DNA of 64,000 nt from Owenia fusiformis (lineage: Eukaryota). The stretch covers positions 23,126,001 to 23,190,000 of the forward strand of contig CAIIXF020000001.1 of NCBI GenBank assembly GCA_903813345.2, written 5' to 3'. The translations under genes were made by a program, and so were the position numbers. The notes under the pieces are model-generated. The model did not search any database and was not told the DNA's origin. It was given only the letters and a program-made list of their open reading frames with translations. Of this stretch, positions 1 to 64,000 are shown piece by piece (position 1 is the first letter of the stretch; the number at the start of each line of letters is the position of its first letter).

Positions 1-414
1 ATTGTTACAGACGCCGGACGCCGGACGCCAGACGCCGGACGGCCGGACGCCAGACGCCGGACGCCAACCACCAACCGCCGTCGCAAAAAAACGGAGACCA
101 TAACAATATGTCACCACTTTTTGGTGGTGACATAAAAATTAACTTAAAGTATACAGTATATGTTCAAATTAAATTAACATTGTTACTTTTAAATTTTGAA
201 TTATGTATATTCTATTGTAACCCCAGCTGCCAAACTAGGAAATTAATCTGAACATAAGCCTTAGAATATTAACACAAAAAGGTAATTAGTTACTAGCACC
301 CATCACCACATACAAATCCATAATGGCATAGTGAAATGAAAGCTTTAGCTTCTCCCCCGTGGCTTCTCCAGAAGAAGAGATTACAGTAATATATTATGAA
401 ACGACACCAAGTAC

Positions 415-554
415 CTTGTTCCCTTGTCCAACATAAACAAAGCTTTATCCCAAATATTAGTAGTCCAGACGGACATATCAAACACACCACCAAGGAAGAA
501 GTCATTTAACTTGTCCACCAGGAAAGGACTCTTTGATGCATACTTTGGAAGAAG
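415..554 (-). CDS. GPLD1: GPLD1 coding exon 8
   Basis: LLPKYASKSPFLVDKLNDFFLGGVFDMSVWTTNIWDKALFMLDKGT; tttcag acceptor, gtact donor. Confidence 0.92.
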
Positions 555-997
555 CTGAAATATGGAAAATGCTATAGAAGATCTGGATTCCAGGTGTATT
601 GGATCATTCTTAGATTATAACTGAAAACATTTTATTCTAAAATCGGTGCATGTTTTTACCTTCAATTCACATTGATTGCATATCACATTATTGTTTTGTA
701 TTCATTAACATTAGTGAGGATAAATGTCACTGTATAAGGATTCCATTTGCATTTGGTTGGTTCACCATTTTTTTCTCTTGTCTTTCTAAAATTATGAAAT
801 ATTTCTGAAAGGGGCATGGCACATTTGGTAGTATTCATGAATTTAAATATGTTACCGTTATGTATGCGATAGTTATACAGATTAAAATATGTCCAGTAAA
901 AGAAAATATTATCTGCCCAACAAAAGAAAAGATATTTCACTTTTTGTAGTTTTACAACATGGGGTCTATGGGGAACCTCCCCGACCTAGAACTCACT

Positions 998-1158
998 TTT
1001 CAAAGAAAAATAAATTTTCAAAGTTGATAAACTCTTTTCAAAACCACACTTTTAGATGTAATTTTATATGTAGATTTCAAATATGACACCAGTTTGACTG
1101 AATTGTGAATTTTTAATGACGTAAATCAAGATTATTTCTACTCGCATCTAGGATATTC
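998..1158 (+). repeat. Dispersed direct repeat of about 160 bp; second copy at about 3550-3710
   Basis: Nearly identical TTTCAAAGAAAAATAAATTTTCAAAG...CTCGCATCTAG segments. Confidence 0.8.
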
Positions 1159-1716
1159 AGCTAGCAGGCTGCTCCATGGAGTAAGGTTTTACTGTGAAAA
1201 AAGACAAGTCAGATTTCATCCAGATAAAAAGTTATGCAACATTATGTGGGTTGGTGTCATTTTGTCTGTGTCACACTGTATATACTATGTCATTAAATGT
1301 AAAAAGGTTTTATCTCCAATTTGAATCATGACATTGAATGCTAAAAGGTTATATCTCAAGAGATAGAACCATATAGCAGTAATCATGTTTTTCAAATTAA
1401 GGACATAGAACCTTATTGCATTAGAAATCTCCTATTTCTAATTGAGATACAGCTTTATAACCTTAATTTTTGAAAAGAGCATGGTGAATTTAGGGGGAAT
1501 CCACTTTCACATGCATTTGACCCATATTGGTTGTTAGAACCTTATAATAGTGAAGGGACAATATGTAAGACCAATGCATTACCTCCAGGAAAAGCACTCC
1601 TAGAGATGATAAAATAATTTTGACTTTGAGATGGGGGTAAGATGCAAAGAACCCATCCACATGTTTTTTCTGAAATGTTTTCCTGATTTTCAACCCCTTC
1701 CATACTCTTTTAATTT

Positions 1717-1961
1717 TTCTTGCATCAATATGTTGCGTTTTGATACACAGTTAACCCCTTTAAAGGAATAAGTGATTCCTTTGTTTTTTTTAAGATATCC
1801 ATTATGGGTGACCCAAATTAGCTGAAAGCAATGGATTGCACGAGTTTTCCCTATGGGAAAATAACATGGGAAATATTGTTTTCCACTTTATCTAAAAGGA
1901 ATCACTTATTGCTTTAAAGGGGTTAACTGTGTGTCAAAAAACAACGTATTGATGCAAGAAC
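1717..1961. repeat. Inverted repeat, about 65-bp arms
   Basis: TTCTTGCATCAATA..ACACAGTTAACCCCTTTAAAGGAATAAGTGATTCCTTT mirrored at about 1895-1960. Confidence 0.7.
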
Positions 1962-4567
1962 AACAGCGGGAAATATTTTCTTGACAATATTCAGAAAAAA
2001 TGTGTATTTGCGTGACATATTCTAACGCAAAAAATGGGCGTGACGAATTTAATTAATTTCCTCAGCAAATGCATGACAAATTCAACACCCACAGCAAAAT
2101 TAACTCATTTATAAAAACCATGCAAAGTTCATTCAAATCCATGCAAAGTCTATGCATCATCCATTCAAATCCATGCAAAGCACGTAATCCACATGCAAAG
2201 TCCATGCAGGGTGTGAAAAATATTCCATGCGATGTTCATGCAGATGCATGCAAAATCAGGGGTTTATATGAAAACCATGCAATCCACATGCAAAGTTTAT
2301 GCTGGCTGCGAGAAATATTGTTAATGAGGTCCATGCAATGTCTATGCAAAATTGAAGAAAGTAGATTTTTGAGAAAATGATTCAACGTAACCTCAAATTA
2401 AAGATATGTGTAAGTACTAAACCAATGCCATACCACAAGTGTGAGGTCATATATTTTTCAAGACCATTGTCATACCAGAAAGCTGAAAATCCAAAAATTG
2501 TTACATCACAAAAGTCATAATTTTGGGGGCATTCTCATACAGGATCCTAAAATGTGAGTCCATAGCCATACCAAATGTCAAAAAATACCCCATGTGCGCC
2601 AAGGATCCCCGTCAAGGTTTATTTACAGTGAACCCCCGGGCCCGGGAGTACCTGCCACTATTCCATTCATATTTAAATGAGTTGGTCATAAAATAGTAGG
2701 TTAATCTGGTAGCCGCTAGCTGTTAGTTGCATTCGTGAAGGCAAGTTTATATTTTACTCTTACTTCAAAAGGTGGTATTATTAATCTATTGTCACCTGTT
2801 TTAACTGAACCTAAACTTATATACAAGTATTTCATAACTTCAAAATATTTTCAAAATAATAACCTTTAACATGTAATAGCAGATAGACTTGAAATTACAC
2901 AATCATACAGTATTAAATCAACTTTGTTTATAATATCTTATATTTTGCTTTATTCAACTAAAATTGTTCAACTTAAAGTAATCATATCAAAAATGTCATA
3001 AAAACAAGACATGGATGTCAATGATGCAATTCTTATATAATCTGGAACAATATCCAATCATCACATCTGTTTGTGACTTTGTTTCACTTAAGTCTGAAAT
3101 TGTTTGCAATGACCTAAATGTCTTGCTAATTCTGCTGTGAGATTGTCTTTTAATGAGTATACCGTTTCTACATTTCTCATTTATTAAATTATAATGTAAT
3201 CCATTTTATTATGACACTAATCCATTTTTATTTAAGATTTAAATTCTAAAAATACACTTCATTATGAAATAATATTAATTCTAAAAGATACATTGTTGCT
3301 TCATTGTAAATCAGTAACTTTTCAGAAAAAAACTATTATCAAGAATGGAATTACATGGCCAAATACTATGTTCTAATATTCTGATGAAATGATTTTTACT
3401 CCTAGTCATCCCCTCCCTGTTTTAGATTTGAATGGGACTACTACACTACATAGGTCTACATGACCACAGTAAATGATTAAATCCATTCTGATACTCATCA
3501 CATTCTGCCTTCAATGAGAAATACGAAGGCCATGATTTCTCATGATGGGTTTTCAAAGAAAAATAAATTTTCAAAGTTGATAAACTCTTTTCAAAACCAC
3601 ACTTTTAGATGTAATTTTATATGTAGATTTCAAATATGACACCAGTTTGACTGAATTGTGAATTTTTAAAGACGTAAATCAAGATTATTTCTACTCGCAT
3701 CTAGAATATTGACTTTATGATTCTCTGATCTTCGAATGACAATGCCACCATATAGCATATACTGGTAGGATTCATGCATTCAGTTTCTAGTGCCTTCATT
3801 CCTGCGACATACAAGTAGAACAATGGACCTGGCAAATGCCATATCCCACAAACTCTCTTCCCCCATTTGTAAAATCTTTATTAGCTAAGTTAGGATGTTC
3901 AAACTTTTCCCAAATACTGTATAACATGTATCAAATCCGGATGCTTTATTTTCCGAATTGGATTAAAATTGTTATTGCCGAATAAAAGTTTGCCGACCTG
4001 ACACCCCTAAATGTAAACACCCCTAATATAATTTTTATTTACAAATGAATTTTAATCACCTTCATTTGACTGACTCAGAAAACCTGACATCCTGACATTA
4101 TGAGTGACAATTTGAGTGATTTATTCACATAATACCCGCATTCGATAGACTCAGAAAATTAATACCAGGGTTAAAAACTTTTAATATTGGGATTAAAAAC
4201 TTTTAACACTGGGATTTCCAAAGCACTTGCATACAATAAGATCTTCTGACATTTTAACTCTTTAACATGACAATCCTTTTAATATTTTATAGATTTAACT
4301 GCATGCATTTTAACTGCAACATTTTTATTATTAAATTTTTATTGTAACTTTATGCTGGGGAATAAAGCTTCGATTTTATCGTTGATACTCGTTCGAAAAT
4401 TACCCTATTACAGTAAGTTGACGCACGTTAGACAACTACCATATTATCGCCCACTAAGATCGATCTTCAATTACTAATTATATTTCCGAATTTTATGTTG
4501 CCGTTTCTGTTTTACATTCGGCAATCGGCAACTTTATATCCACAGCAATATTTCATGTTATACAGTA

Positions 4568-5488
4568 CAGTAAAACCTGTGTTAGTGAACACATCTCTCT
4601 AGTGAACACCTTTCAACAGTGAACATTTTTTTTTCGGCAAAACCTTTTTCCCCCATTGACTCCCATGTTAAAGTACAATCCTATAGTGAACACCTACCTA
4701 CTGTGAACAGTGAACATTAAATCTTGGCAAATTTGATTGAATTATCCTGTCTCTAGTGAACATTGAATCTGTTACATAAGATTTCTTGCGGATTTTCTGC
4801 AACTGCCTTATCAGAGTTAAGCAGTTAATGTTTATATTACCTGTGAAAAATAATTATTAAAAGGTCAATTTGAGATTTTGATCTCTTGTATTGAAACAGG
4901 TGTGACTAATTATAATTCTTAGTAAGCTTTGTTTTTGTAAGGCAGGATATGTGTTTAGCAGTGTCTAGAAGCATTGATTGCTTTAATTAGAGATAATCTG
5001 GTTAACTATTATTATCTCTATCTGCTAAGTCCCAACTAAATCTTTTTCTCATCTCCATCATTTTAAAAACCAGATAAGGTTAAAATTATAAGATCATTCT
5101 TAACTGACTCCATTTTGTAGTTTAATTAATTCAATCAAGTCTTTCAACTGACTCAAATGTGTTAAGAATTCCACTATTTAAAGAATTATGAAAAGATTAA
5201 AATTTGACAATAAAAGGATGAACCATTCAGGCAGTCTAGAATAAGTAAGTTTGTATAACACAACAAAAAAAACAAAAATTTGTTGCAAGTGTCATGGGTT
5301 ATCATAGGTATAAAATACAAATTAAATCAGTTATTCCCTCCTCTATTATTTAGGCTCGTTTAATAACTGGTCTCTTAAATATAATATGGCAAAATGCCGC
5401 GAAATCAAATCCTTGCTGTAGTGAACACCTACCAATAGTGAACATTTTTCTTCGGCAAAAAAATGTTCACTATACACAGGTTTTACTG
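4568..5488. mobile_element. Tc1/mariner (pogo/Tigger-like) MITE
   Basis: TIRs CAGTAAAACCTGTGT..AGTGAACA, TA on both flanks, internal repeats of AGTGAACA. Confidence 0.85.
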
Positions 5489-6801
5489 TATACTTCATTC
5501 AATCATCTACTATATGGTGTAATAACTTTAACAACTATGATGATGTAAGATTGTGTAATTTTATTCTAAAGACAACACATATGGAAGAATTAGTGATTCT
5601 CAGTTTATATCATAAGGTTTTGTCTCTTGGAGCTGATGATTGCATCATAATAAGTTAATTACCCTACATACAATTCTGCTGATTTTTCAATAACATTTTC
5701 TATATCTCTAGCTGCAGCTACTAAGAATTTGAAGATCCTACCTGATGCCTTTAAAAAGTTTTAGAGAAAAAACTTAACTGTGGGGGCCTTTTGTACACCC
5801 TCCCCCTCATATGGTTGTAAATTGATTAGATATGTGAAATCAATTGAAATGAGAAATTGAAATAAGTATTAACCTGACTCAGCAATTAAATATGGCAGTA
5901 TTAATTTTTATAAGGATCAAGATTCAGTTCAAAGTTAATCTTGTAAATGCGACATGAAATCCCTAAAACCATGTAAAAGCAAGACATCTTAAAACTAGAT
6001 TCTTAAAATCCCTACTTATGGAACATTGTAAATCCTGCTGACCTTGCAGAAAAAATTGCTCAAGGTCACATAACTGCATATTTGTCAATTCTTCATCAGA
6101 ACACATCAGACAAACATATTATGCAATAAAACATAGTATATACTCCAAAACAACCCCTCTCTAGACTAAAAACAGCCTCAAATGAAGGATATGTGTAAAT
6201 ACTAGACCAATGCCATACCACAAGTGTGAGGTAACATATTTTCCACGACCATTCCCATACTAGAAAGTGGAAAAATCCTACCATTGCCATTCCTCAAAAG
6301 TCATAATGTTGGGGCATCCTCATCAGATCCTAAAATTTGGGTCCACTGCCATACCAAATGTCAAACAAGTACAAGGCATTAACAAAATGTCACCACCTAG
6401 TTCAAAACAATATAATGAGTTCAATCTTTTCAGATTTGAATTTCTGAGAACTTGTAGATGATAAAGCAAAAAATCAATTGGTCAATTTTGAAGCAAGTTG
6501 AAAAAAGACCTTTTTTGAACATAAGAAGGTCATTGAAGGTGAAATCTTAAATTTATAGTCAGATTTGAACTTCTGAGAACTTGGAGATGATTTTGGTAAA
6601 AAATTGGTCAATTTGAAGCAAGATGAAAAATACCTTTTTGATCTTTTTTGACCTTGAAAAGGTCATTGAATTTTAAAATTATAGTCAGATTTGAACTTTT
6701 AAGTCTTGTATATGGGCTCTAAACAGTATTTGTTAAGTTGTTGGAAGTTGGAAGAATTTGTTACATAATTTATAATAGTTCATTTATTTGATTGATCTTA
6801 C

Positions 6802-6829
6802 CTTTGCAATTGCAAGCTGCTCACCAAGC
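6802..6829 (-). CDS. GPLD1: GPLD1 coding exon 7 (28-nt microexon)
   Basis: (R)LGEQLAIAK, matching the YGEMLAVSK segment of mammalian GPLD1; tacag acceptor, gtaag donor; phases bridge exons 6 and 8 exactly. Confidence 0.88.
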
Positions 6830-7639
6830 CTGTAATGAAAATAGTTGAACAAATGTACATGTACAGATAAACATATAAATCAATATACTTTTAAAATGAA
6901 TCTGATGACAGAGGACAATGCAATCACATCATCAGAGGTGAGGCAAATTTTAGCTGGAAGGCGAGGCAAAGCCAAAGAGGTAATCATATGGGATGAAATT
7001 CTCACATTTTCTAAAAATGTTTTCCATAAAATAGCCAAGATAATGTTTGGATGTGGGCATAATTCAGTTTATTAAAATAAACAAGCAATTACGAGCCTCG
7101 TTATGGGCCCCATACGGACAAGTACAGTGCTTGAAAATTACAAGCCATTACGGGCCTTGTTATGGGCATCGCACAGGCATTAAAGTACAAGGCTTGAAAA
7201 TTATGAGCTATTATGGGCCTCATAACAGGCACTGTACGAGCAAGTTCGGGGTTCGAAAATTATGATTTATTACAGGGCTCGTTATGGGAACCGTACAGTC
7301 AAGTAAATTACGGACTATTACAGGCCGTGTAATTACAAGCTCTCAGGAGGCTCAAAAATTACAAGCAATTACGAGACTCTTAACGAGGCCCATACGATGT
7401 TGTACAGGGCCCGTTGACTCAACGAGCTCCATAAGGGCTTGTACGGGGTCCAATGTAATTTGCCTGTGTACTTTGTACATTTTACAACCCATCTGCTCAA
7501 AGAGTCAGCAAAACCTATGCAAGAATAACTAACTCATCTCAAACAATGGAGGCTGATCCCCATGATTCCACACATGAAGTATTGGCATTGAATAACATGT
7601 GTTTAGTAAGCTTCGCATGATAATAAAATCCCAGTATAC

Positions 7640-7747
7640 CTGCCAAGGAACAGAAACATTGTACACTCTTCAATGACAGATTCAGGCATCCTATCAGCCC
7701 CATAGAGCTCTCTGTATATGTTTACAAGATCATCCACTGGTACATAC
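7640..7747 (-). CDS. GPLD1: GPLD1 coding exon 6
   Basis: (W)YVPVDDLVNIYRELYGADRMPESVIEECTMFLFLG(R); tgtag acceptor, gtata donor. Confidence 0.93.
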
Positions 7748-8601
7748 CTACAACAGGCATACACATGTAATATAACTTATTGAATGATTTGAAGTGCAAT
7801 ACAGGATATATTCTGCTCAAGAAATTCTGTATTGGAAAGAGACGAAGTCGAGTGCCAATACAGAACATCGAGACAGAATATATCCTGTATTGCACTTCAA
7901 TTCATTCAATAACATTTTTATCATGTGATCCTCTGTATTGCTACTGGGATTGTCCCCTCCGTACCAATATTTTCTGTATTGCGACGGAGATGATCAACGG
8001 GGACAATCTCAGTAGCAATACAGATTGGTACAGCACAAGAACTGACCAATCAGAGGGCTTCATTTTACAGATCATAGGATAATTATATTTACAGTAAAGT
8101 ATATCAGTCAATATTTCAATGTTGTCCAAAAAAAGTCTGAAACTGTAATGAGCATTCACAGATTCTTTTATTGAATTAAAGGACCTTATACACCCGCCAT
8201 TGGGATCTCCCCATGGGAAAAAAATAATTCATCTGATTTTTCAAAATGAGTATTCTGCTTCAATTATTACATTTATATGCACACTAGTATCTTGTTGACC
8301 TATATTCAGCACTGTATTGATGTATAGGCCACTTATTAGGGTCATAATTCAATCACGAAGTGTAGAGGCATAGATTCCAAACCAGGAAGTATTTTTGTGT
8401 CTGTCAAAATCCATTTACATCCTACGCATCCCTGCATCTTATCCAAATATGTTACTACATAATGAAATATAATAGTATAATCTTTTGTTTTACAAACTTG
8501 TATGATATTTGATAAGTGTAAAAGTTGTTTTTTGAGCATTTTTCTATAGCCATTTTGTAGGGGAAAAAATGATGAAAAATGTACAATCTTTTAATTTTAA
8601 G

Positions 8602-8704
8602 TATGACCTGAATCGATTGCAAACTTCATATTTGCACATTTGATGAGATAAACCATTTGTGTCGTATTGTGAAATTATTAAGTTTGCAATCGATTCAGGT
8701 CATA
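8602..8704. repeat. Short inverted repeat (possible mini-MITE)
   Basis: Perfect 25-bp IR TATGACCTGAATCGATTGCAAACTT ... AAGTTTGCAATCGATTCAGGTCATA. Confidence 0.7.
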
Positions 8705-9066
8705 GTGTATTTTGGGTATTTCTGTGATAATCAATTGAAACCAATGGCCTCTACTGGGATCTGCTGATATCCTCATGTTAAGTCAATGGTGCACAGCCCC
8801 ATGTAAGTCAATACAACCTTACTGAACGAAATGATCCCTATCTCAGCTTATGTGTGTCCGAGCACTTTAATATTTTCCAAAGTATTATATGACATTTTAT
8901 TCTTCATGTTACACCTACGAATGATTCATTTCGACCATAGGGATATTTGCCAATAATTGCACCTTGTCCTTTACTATCTTTTAAAAATAAATGTAAGTGA
9001 TTCTATTCTTAATCTAACTTGCCCTGTCTGAGCCCAGCCTTAAAAATGTAAAATCACAACACTCAC

Positions 9067-9176
9067 CAATCCGAGAGTTCATGTATATAGTTTGTATTCA
9101 ATTCATACTGGTTCAAGACATCACCACCAGGATCTCCATCAGAGTGAGCATTATCAAATGAGCCATGATAATTTAC
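9067..9176 (-). CDS. GPLD1: GPLD1 coding exon 5
   Basis: VNYHGSFDNAHSDGDPGGDVLNQYELNTNYIHELSD(W); atag acceptor, gtgagt donor. Confidence 0.93.
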
Positions 9177-9796
9177 CTATTAATAAAATTATGATGATCA
9201 TCATGTAGTTAAATGGAGGAACTACATTTTAACCAGGTATTCTTTTATGCATGGTGGGGTGTTTTTATCTTCTTTCATTTTTTGGTTATTTGATCAATAG
9301 TATATTTTAAATTTTAGATAATAATAGATAATTTTAGATAATAATACTCGATGTAGAATTATGTATGTAAACTATTTTTCCATGTTATAATTTTCAAGGG
9401 AATGCCAAAACTGCCCAATGATACACAAAGCCGCTGCTTTCCCTGAAATACCACGTGACAAATTATATATGCATTTTTTTGGATACATAAAACATGATAC
9501 AAGGCATTAAAATTCAAAATGTCACCATCTGCCATTTGTTAAAATTGCTGAACGCCAAAAGCTGACTGCCGATCACCGTCCACAAAAAGTTAGAGACTAA
9601 CAATATGTCACAACTTCTTCATAAAAATTACAAATGACCACAATGAAAAAATACCAAGTTTTAACTAGATGATTGAATGGACAGAAAAATAGACAAGTGG
9701 GCAACTCCATTGGCTCATCATGTAAGCCAAAAAGCAGGAAAATCAAAAATGGGAGAACAGAAAAAACATCAGGGGCAAAGAAGTATTACTACTCAC

Positions 9797-9907
9797 ATCC
9801 CCCATGACAGAGAGGAAGCCATGGTTAATGCCAAGACTGTGCCAAGACACATCAGCCACCTGATGGGAGATCAGCCCAAGTAGGAACACAATCAACTTCT
9901 CTGTGGC
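9797..9907 (-). CDS. GPLD1: GPLD1 coding exon 4
   Basis: ATEKLIVFLLGLISHQVADVSWHSLGINHGFLSVMGD; tacag acceptor, gtgagt donor, phase 0/0. Confidence 0.95.
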
Positions 9908-11104
9908 CTGTAAACACAACACATAAACATTAAATCAATCATATTTAATATTATTAGTACATTATACTTAAACATGGTAAGTTGGGGGTTATTCTTAAAA
10001 GTTTTTATTCATATTTCAATCATAAAGAACAATTAAGATATGATTTGTGTCGTGTTTTTTTTAATACTAAAAATGTTACAAATCATATGTTTTCTGTGAT
10101 TACAATATTGCAAAAAAATTGAATGAATCATCTTAACTCTCCATTTTCAATATGCTGAGAAAAACTATTTTATGAAATCTTAATAATTTTTGAATACATG
10201 TTTCAAGGTCTTGAATTGTATGAGCAAGCCTGTATCCAGGATTTCTCAAGTGGGGTTCTATTTTTAAGGCATTTGCACCCAGGTGGCGCCACCTAGAAGA
10301 TATGCCTGTCTTCATGGTCAGAAAATAGTGTTAATCTGTAATGGTCTGAACTTATTTGCGATAACCTAAGTGGCCTCCTTAACAATGTTGCGAGATTACT
10401 TTAATGTCAAGTTTAAATTGTGATATTAGTATTTCATTTCACTCGGACACTAACTTATAAACCACTTGACTAAATCACTTTTCGTGGTGTATTGGTGGTG
10501 ATCTATTGGTGATGTATTAGTGGTATATTAGATTTCTTTTTTACTTGGGTAATCTTATTACAATTCAATGATACTGGTCATTTTATCACTTCTTTTTTTC
10601 TTTTTTTTAATTCATGTATATATTTCTCATTTTATAAAGGTACCGTCCCAACAGACCTCCTTTTCTGCCCCCATCAGAATCAAACTTATTTTGCATCTAG
10701 AGTATCCTCACAAATGTACTTCACAATAATATTTCAAAATTAGGTCAAATGATGAGCCAATGAGGTCACTGGGTGCAAAAAGGTCAAGTTGGTAAAATCG
10801 ATCTAATGATCAAGTAATTTCCTTAAACATACCTAAATAAATTCAAATCATGAGTTAAACCTGACTTTACATTTATTTCCACGGGGAATAGGTACCTCAA
10901 TAGCCTTTGAGTAGTATTATACACCATACTTAACACAAGGAAATTTTTTTGTCAAAATACACGTACTGGTATACTGTCAAAATATTGTATTGTAATATAT
11001 TTGATATTAATATTCTAAAGCTTTGATACAACATATTAGTATTTATTGAATTTCTATGGGTACCAATAGGTACAGTTGCTGAAAGTTGAATGTACAGTTT
11101 CTAA

Positions 11105-11327
11105 GGGGTGGGGTCAAAATATCGATGTCCATCAAAAAAACGTAATTAATTTATTTAGGTGTAACCCCCCCCCTCCCCCTTGTAACAAAACCAAAAATCT
11201 TGAAAATTGAAATTCCTAGGAAAACGAAAATCGATGTCCGTCAACTAATTAAATCAGTGTTTGACCCCCTTCCCCTTATGAAATTATTTACGTTTTTCGA
11301 TTGACATCGATATTTTGACCCAACCCC
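11105..11327. mobile_element. PIF/Harbinger (Tourist-like) MITE
   Basis: About 48-bp TIRs GGGGT(G/T)GGGTCAAAATATCGATGTC..., TAA on both flanks. Confidence 0.85.
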
Positions 11328-12278
11328 TAACAGATATTTTAGTTATTTTAAAACTATTCCATGTCAGTATCGCTATCCTCGGATAAAGGCAAGTCTTTGG
11401 CATCATGGAGAGAGTCACCTAGGAAATCTTTTGAAAATTGATAGCCTTCATGTCTGGCAACTCCCAAATAGGTGGCATTGTATCCAAAATGGTGGCAGAA
11501 ATGTTTTAGAAAAAATACCAAAGAAGTTCAAAAAACTATATGAGCTATGTTCTCCACCACTTTTTTTGCAACTGAACACAGCTAAAAATAAAAGTGGTGG
11601 AGAACATAGCGCACAGTGAATTTGTCCATTCAATGAACCATGGTTCTATTCAATTGAGAATGGTAAATAATGGGGGTCTGGATTATAATCCCTTTTTATG
11701 CCACATATCATGCATCATCACACATAAATCTGCTGGATACTCTTCAGTAGGGATTAAATTATGCATAACTCACTTAAATAATACTTGAAAATTGTTTTTA
11801 AGGCTTTATTTACTACATTTTCTAAAGAACACTAAATTTCACAAATAATCTGCCATGATGGGAGTGGTTACAGAAATGGCCCAGAAATCATATTTTTTTA
11901 CAAAAATATTCACTATATTTTTCAAGAAAATAAAAATACAAATATCAGTCAAGAATATTCTGAACTTTGTTTTTCAAAAATCTATAATTGCGTTTTCATG
12001 AAATTTTTTAAGTCCTTAAAGGGATCCCAATAAGACTGTACCTTTGTATACATCAGGTTATTTACAATATTACAATATAAGATTAATCAAGTCATCATAT
12101 AAATAAACTCATTTAAATTATATGTCCAATTGTTATGTTATGTTTTTACCATACATTTACTTATAGGCCACTCGGGGTAGGCCACATATGATATGATATT
12201 ACAGCTTTAGTATATAATTACAGGCAATAGTTGGGGGTAGGGTGAGGATACATAATTGTACTTTAATATCACCTGTGT

Positions 12279-12345
12279 TATCAGCAGTGCACTTATATCA
12301 GCAGAGCATTTATTTCAGCAGTGCACTTATATCAGCAGTGCACTA
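12279..12345 (+). repeat. 17-bp tandem repeat, 4 copies
   Basis: TATCAGCAGTGCACTTA. Confidence 0.8.
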
Positions 12346-14449
12346 TATATAAAATGGGATTGCTGAGATCATCTTACTCAAGTCAACCTAGTTTCTAACT
12401 CCACAGAGTAGAAAATCTCAACGAATATTCATGAATTTCTAGGTCACGATGTACCATTTACTCCACCCTTGATTAAATTGGCAGATATTAAAGGACAGAC
12501 ATTAGAGATATATCAGAATCTCTAACAATTTAAGTATTTGTGTCACCATTTAGGAGTCTCAAAATTATACTATTGTTTTACTTGTCTCTACGGTTTGTGC
12601 CTAAGTGAGACGGAGGGCTTCATTATCACAAGTTTTTCTTACAATACATGTAATTATTATTTGTGTGGTGTCAGAGAACTAGTTTCAATTTGATGATTAC
12701 TCGATAAAGTGACATTATTATGACGTCATCTTTCAAGTCATTCTAAAAATGCTTGCAACTTATTTTTTCAAGAGACTGATCATTTGCATCTGCTAATGTC
12801 ACATGTTGAATGAGGCAATTAATCTATTGGAAAAAGGAGCACATGATTACAAGTTGATTTGATATTTATGAGTAGATAATCCATATGTATTCAAAAGTGA
12901 TTCTCAAATCTGTCTGTCAGATAATGAGTCCTGTAAGCAGGCTAGGATACACATGTTGTTCTATATGCATTCTATTTCTAAGCCAATTTTTGAGGATATT
13001 AAAAATGGAGGACAATTCAATTCCGAGTTTTTTGTAACATCGAAAGATTAGAGCTGAGCTACCCATTTTGCTATGTATTTTCAATGGACACAAATTTCTC
13101 TATTCGTATTTTTAAAAATCTCGAGTTAAAATTGTAATATAACTAGACTGGGGAAATTGAACAAGTTCAATTTTAGACTCCATATGACAGATTTGTTTTA
13201 AGTGATAGATAAGATAGATAGATATAGATTAGATTACATTAGATTAGATAAATAGGTAGGGAACATCAATTATCAAATTGATAAATAGATAAATAGATAC
13301 ATTTTTAATATTTTTTCAGTACTCTTGACTTTCTATGAGGATACCAGATCAATTTTTCTCGGATTTTCAAAACGCATTAACTTTCGGACAGGAAGTTGTA
13401 TCGCAGTTTGGTTTGCAGATTCTGATTCCTGAGAAAATTCTACCCTTATTTTATAACTCACATTAGATAGGATAGGACAAGATGGAATAGGATAAGAAGT
13501 ATAGGATATAGGAAGGAACGATAGGATAGAACAGGACAGAAGGATAAAGGATAGAATAGGAAGAAAGGATGAGAATAGTTTGCACAAAGCTATCACCTGA
13601 GAGATAGCTTTGGAAATCTTGATATTCCAAGTAACTTTATTTTGTAAAAATGTAGAAAACTTGGAAACACCCTACTTCAATCAATGCATAACATTCTTAA
13701 GTATCGTTTTTCTAACCATATTGGGCTATCCGGAGTGGAAGAAGAAATATATTGATGAAAATCTGATCGGAGTTGATCATTTTCAAGATGGCTTTTCAGG
13801 AAGTTGAGTGATGCGCATGCACCTCCATGCCATGGGATTCCCGCTTGCCGGTGAGACTTCCTACAGAAATCATGGAAATAATTTTTTCGTCAATTATACT
13901 GTCTCGTGACTCCAGATCGCGAAAAGAGGTCAAAATAAGAAGTTCACAAAATTTAAGGTTCGAGTTATGAAGGAGTGGTATCCATATGGTAAACTTTTTG
14001 AACACACGTTTCTCTTAAACCAGTCATCAAAACATTCTGAAAATTTTACACATCGTCAATTTAATTGTGATCTTTTGGATCAGGGGTGGATCTGGGAACC
14101 AACAAGGGGGGGGTCAAATTTCAGGTCAGAGAAAAAAAACTACCGCGCTTGTGCAGAAATAAAAACCCAAAAGTGGGCCCAAATTTGTTCAAGAGTCCGA
14201 TGCTCTACCATAAGACATAAGGGCCAGCCACTACAGCTGAGGCTGTAGTAGCAACTTGTTATCAAGGGTTATTACATTGTTATAGCAAAGAGAAAATCCT
14301 GAAATGACATGTATGATTATAAACTTCAGTGTAGTGTCATAAAATACATATATATAACAATTTCCATCAATTAATTGAGATTATATGATGAGTGTTCCTC
14401 AACACGCATGCCGTGTGCGTGGCAAACTCAAGGACACTTCCACACTGAA

Positions 14450-14549
14450 CCAATCAGCATCTGGTGATGTGTTCAAAGGTATCCTTTAAATATCTCAACA
14501 TTTCATACAAAACTCAGTTGCACTCTCGGAGAGCTTGAAAAAAGACAAG
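14450..14549 (+). promoter_or_regulatory. Core promoter and short non-coding exon 1 of the nested gene
   Basis: CCAAT at 14450, TTTAAATA at 14485, initiator TCAGTT at 14514-14519 (+1 about 14516), strong donor AAG|GTAAGA at 14549/14550. Confidence 0.55.
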
Positions 14550-15282
14550 GTAAGAAATCATTCTATATTTTCTATTGGCATACATGCATAATAATAAATC
14601 ACAAATTCACTTATATTTCTTTATTTGTTTGTCATTTCATAAGGAATATATTTGATGAATAAGGCTGATTCAAATTACTTTTCCTGAAAACCAGTGCTCA
14701 TAGTTTATCCCCTATAACAGAAATTATTGCTTATGATAATCAACTCGGTCAATTCTGACCCTAGTCAACTTCGACCTATGTATATTTTGAGTTGACCAAG
14801 ATTGCACTATTTTCACATGTGATTCTGTGATTCTAGCATGTGATTAATTTAAAACATCAATCACATTTTTTCGAACATTTTACCATTTTGACTATTTTAC
14901 CAACTTTTGGAATGCAAATTGAAAGAAGTATAGTTTGGATTTTTTTTGATTTTTTGTGTTTGTGTTTTCAATTTTCGAAATTGTTTTTTTGCAGTTTGAT
15001 AGATGTGCAATTGCTAAATACAGAATATCACATCATTTTGAGTGATATCATTTTTATCGCCGAGTTGATAGCAAATATAAACACGAGTGAGCGAAGTGAA
15101 TGAGTGTTGATATTGGATATCTATGAGGTGATAAAATTATATCACGAGAAATTATGTGATATTGGGTTTATCCCATGATTACAATCACCTTGTGATGTTC
15201 TGATCCAATTTCCAGGACATTGGCAGACAATATAAACTAGAAATTAGAATATCAATTGAATATTTGAAACACTTTATTTTAA

Positions 15283-16116
15283 AGGCCCCATGTAAAGTTT
15301 AAACCACTTTGGCTTATATTGTAGTCTTACCCAATGTTATCAAAGTGTGATATGTGAAACTTTTTTTTTTAATTTCAAAAAGTGGTTTTTGATAGACTTT
15401 TTGTTCCAAAATTTGTGAATTTATTTAAAACCAACTTTACGAGGTCACTCATATCTTCTAATTAGCCACAATTCATACCAATTCATAGCATTCATCCTCC
15501 CATGTTTTTTGCCGAAAAAAATTAAGAAAATCGGTTGATAAACAAGCGAGAAATGAACTTATCAGTGCATGAAAATGGTTCTGAGAAAAATGTATTTCAA
15601 AATTTTAGTTCTCATAGAAACCAATGGTACAATGATATCTAAAACATGATTTATTCTTCCTTTTAACCTGGTTAGACAATCAACATTGGTTTTTTATGAA
15701 AGTCTAGCATATTTAGAAAAGATTGACATTGAAAAAAAAAATTCAATTTTTTTCAAAAAGTTTTTGTTACCTTAGTGACATCACTAATGTTTCAAAATAT
15801 TTTTGATAAGCTAAAACATTGAAGTGGCCCATTAAATATGACATTTTATTATTGAAATAGTGTGTCTTTTGTTCAATCTTTGCATTGGTGTTAAAAAAAT
15901 AATCTTTTTTGAAATGCATTAAGAAATGTTTGATGATTAAGAAATTTCAACTTTTTTTGAAAAATGGCGGGAAATTTGAATATTTGAGAAATGAAATGCT
16001 CACAACTTTTTTTTCAAAAATTTTTTTTTGTTCAAAAATCTCTAAAATCACTTTTTAAGTTCTGACAAATAGTAAATGAATGATAAAAAAATATTTTCAA
16101 ACTTTAGACGGGGACT
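15283..16116. mobile_element. TTAA-flanked non-autonomous DNA transposon (Kolobok-like), nested in an older repeat at about 15025-16500
   Basis: TTAA|AGGCCCCATGTAAAGTTT ... AAACTTTAGACGGGGACT|TTAA. Confidence 0.7.
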
Positions 16117-16820
16117 TTAACAATTAAAAGTAAATAACATGATATTGTTCGTCATAAATACCATTTTTTAATCGTTAGTTAGCAGCCTTCTTATCAAATT
16201 ATATACACAATTGTAATTCAATACACCAATGAAACTTAAAGGGAATAAATTAATGGACCAATTTTCTCAAAAGAGAATAAATTATCTGACCTAATTTCCA
16301 ACAATATTGTGGCGCGAAATGCAGATGTGATATCACACGGATATGCGTGAGATAAACGATATCACACGCATATGAGTTTGATAAACGATTTTCTGGAAAA
16401 TATCACACGGTTTTCAATAATATCAGAAATATCAATAGCTGTTATTGTACAGATAACACATTAATCGTGGGATAATTTAAAATATCAAACACTGATATTG
16501 ATTTTTAAACAAATATTACTATAATTGAATAAAAACTTTGAATGTTTAAATTGAAAAGTGTAATATCAAACAAGAAATACAATATACAAATTATCAAACA
16601 TAGAATTGAAAAAATCAAAATTGTAAAAGAATTTGAATTGATAAGTGGAAATTCAAATAGCAAAATTGAAATACCGAACATAAAATTGAAGAAATTGAAT
16701 AAAGACGCTAAAAAGCCACAAAATACATCAGAAACAAAAAGAACATTTGATTTATTCAGACTAAAACTGTAATCCAGTTTTATCATTTCAGTATCCTTAG
16801 AAGCAGTACAGTATATAGAG

Positions 16821-16880
16821 ATGAATATACAAGTATATCTACTCCTGGTGTTCATTGCTCTAACGGCAACTTTAGTGTTG
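16821..16880 (+). CDS. Nested gene exon 2: signal peptide MNIQVYLLLVFIALTATLVL
   Basis: Acceptor catttcag at 16791, ATG at 16821, 20 mostly hydrophobic codons, phase-0 donor TTG|GTAAGA. Confidence 0.75.
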
Positions 16881-16932
16881 GTAAGATATTTCAATTGATG
16901 GCATAATCTTACAAAATATCTAAGCATAATGC

Positions 16933-18101
16933 AAGAAAACTCATCCGAAGACATCTCATCCCAAGACAACTCATCCCAAGACAACTCATCCGAAGACATC
17001 TCATCCCAAGACAACTCATCCCAAGACAACTCATTCCAAGACATCTCATCCCACGACAACTCATCCCAAGACAACTCCTTCTCAGACATCTCATCCCAAA
17101 ACAACTCATCCCAAGACATCTCACCCAAAGACAACTGATCCCATGACATGTCATCCCAAGACAACTCATCTGGAGACATCTCATCCCAAGACAACTCATC
17201 TGGAGACATCTCATCCCAAGGTAACTCATCCGAAGACAACTTATCCCCAAGACAACTCATCCCAAGACATCTCATCCCAAGACAACTCATTCATTCCAAG
17301 ACATCTCATCCCACGACAACTTATCCCAAGACAACTCCTTCCAAGAAATCTCATACCAAAACAACTCATCCCAAGACATCTCACCCCAAGACAACTCATC
17401 TCATGACATCTCATCCCAAGACAACTCATCTGGAGACATCTCATCCCAAGACAACTCGTTCCAAGACATCTCATCCCGGGATATCTCATCTATTCCCAAG
17501 ACATCTCATCCCAAAACAACTCATCCCAAGACATCTCACCCCAAGACAACTCACCCCATGACATCTCATCCCAAGACATCTCATCTCAAGACAACTCATC
17601 TGGAGACATCTCATCCCAAGGCAACTCATCCGAAGACATTTCATCCAAAGACATCTCATCCTAAGACAACTCATCCCATGACATCTCATCCCAAGACAAC
17701 TCATCTGGAGACATCTCATCCCAAGGCAACTCATCCGAAGACATTTCATCCAAAGACATCTCATCCTAAGACAACTCATCCCAAGACATATCATCCTAAG
17801 ACAACTCATCCGAAGACATCTCATCCCAAGACAACTCATACCAAGACAACTCATCTCATCCCGAGACATCTCATCCCAAGACAACTCATCTCATCCCAAG
17901 ACAACTTATCCCAAAACAACTCATCCCAAGACATCTCATCCAAAGACAACTCATCCCAAGACATCTCATCTCAAGACAACTCATCCGAAGATAATTCATC
18001 CCAAGACAACTCATCCAAAGACATCTCATCCCAAGACAACTCATCCCAAGACATCTCATTCCAAGACAACTCATCTCATCCCAAGACAACTCATCCCAAG
18101 A
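16933..18101 (+). repeat. 15-bp minisatellite (AGACA[A/T]CTCATCCCA)n, about 1.17 kb
   Basis: Directly visible tandem array; source of the spurious repetitive ORFs in several frames. Confidence 0.95.
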
Positions 18102-18376
18102 GATGAAGTGAGACTAACTTTATCAATAATATTAGTTGTTAAAAATACAGGGTGATCTGAAAAACAGAAATCACATATCTTACTCATTGATAAATGTCAC
18201 TTTTATATCAGCCTCTCAATTAATATGCTAAATTGAATTTTTCTATTTGGTCAAGTTTGTTGTGAACATGAACATTAACTCTGGGGATAATAATATGACT
18301 AACGCCAAAGAAAGAAATGAAAGAAACATTTATTTGTCTAATGATCAAGTAATATTTTCTAATTCTTTTCAAACAG

Positions 18377-18886
18377 TCTGACAGTAGCGGAAGCAGTAGC
18401 AGGAGTAAAAAAATTCGTGAGAATAGGAAATGTGGGGAAATAAAGTATGACTTCTTCAAACCAAAGAAAGGGGAATGTGAGGAAGGAACAGAATGCAAGT
18501 GTGATGAGCAAAAATCCAAAAAGATCAAGTGTTACTGCAGAGCAGTGCCTGAAACAACAACCTCTGATGCAGCAACAACAACCTCTGATCTAGCAATAAC
18601 AACCTCTGAAACTGATCTAGCAATAACAACCTCTGAAACTGATCTACAGGTAGCAATAACAACCTCTGAAACTGATCTAGCAATAACAACCTCTGATCTA
18701 GCAATAACAACCTCTGATCCAGCAACAACAACCTCTGATCCAGCAACAACAACCTCTGATCCAGCAACAACAACCTCTGATCCAGCAACAACAACCTCTG
18801 ATCTAGCAACAACAACCTCTGATCCAGCAACATCGACTTCTGATCCAGCAACAACAGTACCTGATTGTGATTCTGGGGTAACTTGA
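18377..18886 (+). CDS. Nested gene terminal exon A: Cys-rich module + Thr-rich mucin-like repeat
   Basis: Acceptor ttttcaaacag, phase 0; SDSSGSSSRSKKIRENRKCGEIKYDFFKPKKGECEEGTECKCDEQKSKKIKCYCRAVPETTTSD...(ATTTSDP)n...VPDCDSGVT*; ATTAAA at 18996. Confidence 0.75.
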   Translation, partial: SDSSGSSSRSKKIRENRKCGEIKYDFFKPKKGECEEGTECKCDEQKSKKIKCYCRAVPETTTSDAATTTSDLAITTSETDLAITTSETDLQVAITTSETDLAITTSDLAITTSDPATTTSDPATTTSDPATTTSDPATTTSDLATTTSDPATSTSDPATTVPDCDSGVT

Positions 18887-19204
18887 TATATATTTTGCAT
18901 ATACTTATGACATGGACAGAATAGCAAGAAAATATTTTTAGTATATTCTGTTTATTGATTATTACAGACCAGTAAAATGCTAAATGAATGTAAACATTAA
19001 AAACCATGAATCAAAAACACGGTGTAGCTGCTTGGTATTGCATTTACTATCTTGTTACATTTTGCATAATGATAATAACAGCCCATGCATCTTTTAGTCC
19101 ACATTCTTATCCCTGGGATTCATTGTATGCTCTGCGACAGAGACACAAAAGAAACATTTAGTTATTGAATTCTTAACTTATATTTTCTAATTGTTTTCAA
19201 ACAG

Positions 19205-19381
19205 TCTGACAGCAGCAGTAGCAGTAGCAGAAGTAAAGAGATTCGTGAAAATAAGAAATGTGGGGAAATAAAGAATGACTGCTTTAAACGGAAGGGGAAT
19301 TGTGAGGAAGGAACGGGATGCCAGTGTGATGAACCAAAAAGCAACAAAATCAAGTGCTACTGTAGAGCAACAATACCGTAG
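19205..19381 (+). CDS. Nested gene terminal exon B: paralogous Cys-rich module without mucin tail
   Basis: Same acceptor ttttcaaacag, phase 0; SDSSSSSSRSKEIRENKKCGEIKNDCFKRKGNCEEGTGCQCDEPKSNKIKCYCRATIP*. Confidence 0.65.
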   Translation, partial: SDSSSSSSRSKEIRENKKCGEIKNDCFKRKGNCEEGTGCQCDEPKSNKIKCYCRATIP

Positions 19382-19438
19382 GGAAAATTTGCAGTAGAAC
19401 TGTACACTTAACACTTTGCACTTATCTGCTACATTATC

Positions 19439-21071
19439 CATACCTGCCAACCTAAAACCAAAATTTTGCGGTAGATTTTTTTAAAACTGCTGTATTTTTG
19501 CGGTAGATTTTTTCAAAATACGGTAGTTTTTGCGGTATTTTTCAACAAAATTGCGGTAGTTTTTGCGGTAGATTTTAGAAAAAAACGGTAGTTTTTTGCG
19601 GTAGATTTTAAAAAAAACGTTAGTTTTTGCGGTAGATTTAAAAAATACGGTAGTTTTTGCGGTAGATTTTAAAAAAATACTGTAGTTTCAGAGGTTTGGG
19701 GTAGATTTTTGAAAAAAGTGTAATTTTGCGGTAGAAATTTGAAAAAAGCGGTAGTTTTGCGGAAGATTTAGAAAAAATGCGGTAGTTTTACGGTAGATTT
19801 TTAAAAATGCGGTAGTTTTTACGGTAGTTTTTGAAAAACCGGTAGTTTTGCGAAAGATTCTGAAAAAATGCGATAGTTTTACGGTAGATTTTGAAAAAAT
19901 GCGGTAGTTTTTACGGAAGTTTTTTGAAAAACCGGTAGTTTTGCTGAAAATTTTGAAAAAATGCGGTAGTTTTACGGTAGATTTTGAAAATTGCGGTAGT
20001 TTTTACGGTAATTTTTTGAAATACCGGTACTTTTGCGGAAGATTTTGAAAAAATGCGGTAGTTTTACGGTAGATTTTGAAAACTGCAGTAGTTTTTACGG
20101 TAATTTTTTGAAAAACTGGTACTTTTGCGGAAGATTTGCCAAAATGCGGTATTCTTCGGTAGATTTTGAAAAATGCGGTAGTTAAACCTTTATACAATGC
20201 GGTTTTCTATATTAATACAATGTTTACGTGGTCATATTGTTGTTGTTATTGTGAATACATATTTTACTGCAAGAGTGATTTTGATAATTACAGTTTGTAA
20301 AGCAGAACTACCACCTGAGAATTATACGAAACTAATATTTTCAAGAAAAAATAGATATACTATTTTCAAGAATAAATAGAGACTAAACACTTTTTATTCT
20401 TCATTTACCATGCCTACAATGGACTGACAGCAACTTTGGATTTTAATGTTTCAGCAAAATGTACATATACAACTTTTTTACAATAAATCTAGATTGATTC
20501 AAAATACGAACACAATATTCATATCTCCACTTTTATTCACCTTCTAACCAGTTTTTTTTAGATATCAGGATGTTTGGAAATACCATGAATGAAACATTTA
20601 CTGAAATACAAAATATGGATTTTACACGTTTTTACTCACCATCTTAGATGATCTATCATTTTAACGAATTGAAATGACAGACATAATGTTCATATAACAT
20701 AGGGAAGCCGTCCCAATAACAACAACGGGAAATTTTACGGTAGTTTGAACAAAAATACTGTTGATTTTAGCAGAAATACGGTAGATTTTCGAAAATTTAC
20801 GGTAGATTTTCAAAAATTTACGGTAGATTTTCAAAAATTTACGGTAGATTTTCAAAAATTTACGGTAGATTTTACGGCCGTTCTCATGGAATAAACGAGT
20901 TTTTTACAAAGAAAATTTACGGTAGATTACGAAAAAAATACGGTAGATTTTTTTACGGGCGTTTTTACGGGAAAAAATGGTATTTTTTTTACGGTAGTTT
21001 GTCATTTTTTTACGGAAAAACGAAAAATTTACGGTAGATTCCCGTAAAAATACGGTAGGTTGGCAGGTATG
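19439..21071. mobile_element. Non-autonomous hAT-like element with 5-bp TSD and internal (T[A/G]CGGTAG) tandem repeats
   Basis: TIR CATACCTGCCAACCTA ... TAGGTTGGCAGGTATG; TTATC on both flanks. Confidence 0.85.
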
Positions 21072-21180
21072 TTATCCCAAAAATTATAGGAAAAAGAGAA
21101 TAGAATAAAATCACCTATAAATAACCTGTTATGTTTATGCTTTTTTAGTATTTTTAAATAATTGGGGTGAAATAATAATA

Positions 21181-22274
21181 AACAAGGCATTAACATGACA
21201 AATTTTACCACCTACTTGCTCACAATTATTTTTAGTTCATCTTAAAGTTGCAACAATTAGTGCAGATCATGGGCAAGTGTCAAAATATATTTATGTTTGG
21301 ACATTTCATCAAGACTAACATATATTTTTATTATCTATAAAGAAACCCCCTAGATAAACATTATTTCAGCTGATATTCCTCTTGAAACATGGTGGATCCT
21401 ATAAATCAAAATGTGGATTTCCCCTTTTTGAAGCTTTGAACCGAATTTACACTTCTTTATGCTGAAATTGACATTTGAGGAAAATAGGCATGTCAAAGAT
21501 GATGTTCAGTCAAATGTTACCTTGATAGCTCAGAAAAAGTAAAATTGTTCCTATTTTCTCTCTACAGGCCTTATTGCCCCTTTAAGTCAGATTTGAATTT
21601 CTGAGAACTTGTAAATATCATTTTGAAAAAAATTGGTCAATCTTTAAGCAAGTTGAAAAAAGACCTTTTTTGACCCTGAGAAGGTCATTGAAGGTGAAAT
21701 CTCAAATCAAGTCAGATTTGAACTTCGAGAACTTCTAGATGACTTTAAAAACATTGGTCAATTTGAAGCAAGTTGAAAAATACCTTTTTGACCTTGAGAA
21801 TGTCATTGCAGGTCAAATTTATAGTCGGATTTGAACTTTTGAGAACTTCTAGATGATTTTGAAAAATTGGTCAATTTGAAGCAAGTTGAAAAAAGACCTT
21901 TTTGACCAATTTCTGACATTGAGAAAATAAATGAAGGTCAAATCACAAATCTAAATTCAAATTTAATAATGTAGATGATTTTGAAAAAATTGGTCAATTT
22001 GAAGCATGTTGAAAAAATACATTTTTTACCTTTTTCACATTGAAAAGGTCACGGAAGGTCAAGTATTAAATATAAAGTCAGATTTGAACTTCTGAAAACT
22101 TGTAGATGATTTTGAAAAAAACTGAAGTCATTCTAAACGATATTTGTTAAGTTACTGGAAGTTTTAAAATTTGTTACAGACGCCACCCGCTGATTGCCAC
22201 CCGCCAATCGCCAACTGCCGTCACAAAAAAACGGAGACCATAACAATGTCACCACTTTTTGGTGGTGACATAAT
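21181..22274 (-). mobile_element. Helentron-type non-autonomous element (HINE-like), family 1
   Basis: Ends AACAAGGCATTAACATGACAAA.. and hairpin TGTCACCACTTTTTGGTGGTGACA; CCGCC/GACGCC microsatellite; internal tandem units of about 120 bp; contains a TTAA-flanked insertion at about 21245-21582. Confidence 0.7.
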
Positions 22275-23773
22275 AATTATGAAAATACACACATAACTTT
22301 ATATCATATCATCATATATCATAACGTAACTCATTTTTTGGCAAAATTGTCAAAATCAAACACCCTGGAATTTTTTGTAAAAAGTGTACTCACTCTTGGA
22401 AAATCCTGAATACGAACCTGAATACAGTACATATATAAGTCATATTTTACCAAACCTTGTTCTCACTGATATTTCTAAATGAAGACGTTTTCAATGACAG
22501 CATATATTTATGTATTATAACTTGTCCATGTGAGTTTTGATTCATCAAGCAGATGGCAAAAGAGATTCACTCATATCCACTATCTATTAACAGAAAAATT
22601 AATTTGCTTAAAAGAAATCATTTGAAAGGATACGCTTGAGGGCATCTGTATTTAGTAGAAGGTACTAGGAAAGAAACAATTCATAAAGCAACATGTTATC
22701 AGATACGTATGTTTTTTTCCAGAAACTGAGATAGCACCCATGTTTTGAGTTTTGGCACCAACCACCAAACACCAACTGCCAAACACCATCCAAAAAAACT
22801 TGTGGTGCTAACATAAAAACCTACTCAATTAACACCTTTTCATTTGGTACATGTAAAAGGAAAGAAACAATGACAAGCTTTCAATTTCTTTCAGAATCTG
22901 AGATGGCAACCATGTTTTGATTTGCAAAATGTCACCACCTGCCAGTTGTTACAGATGCCGACCACCAAACATTATCCACAAAAATAATGTTATAGGGGTG
23001 GTGGGTTTCATCTGTCAACTTCAAGGTCATCAATGTGGCTGTGGCACCCTCTTACGGTTATGCCTACCAATCCCATGATGCATCAGTGGTTAATGTTTTA
23101 TGATCAGTACTTCACTATAAAGTGATTTTTAAACATCCAATAAGGTCACATTGTTTTTAAAAGGAAAGCAACTTGCAATGTATTTTATTCTTATTTTGAA
23201 GCGTATTACTAAAATTGGACCTCAATAAAATTATAATGGTACATAGCAAATTCCAACAAACAATATATATCAAATATCCATAAAGAGGGTTATATTGTTT
23301 TTATTTTCAAATGTTGCTGTTCATGCATTTGGATGTAAAATAAATACCTTTAAATATCATAATGGTGGCATGGATGGATAGGTGGGCGAGTTGATGGATG
23401 GATGGATGGATAGACGGACAGATAAATGGACAGACCAATAGATGACATACAAGGGCACACTATATCCAAGTATAAGTTTTTAGTTGGAATATAACAGGCA
23501 TATAATCAATTGTAATTTTTAAGTCAAACCAAAACAACTTATCACTTCAAAAATCTAATCACTAAGAATTTCATACTAATATCTCTGATTTTGTGAATTT
23601 TAAAGTTTCCTATAATGGTTGGATTTGTTACATTGTATATAGAGCATGAGCACTTACAACTTTGAATGACTAGATTTCAGTTGGAATCGATAGTTAATTC
23701 CTTTGCCAATATAATTCTTTTTCATTGATCTCCTGTTTCATTTTTATTTTATTTTACAAAGACTATGTCATAC

Positions 23774-23871
23774 CTTATTCCAAGGTGGAGGGTAGTGGTT
23801 TCTTATGTAGTTAATGGTAGCATTCATGAATGGCGTCCAATGGGTATCCTCAGATATATCATGGTATACAC
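23774..23871 (-). CDS. GPLD1: GPLD1 coding exon 3
   Basis: (G)VYHDISEDTHWTPFMNATINYIRNHYPPPWNK; ttcag acceptor, gtatg donor. Confidence 0.95.
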
Positions 23872-24158
23872 CTGAAATTCATAATTTTACATCATATCAA
23901 GATCAATATCAATCATACCAATAATTGTCTTTACACAAGTGAGGAACTTCCGAAATTCAGAGGTTGAAATTCATTCCAACTTAGAAATGTCCATAACTAC
24001 TGTATCAGTGTATATGGCTGTAACGATACTGTATAGTAAGCTGTTACTACAATCACAACTAGCGTAATATAGCTGTCAGTAACTGCGTTGAGGACCATAC
24101 AGGCTCTGGATCTAAGGGCCCAAGATTCTATTATGGCTCATAATTTCATATATCTTAC

Positions 24159-24317
24159 CATATTGACAGATGGGATTATAATAAGCATCTGGGTATGGGT
24201 TTCCAGCCTGAAAGGCATCCTGGTGCTCCACTATAAGTTTCTGGAAGTCTACAGTCTTCTCACCCACTTGTGCTTGCATTACTCTTCTGCCATCATAGAA
24301 CTCATATGCTCTGTGGG
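24159..24317 (-). CDS. GPLD1: GPLD1 coding exon 2
   Basis: (A)HRAYEFYDGRRVMQAQVGEKTVDFQKLIVEHQDAFQAGNPYPDAYYNPICQY(G); tgtag acceptor, gtaag donor. Confidence 0.92.
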
Positions 24318-24516
24318 CTACAGAAAAAAATCACAACCATATAAGTGACCACAGTTTACCTCTGGAGTTTACCACAGTATAGTCTTGCTTCAAGACCCTG
24401 GACCTCCTTATCTTCTTTTCATCTTGTAATATGTTGGAGAAGTAGATAAGGGAGGGGGGGGGGGGGGTCCACAGTCTTGAAGCAAGACTAACCACCATAA
24501 AAAGAGTCTCCATATA

Positions 24517-25580
24517 CAGGGTGGTCAAAAAAATGGAAACCCTGCATTTTCCACATATCTTTGTCATTTTAAGAAATTACTCCCTGATATTTCACACATT
24601 TGTAAATCATTCAATTTACTACAGGCCTGTCAACTGTCCCGCAATTTGCGTATTTGTCACGCATTTGCTGAAGAATTTGAAGTCACGCCAGTTATTTTTG
24701 CGTGACAGAAAATGTCACGCAAACACGCATTTTACCTGGTAATTGTCAAGCAAAAATATTTCTGTAGAAAAAGTTCTAAAAAAGATCGTCTACACAGCAA
24801 AAATACGAACGCCGGAAAAAAATGTACGCATTTCGTTCGGACTTTTCATGCGAATTACGTATATGTCACGCATTCCGTTCGAAATTTTTCGTCCCTACCC
24901 CCCCCCCCCGTTGACGGATGTTTGAAACGCGAGCGTAGCGAACGCGAAAAATTTGAGGTGTTCAAAATTTGGCAAGATGTAATAAACTTTAAACCAAGGT
25001 GTTCAAAATTTGGATCAAGGTGTCCAGATTTGGACCAAGGTGTCCACATTTTGAGGGGAGGTGTTCAACATTTCCAAGTCACTCATGTTAGGTGTTCCCA
25101 AGTTGACAGGCCTGTTACTACCACCCTACCATATTTCATGACCATCAGACTGATAGTCACAATTTTACAGCACTTTGAACAACATGCTTCAGGTTTGGCC
25201 ATCATCGCGCTGGAGGCAAACCTGCACAGTTGTCAATGATCCAAATGCATTCCTCAGCATGTATGACCTGAATGATACAGATGATCTCACTTTTGAGGCC
25301 TGCAAGTGCCCTGGGGTCATTATTATACACTCTATCTCTGCCATATCCCCATAGGTTGGGACATTTTGGATGACATGTGCAGGTTGGTCTTCGACGCAAT
25401 AATGGCCACTGGGATTGTTCTTTAAAGTGCTGTAACACGGTGACTATCAATCAGATGGTCATAAAATATGGTAGGCTGGTAGGAAATTGAGTGATGTACA
25501 AATGTGCAAAGTTAATTCTTAAAATAATAAAGATATTAGGTAAAATGGTGTAAGGGTTTCCAGTTTTTTTGACCACCCTG
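24517..25580. mobile_element. Mariner-like deletion derivative with long TIRs and a transposase remnant
   Basis: TA|CAGGGTGGTCAAAAAAA.TGGAAACCC ... GGGTTTCCAGTTTTTTTGACCACCCTG|TA; minus-strand LWGYGRDRVYNNDP..L..LK resembles the FLWGYLKxxVY motif of mariner-family transposases. Confidence 0.8.
24622..25114. mobile_element. CAGGCCTGTCAACT-ended MITE, copy 1 (nested in the mariner element)
   Basis: 14-bp perfect TIR; TSD TTACTA. Confidence 0.85.
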
Positions 25581-25666
25581 TATAAGTCTCAAGACATAAT
25601 AAGAAGCATTTAAATTTTCTAATGCAGTCAAAATCTAGTAAATTGTATATTATAAAATGCTTTATA

Positions 25667-26054
25667 CAGGCCTGTCAACTGTCCCGCAATTTGCGTATTT
25701 GTCACGCATTTGCTGAAGAATTTGAAGTCACGCCAGTTATTTTTGCGTGACAGAAAATGTCACGCAAATACGCATTTTCCCTGGTAATTGTCAAGCAAAA
25801 ATATTTCTGTAGAAAAATTTATAAAAAAAGATCGTCTACACAGCAAAAATACGAACGCCGGAAAAAAATGTACGCATTTCGTTCGGACTTTTCACGCGAA
25901 TTACGTATATGGCAAGATGTAATAAACTTTAAACCAAGGTGATTAAAATTTGGATCAAGGTGTTCAGATTTGGACCAAGGTGTCCACATTTTGAGGAGAG
26001 GTGTTCAACATTTCCAAGTCACTCATGTTAGGTGTTCCCAAGTTGACAGGCCTG
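25667..26054. mobile_element. CAGGCCTGTCAACT-ended MITE, copy 2 (internal deletion); degraded inverted copy at about 32483-32822
   Basis: Same TIR; TSD TTTATA; near-identical to copy 1. Confidence 0.85.
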
Positions 26055-26581
26055 TTTATATGTCTGTTACCTTAGATAACATACTGAAGATGATTTGTTT
26101 GTCAAGTATCACACAAGCCCGGGGTGTTCACTGTATAGTAATTTTGGTGGGGGTCCAAGGCTGAACCCTCAGATATCAATATGTTCCCATACTAATCTGT
26201 CAAGTTTCAATGTGTTTTCATACCAACCAAATAACCCCAAAAGCCATACCAAATGCATAAATATAGGACCAATGCCATACCAAATGCCTTAGATTGATGG
26301 GCCGTAGGGAGAGGGGGTTTGGAGGGTTTGATTTTTGCCCCTAAATGGTCCAAATGAACGAAATTCACACAATTCACAGTCAAATCCTGGCTTTGCCACT
26401 GGTTTGTGAAACATCACAAAATCAAATTCAAAAATGACCAGTAATATCCGCACCTTGTGCACATGATATCCGCACCGCTTGTTTTGATAGCACAGTATGC
26501 ATAGAGTGATAGTTAGGACCCTGTTGTTTAACAGGAAGTTTTCTTCAAACAGGGAAGGAGATTAAAATTCATGCGTAACAG

Positions 26582-28068
26582 GACAACTCATCCCTAAGAC
26601 AACTCATCCCAAGACAACTCATCCCCAAGACATCTCATCCCAAGACAACTCATCCCAAGACATCTCATCCCAAGACATCTCATCCCAAGACAACTCATCC
26701 CAAGACATCTCATCCCAAGACAACTCATCCCAAAGATAACTCTTCCCAACTTGAAATACAACATAAATTTATACAATTAATTTCAACTTTTGAAATAAAT
26801 ATTTGAAACATTTTAGAAATTTTAGCAGTAAGCACACTACTGTGTTTGGCCATGGAATATATTTTTTATTTTGTAGTTAGTTAAGTCCAGTTTTAGTTGA
26901 TTTTTGTTGATTGATTGGGATAAAGATAAACATGTTCAAATTAATATATACTTTGATTATTAAATCAAAGATCATCAAAGGTGTCAGATTAGGATTAAAG
27001 CAATAAGAATGTATTATCCAGGGTAAATTATCAGAATAATTCCCCCAGATTAATTCAGTCTTTGTTTTAAAATATTTTGCTTAATTCCAATATGTCATAT
27101 TTGGCTTATTCTTAAATAAGATTTCCAATTTTAAACTTTCAGAATTATGATGATTGAATTTGGAAATTATGTCTTTGACTTTTATCTTCAATTCTATATT
27201 CTCAAATATATTGAGAAAAAGTAAAAGTAGAACATAACTTTAAAGTGCCATTTAGAAATGCTAAAATTATCAATATTTAGATTGAGTGTATAATCAAATA
27301 TCACTTTGTAATCGTAAAAATGAAAAAGGGATATATATATAATATAGAGGACTTATTAAATAATTTATCAATTATACTAGTGGGATGAGTTGTCTTGGGA
27401 TGAGATGTCTTGGGATGAGTTGTCTTTAAAGGGTTCCGATAAGCATCCCGTATAAAAACAATATGGCGGCTCCAGGCGAATCAACTGGATCAGTCCATTT
27501 TTAAGAAATAAGGGGAGTTCTGTAAAATCCAGTTTATTTAAATTGTATTTGAGATAAAGTAATCCGTTTATAATGATTTTGAAAACGTTATCCAAAGAGT
27601 GATTGCGTTCAACGAATACATGTACAACAGCCAATATAAATCCTTGTATTAGAACTGCTTTGTTTCATTTGTAGGATATTTCATATTCCAAGCTGTGTGC
27701 TATTACGTTATGGGGAAATTTAGATGCCAATTTTTCCTTATTATACACAAATAGAAGATCCTGAAACTTCACCCATAAATGTGAAATTGATTTGTCAAAA
27801 TAAAAATCACCCTTTTATAAATGTGTGACGATCTATTATATACTTATGCTATATAACAGTTAGAGGTGTTGACACAACGGCCTCGAACCTGTGAACCCTT
27901 GAGTATTATTCCGGGATCGGGCCTTTTATACTAAACGGGGAGCAACACCAGAAACGAGTGTTCGATTTGCTAAACGATATGCGTCACCCTTTAAGGGATG
28001 ACTTGTCTTGGGATGACTTGTCTTAGGGATGACTTGTCTTGGGATGAGTTGTCTTGGAATGAGTTGTC
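26582..28068. repeat. 15-bp repeat blocks in inverted orientation (foldback-like element)
   Basis: Forward block 26582-26750; reverse blocks 27381-27425 and 27995-28068. Confidence 0.7.
27430..27990. mobile_element. TTAA-flanked insertion (Kolobok-like) splitting the reverse 15-bp block
   Basis: TTAA|AGGGT ... ACCCT|TTAA, with the satellite resuming on both sides. Confidence 0.6.
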
Positions 28069-29334
28069 TAGAAACCAAATTCATGTACTCTAATCTAAGG
28101 ACCCTATTATTATTAAGGCTCTGAATAATTGTTATCTGAAATTGGCAAAGAAATGCAAATTTCATTATCATCAGATTTGCGCCTGTGTTAAACCAGAGGA
28201 ACTCCAATATTTACTACACATATCGTTAGTACCTCAGTGTAAATACTCACATCTGATTGGTCAATTAGTGGTCAACATTTTTGCCTGTACCCCACCTGTG
28301 CATTTTTTATGGGATATCTTATTGACCGTGTATGTTACTGTTCTACACTTGTGAATTATGGGGAAAATGACGTCATAATATTTACTGAAAAAATGGATGG
28401 AAAGGATGTGCGTTGTACCACAATCCGTGCGTGTTGTATTGAAAACCATTACTGTATACCAACAGCCCGACACAATGACTTTGTGATGTAAAAAGGCTTG
28501 TAATGAAAGATGTATGATAAGAGTAGAAGAGTAGGATAAGTATTATTGAAAATCATGCACATTTAATCAGGAAGACCAGGCAAGAAATAGCAACAGAATA
28601 CTAATCAAGTATATGCTTCATCAAGGAAAGCAAACTCAAAACCGCAAACACCCTAAAATCACAGCCCAAGTCAAACCTTCATGTACAAGTTGTAAGTCTA
28701 CATGATCTATGACCGAATTTCCAGAGAACTTAATTTGTTCCATCTATATATGATTATTAAAACCAAATGCTGTGAGCTCTATTATCAACAAAGTTTTTAC
28801 TAAAAATTTCTTCCGCTGCGCCCTCTTCTCACATTTTGCCATAGGAATGATTGGGAGAAATAAAAAGAGCAAATGGCTTATTATTTAACAGAGAATTGAA
28901 TATGTCAATATTACACACAATAGGATAGTTTCTAAATAGAAGAAAAACCAATGAAATCTAGTGCTGCCATCTTTTATTCAGCTTTTAATTTGAGCTAGAG
29001 TTCCATTCACTTACATGTTAAAATCTTGGAAAAGTTGCTTAATTTCATGATTTATCAAAGGGTGTTAGTTGAATCTGTATAAAACTTGAATGATATACCA
29101 CATGATGACCATGTTTATGTACATGTTGTAAATGTTGGTTGACATACAAATAATCCAAGGTTTTAAAGAATTTTAGCATTGCATCTTTGAACATTTGGCC
29201 CAAGTTGTTTTAAATTGTCATAGAAAATTATTCAAATTACATAACTGTGTAAATCAAATCTATTATAGGAGAAAACATTTCACTGAATTCAAATATGCCA
29301 TTTAAAAGAAGGCAAAGTAAGTCATTAGAGGTCA

Positions 29335-32065
29335 GCTATGAGAAATACAGACTGGGAAAATATATTCCAAAATGAGCCAGATACCAACATCATTACCTTG
29401 AACTTTACCTCCAAACTTAAAGAACTTTATTCAACTTTTATTCCAAACAAAGTAATTACAATTAAATCTAACGATAAATTCTGGTTTAATGATGACATTA
29501 GAACTCAAGTTGACAAAAAGAAGCATCTCTATAGAAAAATGAAAAATAACCCCACTCTTGAAAATATAAATAAATATAAAAACCATGCCAAAAAAGTTGC
29601 TAACTTAATAGAAAATGCAAAAACAAAATCTGAAAAACAAGCTATTGATTCCATTTCTAAATTTAAAAAAAATGATAAAAAATACTGGTCAGTTATTCGT
29701 AGACTCTGTGGCAAGAAAAGAACTTGCTCATCAATTCCTTCTATTTTTGATAATAATGGTAATTTACATATGAAGAATGTCGACAAAGCAAATGCCTTTC
29801 TTAATTTCTTTTCTGATAAAAACCACACCTACGATTTACCCAATTCCATTCCAAACTTCCCTGATAGAACTAACTCTTTTCTTATTTCAATTCAAACGGA
29901 CCGAGAAGAGGTCATGAAGTTAATTTTAGATTTGGACATTCATAAAGCTACTGGCCCCGACCTTATTTCTAATCACATGTTAAAACTCACAGCTCATACT
30001 CTAGCCCAACCACTATCCACACTCTTCAACATCATGTTATCCAAAGGTGTATTCCCATCTACGTGGAAACTAGCAAATGTATGTCCTATATTCAAGAAAA
30101 ACGATAAATGTAACATTAACAACTATAGACCAATAGCCCTCTTGAGTACTATTTCTAAATTACTTGAAAAGATCATTGCAAATCGAATAACAAAACATCT
30201 CCTTTCTAATGACCTCCTTTTCAAATACCAATCTGGCTTCCTCCCTGGCCACAGCACTCAATCTCAACTAGCAGCAATTGAACATTACCTACAAGACAAT
30301 ATAAATAACAAGAAATCTGTAAAAACTATCTTTTTAGACATTGCTTCTGCATTTGACCGTGTCCCCCCACACTTTACTATTACACAAACTAAAAGCTTAT
30401 GGCATAAGGGGCATGCTACTCAAACTACTCAAAAATTACTTACTAGATCGCAGAATAAAGGTTAACATATCTGGCATATCTTCTAACATATCCGACCCAC
30501 ACTTTATCAACTGTGGCGTTCCCCAAGGCTCAATCATTGGTCCCATATTGTTCCTAGTATATATAAATGACTTACCTGATAACCTAGACTCCAAATGTTT
30601 CATATATGCTGACGACACCTCAATATATTTCCCCTTTGACCCAAATAGCCCTAGTGACATTGATCAGACTGTTGCTCGTAATCTCCTTGCTATTGAAAAT
30701 TGGTCACTTACTTGGAAATTAACATTTAAACCTGAAAAAAGCTTTGAACTTATTTTCCACAGTTCCAGAACCAATAATGTAAATATAAATCACTCAAACC
30801 TTTTCAACCAAGTTATTCAGAGAGTACCAAGTCACAAACATCTGGGATATGTCTTTGACCAACTCCTATCAAATAAAGACCACATCTTAGGTCTTCGAAA
30901 TAAAATTACCAAACTCACAAATCCCCTTAAAGCCCTCAAATCTAAACTGACATCTTCTCACTTGGAAACACTTTTTAAGTCCTACATTCTCCCACACTTT
31001 GACAATGGATCACTTCTTTTTGACTCATCTTCCAAGTATTTACTTGGATATCTAAATAGTGCCTACTATCAATGTGCTCTTATCTGTTCAGGTTGTCTAC
31101 CAGGAACCAGCACAACTAAAGTTCTTAACATATTAAATTGGCCAAGCCTAGAAACTAGACGAAAACTCCAAATTAACAACTTCATGTTCAATGTTAGTAA
31201 AGGTACATCTCCACCATACATAAACGATATTTTTGATAAGTTTCGATGTGATACTCAAAGAGAACTACGACATACTCGCCCCTTTAGGCTACCCAACCAT
31301 GCCACTACTAAATACCTGAACTCCTGCATACCAAATGCAATCTCCCATTGGCTATCTGTACCAATGAATATTCAAACAAGTAAAACCCTCATTGCCTTTA
31401 AGAACAACAATCGCAAGCACCTTCTCAACCTTGACATAAACATAATCCCTACCTCAATGCTAAATATTTCTAGAAATGAAGAAACACTTATTAATAGGTT
31501 TAGGGTAGACCTGCTCTTCAGGGCTCAACTCTTTGCCCACAATTACACCTTCATCAGCTCTCCTAATTGTTCTTGTGGTCTACCCGAAACTCCAAAACAC
31601 TTCTTTTTTCACTGCCCTCTGAATGAAAATGCAAGAACCATCTTTTTCAATACTCTCTATACTGAAACTCCTTTGATCCCCACTAACCAATCCACACTTT
31701 TAGAATACCTAGCCTTTGGCAATCATAATTTTAGCAAGGATGAAAACACAAAAATCTTTACTCTGACTTCTGCCTTTATTAAGAAATGGCTTACCCCATA
31801 TTGAACAAGACTGAAGAAGACTATCTTAGAACCTATTGTACCCTGCCTTGTCTTGCAAATATAAATTACATTGTCCCTCTGCCCTGTATTTCCCCCAGTC
31901 CCAGCCCAGCTCAGACCCCCCCCCCTTCCACCCCTCTTCATCTTTTTCCCCGCTTGGCTAGAGTGCTTATAATGCCAAAATGGTGATTAGCACTTGAATA
32001 TGCTCTCTTGTATTTACTATATTACCCCATGTACATCTATTTTTTATAAATAAATAAATAAAAAA
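29335..32065 (+). mobile_element. 5'-truncated non-LTR retrotransposon (CR1/L2-group LINE) in GPLD1 intron 1
   Basis: RT motifs KATGPD, NYRPIALL, FLDIASAFDRV, GVPQGS, YADD; C-terminal CSCG...ET..H....CP; (AAAT)n/A tail; TSD AGAGGTCA at 29327-29334 and 32066-32073; endonuclease domain absent. Confidence 0.93.
29338..31804 (+). pseudogene. LINE ORF2 reverse transcriptase, split by one +1 frameshift near 30365
   Basis: ORFs 29338..30465 and 30341..31804 join as ...AFDRVPHTLLLHKL... if one C is removed from the C6 run at 30363-30368. Confidence 0.88.
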
Positions 32066-34058
32066 AGAGGTCAAATATGCAAATCTCTTAAAATCTTATG
32101 AAAAACGAGATTTAGCAAGATTTAAAAAGCTATATGGAAACTACATGTATACTGTTGGATTTTGATTTTCAAATTGCCTGCTGCAATGTCTGTATTGAAA
32201 CACTGCCAGCGTGGGAGTTTAAAACAGACTTTCAATATCTTAGCCTAAATGTTATTTGATTTTGTATGTACAATTGTACATGCACAGTAAGTTCCCTTTT
32301 CACTGGATCAGGAAAACATCCTCATAATGAAACTGAAACATGCAATTTATTTCCTTTATACATGTATACAACAAAGCAGTCTATTATTTCCTCATATTAC
32401 TCACAATTAAATCTCAAATTGTTTAAATATACCATTATTACCACATATCACTCCAATTGAAGCAATGTATATATACCTACATCAGGCCTGTCAACTTGAG
32501 AACATCTAAATTGAATGACTTACAAATGTTGAACACCTTCGTTCAAACACCTTGGTCCAAATCTGAACACCTGGGGGATAGGGATCAAAAAATCTGAATT
32601 AAATTTGAATTGTGTGACATATATGCAATCTGCGTGAAGATTCTGAACAAACTGTGTTTTCTTGATGCTTTAGCATTTGTTTTTTGATGTTCTTCTAGTT
32701 GCTTGACAATAATAAGGGAAAATGTGTATTTGCATGACATATTCTGTCACGCAAAAAAAACTGGCGGGACTTCAATTTATTCAGCAAATGCATGACAAAT
32801 ATGCAAATTGCAGGACAGTTGTTGCTACATGTACAGATGTATGCATATATGCATACTGTACATAAATATATCATACCATGCTTGGATCAAGTAAGTTCGA
32901 AAAAACTATAGTAAATGGACATGTATTTTGTATTGTATTTTGCATTGTATCTTTGAAAATATTTTGCATTTCCTGGCTTAAACTCCTGAATTAAAACTGT
33001 CAATCATACGGGTTGAGATTGTAGTTCATTGTCTTATTAGATCCGCATGTTATACCGAAACTCATTTTACTAGAAAGCATTACACTGACATACATGTATG
33101 TTGCACCAAAAGGCATGATAGTGAATACCATAATATAATACCAATGTGCATTGAAAAATTAGTATTGTTAGTAACTCAACTGTGATTTGGCATTGAGGGA
33201 GGCAGTGTTGACCAGGCAGGTAAATGTTTGAAGTTCACCGAAGTCATTTGTGTCACAATTATATAAATGGGTAACATTATCTATGTATTCCATTGAATTA
33301 TGTTTTCGAAGGGGAGGGGGTCCCACAAGCCACATTGTGTTTGTATAAAAATACTTGTATACTAGTAAGCATGTTCGGATCATTTATTCCAGGGCAATTT
33401 ATTTGTGTTGAATTTCTCTGGTGTACACATATATTACACAGTGTACACACCTCATAAGCTAATAGATAATAAAAAATATAATAATAATAAAAAATATTTT
33501 AAACGAAAGTGAAAGTAGGTGTGAAAATCAATTTACTCTTCAGACAATGGCTTAAATTATTACTTCAAACATTATTATATGTTCACCAGGCTTCTTCAAT
33601 TAATTTATTCTTACCAAAAGGTGGTAAATGTCTTCCCTCTGTCCAACATTATAAGCTTATTTATAAGGGCCACGTTCTTATTTCCGCTTTTTCATCCATT
33701 TTTAAAACTCCCACTGTTTACAACAACAACCAATCAGATAGGTTTATTTTTTACATCGGGCTGCGCATGCGTATTGGAGGAAGTGGATGATTCGACTGTG
33801 AATTTGGACCAACTTTTACAAGTTTTGCCAGGACTTAACCAGGAAATCACATTTCATTTGGTATGTTAGTAACGTTTTTGATCGTATTGGGTATGTAAGA
33901 ATCATGTGGAATTATTAGCATAAATGTCACAGTTTGAACGATAAATGGAAATATAACACTTCCGGACGCCTTGTGGACTTTCCTCTATAGATAAGATCTA
34001 AGATTCCCTATATTTTTAGAATATACCATTGACAGTGTTGACTGTGGGCCCATCAGAG

Positions 34059-35083
34059 CACATGCTATCTGTTGCAAGACTTACGCCTGCCACAACCGTC
34101 ACCATGTTAATCAGTGTTTTTTAAGTAGCGCAAGGATCCTGCCATGACCGTGATAGTGTTATCGTGTAAGCCTGGTATAACCGTGACAGGCTGGTATAAC
34201 CGTGACAATGCTGTATTCTTTTGCAAGGCCTGTCATGACCCTGGAAGTGTTATCGTGGAAGCCTGGCGCGACCGTAGCCTTTATTGTGGTTTATAAGCGA
34301 ATGTGAATATTAATGTATAGTAGTTATTTTGATTTTGACATGATTAAGGTAGTTAAACACCATGGTCATAGTATTAAACTGTTTAATTGTAATGAGGATC
34401 ACTTAAAATTGTTAAGGATATTCCTGGCATTAATGTCATACATATTTACTAGTCATTGCAATACATTATAACGGTCATAGTAGAACTAAGCCTAAATCTC
34501 TACATTACCACCCTCATACCTGGCCTTGCAATACTATATTACATTGTCACGGTCATACCAGGCTTTGCAATCCCATAATACATTGTCATGGTCATGCCAG
34601 GTTTTCAAATACACATTGTCATGGTCAATTATAGCAATCATAAATTTCTACATTACCACTCTCATACCCGAACTTGGAATATTATATCACATTGCCATTG
34701 CGGTCATACCAAGCCTTGCAATACTGTATTACATTGCCATGGTCATGCCAGGCTTTGCAATACACATTGTCACGGTTATAGCAGTCCTAATCGTAAATTT
34801 CTACATTACCACTCTCATACCTGAACTTGCAATACTATATTACATTGTCACAGTCATGCCAGGCCTTGCAGTACATTGTTACGGTCATACCAAGCCTTGC
34901 AGAACTATATTACATTGTCACGGTCATGGCAGGCATTGCAATATAATACAGCATTGTAGCGGTTATACCAGGCTTTCACGATAACATTACCACGGCCATG
35001 GCAGGATCCTTGCGCTACTTAAAAAACACTGAATAACATGGTGACGGTTACGCCAGGCGTTAGTCTTGCAACAGATAGGGTCT
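34059..35083. mobile_element. Foldback/MULE-like non-autonomous element
   Basis: TIRs over 110 bp (CTATCTGTTGCAAGACT..AAGTAGCGCAAGGATCCTGCCATG); internal repeats of about 40 bp; 9-bp direct repeat CCATCAGAG on both flanks; termini ragged. Confidence 0.7.
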
Positions 35084-35378
35084 CCATCAGAGAAGCATCA
35101 AAATATAAAAGGCCACAGATATGAAAGCTAAACTGTACAAAACAAACTAAAATATACAAAAGTTAGGACATGTATAAATGTTTCTATTTTTACATATACT
35201 GTTTCAATATGGTCCTTTAATTGCTTATTTTTTAAATTCAAAGTAGACTAGATTTTCTACTTCCAACCATTTTTTTTTTGTAAAAAAATGTTCACCACTG
35301 TATATTAGACTTCCCGTGTAAATATAGTAAATATTTACCACCCAAGTGGATATATTGAAAGTGAGGAAAATATAATAC

Positions 35379-35481
35379 CTATTTCTATATGCGTTGTGAT
35401 TCCACATTGTAGTGTTTCGGCAATTATAGCATAAGTTATCAGAACTTTAAATAATACGTCTGTGCTTTCTCTCATCTCCAT
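35379..35481 (-). CDS. GPLD1: GPLD1 coding exon 1 (signal peptide + CGITTHIEI)
   Basis: ATG at 35481; MEMRESTDVLFKVLITYAIIAETLQCGITTHIEI; donor ATAG|GTATT, phase 1. Confidence 0.9.
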
Positions 35482-35490
35482 TTTGCATGA

Positions 35491-35513
35491 TCATGTGACC
35501 TTGGTCATGTGAC
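35491..35513. promoter_or_regulatory. Tandem M-box/CLEAR-like E-boxes just upstream of the GPLD1 ATG
   Basis: TCATGTGAC at 35491-35499 and GTCATGTGAC at 35504-35513, 10-32 bp upstream of the start codon. Confidence 0.5.
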
Positions 35514-35635
35514 GTAAAGTTAGTCACACAGTTCATACCATTTCAGTATGAAAGGATTGGGCTACAATGCCTGGCGGATCTAGGGGTGGGCCCAGAAAAC
35601 ATAAATTGGGCCCAAAAAAATTTGGGCAAAAGAAG

Positions 35636-36085
35636 TAGTGTTGTCGCGATTAATCGATACATCGCGATATACATCGCCAAAGCTGATTCTGGCGATGCAT
35701 CGATGTCTGAAACAAAACATCGATGTTTTTGAAAAAAATTAATTTGCTAAAAATCACCCTTTCTTATCTTATTTTGACGCAAATCGCTTACCTTTCTCAT
35801 GTCTTATTTCATTTTCCAATGTTTTCTGATAAATATTTCACTTTAAAACTGCTTTAGCTAGTCGAAATGAACCATTAATCTAAAAAAATTACTTTACTTT
35901 CATTTCACCCTTACTAGAAGTTCCCGGATGTACCGGATGTTCGGTATTTTAGTGCATTAGCGTTCGGTATTTCAGTGCACTTTTCTCGGACTTTTTCTCG
36001 ATGTACATCGCGATGTGCATCGATGTTTACTACTGAATATTGCCGATGCATCGATGTACAATTATGGCACATCGCGACAACACTA
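35636..36085. mobile_element. hAT MITE nested in an older GGCGGATC-type MITE (about 35570-36306), just upstream of GPLD1
   Basis: TIR TAGTGTTGTCGCGAT; perfect 8-bp TSD AAAAGAAG. Confidence 0.88.
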
Positions 36086-36515
36086 AAAAGAAGGCCCCAA
36101 AAGTGGGTCATTTTGGTCATTACTGGGCCTTGTAAGGCCTTATTTTATAATTCAGGCCAAAATTTGAAGGCCGAGAAAGGGGCCTCAAAATTTCAAATTT
36201 GGGCCCACTTTCCGGTTTTAGGAGCCAAACATTTTTTCCGTGAAGATTTTTCTCTGAACTGAAATTTTGCCCCCCCCCCCCTTGTTGGTTCCCAGATCGG
36301 CCCCTGCAATGTGATGGAAACTTTATATTAGTCATGACCGGATATCTACAGTCAGTGGCAAACTGTAAGCAAACTATTTAAAGGCTTTGTATAAAAAACC
36401 TCTTACCTCATACCCTGGGTTTCCTCATTGAAAGCCCAACCTACCCATCTATGTGGGACATGATACAGTCATTGAAGGGTTCAATTTTAAAGATTTTTAA
36501 ATCTCAAAATAGCTA

Positions 36516-38114
36516 TTATTAGACTCCAGATTGAAAATCTGGAGTCTATTGTTTTTGCCTGTTTTCTTATTATTCCTCTTCTTCTTCTTCTTTCTTCCTC
36601 CTAACAGATTTTCTCTCCAACTATAACATCTTACTTAATCCAACCTACATGGTTGACTAGGGAATGTATCTGGCTTTCTGGGAAATTAGGTCAAATTTTT
36701 ATCTAGGTCATAGGTCAAGAACTAGGTCAAATCTTGGATTTTCACTAATTCACCACTTTTCTCAGTCGTCTTTCAATATTTTCGCTCCGGGTTTTTTTCA
36801 TCATGTTCCTTGGAAAAAACGCTAATTCCGTAAGGCAAATCGTTTTTTGATTACTCTTACCGATTTTGAGATATTGCGTCCGAAAAGTAGGTCAGAACAT
36901 AAAGTTCTCCAAATTCAACATGTGAGTTATGAAATAAGTGTAGCATGATCTCAGGAATCCGAATCTGCAAACAAAATTTGAATCGGACTTCCGGTTCGGA
37001 AGTTATGGCGTTTTGAAAGCTCAAAAATCGCTAAATTTGGTACCTATGTTAAGTCAATGGGAAAAAAGACTTTTTCGAAGTGTAAAATACAAGATATAGA
37101 CTGAGTACAGCTAAACATAATGAATGCTTATAAAAGAAGGGGACCTCAAAAGCTACATAGCTTCAAAATTTGGACACCAAAATGCCTAGGTCAAAATCTA
37201 GGTCAAATTCATAGTTTTTCCTTATTTTTAAGTGCTAATAGTGTTAGCCTTTTGCCGTCAGAAAGTATTTTGACCCACTATTGAGATATGGTGTCCGAAA
37301 AGTAGGTCAAAATAAAAAGTTCTCCAAATTTAACATATGAGCTATGAATTAAGGGTAAATTTTATCCAGGAATCCGAATCTGCAAACCAAATTTCAATCC
37401 GACTTTCGGTTCGGAAGTTATGGCGTTTTGAAAGCTCAAAAATCGCTAAATTTGGTGCCCCATGTTATGTCAATGAGAAAAAAGATTTTTTTTGAAGTGT
37501 AAAATACCAGATATAAACTGAGTACAGCTTAACATTCTGAAAGCCTATAAAAGAAGGGGACCTCGAAGGCCATCTAGCTTTAAAATTTGGACACCAAAAT
37601 GCCTAGGTCAAAATCTAGGTCAAATTCATAGTTTTTCCTTGTTTTTGCGATTCTGACATTACACTTTAATGATTTGCTTCGAAATTTTGTATACAGGTAG
37701 CAAAGAGTGTGCTCATAGTGTTAGCCTCTGCCGTCAGAAAGTATTTTGCCCCACTTTTGAGATATGGTGTCCGAAAAGTAGGTCAAAATAAAAAGTTCTC
37801 CAAATTTAACGTATGAGTTATGAATTCAGGGTAGAATTTTCTAAGGAATCAGAATCTTTAAACCAAATTTCGATCCAACTTCTGATTAGATAGTTATAGC
37901 GGTTTGAAGTCTCGAAAAGTCGATATGATGATATCCCCATGTTAAGCCAATGGAGTCGAAGATAACATTCTTAAGGGTTGTCTAAATGTCTATATTCTAG
38001 CTGACTCAGCTTATTCTGAATGACTCAGCTTACAAGTATTTGGATGACTCAGCTTAAAAAAAGTCTGAAATCTGGAGTCTTAAATTGAACTTGTTCAATT
38101 TACATGTCTAGTTA
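36516..38114 (+). mobile_element. HINE-like family 2 with internal tandem repeats of roughly 410-480 bp
   Basis: 5' hairpin AGACTCCAGATT-GAA-AATCTGGAGTCT, (CTT)n, about 2.5 internal units, 3' ATCTGGAGTCT + AAATTGAAC-TT-GTTCAATTT hairpin; inverted end fragment at 13141-13182. Confidence 0.7.
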
Positions 38115-40411
38115 TTAATATTTCTACAATTCCAGCTTTATTTTATGACTAGACGGATGACAGATCCATAAATAAAGGCATATGGGTGCATTGTAATGTG
38201 TAATGAACCCTTCTGAGGTAGGAGGTTTTTTATACAAAGCCTCAGAACTACTCAACGGCAAGCTTTACCCACGTCAATCTGGGCTGCTGCGTGTTCGTTA
38301 TTAGCCTTATTGCTCAGCAGGCATTCGTGTTTGCAAACAGTACATGTTACTTTGACGATGGGCATTCAATGAAAGCCCATGCTACAACCTTCTGGTTATT
38401 TAGCTCAGCAAAGGTGATTTCAAGTTCCTTTATTTTGTTGACCAATATAATATAGTGTTCCTTTAAGGCACTCTGTGTATTTTCAATGTTTTTGGGCAAA
38501 ATAAAACTTTTATATGAATTCTATAGAATGTTAGATGTATTGATAAGAACCCTATCTTTCATTTGACACCGACAACAGCTCAAACGGACCACATCAAAGC
38601 TTACAATAATTAATCAAAAAATATTTTCGATCTGTCGAGCTTTAAATATCAAGTTTTTATCACTGTCATTGAAAGATGGCGAAGTTGTTTTTAAGTGACG
38701 CCATCTTTTAAATCAAAAGTAATTAAAAACATGCACTTTGTTTAGCATGTGCATTGTGCATGCATGTCTAATGATATCTGAACTTCAAATGGATTATTCT
38801 TTGTGAGTCCTTTTATTTTGCTTGGTTCAATCATAAAGCAAATCAAACTTTGTGTCATATTTGAGCGAGTGTGTGAGTAATATGTTTCAATGATAATTTT
38901 TTTTCTTCTAAATTAAGTATAGTGCATGGCCTTTAAGACCACTTACACCCAACGATGCTATCGTTTTAACTGCGTCGATGCCATTGTCATCATTAACCGT
39001 GTCTTTTTGAACAAAAGTCTCTATCGGGACCTCTACGCAATTTCAATCCCAAATCAATTGATATTACCAACCTTGTCTGCCATAGCTTGTGGTGCTTCCA
39101 AAAGAGTTTCTCTCATTTCACACAATAGACCCTCGTCAAACTCGTCACCCAATGACTACATGTAGTCTATATCCAATAGACTGAATTCCTGAGAATTCAG
39201 TCTATTGATGATTAAGCATGTCCCTCCTGTGGGAAAAAACAGGAATATCCTGCACACAATTATCAATTTAAGGAAACTTCACTTCCAAAAAATAATAGCG
39301 CTTGCGCTAATGTTTATTGTACAAAAAATACCTGACTTGAAATAAATATTGATATGATATATATGACCCAATCGGCCATTTTGAATGGCACTTCCTTCGT
39401 AAACAAATAATTTTCAACCCCAAATTTTCAGGTTCAGTGTGCCAAGATGACAATATCTCAATCTCTCCAATATGCGGTGGGGCATATATGATAACAAAAC
39501 GATGTTGGTGTATAGTGCATGTACAATAGTACACAATGTTATATTTCAGTATGTGTTAGGTAAGTTTTTACATGTTGCATAAAGAGTTTGATTCTAAAAT
39601 GTAACCAACAAACAACAATATGCTGCAAGATTCTTGGATGGGTCATTTGCGACAGCCGACAAGTAGCTTACAACAAGCTTCATTCTTGCATGGCTATGCA
39701 TATTTATACTCTTGTTTCAAGCATCAGTGCCCCCCTCCCAATGTTTTCCCCAGCTAGAGTAAAGAGACAAGAGCTTGAGGCAAGAACAAGGTTTTATATG
39801 TTAATAACAAAATATGACATAAACCTGATCATTATAGGCTAATTTACATTTCAAAAATCAATAAATTATCATTTGACCATATAGAATTCACTTAAAATCC
39901 AATAAATATACCAGTAACATTTTTAAGAACATATTTAGTGTGCCACGGCTGTTAATCTCTTCCTGATTAACCCTAAACTATATTTAATGTTATGTGATAT
40001 ATAACTTTCACAATTAACAGACATAGACTTTATTTTCTGGAATCATTGAAATATAAAAACCATTCATGAAGAAAAGAATTAACTCTTAAAAACTGAAAAT
40101 TCTTAAGGAAAAGCCGTGAGTACTGTACTGCTTTGAAGGTTAGGAATTTTTACGAGATTTAATATTTTCAAAAAATAAGGTTGGAATTAGAATACACATT
40201 GGGGCTATTGAGGATGAGAATTACAACTACACTATTTAAGTAGTCTTTAAGTAGTCAAGTAACATCATTACAGTATGTTCATGGGCTCTCTCTTGGGTCA
40301 GATGATGTATCCAGAATAAATGCATAAAATAACTTACATGTACTTTGGTTATCTTTAGGTATATGTGTGGGATAGCATGAGAGGACTTAGGTTCAATTTC
40401 TAAAGTACATG

Positions 40412-40623
40412 CACTGGCAGATCTAGGGGAGGGGGGGGCATTCTTTTGTGGGCCCAGAAAAATGTTCAAGGCCCCAAAACTTTTGGACCCAAAAATTATG
40501 AGCCTAGCGCCTCAAAAATGGGTCTCTTAGGATAGGCCAAATTAACAAAAAAAAAATGGGCCTTAAAATTTTTCCAGCCTCATTTGCCCCCCCCCCCCTT
40601 GTTAGCTTCTGGATCAGCCAGTG
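40412..40623. mobile_element. Small hAT-like MITE (CACTGGC..GATC termini); related fragment at about 14080-14190
   Basis: CACTGGCAGATCTAG ... CTGGATCAGCCAGTG. Confidence 0.55.
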
Positions 40624-41749
40624 ACATGGGGCAATTAATTTCACTTAACTTACTTTCTAATGGCTTCTTGCACTACAATAGACCTGGTTGTTCATTAGTT
40701 ATTTCTTTCCCTAAGGGAAGTTACTTTAAAAGCATTTCATATAATTATTAATAAATAAAATAATATTTATTGAAATATTTACAACTACTTGTAGATGTAT
40801 TCTGCAAACAGCAGGAAACAAACATATATATTCTCACTCGAGTCAGTGTCAATATACAATGAACTTCAATTTGTGAATCTTTTCACATTGTCATGTTGAG
40901 TTATCTTTCTTAGATGGATATATGAGCTTATAATTTTCTCTTAAAATAAATTTTAACAAAACTGTTCCGCATATAATATTAGTCCCCAAGAGCAACTCTT
41001 CAAATCAATTTAATACATATGGATGTATCAAATGATCATATGTCATAAGGATATCAAAATACATGTAAAATGTGTTTTAAACTCCATTTAATGACTAATA
41101 ACCCATTCATGGAAAATGCACGTAAAATATTTTATGAATATGACTAGATATCAGGTGCTGTAGGACTTGTACTACAACACATACAATTCCCTGGGTATTC
41201 ATTAATTCACTTACATAAGTATCTTTTAACATCAACAAAAATGTATATAAATACATGCGCATACAACCAAATAGCATAAAAGTATAATATTATCAGAATC
41301 AGATCAAGAGAGCAACGTTCCAAAAAATTCTGTATTCAGTATCTTTTTGTCTTTTCAGGCCTATCAATTGATGGAATACAAAGATGTTGATGGTTTGTCT
41401 TAATTCAACTAAATATCCCCATTTTGAATCTATGTTGGCCTGATTGCTGTGCAATGCACTATCATTGTAGATTAATAAAAGTCATAGTACAAAGATTTCA
41501 TGTAGAAATGTTAAATTTGAACTCTTCTTTTATTATTCGTGAAAGTATCACAGACATAGTACTGTACTTTATTTTGATTACAATTCAACACTTTGGTTGG
41601 AAAAAATCTTTTAAAAAAAATCTTTTAAATCATGTTGTCTCCTCTGTACCTCTGATTCCAATTCTAGCTTTATATGAAGCATACATGTATTTTGGAACAT
41701 GTGATTAAGGAGTACCACAGTACCACTTTACAGTACTATGATGCTGTGC

Positions 41750-42252
41750 TTACTGTACTGCACTGTACTGAACTGCACTGTACTTTGTTGTACTGTATCA
41801 TACAATGATGTCCTATACCATACAGAATGTACTGTACTGTACTGTACTACCGTACCATACTGCACTACATGCACTGTACTGTACTACGATGTACTACACT
41901 GTACTATGCTGTAGTAGCACTGTACTGCATTGCATTAAACCGTACTGTATAACGATGTACTACACTGTACTATGCTGAAGTATACTGTACTGCATTGCAT
42001 TATACTGTACTGTACAAGGATGTACTACACTGTACTATGCTGTAGTAGTACTGTACTGCATTGCATTATACTGTACTGTACAATGATGTAAAACACTGTT
42101 CTATGCCGTAGTATACTGTACTGCATTGCATTATACTGTACTGTTTAACGATGTACTACACTGTACTATGCTGTAGTATACTGTACTGCATTACATTATA
42201 CTGTACTGTATAACGATGTACTACAATGTACTATGCTGTTCTATAATGTACT
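41750..42252 (+). repeat. About 65-bp tandem repeat built from TACTG pentamers
   Basis: GATGTACTACACTGTACTATGCTGTAGTATACTGTACTGCATTGCATTATACTGTACTGTA recurs at 65-66 bp spacing. Confidence 0.9.
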
Positions 42253-42821
42253 ATATGTTGTCTTGAGCATCTTGGATATTGTCTATTATATGATTAAAGT
42301 AACATCTACTGGCTCCAAAAGAAATATGAGGACAATGTGACCTTTTATTTACAATGTAAATATTCATACATTATCATGCTTATAGCCTACAGTGTCCATG
42401 TATCATACAATACATGTATGTTCATATCGTGCAAAATGTCCATTTATCATACAATATGCTCATATCATAAATTTCCATGTCTGTGTATCTTACAATATGT
42501 CCATTTAATACAATATGTTCACATCATACAATTTGTACATATCACAAAGATAATCTGATGCTCGAGTTGCTTGTGATGAATGGTGAAGAATTGTGACCTC
42601 AGATTATCATATGTACATAGAATTCTATATTACATATTGTATATAACACCTTATATGGCAATTGCAATTGCATAATATGTAATTCCTGGGTATCCGACAT
42701 GTGCATTGCTTGAATACTCAACCATGATTCATTCAAAAGTTGTGAAAACAAACTTCATTGGCATAAAAGATTATAACATGTTGCACGAGGATCAATCTAA
42801 TACCGCATCACTATTTGTAAA

Positions 42822-43078
42822 TGAGCATCAATGTGGACACTATATATATGGATAAATATGCAACATGAGAATCAATGTGGGACATTGGGTCAGTAACATG
42901 AGAATCAATGTGGGACTGTATATTTGTATGCAAACACAAGAATCAATGTGGGACCATGGATTAATATGTAACATAAGAATCAATGTGGGACCATGGATTT
43001 TTGTGTAACATGAGAATCAAGTGGGACCATGGATTATTGTGTAACATGAGAATCAAGTGGGACCATAGGTTAACATGT
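42822..43078 (+). repeat. 36-37-bp tandem repeat
   Basis: AACATGAGAATCAATGTGGGACCATGGATT.. about 6 copies. Confidence 0.85.
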
Positions 43079-43612
43079 AATGGCATTTATTGGCAAGTCA
43101 TACCATATTCTTCATATTTGACTTCAGTATATAGGCTACTGCACAAACTCCTAAATAGGAACACCTCAGCAACTGAAGACTTTAGGCTGGTCTATAGCTA
43201 AGTTAGCATTCATATAGGCTTACTGAGATGCTCCGATCAAGACAAAAGCTCCTTGCAAAAGCTCCATGCAAAAGCTCCTTGCAGTGACTCCAGACAATAG
43301 CTCCATGCAATTAGCTTACTTCAATACATCTAACATACTGTAAATTAGTAGATAGTTTATTCTGCCACCCCTCCCCTCGAGACCCCATCACCTAGACTAC
43401 AAAGACTAATATCATGTGCCACACCCTATTCTCTATGGGCTGTGGCCATTAAGTCATCAATTGACCCCAACTTTATTTTCCAGAATTCTAAAATTTTCAG
43501 CACTACTTTGAAAAGTTGTGGCCATCTCTAACTACAATGAATGCACTTCTTAGGATCACTACTCAATGAATAATTTATATTTACAGTATGTCAAAATAAA
43601 TGCTATATTCTA

Positions 43613-43848
43613 CAGGGTGTCAAATAAATATGTTCACTCCCCCTTAATTTCAAAAGTACATGTATGAACTTTTGTGCGTAAATGGGCATCTAGTTGAGCT
43701 GTTCATCTGAAATTTTTTTCAAGTTGCTCCATGAAGCGTAGTTTTAATATGCTGAAAAGCAATTTAGATTTTATGCAGACAAAAAAGTTAGTCAACATTA
43801 TGTGGATGTTAAAGCAAATGGGGGAGAACATATTTATTTGACACCCTG
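43613..43848. mobile_element. Mariner-type MITE
   Basis: TA|CAGGGTGTCAAATAAATATGTTC ... GAACATATTTATTTGACACCCTG|TA. Confidence 0.88.
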
Positions 43849-44423
43849 TAGTAATATTTCTGAGTCCTGGCTTAAAACAGATCTAAATGTGGCACATGAC
43901 AAGTGTCTATCAGACTTAATCACTGCATCTTTCAAATTCTGATTTCATTTCTAAAATGGATGATTACATGTAAATAGTCTACTTTAAATCCTATGTACAT
44001 AATTCTATATACTGAGTGTTCCAGAAGACATTGAACAGTTTGTTTATTTCACAAAAAGGTGCAATAAATCAAATGAAATGGAACACTTTGATTGTACATG
44101 CATATATGCTAATTCGTTGTTCAGTTTCTTAACACAGTAAAAATAGCCTTTAACAATAAGTAAGCATATAGTATACTAAAGTAAGCCTAAAACTCCATAT
44201 ATGTAACTGCAACATTATGTAACATTTGGAACATTCAGTATACAGAATAAAAAAAGTCAACAAAGACACATTATAAATTATTGTGCAAACAAAAACTGCA
44301 CTAAGTTCTGTATATCATGGAACGTCTTATAATTGTAATTGTCTCATAGAACCATAGTTCTAACTTACATCATGGCAAATGATAAACTTGGCAATACCTT
44401 GGTCCTGGTACAGTACATTCAAT

Positions 44424-44720
44424 CTGGAGTAGAGGGTAACCTGGAATACAGGGTGACCTGGAGTAGAGGATGACCTTAAATACAGGGTGACCTGGGGTAG
44501 AGGGTGACCTGGAATACAGGGTGACCTGGGGTAGAGGGTGACCTAAAGTACAGGGTGACCTGGAGTAGAAGTTGACCTAGAATACAGGGTGACCTGGAGT
44601 ATAGGTTGAGAAGGTAACCGAGACTAAAGGTACAGTGTAATTCAGAGTACAGGATAGCCCAGATTACAGGATAACCAAGAATACATGGACAAGGTAACCC
44701 TGGAGTTCAGGTATAGCCCA
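44424..44720. repeat. 17-bp tandem repeat (alternating 34-bp dimer) in the probable Kv-beta 3' UTR
   Basis: CTGGAGTAGAGGGTGAC / CTGGAATACAGGGTGAC units, degenerating rightwards. Confidence 0.85.
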
Positions 44721-44853
44721 AGCTGCATGCAATTTGATGTTCTTAATTAATGTTGTAAAAATAAGCTGCTTCAACAAATGACTTCCCTGTGAAAAATCTT
44801 ATTCAGGACACCAAAGTGATATTGCATATAGTTCAACCATTTGCCAATAGATG

Positions 44854-44964
44854 TCATTGGATTGTACACCAAGATGATGATTCCTCATTATCATCTTTAG
44901 GTTCGGGTTTAACAACTGTTTGTTGGTTCATGTCAACTATAGTTTCTTTAGGTGTGGGCCCTAG
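44854..44964 (-). CDS. Putative stop-codon readthrough extension of Kv-beta (36 aa, ends in CaaX CTIQ)
   Basis: TGA CTA G context; in-frame LGPTPKETIVDMNQQTVVKPEPKDDNEESSSWCTIQ, then TGA at 44856-44854. Confidence 0.65.
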   Translation of the reverse strand, partial: LGPTPKETIVDMNQQTVVKPEPKDDNEESSSWCTIQ

Positions 44965-45057
44965 TCACCTTGCTATATGCTCTCGTATCTTCACAGGTTT
45001 GTTTCCTAAGATCTTGTCAAGCTCTGCCATTATGGCAGGTGTAAGTTTTGAAACATA
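44965..45057 (-). CDS. KCNAB2: Kv-beta last coding exon, YVSKLTPAIMAELDKILGNKPVKIREHIAR*
   Basis: ttcag acceptor; TGA at 44967-44965, where Kv-beta proteins normally end. Confidence 0.92.
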   Translation of the reverse strand, partial: YVSKLTPAIMAELDKILGNKPVKIREHIAR

Positions 45058-45443
45058 CTGAAATGACAATCGGAAGTATATTACATATAATCAAGCACAG
45101 GCCTTTAGTGACTTGTCGAAATTGTACTGAATTATTTAGTGAGTATAAAATACATGTCAAGGATGAGGTACCTTAAATAACTCTCTGGATCATAAATGGA
45201 GGTCTGCGTCCAGTATCTCATTTTGTACCAGACGAAAATACTGGACGCATTTCTACCCCCTGAAATTGTTTCTACCAGAAAAATATGTAAAGAAATCAAA
45301 CATGTCATCGAAAAGGAAGTCATTTAAATTTAAAAAATAGACTTCAGTGAGATTTCAAAGCAATAAACATGTAGCAAAGCCCTGTATTAATCAATGTCAT
45401 TTTACAATATCTGAAAGATTTGTTGATAAAAAAAAAGATGTAC

Positions 45444-45532
45444 CTGAATTGACTGCATATTTTCGTAGAGCTGGTCCACATTAGAAGCTCCTAGCAGAAC
45501 ACAGTGGACATTGTCATTCCTCAGACACCAAG
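45444..45532 (-). CDS. KCNAB2: Kv-beta exon, [29 protein letters not shown]
   Basis: 89 nt; tttag acceptor, gtaca donor. Confidence 0.95.
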
Positions 45533-46399
45533 CTAAAGATATTTAAACATAGGATATATTAAATCAAATATTATATTTAAATCACCCCCCTGGCCTGTAT
45601 CTCTCTTGCCCCCTTTCTCAAACAAATGATGTTGACCAACAGTGCATGTTCTAATTTTTGAAATGGTGTTACAGGTAATACAAGAATCTATATTGTTATG
45701 TACGATATTTATGTTGCCCTTTGTGCTTTCTGTAAGGAGGATTAAATCCAATTTTATTTGAGTTATACATGTAAGGGACTGTAAAACAGTCATGCTTTCA
45801 TTTTGCTAAATGTGGATAAAAATATTTTCGATAATATGTCATAACACAAATGGGCAGATATATAAGGGTTATGTACTGAGAGGTTTTTGATACAGGGTTT
45901 ATCCCAAGGGAAATATCAAATATCTCCCGAGGGACTGCAGTGAGCACATATGTATTTATGGAACTATTGTACATTTAAAAGGGACTAGGTCAACAGAAAG
46001 ATGGCAGCACAGTGGGCTGTCTTGCAGAGTACTGCTGCCATCTTTCTTTGACCTTTGTGTCTATATTTACAACCACTGTGTCTATCAGTACTCATATGTG
46101 AATTCAATGACACCCTGGGGGTTTTACTGTATACATGCTGTATACAAACTATGGTGGGGGTCCTAGGCTGAACCCTCAGATATCAGAGTATGTTCCCATA
46201 CCAATCTGTCAAATGTTTTACCAACCAAATTGTATTAAATCACACCCTAATGCCATACCAAATGTCCACCTCCCAGGAAAATATTTATATTCATAAGTCA
46301 TATTTTATTGCCATACCGGATGTTAAAAAATTTACCCCTCATGGCCGAGGATCCTGTCAATTTTTAAGTGAACCCCCAAGGAGTGGTACGTGTACTTAC

Positions 46400-46520
46400 C
46401 AATAGCAAGTTGTGATAATGAGCAGCCAATTTTATCTGCTATTACAGCTACTTCACGTAGCTGTGCCTGTTGTCGCCTTCCCTCCTCACTGAGTATCTTA
46501 TCCTTAAGCCAGTTATATCC
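46400..46520 (-). CDS. KCNAB2: Kv-beta exon, [40 protein letters not shown](A)
   Basis: 121 nt; cacag acceptor, gtaagt donor. Confidence 0.96.
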
Positions 46521-49500
46521 CTGTGTGGACAACTAAAGTATAATATCTGGGGGTGAGAAACAATGAACAGAACAGCCAGCCAGGCACAGCCAATACATAC
46601 AATGTACAATACAGCAAATATGTACAGCAAAACTTCAAAGTTGAACACCTGTTTCGGATAAAAAAAAAGGTTTTACAAGGAATAACATTTTACATGCTCT
46701 ACAAAAACAAGGGGTCGTCTAAAAGTCACACTAAATTGTATCTTTTATCCACTTTTCTAAATGCTAAACAAGAAACTTTAATGAACATCTTTATGTCTCT
46801 GGCGAAACAAACCACCTTCCAAACCCTTGTTTATGAAACATTCTTTTGGAAGTTTAATTTCAAAAAAGGTACACTAAATTTTTAGTTTTTTTAAATGGTG
46901 TTTAGTCACCATATTACCAATAATACAGCAACCATAGAAAGACAAACAGGTGTTCAACTTTTCAGCTTCATACTGACAATCCTATATTATATATATACTT
47001 TGCATGGTCACATGACACATCCACTTTTAACATCCGAGGGCCCCACATACAACATTTGTGCTTGATACATACAGCATCTCATTTTGATTGAACCACAATT
47101 TGCAAATTTTTCTCTCATGCACTCAAGGGAATTTAGCAGATGCATCATGGGTTTGATCAAGATAAAACTGAAATCCATTACATAATTGATTTAAGTCTGA
47201 GAGTTTAGAGATGATTATTTTGATCGAGCCTTTGGAAACGAGAGAAAACGCCACAGTTGTGGTTTAAGGGCCCCTTATACACACAACAATGTAGAAGGTA
47301 TTGCACAGTTGGAAAAGGCACAGTAGGGCACTACATATAAAGTCACATGTACATGTATGCACAATATGCAATCGGGATATAACGGGTGAACCATTATAGA
47401 AGTGAAGGAGAGAGGATCTAACCTCTATACTCAACCGGAATAATTGAAAAAACAAGATGGCGATTTTCTCCCATTGGCCCAATTATTGCATAATATTTCA
47501 ATTTTTTTTCGTTCCATTAAAGTTTGAAAAATTACTAAATGATATTAGATCTCTCAAGTTTTAATGTTAAAACTGCGTCAATCAAAGTGACCTATGACAT
47601 ATACATGTAACTCATTAAAGTTAGTGTTTTCCTCAAATTTTGCCCTTGGTGGTTTTTCAATTAAGGGCATATAAGAACAACAATTGTATTTGTACATTAA
47701 AAGTCAACATTGTGATGCTATATTGATCCTACAAGCTGGAAAGCTGGATTTGGTATAATTTTCATCCATGGAACCAATCAGACAATTGCTTTTATTTATA
47801 TTTCTAAATAATAGATATTAGGAATTAAAAGTGGAGCCAAAGACTGGAGTTGAGAGTAGCTTGTAAATTGTCATACTTATTTCTGATAACATGGATTTTA
47901 ATTTTAATGCATTTGAAAATTTCTACATCTTAAATCATATCCATATATGATTAGATATCTCGATTCTTTTTTCAAATACCAAAATTAAGATTGCACTGGC
48001 AAACGATGTCATGGAATTTGAAAATATTGCATTTTACATTAGTCTCTGGTCTTTGCTGCCACTTTAAATTACAGCTCCATGGAGGAAACAGCTCCATTGA
48101 GGAAATAACCTTAGATAAAATGTCCTCAATGGATCACATTTATATCTTATCTAATTACAAGTACCACAGAACACAAGAATGATCCTGTGAGTGCAAAAAG
48201 CGAGGTTTCATAGCTGGCGTTAATTGCATCAGAGTATTAATAATTGACACAAGGGAAAATTCAGACACAGTTACCATACATGGTCAACAGCCGCAATAAC
48301 CATATATGGCCAACAGCCGTGCAATGTCAAATAATTCCAATAAAGGTGAATGTATGAATGAGGCATACATGTAGCTCCAAGATGGAAAGACTTATAATGG
48401 CCATAAATTAAGAATCTAATAGGAAAACCATCCAAGGAATAAAACATTCATTAAAGTGCTACAAATGTAAGTCAGATACTGCAAACACAATTAGTAGCTC
48501 ATATCTCATATTCTCTTGATCTTTACATCAAACACAGTTTTTCATGCATCGATCTATCAATGTATCTAATCTATCAAAATGAATATCAGATGTTGAGAAA
48601 AATCAATGACTTACGCCCCTAAATCATCATTTTGTTAATAAAACACTTCAGATTGATGATCATACGTTGCTTATTTCCTGTTTTTTACTTTATCAATGTA
48701 CAGCACATGTCAGAATCTATGTAATTAATATCGAAAAGGAACGAACTGTTCCATAAATCAACAATGAGGATTTATTTTCCAATATTATTTTACCAAATTG
48801 ATTTCTCATTTAGATTGTTTTCGGCATTATTTTTTAACCAAAATTTCATATTCCAATCAGTCTGGTTGAACAGGTATAATGTCTGTAAGATCGAAAAATG
48901 TGTTTAATGTTAGGTTTAGAAAGATATGATCGACTAATTTAGGGAGTGCTACATATAGAGGTTATTTACTCAGAGGGATAGAATATGAGTTTTATACGAA
49001 GTGCTTGGTATGATAAAACCCATATTTAATTCCCAAACGGGAGATACATGTTTTATACCATGATATTGGCACCATTATACTACAATAAAATTGTAAGAAA
49101 ATGAAAAATGTTGAAAAATGTAACTTTTTGAGAAATGAAATTTTTGAAAAAATAAAATTTAAAAAATGACATTTTTGAAAAATGATTTAAATTTTTGAAA
49201 AATGGAACTTTTTGGAACAATTTTGTCAATTATATTTCTTTAATGTAATGAAGTACTGTAGTGTCATGGTATAAATATGTTTATCTGGCACAGTCCTTTT
49301 ATCATATAAAATGTAAAGCTTTGTTATATCCAGATATATGATGCTAGTAAATATACATAATGCTAGACAGTGCAGGTGCATAATTCAAACAAGACACAGC
49401 AGTATGTTAATTATAAAGGATACAAAAGATTTAGCAAAATACAAACAATTAAATCAGGGAATACATATTATTATTATTATTAAACAAGATATTTGAAAAA

Positions 49501-49721
49501 TTAATTCCAAAAAGTTGTTCTGAACTATCATCTTAATGATGGGTCAACTAAGCAAGTGCTCTCGAAAGAATATCAATAAGTTCACCTTTTCCTTCCACTA
49601 CAAAAACACCAAAAAGAGTAAATTACAAACACGGGATAAAATGTTAGAATGTCCAATTAAAACATAGCTGTTACTAACACCATAAAAGGTGAGTAATGTG
49701 AGTACAGGGTGAGCTTTTTAC

Positions 49722-49816
49722 CTTTAGAGCTGCTCTTGAATATATAGGAACACCATCATCATATTTGCCAGTCAGGATGCCACATGCCAGTGGAGACCAA
49801 GTCATACAACCAATAC
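49722..49816 (-). CDS. KCNAB2: Kv-beta exon, [31 protein letters not shown]
   Basis: 95 nt; tccag acceptor, gtaaa donor. Confidence 0.95.
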
Positions 49817-50206
49817 CTGGAATAAGTTTGATTGTTGTAGGGCAACATGGAAATTCAATTAAAAAAATGAAAAGGAAAGGAAGGCATATTTTTAATTTCT
49901 TCACAAAGTTTAGGCCAGAGTAAATTAATAGGGAGTTTAAGCTTGCAATGTTTTTCACAACCTATACGTGAACGTAATATATTTAAGCGATGCATTTGTA
50001 TGGGCGATTGTTCATATGTATAGGTTCAGGTTGCCGTTTCAATTTTATATGCACATTTAAACTCTGTATTGTTAAGATTTTACATATATATGTTTGTTTG
50101 TTTAAGATAAGTCTCTGTTCTGTTTTGATTCAATCCTGCAGTATATAGAATTTCTGTAGCTAAAACAGGGTAATGAATCAAAAATATAGATAAAAAATAC
50201 CCCTAC

Positions 50207-50327
50207 CCATTTTATTGTAAAGTTCTGGCATATTGACCTCAATTTTGTCTCTCTGATAAAGATGGTACTCGGCCTGCTCTGCGATCGGAGGTATCAGGTT
50301 GAATTGCCGTGCTACAGAATATGCCTC
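50207..50327 (-). CDS. KCNAB2: Kv-beta exon, [40 protein letters not shown](G)
   Basis: 121 nt; gcag acceptor, gtagg donor. Confidence 0.95.
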
Positions 50328-50902
50328 CTGCGAAAGTATAAACGAGGATGTACTATGTTGTTGAATAGTTTAGTATTAGTTATTATTGTATATTGTACAC
50401 TATACTGACTGATATGTCATTGTGATGACAACAAAGATTCAATTAAAGATATACATGTATATATTATGATTAAATCAAATTATGAGGATGTTTTTCTCAA
50501 TAGATGGAGTTAAGAGATGATGTCCAAACATCAGCAGCGTGGACTAACTTAATTTTATTAGTAAAGGGAGATATGGAGTTAGTAAAAATTACATGTTGAT
50601 TTTTTGTAGGAGACAAATCAACATTTTCAAATTTTGTTACTATATAGGGAGTTTTTTTAAACAATAACTAACCAGATTTTTTATTGTGCTAAAGGTGAAT
50701 TAAGGTAATTAATATTTAGTGATATGGTCGGATTTGAGATTCAATAACATTTTAGATTGATTTCCTTCCTTCATAAAAAAATGTACAGAAAGTGAATAAA
50801 ACTCATAGATACAAACAATGCATATATAGGACTAGTACCCCTTCCCCATGTAATTTTTTATTGAGGTATTCAATAATATTGACCCCATCCCTAAATTCTC
50901 AC

Positions 50903-51075
50903 CATTATCTCCATATTGCTCCATCTGGAGGTGCCCCAATACATTGCCCAGCCCTGATTGACTACATGAGTAAATGCACGCACAATCTCCTCCATTGGGG
51001 TGTGTGGGTCAGGCTTGTTAGCAAATACAAGATCAACATATTCCATTTGGAGTCTTTCTAAGGAGCCTTTCAAAC
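50903..51075 (-). CDS. KCNAB2: Kv-beta exon, [57 protein letters not shown]
   Basis: 173 nt inside ORF 50891..51115; ttcag acceptor, gtgag donor. Confidence 0.96.
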
Positions 51076-51431
51076 CTGAAATTAGATTCACACATGACAA
51101 GGGGTTCTTTAACATTTTCTGACCAATCGTTCACATTATAGCCATTCTATATACTGATGAATTCAGTCCTAGCTGTGCTTTATTCTTAAATAGGGAATTT
51201 AGATAACTAATTTGTACCCATCAAAAGTGAAAATAAAAAACATAGAGAATACATTTAAAATTAAGTTGTAATAAGTTGCCAATAAATACCCCTCCTCAAG
51301 ACAACATAGTGCAAAAATTTGGTTAAAAATAAATATTCTCAGACTGGGACTCTATTTATATAAACTAACTGAATAAAACGCTTTCAATCCTCTTATTTCA
51401 ACAAACTTAAGTTAATATTGTAATATTTTAC

Positions 51432-51475
51432 CTTCAATAATATGCTTTCTGGACAATCCTTTTTCCGTCTCTGCT
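51432..51475 (-). CDS. KCNAB2: Kv-beta exon, AETEKGLSRKHIIE(G)
   Basis: 44 nt; ttcag acceptor, gtaaa donor. Confidence 0.93.
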
Positions 51476-51847
51476 CTGAAGGAAAAAGACAAAAATAAGG
51501 ATAAAAAATCCTGAAAAAGATTATCTTGATGTATGTATAATTTACACATTAAATCCATTAAATTTGAGATGTTTCAAATATCAAAAGCAACAACAATGAA
51601 AAATTCCAAATATTCCAAATCTGACCAACTGACACCTTTGTATACAAAATGCCACTCCATACACGTAATTCAAACAACAATTTCATTTCAGCTAATTAAT
51701 GATTTTCAAATTATAAGGAATTATTTGAAATCATTTTTAAAACTAAATAGAGCAATGCAAAGGTAAATGCAGGCTTATTTTAAAATTAGGGTGAGTGGAG
51801 GGGGAGGTGTGGTTCATATGGGCTTTGAAATTAATGAATTGACTTAC

Positions 51848-51892
51848 TTTCCTCCCCAGTAAATCTTTGTACATATGATGTAACTGGATCTC
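51848..51892 (-). CDS. KCNAB2: Kv-beta exon, RSSYIICTKIYWGG(K)
   Basis: 45 nt; tccag acceptor, gtaagt donor. Confidence 0.93.
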
Positions 51893-52279
51893 CTGGAAAA
51901 TATAACATCTCAAATATATTATAATATGATATAACTAATTGGGACTCCTTATTCTCAAGATTTCAAATTTATTATCATATCATCAGGAACTTGGAAGTTT
52001 TAATAGGTAGTTATAACAACTCAATCATTTCCTCTGTGAGATTTATCTCCAAGATAAGATTATAAAGTGGTCGTTCTATTTCTCCAAGAAAATGTAGTAT
52101 AATCAAATTGAGTAAATCTTTTTCTGGGACCTCAAATCAATAAATATGTTCATGTAGTACAGGCCTGATTATAGGACAATAAATTCTTTCAGCTTCTTAA
52201 CCAATCATTGTATAAGGTTAATTAAAAATAAAATGAAATAAAACACCAAGCTCTGTAGAACAAACATACATGTACATAC

Positions 52280-52324
52280 CTCCATGCTTTTTTCTTGAAT
52301 ATCTTCCCCAGCACTATTTCTGCC
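52280..52324 (-). CDS. KCNAB2: Kv-beta exon, AEIVLGKIFKKKAW(R)
   Basis: 45 nt; ttcag acceptor, gtatgt donor. Confidence 0.93.
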
Positions 52325-54517
52325 CTGAAAGTGCAAAGAATCTAATGTTATTACATGTCCACTGCACAAAACAACATACATGTTCAACCAGAAAAGGCTA
52401 GGCAAGGTAAACAGACTGTATCATTCCTACAACAGAGGAATTCTTCTAAATAAGGAATGACCAGAATGTAAGAAACAGTGTGTGAGAGTTAGAGGTTTTA
52501 TTTACTGACACTTCAGCTTCGATGAGGTTTTTTATTGATCTAGTGGTTCAGTTATCAAAGGGCATCCCTGGAGGGTGCTACATCAAAAGGGTTAGCTTAA
52601 CTCTCGGCAGATATTGCCGATTAGCAATACGATGGCATTAGTTACAAATTGTCCACACATACGATTCCTCCAAGCCAAATAAATCTCCCACTGGAATTAC
52701 TTCACACAATCACTCTCCATTTTTTCTTATTCTCTTGCACATGAATGATCAATTCAGGAATCTGATGATTGCGGATTTGCTGTATCTAATCATCTAATAC
52801 CAAAGTTCTTGATTCTGAACTTTGGGACTGAAAGTGTCTGACTGATTGTTTTACTTCACTTAGATTCAATTTCTTCCTGAGTTTTTTTAATCTCTTTTTA
52901 TTACCGCACAATCTGAATCACGTACAATTTAGTTTCATTTACAGCCCATTTTGACCCAGATTTTGACCATATTAAAAAAATTGTTAGACCATTTTAAAAT
53001 AGGCCACTCCATAATGACAGTTCATTTTTATATCCCACCACTGCAATCAAATGAAGCGACTATTTCATTGTGTTATATTTCCAATATCTTTTCTTCAGTG
53101 AAAATCAATATAGCTCTGAGACCACTAATCTGCTATATTCAAAAGGCATTACATGACACAGTGTCTTAATTCAGGCACGTAATTATGATTTTTATGTTGC
53201 TCAAAGCAAAGAAATAACAGAAGAAGTAATAAAAAAATAATAAAATGTTTTTAATTACAGTATTGCAGTGTGTTTGTTTGTCATTGCGTATGAGCATAAC
53301 ATGAAAAGATATTAAATAGGTGGCCTGCAAGAACTATGCCTTCTTTTTCATACACTTTAGTGTAATATTTTAGTCTAAATATAAAATTCATATGAGGGAC
53401 TGAATATGGTTTATATCTTGAGTATAATATGCTAGTTACCAGATTTATTCACAAAGAATTCATATATCATGGAGTAAATCATTTTAATCTTCTCACTATT
53501 TGAGGTTATATAAAATTGATATTTTTGTGGTAAAGACTGCATTTGTGGTGGCCTTGAACAACACATAACAGAATATCATTTATAATAGCAGATTCATACG
53601 ATCACTTATCGTGTATCTCAAGGCACACCAAATCACTTTGTAAAGATCCTAGTACTTTGTACTTTAACATATAGCTTAATGGAAAATAATAACTTCTCCA
53701 AGAGATTATGTTTCCTATTTGATGATAATTTACGATAATTGATTTGGAGAAATACATGAATTATATAAGTCCCAAGAGAGACATTAGGCCTAATGATTCC
53801 ATTTCTACAATACATGATATACACGATTTAACACAATGTTCTGATGCAAACTACAGAAGTATCCTATGAAATATTTACCAGTGAAAATAATAGAACTGGT
53901 TGAGAGCCTTTCATGTTCGCGAAGGAAGGTTTCTTTCTAACCTCCATAATAAAATGCAAAGATATATTGAAGTAATTGTCCAGAGTTTAAATGCAAGAAT
54001 AGTGTGAACAGATATGTAACATTAACATACCAAATGCAAAAATAGTGTGAACAGATATGTAACATTAACATACCAATGTTGAGAAATATTACACATATTT
54101 TTATCCTGACACACATTTGTGTAATTAAGAAAGTGAAGATTCTGCCCATTTTTCCTAAAATCTTATCAAACTTTCTTTATTAAGACTATCCAGTTTGTTA
54201 CTGAAACGGATCCATGGTTTAATTGAGGTAATATTTTATTATGAAGAGATGACCCTGAGTGCAAGTCTTAGTAAGCAGATGAAACACAGGCCCATAGCCA
54301 GCTTTTGACAAGGGATTCACTTTTCAAAAAAATTCCAAGGGGGTTCACATTTGCCAAATTTGAAATGGTGACAAACTATATGATTTTGGAAGAATTTTTG
54401 GTCAAAGCGCTTCACTCAAACCCAGCTCCCAACCCCCCTGCCTTGAAGCTCTCAAGTTTCAAATAAGTGAAAGCAAATGAATTCTTGATCATATAAAAAT
54501 ATGTTTATTTTACTTAC

Positions 54518-54597
54518 TTTCCAGCTGCATAGACCTCTGCAGTATCGAACACATTGATTCCACTTTCGTAGGCCAACGTCACAAGCTCCTCCGCTGT
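54518..54597 (-). CDS. KCNAB2: Kv-beta exon, [26 protein letters not shown](K)
   Basis: 80 nt; ttcag acceptor, gtaagt donor; carries catalytic D and Y. Confidence 0.95.
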
Positions 54598-54977
54598 CTG
54601 AAAGGTTTAATTCGATTCGATTCGTTTCGATTTGTTATGTAATATGTTACAAGGTTGTGTCAATAAATAAATATAAAATAAATATAAATTATGAAACAAT
54701 GAACAGATATTATATATTTGATGACACAACGCATTGTTGGTTTGAAGTATTACATTTTCTAAAAATAGTTCTAAGTTGCTACAGTTATAAGTTATCCTTA
54801 TAATTGTTTTGGACAAACAACACAATATAACTGACTATCCTTCAGTTGATAGCAAACTCCAGGACTGTCAAAGTGGAGAGATGTACTGCTTATCTAACAA
54901 GATTGAATTGTAAGACTGACCACTATAAATAAATAAATAAATAAATAAACTAACTAAACTACATGTATATAACTTAC

Positions 54978-55015
54978 ATCATCCGTAATTTGAGCACCAA
55001 ATGTCACCCATGTCC
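54978..55015 (-). CDS. KCNAB2: Kv-beta exon, GTWVTFGAQITDD
   Basis: 38 nt; ttcag acceptor, gtaagt donor. Confidence 0.93.
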
Positions 55016-56470
55016 CTGAAATATTGAAAAAAAATCCATTACAAACATTTATAGGTATCAAATAATAAATATAATTAATTTTTATCACAGTGAATAAATA
55101 AATTGGTTGGATCTTTGAATTCTTATTGGTCATTCGTCCATGCTATCTATCTCAAGTGGTCATTTATTTCTCATCTCATATTATAAACGCGTAAAAATGT
55201 CAAAACAGTACATTATTTTGAATTAAGGTTTCTCTGTTGCCATAAAGATATGATAAAACATATTAACAAAGCAATGAATCCAAATTAAGCTTCAGACCTT
55301 TATTAGACTTTTATCCCAACTTGCCAAAACAATACAGTAAAGGGAGTATAGTTTAACTTTTAATTGGCTTTGATTAATTAAATAATGCTAACGTTTATTT
55401 CCAGCGGAATTTCCACAGGGAAATGTGTTATTTTGAATCGAAATGTTGAAATTGATAAGGCATTCAGCTGTGAAATAAGAACATGGAATCTTGGGCAAGA
55501 ATCATACAATCTGAAAGTGCACCGAAGAGTCATCAATAATTCACGCTTAGTTGAATCATCACCAATGATGACTTTTAATGATTAAGTATAAAAGTTGGAA
55601 TCGACATGATATATTGGAATCCATATGAAATATTGCAAAGGAAGACATTGCCAGATGATATATGAAATGTTTGATTTATTTAAAAATATATGATCATCAG
55701 TGACTACTTGATACACTTTTGACAAACAATTTTTTCTGTCACATGGACTTTTTATGATTTTATTCCCCAAAGGAGATACTCATTACATTAAATATGTTAA
55801 AATTGATGACAACCTTATTTGGTAAATTACTGTAAAAGTGTGCATTCGTTATATACCAAATATCGGTGTTTGAGCATTTAAATAATGGCAGATGGGAGGT
55901 TTATTGCATGTAGTTACACTATACAATTATCTCTAATAAATGGTTGAAGTTCTATCACTACCAAAACATAACCAACCACCTACAGTGATGTATTAAACAG
56001 AATTACGAATAATTTTGAGGATGCCTTGTGATGAAGAAACGCATCCATCTTCATTCACTCAGTTACCATTGGTTGCAGTGAAGACTAATCGTGCGAAGAT
56101 AAAAAGTACCAGGATAAAGCTATAATTTGTGTTAAAGACTTGCATAAATGTCACAATCCTTTTACTTCTAAAGTATTCCTACTAAAATATACTACCCTAT
56201 GGGCCAAAGGCTATTAGTAATTTCCATTCTCTGACTAGAAATTGTTAAAAACATGATGACCCTAAAGTAGTTATGATGAAGGTATGAAATAAACCCAAAC
56301 TAGTTACAAAGGTAGACAAAATGTCACCACCTGCCATTTGTTACATTTGTTAGACGCTGAAAATCAACTGCCTACAGCAACCACGGAACACTGAACATCA
56401 ACCATTGAACAACAAGTGCCGAACATAGTCCACATAAAAAGTTCGAGACTATTTACAATATGTCACCACT

Positions 56471-57489
56471 CACACCCGGTGATCGTGAAAATGGGACGGA
56501 GGGGGGGAGCAGGCAATTTCCGCTAGAAAATTCAACAAATCTGGTAAAATTATTTTTTCAAGACAGAGTTTACGATTGAATTGCAAATTGAATAAGCGCA
56601 CGGTATGATAAAATATGTTAGGTATTCTAGGATTATTTTTCAACCGACACTCTTTTAAGATATAAGATCTATTAAAAAAGGCGCAACGCAACCAACGTGC
56701 AAAAGTCTAAGTTTTTGCTATAAATCAAGCAACAATGGACTACACGACCTGTAATAAATACTTGTAAGTGATGTTATCATAACTAAATTAATGTCATTGC
56801 TGAATTTATAAAATAAGTTTCCATACGTAAAATAAAAAATAATCGAAAATAATTAAAATGGGACGGAGGGGGGGAGGGGACGGAGGGGGGGAGTAATAAT
56901 TCTATAAAGTGAAACAACTTCACACGAATTCTTGTATTTGAAAAATGAACTCATTAACTTAGTAAGAAACTGGATGATATACCCCTGGAGACTGAAAAAT
57001 GGGGACATTTGGAGTAAAAGGACTTAAAGTCGCGAAACATCTCTTATCATGTCTTATATACATATTGCTCCCCCCCTCCGTCCCCTCCCCCCTCCATCCC
57101 AAATTCATTATTTTCGATTATTTTTTATTTCACATATGGAAACTTATTTTATAAATTCAGCAATGACATTAATTTGGTTATGATAACATCACTTACAAGT
57201 ATTTATTACAGGTCGTCTAGACCATTGTTTCTTGATTTATAGCAAAAACGTTGATTTGTGCCTGTTGATGGCCTTGCGCCTTTTTTAATAGATCTCATAC
57301 CTTAGATGCGTATCGTTTCAGAAAAAATCCCAGAAAACCTAACATATTCTACCATACCGTGTGCCTATCCATTTAGCAATTCAATAGTAAACTTTTTCTT
57401 GAAAAAATAAATCTTCCAGATTTGTTGAATTTCCTAGCAGAAATTGCCTGCTCCCCCCCTCCGTCCCATATTCACGATCACCGGGTGTG
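56471..57489. mobile_element. 1-kb foldback element, CAC...GTG termini, 5-bp TSD (Transib-like non-autonomous)
   Basis: Arms of about 425 bp starting CACACCCGGTGATCGTGAA; CCACT on both flanks. Confidence 0.8.
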
Positions 57490-57608
57490 CCACTGAGGAC
57501 ATAAAAACCGCAGTAATTGGAAATCTGGGGAAATCCAGAGATTACTTTGTATTGTGGAGTTCATGAAGTTGAAGATGCAAGATCAAATTTTTGTATTGTA
57601 ATACATAC

Positions 57609-57652
57609 CAAGGCCTATATTGGACACCCGTAACCCAGATTTGCCAAGATTT
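57609..57652 (-). CDS. KCNAB2: Kv-beta exon, (R)NLGKSGLRVSNIGL(G)
   Basis: 44 nt; ttcag acceptor, gtatgt donor. Confidence 0.93.
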
Positions 57653-58710
57653 CTGAAAATACACAGATAAAACATATGAGGTTTTTATTTCAGATTATGC
57701 AAAAGCTAAACAAATTGTACAATATAAATGATATTTAATATCTGTGAATGGTCACACATCTTGGTTAAAATATATTATACATCTAGTTATATAGGAAAGC
57801 TAGAAAAATGGCAGCTTCATGGAGAAGCAAATTCCCCCAAAGAAAGCTTGCTTCAACAAATCAATCTTAATTTAAACATTTTATGATAAGAATAACAAGA
57901 CAAAAGTAGTGTCCCCCCTCTTAGCATTAATATTACAAATATGAAGAGGGAGGTCTTACGCCCATGAACCATTTCAAATGAGGGAGGATCTACAGTATGC
58001 CCATAATCCATTTCAAATGAGGGAGGACATATGCCCATAATGCACTTTCCTGTAAAATACAAATCAAATCTGGGGACTGCTGACATTTGGGTATATCATC
58101 GTTCAGACAGATGCGCAGACAAAAGAGATGGTTGAACAAACAAATGGACAGTTATATCCCTCTAGACCTCATTTTGTGGATCAACAAGCCCCAGAAACAT
58201 GGATAAAAATTGAGTCTGGGTCCCATGCATGTTCCTGAGGCCTATGAGTGAAAGAGTAAAGTTACTGATAATATTTTTACCAGTTTACATACTATGGTAC
58301 AAGTAGAGACAACATGTTTGGTTACATAAGTCATGCACTGGATAACATGTAACAACATTAGGTGGACCCTGGGCATGTATTTTCAATAATCCATTTTGGC
58401 CACTTATGGATCCCAATTGGGTGGTCTTATCGGAAATATGATTCAAAACAGTAATCTGATTTGAAACTCCATTATCTAAGCATCTACTAATGCAATCAAC
58501 TTGTTTGTCTTGTTTAAAGGCTCATACTTTACTAACCCATGATCTTATTTAAAGGGTCATACTTTTTATACACCATGTATCCCAATGTCAAACTCTAATA
58601 AAGTACACCAGGCTGCTAAGCTGTAACATTTCTTTCCCACGGAGGCCTATTTTGTGGGATAACAAACTGGACTTGTTAACGACTTTGCCTCTAAAGGTAA
58701 ATACAGCTAT

Positions 58711-59169
58711 GCACCTCAAATAACACTTGTATCTGACTGCACCATAAACCTCATGAGTGAGCACCTCAAATGGCACCCCTCAAATAACACTTGTATCTGA
58801 TTGCACCTTTAATTCTTCTCGTCAGTGAGCACCTCAAATAACACTTGTATCTGACTGCACCTTTAATGCTTCTCATCTGTGAGCACCTCAAATAACACTT
58901 GTATCTGGCTGCACCTTTAATGCTTCTCATCAGTGAGCACCTCAAATAACACTTGTATCTGACTGCACCTTTAATTCTTCTCATCAGTGAGCACCTCAAA
59001 TGGCACCCCTCAAATAACACTTGTATCTGACTGCACCTTTAATTCTTCTCATCAGTGAGCACCTCAAATAATACTTTATCTGACTGCACCTTTAATGCTT
59101 CTCATCAGTGAGCACCTCAAATAACACTTGTATCTGACTGTACCTTTAATTCTTCTCATCAGTGAGCAC
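58711..59169 (+). repeat. 54-bp tandem repeat, about 8 copies
   Basis: GAGCACCTCAAATAACACTTGTATCTGACTGCACCTTTAATGCTTCTCATCAGT. Confidence 0.92.
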
Positions 59170-59193
59170 ACACATGCCAAAAGAAGAAACACC

Positions 59194-59733
59194 AAAAAGG
59201 CATTAACATGACAAAATGTCACCACCTAGTTGCTCACAATATTATAAGTTCAATCTAAAGTCAGATTTGAATTTCTGAGAACTGAGAACTGAGATGATTT
59301 TTAAAAAAATCGGTCAATTTGAAGCAAGTTGAAAAAAGACCATTTTTGACCCTGAGAAGGTAATTAAAGGTGAAATCTCAAATCTAAAGTCAGATTTGAT
59401 CTTCTGAGAACTTGTAGATGATTTTGAAAAACAATTGGTCAATTTGAAGCAAGTTGAAAAAAGACCTTTTTCACCTTTTTTTACCATAAAATGGTCACTG
59501 AAGGTCAAATTATAAAGTCAGATTTGAACTTCTGAAAACTTGTAGATGATTTTGAAAAACTGAAGTCAGTCTGAACAGTATTTGTTAAGTTATTGGAAGT
59601 TTTAAGATTTTGTTACAGACACCAACCGCCACCCGCCATCACCCATCATCAACCGCCACCCGCCGATCGCCAACCGCTGTCACCAAAAAACGGAGACCAT
59701 AACAATATGTCACCACTTTTGATGGCGACATAA
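59194..59733 (-). mobile_element. HINE-like family 1, full-length copy (other copies or fragments at 1-135, 6370-6770, 9498-9620, 22925-22990, 56315-56470, 61940-62090)
   Basis: Same termini, AAGTCAGATTTGAACTTCTGAGAACTTG core repeats and terminal hairpin. Confidence 0.7.
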
Positions 59734-60843
59734 CAAGAATTATGAAATGTAACAAAAACATCAAAGAGAACAACCAGTCAAAAGAAAAACAAATCCCCAA
59801 TATCCCAAGCGATGTTCTTACAAACAAAGTACTGTATGTAGCTAACACATCACTTACTCATCATTCAGAGATCATTTTTTGTGATCCAAAACAACAGGTC
59901 CACGGAACATTTCTTTCACTCCTGAAGGGATTGCAATACATGTGGAAAAATAGGAGAAATTCAGTCTAAAATTATGTGGGCCAGACAAAACTACTAATGT
60001 CAAAAAGGGTGAACAACCATAGAAAGCTGCTACCATGTAATAATACCATACCATGGGCTTTCAAGAGATTTCTGTTGAAAGCCCATGATAATACACAATA
60101 TTTCAAACGGTCATCAAGAGAAATCTATGGATAGTTTCCATCCCTCATTCACTCCCTTATGCCATTTAGCCATGAAATATTCAGGGCTTCAAAATGTGGT
60201 TAAAAAGTATGTACATCTTGTATATTAGAAGTCACACGTAGGTGAGAGAAAAAACAATGCAATCTATGCTACTATATACTTGTAATCTGGAAAGAGGTAA
60301 CGTTACATTCTCCAACCCCTACACTAAATGCCAGCCTAATTAGCACTAGGCCTGTTAGTTTCACAGACTAACAATCAATGTAATTGAAGCAGCTAACAAG
60401 ATTTTTGGCTTGTTATGTAACATTTATCAGTTTCCAGACAATTAGATAGTAAGATGTCTAATGTTATGTAATGATATTGAATAAGGGATTCACCTATATT
60501 TATATTAAATTACTAGACTTTAAGATCGATCAAAACAGTTTCATTTTTTTCAGTTTTGCTCCAAGTCTCCCGCTAAACTCCTCAACTCTTGATACTCCAG
60601 CCATTTTATTTTGTCCCTTTTTATCTAAATCTTGTAAGAAACAGATTCATTATAAGACAAAAAATGTTCCAATGCATTCTCACATAATGTCATCCACTCT
60701 TTTATTGCAGAATAGCAGATGGTTTATATTGAGAAGATAGTTAAGTCATTCTGTAAGTAAAATCAATAGAACTTATTGAATTTCTGGAGTAAGTTTTAGT
60801 TGGGGCTCGCAGTAGCTCTATCTGCAACAGCTTCACACTTAAC

Positions 60844-61019
60844 CTGCTATAGAACAGTGATTGAACATGGGTTCTGCTATAGAACAGTGATTGAACATGG
60901 GTTCTGCTAAGGAACAGTGATTGAACATGGGTTCTGCAAAGGAACAGTGATTGAACATGGGTTCTGCTATAGAACAGTGATTGAACATGGGTTCTGCTAA
61001 GGAACAGTGATTGAACATG
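60844..61019 (+). repeat. 30-bp tandem repeat, 6 copies
   Basis: CTGCTATAGAACAGTGATTGAACATGGGTT. Confidence 0.92.
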
Positions 61020-62380
61020 CCCGGTTCTATGATGCACGGATTTATATTGCTTGATAAGCAAAAATATGCTGGATAATGGGTGAAATTACACCAGAAAATA
61101 TCACAGTTCTTTCTTGTATATATGATTCAATTTTGACCAGTACATATAGATTTAAAATTGTCACGTAAGAAACGAGATATGTACAAATTTATTAAAGATT
61201 TAAAAGACCCATTTCCTTCACTTCTTATATTCTTAAATCCCGGTATCACCAGATCATGCAGCACTATAAGATTAGAGAGGGGCAATATAATCTGTATAAC
61301 AAAACAAAAACCCTTCAATTCATTCATCGGAGCTAGAGTAAAAAAATATTACAATATTTGTACTTTTGTTTTTTGCAAAACAACAATAAAACACATTGAA
61401 AACAAGATAAAAGAGACAGAAACACAATCATTAATCATTGTAATACACCCAAAATGTTTAGACATTTTAGAACACCTGGGAAAAACAAACCAGCAATACC
61501 TGCAGGAATCTATTAATAGAGGAACAACCTTTAGTTTTTACCTACCATGATTTCTTATCAATGAACCACGATGGTATATAACTTATGTTTATAAGACAAA
61601 CAGGTATTTTACAGTACATGCTATACTCTTCGTAACATTTCCAATACAGTCAATCCTGTATATCTGAACACCTCTCTAATCTGAACACCTCTCTAATCTG
61701 AATACCTCTCTTTCTCTTATCTAAACTCAATTGAACAAATTTTTCGATCACATAATCTGCCATTGACATAGATGTTAAAAACACTCATAATGTAAACACC
61801 CGCTAATCCGTATACTGGCCAGTCCCAGTGGCATTCAGATAAGACTGGTTCTACTGTTTTTTGTTTTTGCTTCTTTAAAAGTGAATCATCATCTCATGTA
61901 CTAGGTCCTGACACGCATGGTACACTTTTAGTTCTAGTTTTATGTCACCACCAGAAGTGGTGACATAGACAGTGTTCTGTGTTCAGAGTTTGGTAGTTGG
62001 TGTTTGACATTAAGTAGTTGGTGTTCAGCGGTCGGCAGTCAGTGTCTGTAACAAATGGCATGTGGTGACATTTGCATGTCAATGCCTTTTGTTGAAGTCT
62101 GGTATATACATGCACCCTGAGACCCAGGTACTAGAAGTTATTACTGACCTCTAACTAGGATAGATATGATATTTTACAGATTATTTCTCTCTGTAGAGTA
62201 CAGATGAAGTTACTGAATCATTTTCATGAAAAGGGTATCTGCTACATTTATATTTTTTCCAACTTTCATGGATGGCATTTTTCCAAAAAAAGCCAAAGAG
62301 GGTTGAGCTTGATTTCTATCACGTTATAGTTCACTCTTTAACAACTGTGTTAATTGAAAGCCTTAATTCCACACTTTGTA

Positions 62381-62506
62381 TTCCAATGGAGCTAAATATA
62401 GTTCCAATGGAGCTAAATGTAGTCCAAAGGAGCTAAATGTAGTTCCAATGGAGCTAAATGTAGTCCAAAGGAGCTAAATGTAGTTCCAATGGAGCTAAAT
62501 GTAGTT
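62381..62506 (+). repeat. 20-21-bp tandem repeat, 6 copies
   Basis: GTTCCAATGGAGCTAAATGTA. Confidence 0.9.
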
Positions 62507-63182
62507 CTTACACACAAAGTATATGATTTCCAGGGTAAAGTATGATACATTGTAAATCTGGTACCATATATACAGTAGTATCACTAGCATTTAGTATACT
62601 ATACACTGTTAAGTTTCTTTGCATGTTCCTTCTTGTATATGCCTTTTTATAGCTCCCCTAAGGTAGGATATATGTGATTAACATAAAAGTAAGTATTGAT
62701 GGATTCCTCCCAGGGTATCTCAGCATCACTTTGTTGTACCTCAACTTTCCATCAGCCAAGGCTTCATATCTCAAGGGTACAAAGAACTACAAGGTGTTTA
62801 CAAAGAGGAATATCTTACTTGAGAGTGCTTGATTATGAACGAAACAGGTATAAATGTTTCGGAGGATTCTTGCTGGGTACCTACATGTTATATGCACGTT
62901 GCTTCTCATAATGAGTCTTATATCAATCTAGTTGAATATTCAGATTTTAATTACATTCTTATTACAAAAGTAATCAATGATCAGGCACATCCAATTGTTT
63001 TGGTCTCGCTTAATTTAATGGAAATGGTAACATTTTAAATGATTCATAAAGATATTTTCTAAAATTTTGAGACCAAAGCCAACAAAATATTTGAGATGAT
63101 TGAAATATGAAATAACTAAATTTTTAGGTATACGTGTATGTAATAAAAGATATTGTAAAATCATGGGAAGTCACTTTCTATG

Positions 63183-63478
63183 GCACTATCATGGTGCATA
63201 TATCACACTATTATAATTATTGCACTATCATGATGCATATAGAACACTATCATGATAACTGCCCTACCATAATGCATACATAGCACTAAACATGATAACT
63301 GCACTATCATGATGCATATATTACATTTTCATGATAGCTGACTGTCATGATGAATACATCCACTAGGATGAGAACTGATGCTTATATTACGCATTTTTGA
63401 TTATTGCACTATTATGATTTTTGCACTATCATGATGCATATATTTCACCAGCACAATGCATAAACTGCACTATCATGA
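63183..63478 (+). repeat. Degenerate GCACTATCATGAT tandem repeat
   Basis: Motif recurs about every 20-40 bp. Confidence 0.7.
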
Positions 63479-64000
63479 CCAAAACCCTCATTAGATGGCA
63501 GAAAATTATCCTACCAAGCAATATAACCACATATGTGCCGTAGTGCAGTATGACCTCATATAGTTCCAATTCACACAAGGGGAACATAACAATATGCCTC
63601 AACAGATTGTGTTTCTTTCCATGCTTCTTCAATATTCCACAATACAACACACAAAATGATCATCAGATCTATTTAGTGTACATTTGAGATGCTGAAGCCA
63701 GTACATATATGATTTTTCTCAATTATCAGATCAAAATAATAACATCCTCTTTATTGATATACCTTATGTCTTAATGACAATAGATGTACTAGGACAATAA
63801 CTGGATCGAAATGAAATACTGTATGACCACAATTGGGTCATTGAATGCCCTAGATATCAATAAATATAAATGAGAAAACTAGAGAATTCTAGAAAAACTG
63901 AGTCGACTAATAGAACATGTAACACAATGTTACATTAATAAATGACAAAAGCCCATTATACAATGTAGTTCCATCCCTTTGGTGATAAAATTTCATGTAG

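Follow-up and report, generated by a model that had tools for sequence, protein, structure and literature searches.

Drosophila salivary glue (Sgs) proteins combine a signal peptide with short Cys-rich ends and a Thr-rich repeat on which O-glycosylation is expected. Among small Cys-rich folds, spider knottins usually carry an adjacent CC pair, and the full IGFBP N-terminal domain has 12 Cys and a GCGCC-type motif. Immune effectors typically form lineage-specific, multi-copy and fast-evolving families of secreted proteins. Here we describe a locus of the annelid Owenia fusiformis that can be compared with each of these, lying in a window (the whole stretch of DNA that was analysed) of 64,000 nucleotides. 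The locus very probably holds a real plus-strand protein-coding gene, and the best overall explanation, to which we give a probability of roughly 0.5, is a member of a secreted mucin-like family with two Cys modules and a role in mucus, tube or glue. To a first-pass annotation of this DNA the present analysis adds the probable second module, the mucin-like repeat domain, the multigene family and the partial public annotation of the gene.

Results

The gene is nested antisense in the 13.9-kb intron of a GPLD1-type gene. This intron (9908-23773, minus strand) is bounded by splice sites (AAG/GTATGA and ...TTTACAG). The host exon downstream of it, which follows the acceptor and encodes ATEKLIVFLLGLISHQVADVSWHSLG... 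(9746..9907, minus strand, lower end approximate), matches Pfam Zn_dep_PLPC with an E value of 1.9e-5 over profile positions 77-98. The exon upstream of the intron lies at 23774..23878 (minus strand, upper end approximate) and ends at the AAG/GTATGA donor; the next upstream ORF (24115-24330, minus strand) matches the same family with an E value of 0.027 over profile positions 21-51. Zn_dep_PLPC is the catalytic domain family of GPLD1 and the two exon ORFs match its successive parts, both scores being under the family cut-off as single exons would give. Splice sites and domain matches together bear out the nesting proposed by the first-pass annotation. Within intron 2 of the nested gene (16881-18376) we found a minisatellite (16932..18101; TRF, 15-bp unit, about 76 copies, 78% match) that accounts for 37 of the 48 pattern-scan matches and is non-coding for the gene, every frame containing stops.

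The most likely exons, all on the plus strand, are a putative leader ending at 14549, 16792-16880, 18377-18877 and 19205-19381. The leader region (14450..14549) would comprise a core promoter and a short non-coding exon, as suggested by the motifs CCAAT (14450-14454), TTTAAATA (14485-14492) and TCAGTT (14514-14519) in a sequence scan and by the donor AAG/GTAAGA directly after 14549; should these promoter motifs be genuine, the transcription start would lie near 14516 rather than at 14450. Exon 2 (16792..16880) is preceded by the acceptor ...tttcag and consists of 29 nt of 5' UTR, an ATG at 16821-16823 and in all twenty signal-peptide codons, MNIQVYLLLVFIALTATLVL, ending in phase 0 at 16880 before a GTAAGA donor. 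The mean Kyte-Doolittle hydropathy of 2.7 across residues 5-20 supports the earlier proposal of a small, disulfide-rich secreted protein, as does the Cys framework described below. Exon 3 follows the acceptor ...caaacag and opens at 18377 with SDSSGSSSRSKKIRENRK. Its first part (18377..18547) encodes a Ser-rich stretch and a basic 6-Cys module (module 1; pI 9.1, net charge about +5) with the spacing C-x14-C-x5-C-x-C-x9-C-x-C, followed by the Thr-rich tail; this spacing, the exon 2 positions, the acceptor at 18377 and the phase 0 boundaries are exactly those of the first-pass annotation. Its second part (18548..18877) encodes a Thr/Ser-rich (PTS) linker of 110 residues, of which 38 are Thr, 19 are Asp or Glu and none is Lys or Arg (S+T+P 55%, net charge -19), whose C-terminal end reads ...VPDCDSG. 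The linker is encoded by tandem repeats (TRF) of 21 and 27 nt, periods that both preserve the reading frame, and its composition marks it as an acidic, mucin-like domain of tandem repeats. AlphaFold models of the modules are small beta folds of three to four strands, the AlphaFold2 model of module 1 having three beta strands and a pLDDT of 77.

Part of the gene is already annotated. The NCBI entry CAH1773749.1 (P0001; "unnamed protein product, partial", 107 aa) is 100% identical and joins exons 2 and 3, so that the junction 16880/18377, which had been predicted earlier, is corroborated independently. The entry begins at a codon G+TA straddling 14549/16792, which is non-discriminating as genome base 16791 is also G. 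Its model stops at about 18607, a point inside the tandem repeat at which short-read contigs from X3 and X4 break too, and this break point fits a transcript-derived fragment. According to part of the published description of the Owenia gene models (PMC9977687), these were built from RNA-seq evidence with Augustus and PASA, and 99.29% of transcripts are RNA-supported. In RNA run X22 all 5 placed reads (about 3 fragments) fell inside exon 3 (18424-18837), oriented as plus-strand RNA gives in a dUTP-type stranded library, with zero reads in the flanking intron bins, and run X20 gave 0 reads. None of these 5 X22 reads fell in exon 4, and at this depth the junctions 18877/19205, 16880/19205 and 14549/16792 were absent from reads and contigs.

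The acceptor and Cys module of exon 3 are duplicated (18320-18544 and 19148-19369, 83% nucleotide identity), a feature left unused in the first-pass annotation. The second copy was found by tblastn within the window (E 7.7e-17) and corresponds to exon 4 (19205..19381), which follows its own acceptor ...caaacag, encodes a second Ser-rich stretch and a basic 7-Cys module (module 2; the modules have pI 8.7-9.1) and stops at 19379-19381. The copies share 79% protein identity, all six framework Cys and 23 of the 24 intron bases closest to the acceptor, and both indels between them are in frame. With 13.8 synonymous and 17.2 non-synonymous changes between them (pS 0.48, pN 0.12, Fisher p 3e-5) the copies have a dN/dS of 0.17, and therefore both have been retained as coding sequence. 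A phase-0 donor GGG/GTAACT after 18877, three codons ahead of the exon 3 stop, could remove an intron 3 (18878..19204) and splice copy 1 to copy 2 to give 245 aa. The second Cys exon is most likely a conserved duplicate that adds a second module to the product, whose precursor would run from the signal peptide through the basic 6-Cys module and the acidic Thr-rich linker to the basic 7-Cys module and yield a mature secreted protein of about 225 aa.

Zero Pfam families matched the gene product at their cut-off and a PDB sequence search gave no match, in keeping with the earlier statement that no family could be assigned. At E<=0.001 an hmmsearch against 1.84 billion representatives found 6 matches, 4 of them from Owenia (E 6e-33 to 1e-5); word-indexed searches added Owenia P0008 and a cluster look-up Owenia P0007. 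The credible homologues are five further proteins, all from Owenia fusiformis, which supports the lineage-specific character proposed before. The family proteins lie on contigs of five different sizes (31.9, 35.8, 37.3, 40.8 and 62.2 Mb) and therefore represent at least five loci. The gene thus belongs to a multigene family whose members could be detected in Owenia alone, a restriction that may be caused by a short, fast-evolving query and by the libraries searched. The uncharacterised paralogues CAH1776480.1 (UniProt A0A8S4N6N2), CAH1786694.1 (A0A8J1U3P5), CAH1782201.1, CAH1799896.1 and P0008, all without name or known function, share with it the signal peptide, the Ser-rich stretch and the framework K-C...G-x-C-E-[ED]-x-T-x-C-x-C...K-x-K-C-Y-C followed by Thr/Pro-rich repeats. 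Family members combine one or two modules with Thr/Pro-rich linkers; identity between modules is 48-57% at the protein level, and the six-Cys framework is invariant across 6 aligned modules. The linker repeat unit is TTTSDPA here but TEAPTMASNTT in P0003, the extra cysteines lie in different loops, and P0008, unlike the present gene, has an N-terminal EGF_CA domain.

Discussion

We lean towards the existence of a two-module isoform. The spliced 245-aa model has its parts in the same order as the complete paralogue P0003, also of 245 aa, which begins with a signal peptide, continues with an S-rich stretch, a module and PTS repeats, then a second S-rich stretch and module, and closes with a short tail. 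P0002 and P0008 have two modules as well, and all three paralogues show exactly the spliced architecture. In P0002 and P0008 a Cys lies a short way ahead of all 4 modules, each of which has one more Cys in loop 1, and module 2 in the spliced model has the same layout through the Cys of ...PDCDSG and its own loop-1 Cys, the latter in a different alignment column from that in P0008. The number of Cys is 14 in the spliced model and 7 in each of the one-module models; this parity argument is weak, since 7 is also the count in the complete P0007 beyond its signal peptide and in every module of P0003. Rather doubtful, to our mind, is a gene with one module only, in which the stop at 18884-18886 is followed by polyadenylation after the ATTAAA at 18996 and exon 4 is either an alternative terminal exon, joined straight to the signal-peptide exon and giving 78 aa in the manner of the single-module P0007, or the relic of a neighbouring duplicate gene. 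The 189 aa of such a product (20 + 169 codons) agree with the length given by the first-pass annotation, which is nevertheless probably incomplete, as the duplicated Cys exon most likely adds a module. The GTAACT donor is weaker than the other two donors of the gene (GTAAGA), reading past it brings the stop within three codons and, in what would then be the 3' UTR, an ATTAAA 110 nt further on, whereas downstream of the exon 4 stop AATAAA/ATTAAA first occurs after about 990 nt, at 20371. An isoform with one module that ends after exon 3 would fit this arrangement; the few RNA reads are confined to exon 3, and P0007 is a complete single-module member (113 aa). Yet exon 4 is used as coding sequence in this frame, as follows from the dN/dS and the conserved acceptor, and a tblastn search of the window with the signal peptide returned nothing below E 1 except the self match, so that no second signal-peptide exon was found there. 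A 189-aa isoform with its stop at 18886 is possible as an alternative product. That the exons are non-functional, being transposon-borne or transcriptional noise in the GPLD1 intron, appears very improbable. Satellites do fill the intron, a reverse-transcriptase remnant is nearby and module copies occur on several chromosome-sized contigs, but both local copies are under purifying selection and the paralogues, at 48-57% identity, keep the architecture and signal peptides without a transposon domain. Moreover TE-like and repeat-overlapping models were taken out of the Owenia annotation, as stated in part of its description (PMC9977687).

As to function, we tentatively favour a structural, mucus or adhesive role. 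After signal-peptide cleavage, O-glycosylation of the Thr/Ser-rich linker would produce an extended, hydrated and anionic spacer, the cationic disulfide-locked end modules would bind anionic or particulate partners and chains may be cross-linked through free cysteines, so that the protein would contribute to the mucus, the lining of the tube or the glue of this tube-building worm. Antimicrobial or toxin-like roles fit cationic knottin-like modules equally well. The protein could be a host-defence precursor whose modules, antimicrobial and/or chitin-binding in the manner of tachystatins, are neutralised or tethered in surface mucus by the acidic glycosylated linker. We regard this as unlikely, even if the basic modules do oppose a strongly acidic linker, tachystatin B (Z 3.6) and tachystatin A (Z 2.7-2.8) neighbour both models and the family is lineage-specific, multi-copy and secreted as is typical of immune effectors; all structural matches here are under the noise bar of the comparison (Z below 8), dibasic processing sites are absent beside the modules after the last Cys and the calcium-binding EGF domain of one paralogue is more typical of matrix proteins. 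Less probable still is a toxin-like or signalling ligand, either an inhibitor-cystine-knot-type peptide acting on a receptor or ion channel (CART, AgRP, spider toxins) or a ligand-sequestering protein (Argos, IGFBP N-domains). About 36 of the 50 listed neighbours are, by title, small peptides of the knottin or toxin type (Z 2.2-4.1, rmsd 1.6-3 Å over 29-47 residues), Argos and CART (Z 3.8-4.0) head both neighbour lists, and Pfam Toxin_35 matches module 2 only (E 0.14). All these sequence and fold matches are non-significant, however, the modules remain joined to long mucin-like linkers without obvious cleavage sites, and Owenia, which feeds on deposits and suspended matter, is not known to have a venom apparatus.

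In fold the modules come nearest to knottin toxins, CART, Argos and the N-domains of IGFBP, in each case below significance. The knottins (tachystatin B 2dcw, J-atracotoxin 1dl0, mu-agatoxin 1eit) and CART (1hy9) are, like the modules, small disulfide-locked antiparallel beta folds with at least 6 Cys, and they are the commonest neighbours of both AlphaFold models, nearly the whole target being matched (Z 2-4.1, rmsd about 1.6-3 Å). For both groups Z is far under the noise bar and unaccompanied by a Pfam or PDB sequence match; unlike spider knottins the modules lack the adjacent CC, and they are tethered to a mucin-like linker whereas knottins are released as peptides of 30-40 aa. Argos (3c9a), a ligand-sequestering protein with three disulfide-rich beta domains, is the top neighbour of the two models, with Z scores of 4.5 and 4.7 and a Foldseek E of 0.77; it is below significance and without a sequence relationship (identity 5-14%, rmsd 3.0-5.7 Å). 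The loose IGFBP likeness noticed in the first-pass annotation recurs only as a weak structural likeness to the C-terminal half of the IGFBP N-terminal domain (SIBD-1 3zxb, IGFBP-5 1boe/1h59, IGFBP-3 7wrq; Foldseek E 2.1-2.5, VIA Z 2.2-3.2, Atlas TM 0.51-0.57, "under the bar"), but membership does not follow: it is a resemblance only, because the Pfam search gave zero matches to IGFBP PF00219 at E<=10. The modules have 6-8 Cys instead of 12 and no GCGCC-type motif in their sequence. The Sgs proteins and small mucins differ in organism and tissue, their Cys modules are non-homologous and the match to Pfam New_glue PF21827 is compositional and sub-threshold (E 0.003; 17.7 bits, the cut-off being 31; in the Thr-rich part of P0002 only), but it is their architecture and presumed physics that are alike, with a signal peptide and short Cys-rich ends around a central in-frame Thr-rich tandem repeat.

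Results

The exon positions, donors, acceptors and phases that the first-pass annotation proposed for a plus-strand gene at 14450-19381 were confirmed in the sequence. The putative leader ends at a donor (AAG/GTAAGA) after 14549, exon 2 opens behind an acceptor (...tttcag) before 16792 and carries the start codon ATG at 16821, and the 20-codon signal-peptide exon (MNIQVYLLLVFIALTATLVL) ends in phase 0 at 16880, where GTAAGA follows. These 20 codons are hydrophobic, with a mean hydropathy of 2.7, and on this prediction the product would be secreted, as had been claimed. Exon 3 opens behind an acceptor (...caaacag) before 18377, and its plus-strand frame, Ser-rich at first, continues through a six-cysteine module rich in Lys and Glu and a Thr-rich tail to a stop at 18884-18886. 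The spacing of this first module, C-x14-C-x5-C-x-C-x9-C-x-C, and the length of the one-module product, 189 aa (20 + 169 codons), are both as first described. The putative leader is drawn from motifs only (CCAAT at 14450, TTTAAATA at 14485 and TCAGTT at 14514) which, if real, would place the transcription start near 14516, not 14450.

A protein search with the Cys module returned CAH1773749.1 at 100% identity (one match among two candidates), a 107-aa record entitled "unnamed protein product, partial [Owenia fusiformis]". This protein reads ten 5' UTR codons and the signal-peptide exon straight into SDSSGSS..., so that the public annotation independently uses the 16880/18377 junction of the first-pass annotation. 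It starts with Val, whose codon (G+TA) coincides exactly with the predicted 16792 acceptor; the G could come either from the end of the leader (14549) or from genome base 16791, and this codon is therefore no proof of the leader exon. The protein breaks off at about 18607, within a tandem repeat, where short-read contigs of two other runs break too, and its ending mid-ORF fits a transcript-derived model. According to the gene-modelling passages of the genome paper, Owenia models combine STAR/StringTie/Trinity/Mikado evidence with Augustus and PASA, and 99.29% of transcripts are RNA-supported (PMC9977687).

The gene is nested in a minus-strand host intron (9908-23773) bounded by AAG/GTATGA and ...TTTACAG. 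Two host exon ORFs on the minus strand, at 9746-9907 and 24115-24330, match positions 77-98 (E 1.9e-5) and 21-51 (E 0.027) of Pfam Zn_dep_PLPC, each alone scoring under the 26.8-bit cut-off of that family. The order of the two matches on the minus strand agrees with that of the profile, which is what the catalytic domain of a GPLD1-type gene should show; the opposite-strand GPLD1 host named earlier thus holds for its N-terminal Zn_dep_PLPC domain.

The acceptor region and the Cys module are present twice, at 18320-18544 and 19148-19369 (83% identical, 226 nt). On the plus strand the second copy runs from its acceptor (...caaacag) before 19205 to a stop at 19379-19381, and compared with module 1 it keeps the six framework cysteines and has a seventh in loop 1 and two in-frame indels. 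By the Nei-Gojobori method the copies differ by 13.8 synonymous changes in 28.7 sites and 17.2 non-synonymous changes in 142.3 sites, giving a dS of 0.77, a dN of 0.13 and a dN/dS of 0.17 (Fisher p 3e-5). Of the intron bases before the two acceptors the last 24 match at 23 of 24, and the next 33 upstream differ at 9 of 33. After so much synonymous divergence an unused pseudo-exon would have lost its frame, cysteines and acceptor; judged by this substitution pattern, the second copy is a coding exon in the same frame, or was one until recently.

Inclusion of this exon could proceed through a phase-0 donor (GGG/GTAACT) after 18877, three codons ahead of the exon-3 stop. The predicted 18877/19205 splice would give a protein of 245 aa, in which a signal peptide is followed by two Ser-rich stretches, each leading into a module, with the Thr-rich linker between module 1 and the second stretch. 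Every block has its counterpart, in the same order, in P0003 (CAH1776480.1), a complete Owenia paralogue that is also 245 aa long. In two further family proteins with two modules each (P0002 and P0008), all four modules have a Cys shortly upstream and an extra loop-1 Cys; in the spliced model module 2 acquires that layout too, since exon 3 ends in ...VPDCDSG and so supplies the upstream Cys, while the loop-1 Cys is its own. The cysteines of this model total 14, versus seven in either one-module model, a weak argument from parity because the single-module paralogue P0007 has seven mature cysteines. A transcript ending after exon 3 would be suited by the ATTAAA at 18996, and the two-module model must also face an 18877 donor weaker than the other two donors of the gene and the lack of any AATAAA or ATTAAA for about 990 nt past the exon-4 stop. 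No supporting read or contig for the 18877/19205 junction was found in the runs compared over 18102-19463. Run X22 yielded five RNA reads, all in 18424-18837 and none on exon 4, which represent three fragments, too few to weigh for or against this exon; all five are oriented as a dUTP-type library would give for plus-strand RNA. Run X20 had zero reads at the locus. Taken together, we give the two-module 245-aa isoform a probability of about 0.55, and the 189-aa form may be made alongside it.

Two further runs, X3 and X4, were rejected as RNA: their coverage is as even over introns as over exons, one with an adapter-like loose end, and they were therefore treated as DNA-like, with no expression evidence drawn from them. 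One X4 contig joins 19193 back to 18366 (828 back), with 19 bases shared by both sides; it carries the intron variant preceding exon 4 and then exon-3-type sequence with differences of its own. This join may come from a haplotype in which a module and linker unit is additional or recombinant (copy-number variation or gene conversion), or may be an assembly chimera.

The linker is 110 aa long and contains 38 Thr, 15 Ser, 19 acidic and 0 basic residues (net charge -19; 55% S+T+P). Modules 1 and 2 are both basic, with a pI of 9.1 and a net charge of about +5 for the first and a pI of 8.7 and about +3 for the second. The linker is encoded by in-frame 21- and 27-nt repeats, the 21-nt array (18553-18856) holding 8.8 copies that are 94% self-identical, which suggests recent expansion. 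Such in-frame Thr/Ser/Pro-rich tandem repeats are mucin-like (PTS), and by composition the layout would be that of a cysteine-capped mucin-like glycoprotein. Short contigs over 18553-18856 have a word depth several-fold above the flanks in both DNA-like runs, as for collapsed repeats; with the 94% self-identity this makes allelic length variation of the linker likely.

Other repeats surround the coding exons. In intron 2 about 76 copies of a 15-bp unit form a minisatellite of 1.2 kb, which has stops in all frames and is intronic. It is also dispersed: a 30-nt two-unit pattern with at most three mismatches has 48 matches versus 0 expected, 37 of them at 16932-18101 in intron 2, seven on the same (plus) strand at 26595-26730 and four on the opposite (minus) strand at 27383-27427 and 28027-28071. 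The inverted arrangement at about 26.6-28.1 kb might mark a mobile element. Satellite arrays of 31, 92 and 21 bp (TACGGTAGATTTT...AAAAA type) occupy 19464-20183 and 20729-20949; they begin about 80 nt past the exon-4 stop and could be part of the 3' UTR or follow immediately after it. Two overlapping plus-strand ORFs in different frames (29329-31804) match successive parts of Pfam RVT_1 (E 2e-15 and 1e-14) and are a frameshifted reverse-transcriptase remnant of a retroelement. Pfam gave no matches on three other ORFs of the window, and no transposon domain in the exons of the gene or in its paralogues.

Both modules of the gene conform to a family framework, K-C-x13-14-C-E-[ED]-x-T-x-C-x-C-x9-11-C-Y-C after a Ser-rich stretch, and their alignment with the paralogue modules has 17 invariant columns (the six framework Cys, flanking K/G/E/T/Y and two Ser). 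An hmmsearch of 1.84 billion representative proteins with a two-module profile gave six matches at E<=0.001, of which four are from Owenia (P0001, which is CAH1773749.1, to P0004; E 6e-33 to 1e-5). The other two, P0005 (an ENA contig, E 8e-5) and P0006 (Pseudomonas, E 5e-4), were rejected as homologues: both are internally repetitive, the match covers only about 30-38 residues in each, and their Cys framework is incomplete. Both matches are probably due to chance; a remote echo of the module in the repeated C-E-T-G-x-x-C-x-C of P0005 is conceivable. Word-indexed searches with a five-module profile found Owenia proteins only, one among 408 candidates at near lengths and, for longer proteins, four among 8000 scored candidates. 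The lineage-specific reading proposed earlier is thus supported, credible relatives coming from Owenia only by both hmmsearch and the word-indexed searches, in the sense that none is detectable elsewhere. The module is short and probably fast-evolving.

Within the family P0007 is a complete single-module member of 113 aa, and both it and P0003 share the signal peptide and Thr/Pro/Ser-rich repeat layout with the nested gene. P0008, added by the word-indexed searches, has an N-terminal calcium-binding EGF domain (EGF_CA/EGF_3, E about 1e-9, residues 3-44). This partial protein continues from the EGF_CA domain into two eight-Cys modules and ends in an Arg/Gly/Trp/Asn-rich repeat (RRGRWGNSN...), an end that resembles read-through into a non-coding repeat and may be an annotation artefact. 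Family proteins lie on contigs of five sizes (31.9 to 62.2 Mb), implying at least five dispersed loci in addition to local exon duplication. In the title listings of the Owenia literature that were searched, no publication on the module family appeared.

The module could not be assigned to a family, as the first-pass annotation had stated: Pfam, PDB profile and Foldseek checks were all without a significant match. In Pfam none of the five modules reaches any family cut-off; below threshold each family turns up in one module of the five at most, and the matches of this kind to the ISAV nucleoprotein domain, PTN_MK_N, Neuraminidase and Toxin_35 (E 0.14) were mutually inconsistent and were set aside as noise. 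EGF profiles had no match in the modules, the EGF of P0008 being a separate N-terminal domain. CBM_14 (Peritrophin-A chitin-binding) matched no module at E<=10, and the spacing is similar to the six-Cys CBM14 consensus in its first half (C-x14-C-x5-C) only. A PDB profile search with the modules gave zero matches at E<=10.

AlphaFold2 models a small beta fold of three to four strands both for module 1 (pLDDT 77, pTM 0.57) and for one of the eight-Cys modules in P0008 (pLDDT 80, pTM 0.62). Foldseek found zero PDB matches at E<=0.001, an exhaustive structural aligner (VIA) gave no Z of 5 or more for either model, and an ESM Atlas feature search gave no usable match. The neighbour lists of the two models agree, with Argos first (Z 4.5 and 4.7) and then CART (3.8 and 4.0). 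Judged by titles, knottin/ICK peptides, tachystatins included, fill about 36 of 50 rows of one list (Z 2.2-4.1, rmsd about 1.6-3 A), and IGFBP N-domains and SIBD-1 (Z 2.2-3.2), Dickkopf and colipase are also present. For P0003 the ESM Atlas model had its neighbours among clusters of IGFBP, CART, DKK and small carbohydrate-binding modules, at TM 0.5-0.6 and all under the bar. The loose IGFBP likeness noted earlier amounts at most to a weak structural resemblance (Z 2.2-3.2 in VIA, E 2.1-2.5 in Foldseek, and in the Atlas a sub-threshold TM of 0.51-0.57) and not to membership: PF00219, the IGFBP N-terminal family, is absent from the five modules at E<=10 and from four paralogues at E<=1, in searches whose HMMER filters discard most matches above E of about 0.1. 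Since IGFBPs are found only among weak small disulfide-rich neighbours, the impression reflects a generic small disulfide-rich beta fold.

Discussion

Our results confirm what was first seen at this locus and support its reading as a gene for a lineage-specific secreted Cys-rich protein. The gene was already public as an unnamed 107-aa fragment; our work adds a fuller and better gene model, a conserved exon duplication and an undescribed module family, small and apparently restricted to Owenia, whose cysteine module is in no domain library. The locus is also a clean case of a gene that has its own transcription and lies antisense within a host intron, one that has grown through duplication of an exon and expansion of a coding minisatellite. 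Orphan families of secreted Cys-rich or mucin-like proteins are commonplace, and invertebrates commonly have lineage-specific secreted families; in kind, then, the finding is no surprise. Owenia is now a developmental and genomic model, and the value of the family would rise if expression or proteomics tied it to tube building, mucus or immunity.

The architecture resembles that of insect glue proteins and of small mucins. By this analogy the linker would be O-glycosylated into an extended anionic spacer, and the cationic knots would bind or cross-link partners. Owenia builds a tube of cemented grains, and a role in mucus, tube lining or adhesion is our leading guess, a tentative one. The same data fit a mucus-tethered antimicrobial or chitin-binding protein, which we consider unlikely, and also a toxin or ligand, which seems improbable. 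A further possibility, which we regard as quite doubtful, is that the family represents an undescribed class of annelid biomaterial: block polyampholytes in which cationic disulfide knots would cap an anionic O-glycosylated rod and unpaired cysteines would cross-link the chains, secreted by tube-building glands and binding sand and shell grains to the organic tube lining. Sabellariid worms use DOPA and phosphoserine cements, and if this biomaterial reading were true the adhesive chemistry of Owenia would be unlike either.

What the first reader, a model, noticed from the sequence alone, without database searches (positions are those of the whole stretch)
44854..44970. Kv-beta stop codon in UGA-CUAG readthrough context hides a C-terminal CaaX prenylation signal
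Seen: the last exon reads GCA AGG TGA CTA GGG on the minus strand. The frame then stays open for 36 codons (LGPTPKETIVDMNQQTVVKPEPKDDNEESSSWCTIQ) and stops exactly 4 residues after the extension's only Cys, giving C-T-I-Q-COOH. Established: UGA-CUAG is the high-readthrough context of AQP4, OPRK1, OPRL1, MAPK10, LDHB and MDH1, and in LDHB/MDH1 readthrough exposes a hidden PTS1 targeting signal. A CaaX box with X=Q is a farnesyltransferase-type substrate. Kv-beta/Hyperkinetic is a cytosolic NADPH-binding aldo-keto reductase that docks on the Kv1/Shaker T1 domain. Inference: two independent signals coincide, so a fraction of subunits could become farnesylated and tether the beta tetramer to membranes, near lipid-derived aldehyde substrates. 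I know of no described readthrough-prenylated Kv-beta. The linker is acidic with no polybasic second anchor, so binding would be weak unless aided by tetramer avidity.
Basis: partly seen in the sequence, partly recalled or inferred. Interest (0 to 1): 0.9.

Follow-up and report, generated by a model that had tools for sequence, protein, structure and literature searches.

The report
Hidden farnesylation tail behind Kv-beta stop
The potassium-channel beta-subunit gene of the annelid Owenia fusiformis ends in a leaky-type stop codon followed by a 36-codon open frame ending in a lipid-anchor (CaaX) signal, and an unrelated spiralian shows the same layout, so a minor lipid-anchored form made by stop-codon readthrough is likely though untested.

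Summary
On the minus strand the last Kv-beta exon (45057-44968) ends ...HIAR, then TGA (44967-44965) followed by CTAG. The frame then stays open for 36 codons to CTIQ-TGA (44856-44854).

The gene is a true Kv-beta of Owenia fusiformis. All 5 annotated isoforms stop at HIAR.

Within one genome the coincidence is weak evidence, because open frames of this length are common here.

The main new result is P0130, an unnamed genomic ORF from another spiralian. Its last exon is 73% identical. It reads ...VMTR-W-L...(37 residues)...CVIQ-W, with W at exactly Owenia's two stops. The linker is otherwise unrelated, and the length differs by one codon. The W residues are most simply TGA codons called as Trp. 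Chance for this pattern is about 5e-5 or less.

In a close relative (organism B) the mRNA runs unspliced through the site. It keeps TGACTAG, the frame and the CaaX box, and both changes in the extension are synonymous.

No SECIS element or RNA structure was found.

My reading is a conserved programmed readthrough that exposes a farnesyltransferase-type CaaX box (confidence about 0.55). Translation, farnesylation and the TGA identity in P0130 are not shown. The stop also lies on a splice-donor-like site (AAG|GTGACT).

The parts
45444..45532 (-). Penultimate Kv-beta coding exon ([30 protein letters not shown]). Donor is CAG|GTACAT, phase 0.
   Evidence: Exact match to P0125 and the splice-site search. 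The organism B RNA contig joins it to the upstream exon.
44968..45057 (-). Last coding exon, 30 codons, YVSKLTPAIMAELDKILGNKPVKIREHIAR. Acceptor is tttcag|TAT.
   Evidence: It is 100% identical to the annotated Owenia fusiformis protein.
44965..44967 (-). Annotated stop codon TGA, the proposed readthrough site.
   Evidence: All 5 annotated isoforms end here. No difference is listed here in organism B.
44961..44964 (-). CTAG directly after the stop (positions +4 to +7), giving the UGA-CUAG context.
   Evidence: In human reporters the two TGA CTAG contexts gave 1.55% and 2.91% readthrough, against 0.10-0.66% for 16 other constructs (PMC4359377, passages).
44963..44971 (-). Splice-donor-like nonamer AAG|GTGACT overlapping the Arg codon and the stop. 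Phase 2; last exon base would be 44969.
   Evidence: It matches the MAG|GTRAGT consensus at 8 of 9 places. It is no worse than used donors of this gene such as CAG|GTACAT or TGG|GTAGGG. No use was seen.
44857..44964 (-). 36-codon in-frame extension LGPTPKETIVDMNQQTVVKPEPKDDNEESSSWCTIQ. It is hydrophilic and linker-like.
   Evidence: It is low in bulky hydrophobic residues: only 2.3% of 701 window ORFs of 30-45 aa are as low. It aligns with P0130.
44857..44868 (-). CaaX box codons TGT ACA ATC CAA, giving C-T-I-Q.
   Evidence: Organism B has ACG (also Thr) at the a1 position. P0130 has C-V-I-Q.
44854..44856 (-). Second in-frame stop, TGA, which ends the extension.
   Evidence: P0130 has W at the matching place.
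44620..44853 (-). Further 3'UTR. A 17/34-nt tandem repeat follows at 44424-44609. A candidate AATAAA lies at 44048-44043 and is not verified.
   Evidence: The organism B RNA contig reaches 44792, and one raw RNA read lies on 44620-44722. Sequence, repeat.

Best explanation
The extension is a conserved programmed stop-codon readthrough extension.

Shown:
- The main Kv-beta mRNA of Owenia carries its stop as UGA-CUAG.
- 36 in-frame codons follow and end in C-T-I-Q plus UGA.
- The same architecture is seen in a distant spiralian.

Inferred:
- A few percent of ribosomes decode the UGA with a near-cognate tRNA and continue to the second UGA.
- The minor isoform carries a flexible hydrophilic tail of about 36 residues.
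- Farnesyltransferase farnesylates the terminal CaaX box, followed by the usual -aaX cleavage and methylation.
- The lipid gives Kv-beta tetramers that hold at least one long subunit a weak membrane anchor. The tail is long enough to act as a tether from the subunit below the channel's T1 domain.
- At 1.5-3% readthrough per subunit, about 6-11% of tetramers would hold at least one long subunit (arithmetic only).
For: 1. The sequence is as described.

2. P0130 was found with the last exon plus extension as query. It is an unnamed 166-aa ORF on a 1,656-nt Logan contig. It begins in the intron (...LCLQ, an acceptor-like end). It then reads YVSKLTPALMGEIDKILGNKPAAKREVMTR-W-LDSRTPSASTSGPGHGSTSHPIKGTSSEVGGATCVIQ-W-...
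- Its only two W stand exactly where Owenia has its two TGA.
- The first extension residue is Leu in both.
- The next codon starts with G in both (Gly versus Asp), which is compatible with CTAG.
- The lengths are 36 and 37 codons.
- The ends are CTIQ and CVIQ. The linker between is unrelated, with 8 of 37 residues identical overall.
- Likeness does not go on past the second stop.

3. The null from the window's own frames gives a length of 35-38 codons at 2.5%, a CaaX-type end at 0.19% and a first Leu at 8.8%. The joint chance is 4.6e-5, or 4e-6 with the Leu.

4. P0130's exon is no closer to Owenia than to a bivalve, an abalone or a chiton. Neutral sites should therefore be saturated.

5. In organism B an RNA contig lies ungapped on 44792-45046. 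Organism B is shown to be RNA by an exon-exon junction at 45533. All 4 listed differences are third-position synonymous changes, 2 in the coding sequence and 2 in the extension. One of the two is in the CaaX a1 codon.

6. CVIQ was the best substrate tested for a plant farnesyltransferase and poor for geranylgeranyltransferase I. The a1 position is tolerant (PMC3017772, passages).

7. Both tails are poor in bulky hydrophobic residues.

8. Neither the TGA-CTAG context nor a CaaX-ended extension is seen in 14 Kv-beta-like 3' ends from other lineages (0 of 14).
Against: - The DNA of P0130 could not be read, so W = TGA is an inference. It rests on the positions and on gene callers that use code 4, which I recall and no call showed.
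- There is only one distant species and one close one.
- The organism B evidence is weak. The chance of 2 of 2 synonymous changes is 0.05-0.12. Three of its 4 changes are CA/CG differences. Two of the contig's 6 differences were not listed.
- No RNA read lay on the extension in the two raw RNA runs. Depth on the whole gene was 0-2.
- 0 of 120 listed database homologues end in C-x-x-x.
- The stop sits on a good splice-donor-like site.
- No RNA structure follows the stop (z = 0.00).
- The tail has no polybasic stretch and no second Cys, and in Owenia it is acidic. A single farnesyl would therefore bind membranes weakly.
- Readthrough efficiency of UGA-CUAG is measured in mammalian cells, not in annelids.
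Confidence: 0.55

Rival explanations
1. Chance. The 36-codon frame and CTIQ are accidents of an ordinary 3'UTR. Any leak at UGA-CUAG is unselected noise.
For: - Open frames of 36 or more codons make up 9.7% of frames here, and all three frames are open at this spot.
- The joint chance of about 1e-5 per gene is reachable in a large scan.
- No annotated homologue carries a CaaX box (0 of 120).
- No ribosome or protein data exist.
- The organism B pattern is not significant.
Against: - P0130 repeats the frame, the length to within one codon, the first Leu and C-x-I-Q before the second stop position, with an unrelated linker. The chance is about 5e-5 or less.
- P0130 was found through its exon, not through the CaaX box.
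Confidence: 0.22
2. Alternative 5' splice site. AAG|GTGACT is a donor, and the R-stop exists only when the site is not spliced. The functional alternative C-terminus would lie in a downstream exon, and the extension would be intron or UTR.
For: - The site matches the donor consensus at 8 of 9 places and is as good as weak donors this gene uses.
- In several spiralians, short forms end at this R and long forms continue past it. Examples are Octopus X2/X3, oysters, Gigantopelta and Mytilus.
Against: - 5 of 5 annotated Owenia isoforms end at HIAR.
- Organism B's RNA contig runs unbroken through the site.
- No downstream exon resembling any of 32 foreign tails was found; the best E-value was 0.03, at implausible places.
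- A donor does not explain a CaaX box kept in frame in P0130.
- The two readings can coexist.
Confidence: 0.12
3. Another recoding route: selenocysteine insertion at the UGA, or A-to-I editing of UGA to UGG.
For: A conserved in-frame UGA with a conserved downstream frame is also the mark of selenoproteins. W stands at the stop position in P0130.
Against: - No SECIS family is among the 7 weak Rfam matches at E up to 10 in 43000-45200.
- No structure that could guide editing follows the stop.
- No difference is listed at 44965 in organism B's RNA contig.
- P0130 contains intron sequence, so it is DNA or unspliced RNA.
Confidence: 0.04

Closest known systems
LDHB and MDH1 readthrough isoforms (mammals; UGA-CUAG context unmasking a PTS1 peroxisome signal)
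   Same: Both have the UGA followed by CUAG and a short extension whose last residues carry a targeting signal hidden behind the stop. In both, a minor isoform of a soluble oxidoreductase is redirected (PMC4359377, abstract and passages).
   Different: The signal here is a CaaX lipidation box, not PTS1. The extension is longer, at 36 codons. Nothing has been measured in this organism.
Drosophila Syx17 and Arabidopsis MT1C readthrough extensions with predicted prenylation signals
   Same: These are readthrough extensions whose C-terminus is predicted to be a prenyltransferase substrate. Syx17 is listed with a 'Farnesyltransferase signal' and PhyloCSF 290.83 (PMC3840789, Table 2 passage). MT1C ends in CVLC (bioRxiv 10.1101/2021.11.09.467898, passages).
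   Different: They are different proteins and lineages. In the passages I read, neither was shown to be prenylated. My searches found no validated case.
S-acylated Kv-beta2.1 (mammals)
   Same: A Kv-beta subunit gains membrane and raft localisation through a lipid on C-terminal cysteines, independently of the alpha subunit (PMC8994742, abstract).
   Different: That lipid is a reversible palmitate on core cysteines (C301/C311) of the normal protein. It is not a farnesyl on a recoded tail.
Alternative C-terminal exons of spiralian Kv-beta genes
   Same: The junction is at the same place: short forms end at the terminal R, and long forms add 12-40 residues after it.
   Different: Those tails come from splicing and none ends in a CaaX box. 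In Owenia no such splice is annotated or seen.

Membership tests
Kv-beta / AKR6 subunits | Aldo-keto reductase fold over the whole core | tested here: met
   PF00248, E 1.2e-59, residues 128-435, profile positions 1-289 of 291.
Kv-beta / AKR6 subunits | Close likeness to solved Kv-beta2, including the active-site motifs | tested here: met
   E 3.7e-169 to 7ej1_A and 2a79_A over residues 116-445. [19 protein letters not shown] and VFAN.PD are kept. Which residues are catalytic is recalled, not tested.
Kv-beta / AKR6 subunits | Docks on the Kv1/Shaker T1 domain | not testable with these tools
   No binding test was run.
Programmed stop-codon readthrough genes (UGA-CUAG class) | UGA stop followed by CUAG | tested here: met
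   TGA CTAG at 44967-44961. No difference is listed there in organism B.
Programmed stop-codon readthrough genes (UGA-CUAG class) | Extension kept as a reading frame in other species (frame, length, end) | tested here: met
   Organism B has no gaps and 2 of 2 synonymous changes. P0130 has 37 versus 36 codons and the same first residue and end. This rests on only two species.
Programmed stop-codon readthrough genes (UGA-CUAG class) | The stop is kept as a stop in the distant relative | tested here: inconclusive
   P0130 shows W at both places. TGA read as W is the simplest reading, but its DNA could not be fetched.
Programmed stop-codon readthrough genes (UGA-CUAG class) | Ribosomes or protein seen past the stop; measured efficiency | not testable with these tools
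   There are no ribosome profiling or proteome data. Raw RNA depth on the gene was 0-2.
Farnesylated CaaX proteins | Cys four residues from the C-terminus, aliphatic a2, and X of the farnesyltransferase set | tested here: met
   C-T-I-Q here and C-V-I-Q in P0130. The rule, and CVIQ as the best substrate, come from PMC3017772 passages. This holds only if the stop is read through.
Farnesylated CaaX proteins | Farnesyl actually attached | not testable with these tools
   Needs labelling or mass spectrometry.
Farnesylated CaaX proteins | Second membrane signal (polybasic stretch or nearby palmitoyl-Cys). This is usual for stable plasma-membrane binding but does not define the family. | tested here: not met
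   The extension has one Cys only and no K/R cluster. In Owenia the residues before the box are acidic or Ser.
Selenoproteins | SECIS element in the 3'UTR | tested here: not met
   No SECIS family among the 7 matches at E up to 10 in 43000-45200.
Alternative 5' splice site | Donor consensus at the site | tested here: met
   AAG|GTGACT, 8 of 9 consensus places.
Alternative 5' splice site | Junction used in RNA | tested here: not met
   The organism B RNA contig is unspliced. No joint or loose end is listed at 44968/44969 (32 further loose-end rows were not shown). 5 of 5 annotated isoforms end at HIAR. Raw-read depth was too low to exclude rare use.

The most novel reading that the evidence does not exclude
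Programmed readthrough of the Kv-beta stop codon is an old, spiralian-wide device. It unmasks a farnesylation signal at the end of a length-conserved flexible tether. A fixed small share of channel-bound NADPH oxidoreductase tetramers is thereby lipid-anchored to the membrane. This would be the first natural, conserved case of stop-codon readthrough used to switch on protein lipidation.
Probability: 0.35. Interest if true: 0.85.

Novelty: new variant of a known kind. Interest (0 to 1): 0.72.

Why it matters
Readthrough that unmasks a targeting signal is established for peroxisomal PTS1 (LDHB, MDH1).

A lipidation signal unmasked in the same way has only been predicted. In my library searches no case was validated.

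A case kept between distant animals would add lipid anchoring to the things recoding can switch on.

For channel biology, it would give Kv-beta a second, genetically fixed route to the membrane besides S-acylation. It would also offer a simple handle for testing what membrane proximity does to the subunit's redox sensing: a Cys-to-Ser change, a farnesyltransferase inhibitor, or replacing the stop with TAA.

The finding also shows that gene calls made with TGA read as Trp on eukaryotic contigs can reveal readthrough extensions that normal protein databases hide.

Tried and rejected
- **Own genome:** none is held.
- **Sequencing runs:** no RNA holder is listed.
  - X1 proved to be DNA, since it covers introns.
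  - The raw RNA runs X19 and X20 gave depth 0-2 on the gene and none on the extension. They say nothing on splicing or level.
- **Protein word-index searches with exon plus extension:**
  - 'longer' gave only Owenia's own protein (1 of 4 candidates).
  - 'near' gave no candidate.
- **Collection scans with alignment A2:** no relative in metagenome contigs (494 pattern matches), prokaryote genome contigs (88) or viral contigs (196).
- **Pattern scan for DKILGNKP in metagenome contigs** (95 stretches):
  - It gave only arthropod-like and protist-like Kv-beta-like ends. I picked 14 by eye.
  - None had TGA-CTAG or a CaaX-ended extension.
- **Downstream alternative exon:** tblastn of 32 foreign C-terminal tails against the window found nothing credible.
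- **tblastn exon map:** it found only 3 exons, so I replaced it with exact-match mapping.
- **RNA structure after the stop:** none (z = 0.00).
- **SECIS:** none.
- **Micro-intron idea:** GTGACTAG is 8 nt. Longer GT...AG spans inside the extension have no pyrimidine tract. I rejected this by inspection and because of the unspliced contig.
- **Earlier findings of this scan:** three look-ups, nothing.
- **Papers:**
  - 'readthrough + KCNAB + stop codon' gave 0 papers.
  - 'readthrough + hyperkinetic + stop codon' gave 7, none about the gene in the main text I checked.
  - No listed paper held CTIQ.
  - Supplementary lists of Drosophila readthrough genes could not be seen and may name Hyperkinetic.
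- **Other hits:** P0126 and P0129 are repeat proteins. P0128 is a garbled arthropod model. P0127 is a 33-aa exon fragment that ends at the stop.

Full report
**What is there.** On the minus strand the window holds the 3' part of a Kv-beta gene.
- I mapped 12 coding exons, from residue 122 of the longest isoform onward, by exact match to the annotated protein. Their 11 introns all start with GT and end with AG.
- The last exon (45057-44968) encodes YVSKLTPAIMAELDKILGNKPVKIREHIAR. It is followed by TGA (44967-44965) and then CTAGGG.
- The frame stays open for 36 codons (LGPTPKETIVDMNQQTVVKPEPKDDNEESSSWCTIQ). It ends at a second TGA at 44856-44854.

**The gene's identity.**
- The exon is 100% identical to the C-terminus of an Owenia fusiformis protein (P0002).
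- That protein is a true Kv-beta. It matches Pfam Aldo_ket_red at E 1.2e-59 and solved Kv-beta2 chains at E 3.7e-169, with the active-site motifs kept.
- Five annotated isoforms differ only near the N-terminus, and 5 of 5 end at HIAR.

**Is it more than chance within this genome?** Not by itself.
- In the window's six frames, 9.7% of 8,035 stop-to-stop frames reach 36 codons. The two other frames at this very place are open for 37 and 42 codons.
- CTAG follows 0.30% of TGA.
- A farnesyltransferase-type end closes 0.25-0.38% of frames.
- The product, about 1e-5 for a gene with a TGA stop, is low. It is still reachable when many genomes are read.
- No RNA structure follows the stop (z = 0.00).
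- No SECIS element was found in the 2.2 kb around and downstream.

The Arg codon and the stop form AAG|GTGACT.
- This is a donor-like site matching the consensus at 8 of 9 places. It is no worse than donors this gene uses, such as CAG|GTACAT and TGG|GTAGGG.
- Among the 120 best database homologues, many spiralian species have a short form ending at the equivalent R and a long form that runs on past it. Examples are Octopus X2/X3, oysters, Gigantopelta, Mytilus and Pecten/Argopecten.
- The R-stop thus looks like an old exon boundary read in frame (AG|GTRA gives Arg-stop). That last step is my inference, because I could not see their DNA.
- None of those 120 proteins ends in C-x-x-x.

**RNA evidence.** Two raw RNA runs had almost no reads on the gene, so they decide nothing. 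A run of a close relative, organism B, did help.
- It is RNA, because one contig joins the penultimate exon to the exon before it.
- Another contig of 262 nt lies without gaps on 44792-45046. That span covers the exon, the stop, the whole extension and 62 nt beyond.
- The main mRNA is therefore not spliced at AAG|GTGACT and not polyadenylated before 44854.
- Four of its 6 differences are listed, and all four are third-position synonymous changes. Two are in the coding exon. Two are in the extension (Ser TCA>TCG, and Thr ACA>ACG in the a1 codon of the CaaX box).
- This fits coding constraint but is weak. The chance of 2 of 2 synonymous changes is 0.05-0.12. Three of the four are CA/CG differences.

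**The decisive comparison.** A full HMMER search of 1.84 billion representative proteins with exon-X-extension-X as query gave 5 hits at E up to 0.001.
- One hit, P0130, is an unnamed 166-aa ORF from a 1,656-nt Logan contig and is alone in its cluster.
- It starts in what is plainly intron (...LCLQ before the exon). It then reads the last exon (22 of 30 residues identical to Owenia), then W, then 37 residues ending C-V-I-Q, then W, and runs on.
- These are its only two W. They align exactly with Owenia's two TGA.
- The simplest reading is that the gene caller read TGA as Trp. The database is said to hold such calls. That Prodigal's metagenome mode does this is my recollection.
- Between the two species the extension keeps:
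  - its first residue, Leu;
  - a G at the start of the next codon;
  - its length to within one codon;
  - its last four residues apart from the tolerant a1 position.
- The linker between is unrelated, and likeness stops at the second stop.
- From the window's own frames, a 35-38 codon length together with a CaaX-type end has probability 4.6e-5, or 4e-6 with the Leu.
- The hit was recovered through its exon, so the CaaX box was not selected for.
- P0130's exon is as far from Owenia as from a bivalve, an abalone or a chiton. Shared ancestry without selection cannot explain the match.
- Both tails are unusually poor in bulky hydrophobic residues.
- As a control, 14 Kv-beta-like 3' ends from metagenomes, arthropod-like and protist-like and picked by eye from 95 pattern matches, show 0 of 14 with TGA-CTAG and 0 of 14 with a Cys at -4 of the extension.

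**How it most likely works.**
- In human reporters the two TGA CTAG contexts (LDHB, MDH1) gave 1.55% and 2.91% readthrough. Sixteen other constructs gave 0.10-0.66% (PMC4359377, passages).
- If annelid ribosomes behave alike (inferred), a few percent of Kv-beta chains would carry the tail.
- C-T-I-Q and C-V-I-Q fit farnesyltransferase. For a plant enzyme, CVIQ beat CVIM and was poor for geranylgeranyltransferase I, and the a1 position mattered little (PMC3017772, passages).
- Farnesylation, -aaX cleavage, methylation and membrane contact are all inferred.
- The tail has no second membrane signal and is acidic in Owenia. Binding would therefore be weak unless helped by the tetramer or by the channel holding the subunit at the membrane. 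The kept length suggests a tether.

**Comparison with what is known.**
- The mechanism class is that of LDHB and MDH1, where UGA-CUAG readthrough unmasks a terminal targeting signal.
- Prenylation signals in readthrough tails have been predicted for Drosophila Syx17 (PMC3840789, Table 2 passage) and Arabidopsis MT1C (bioRxiv 2021.11.09.467898, passages).
- Four searches found no validated case and none for Kv-beta.
- Lipid anchoring of Kv-beta itself has a precedent in S-acylated Kv-beta2.1 (PMC8994742, abstract).

**Verdict.**
- I give 0.55 to a conserved readthrough extension ending in a farnesylation signal, 0.22 to chance, 0.12 to an alternative splice site as the real story, and 0.04 to other recoding.

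Noticed in passing
window 45181-45263 and 45331-45365 (last intron): Short high-copy repeats. In DNA run X1 the word depth is 2,246-7,548 and about 104, against about 15 around them. RNA reads also lie here, with unlike flanks. The same run has a 24-nt insertion behind 45086 and three SNPs at 45099-45107, but no difference in 44734-45085.
   Followed up: no
window 44424-44609 (3'UTR, minus-strand gene): A 17/34-nt tandem repeat with 5.5-10.9 copies and 76-88% matches.
   Followed up: no
window 29329-31804 (+): Two overlapping long ORFs with reverse-transcriptase domains (RVT_1, E 2.3e-15 and 1.2e-14). They look like a frameshifted non-LTR retrotransposon remnant.
   Followed up: partly
window 16505-19010 (both strands): Long low-complexity repeat ORFs (SWDELSWDEMS.., HPKTTHPKTS.., TTSDPATTTSD..). 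They are open on both strands, so they are probably minisatellite DNA rather than genes.
   Followed up: no
P0005-P0050 (spiralian Kv-beta homologues): Short and long C-terminal isoforms split at the terminal Arg, which equals Owenia's R449. Several long tails are rich in Cys (for example ...KVCRCYQACMSQS and ...FFQCISTSQS). This hints at other lipid-anchoring tails made by splicing.
   Followed up: partly
L004, L018, L035, L066, L074 (metagenome transcripts, arthropod-like): These Kv-beta ends read ...TR-W-A(A/T)TGGVPPC and then TAA. A true TGG therefore follows the Arg where spiralians have TGA, and Cys is the last residue.
   Followed up: no
P0002, P0122-P0125 (Owenia isoforms): N-terminal alternative forms, plus an optional RRGFFR or 14-residue segment just before the core. 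Their exons lie beyond the window's end, above 57657.
   Followed up: no
window 46521-46532 (-): The annotated protein has four extra residues (LSTQ) at the start of this exon compared with Kv-beta2. An alternative acceptor 12 nt further in is possible.
   Followed up: no
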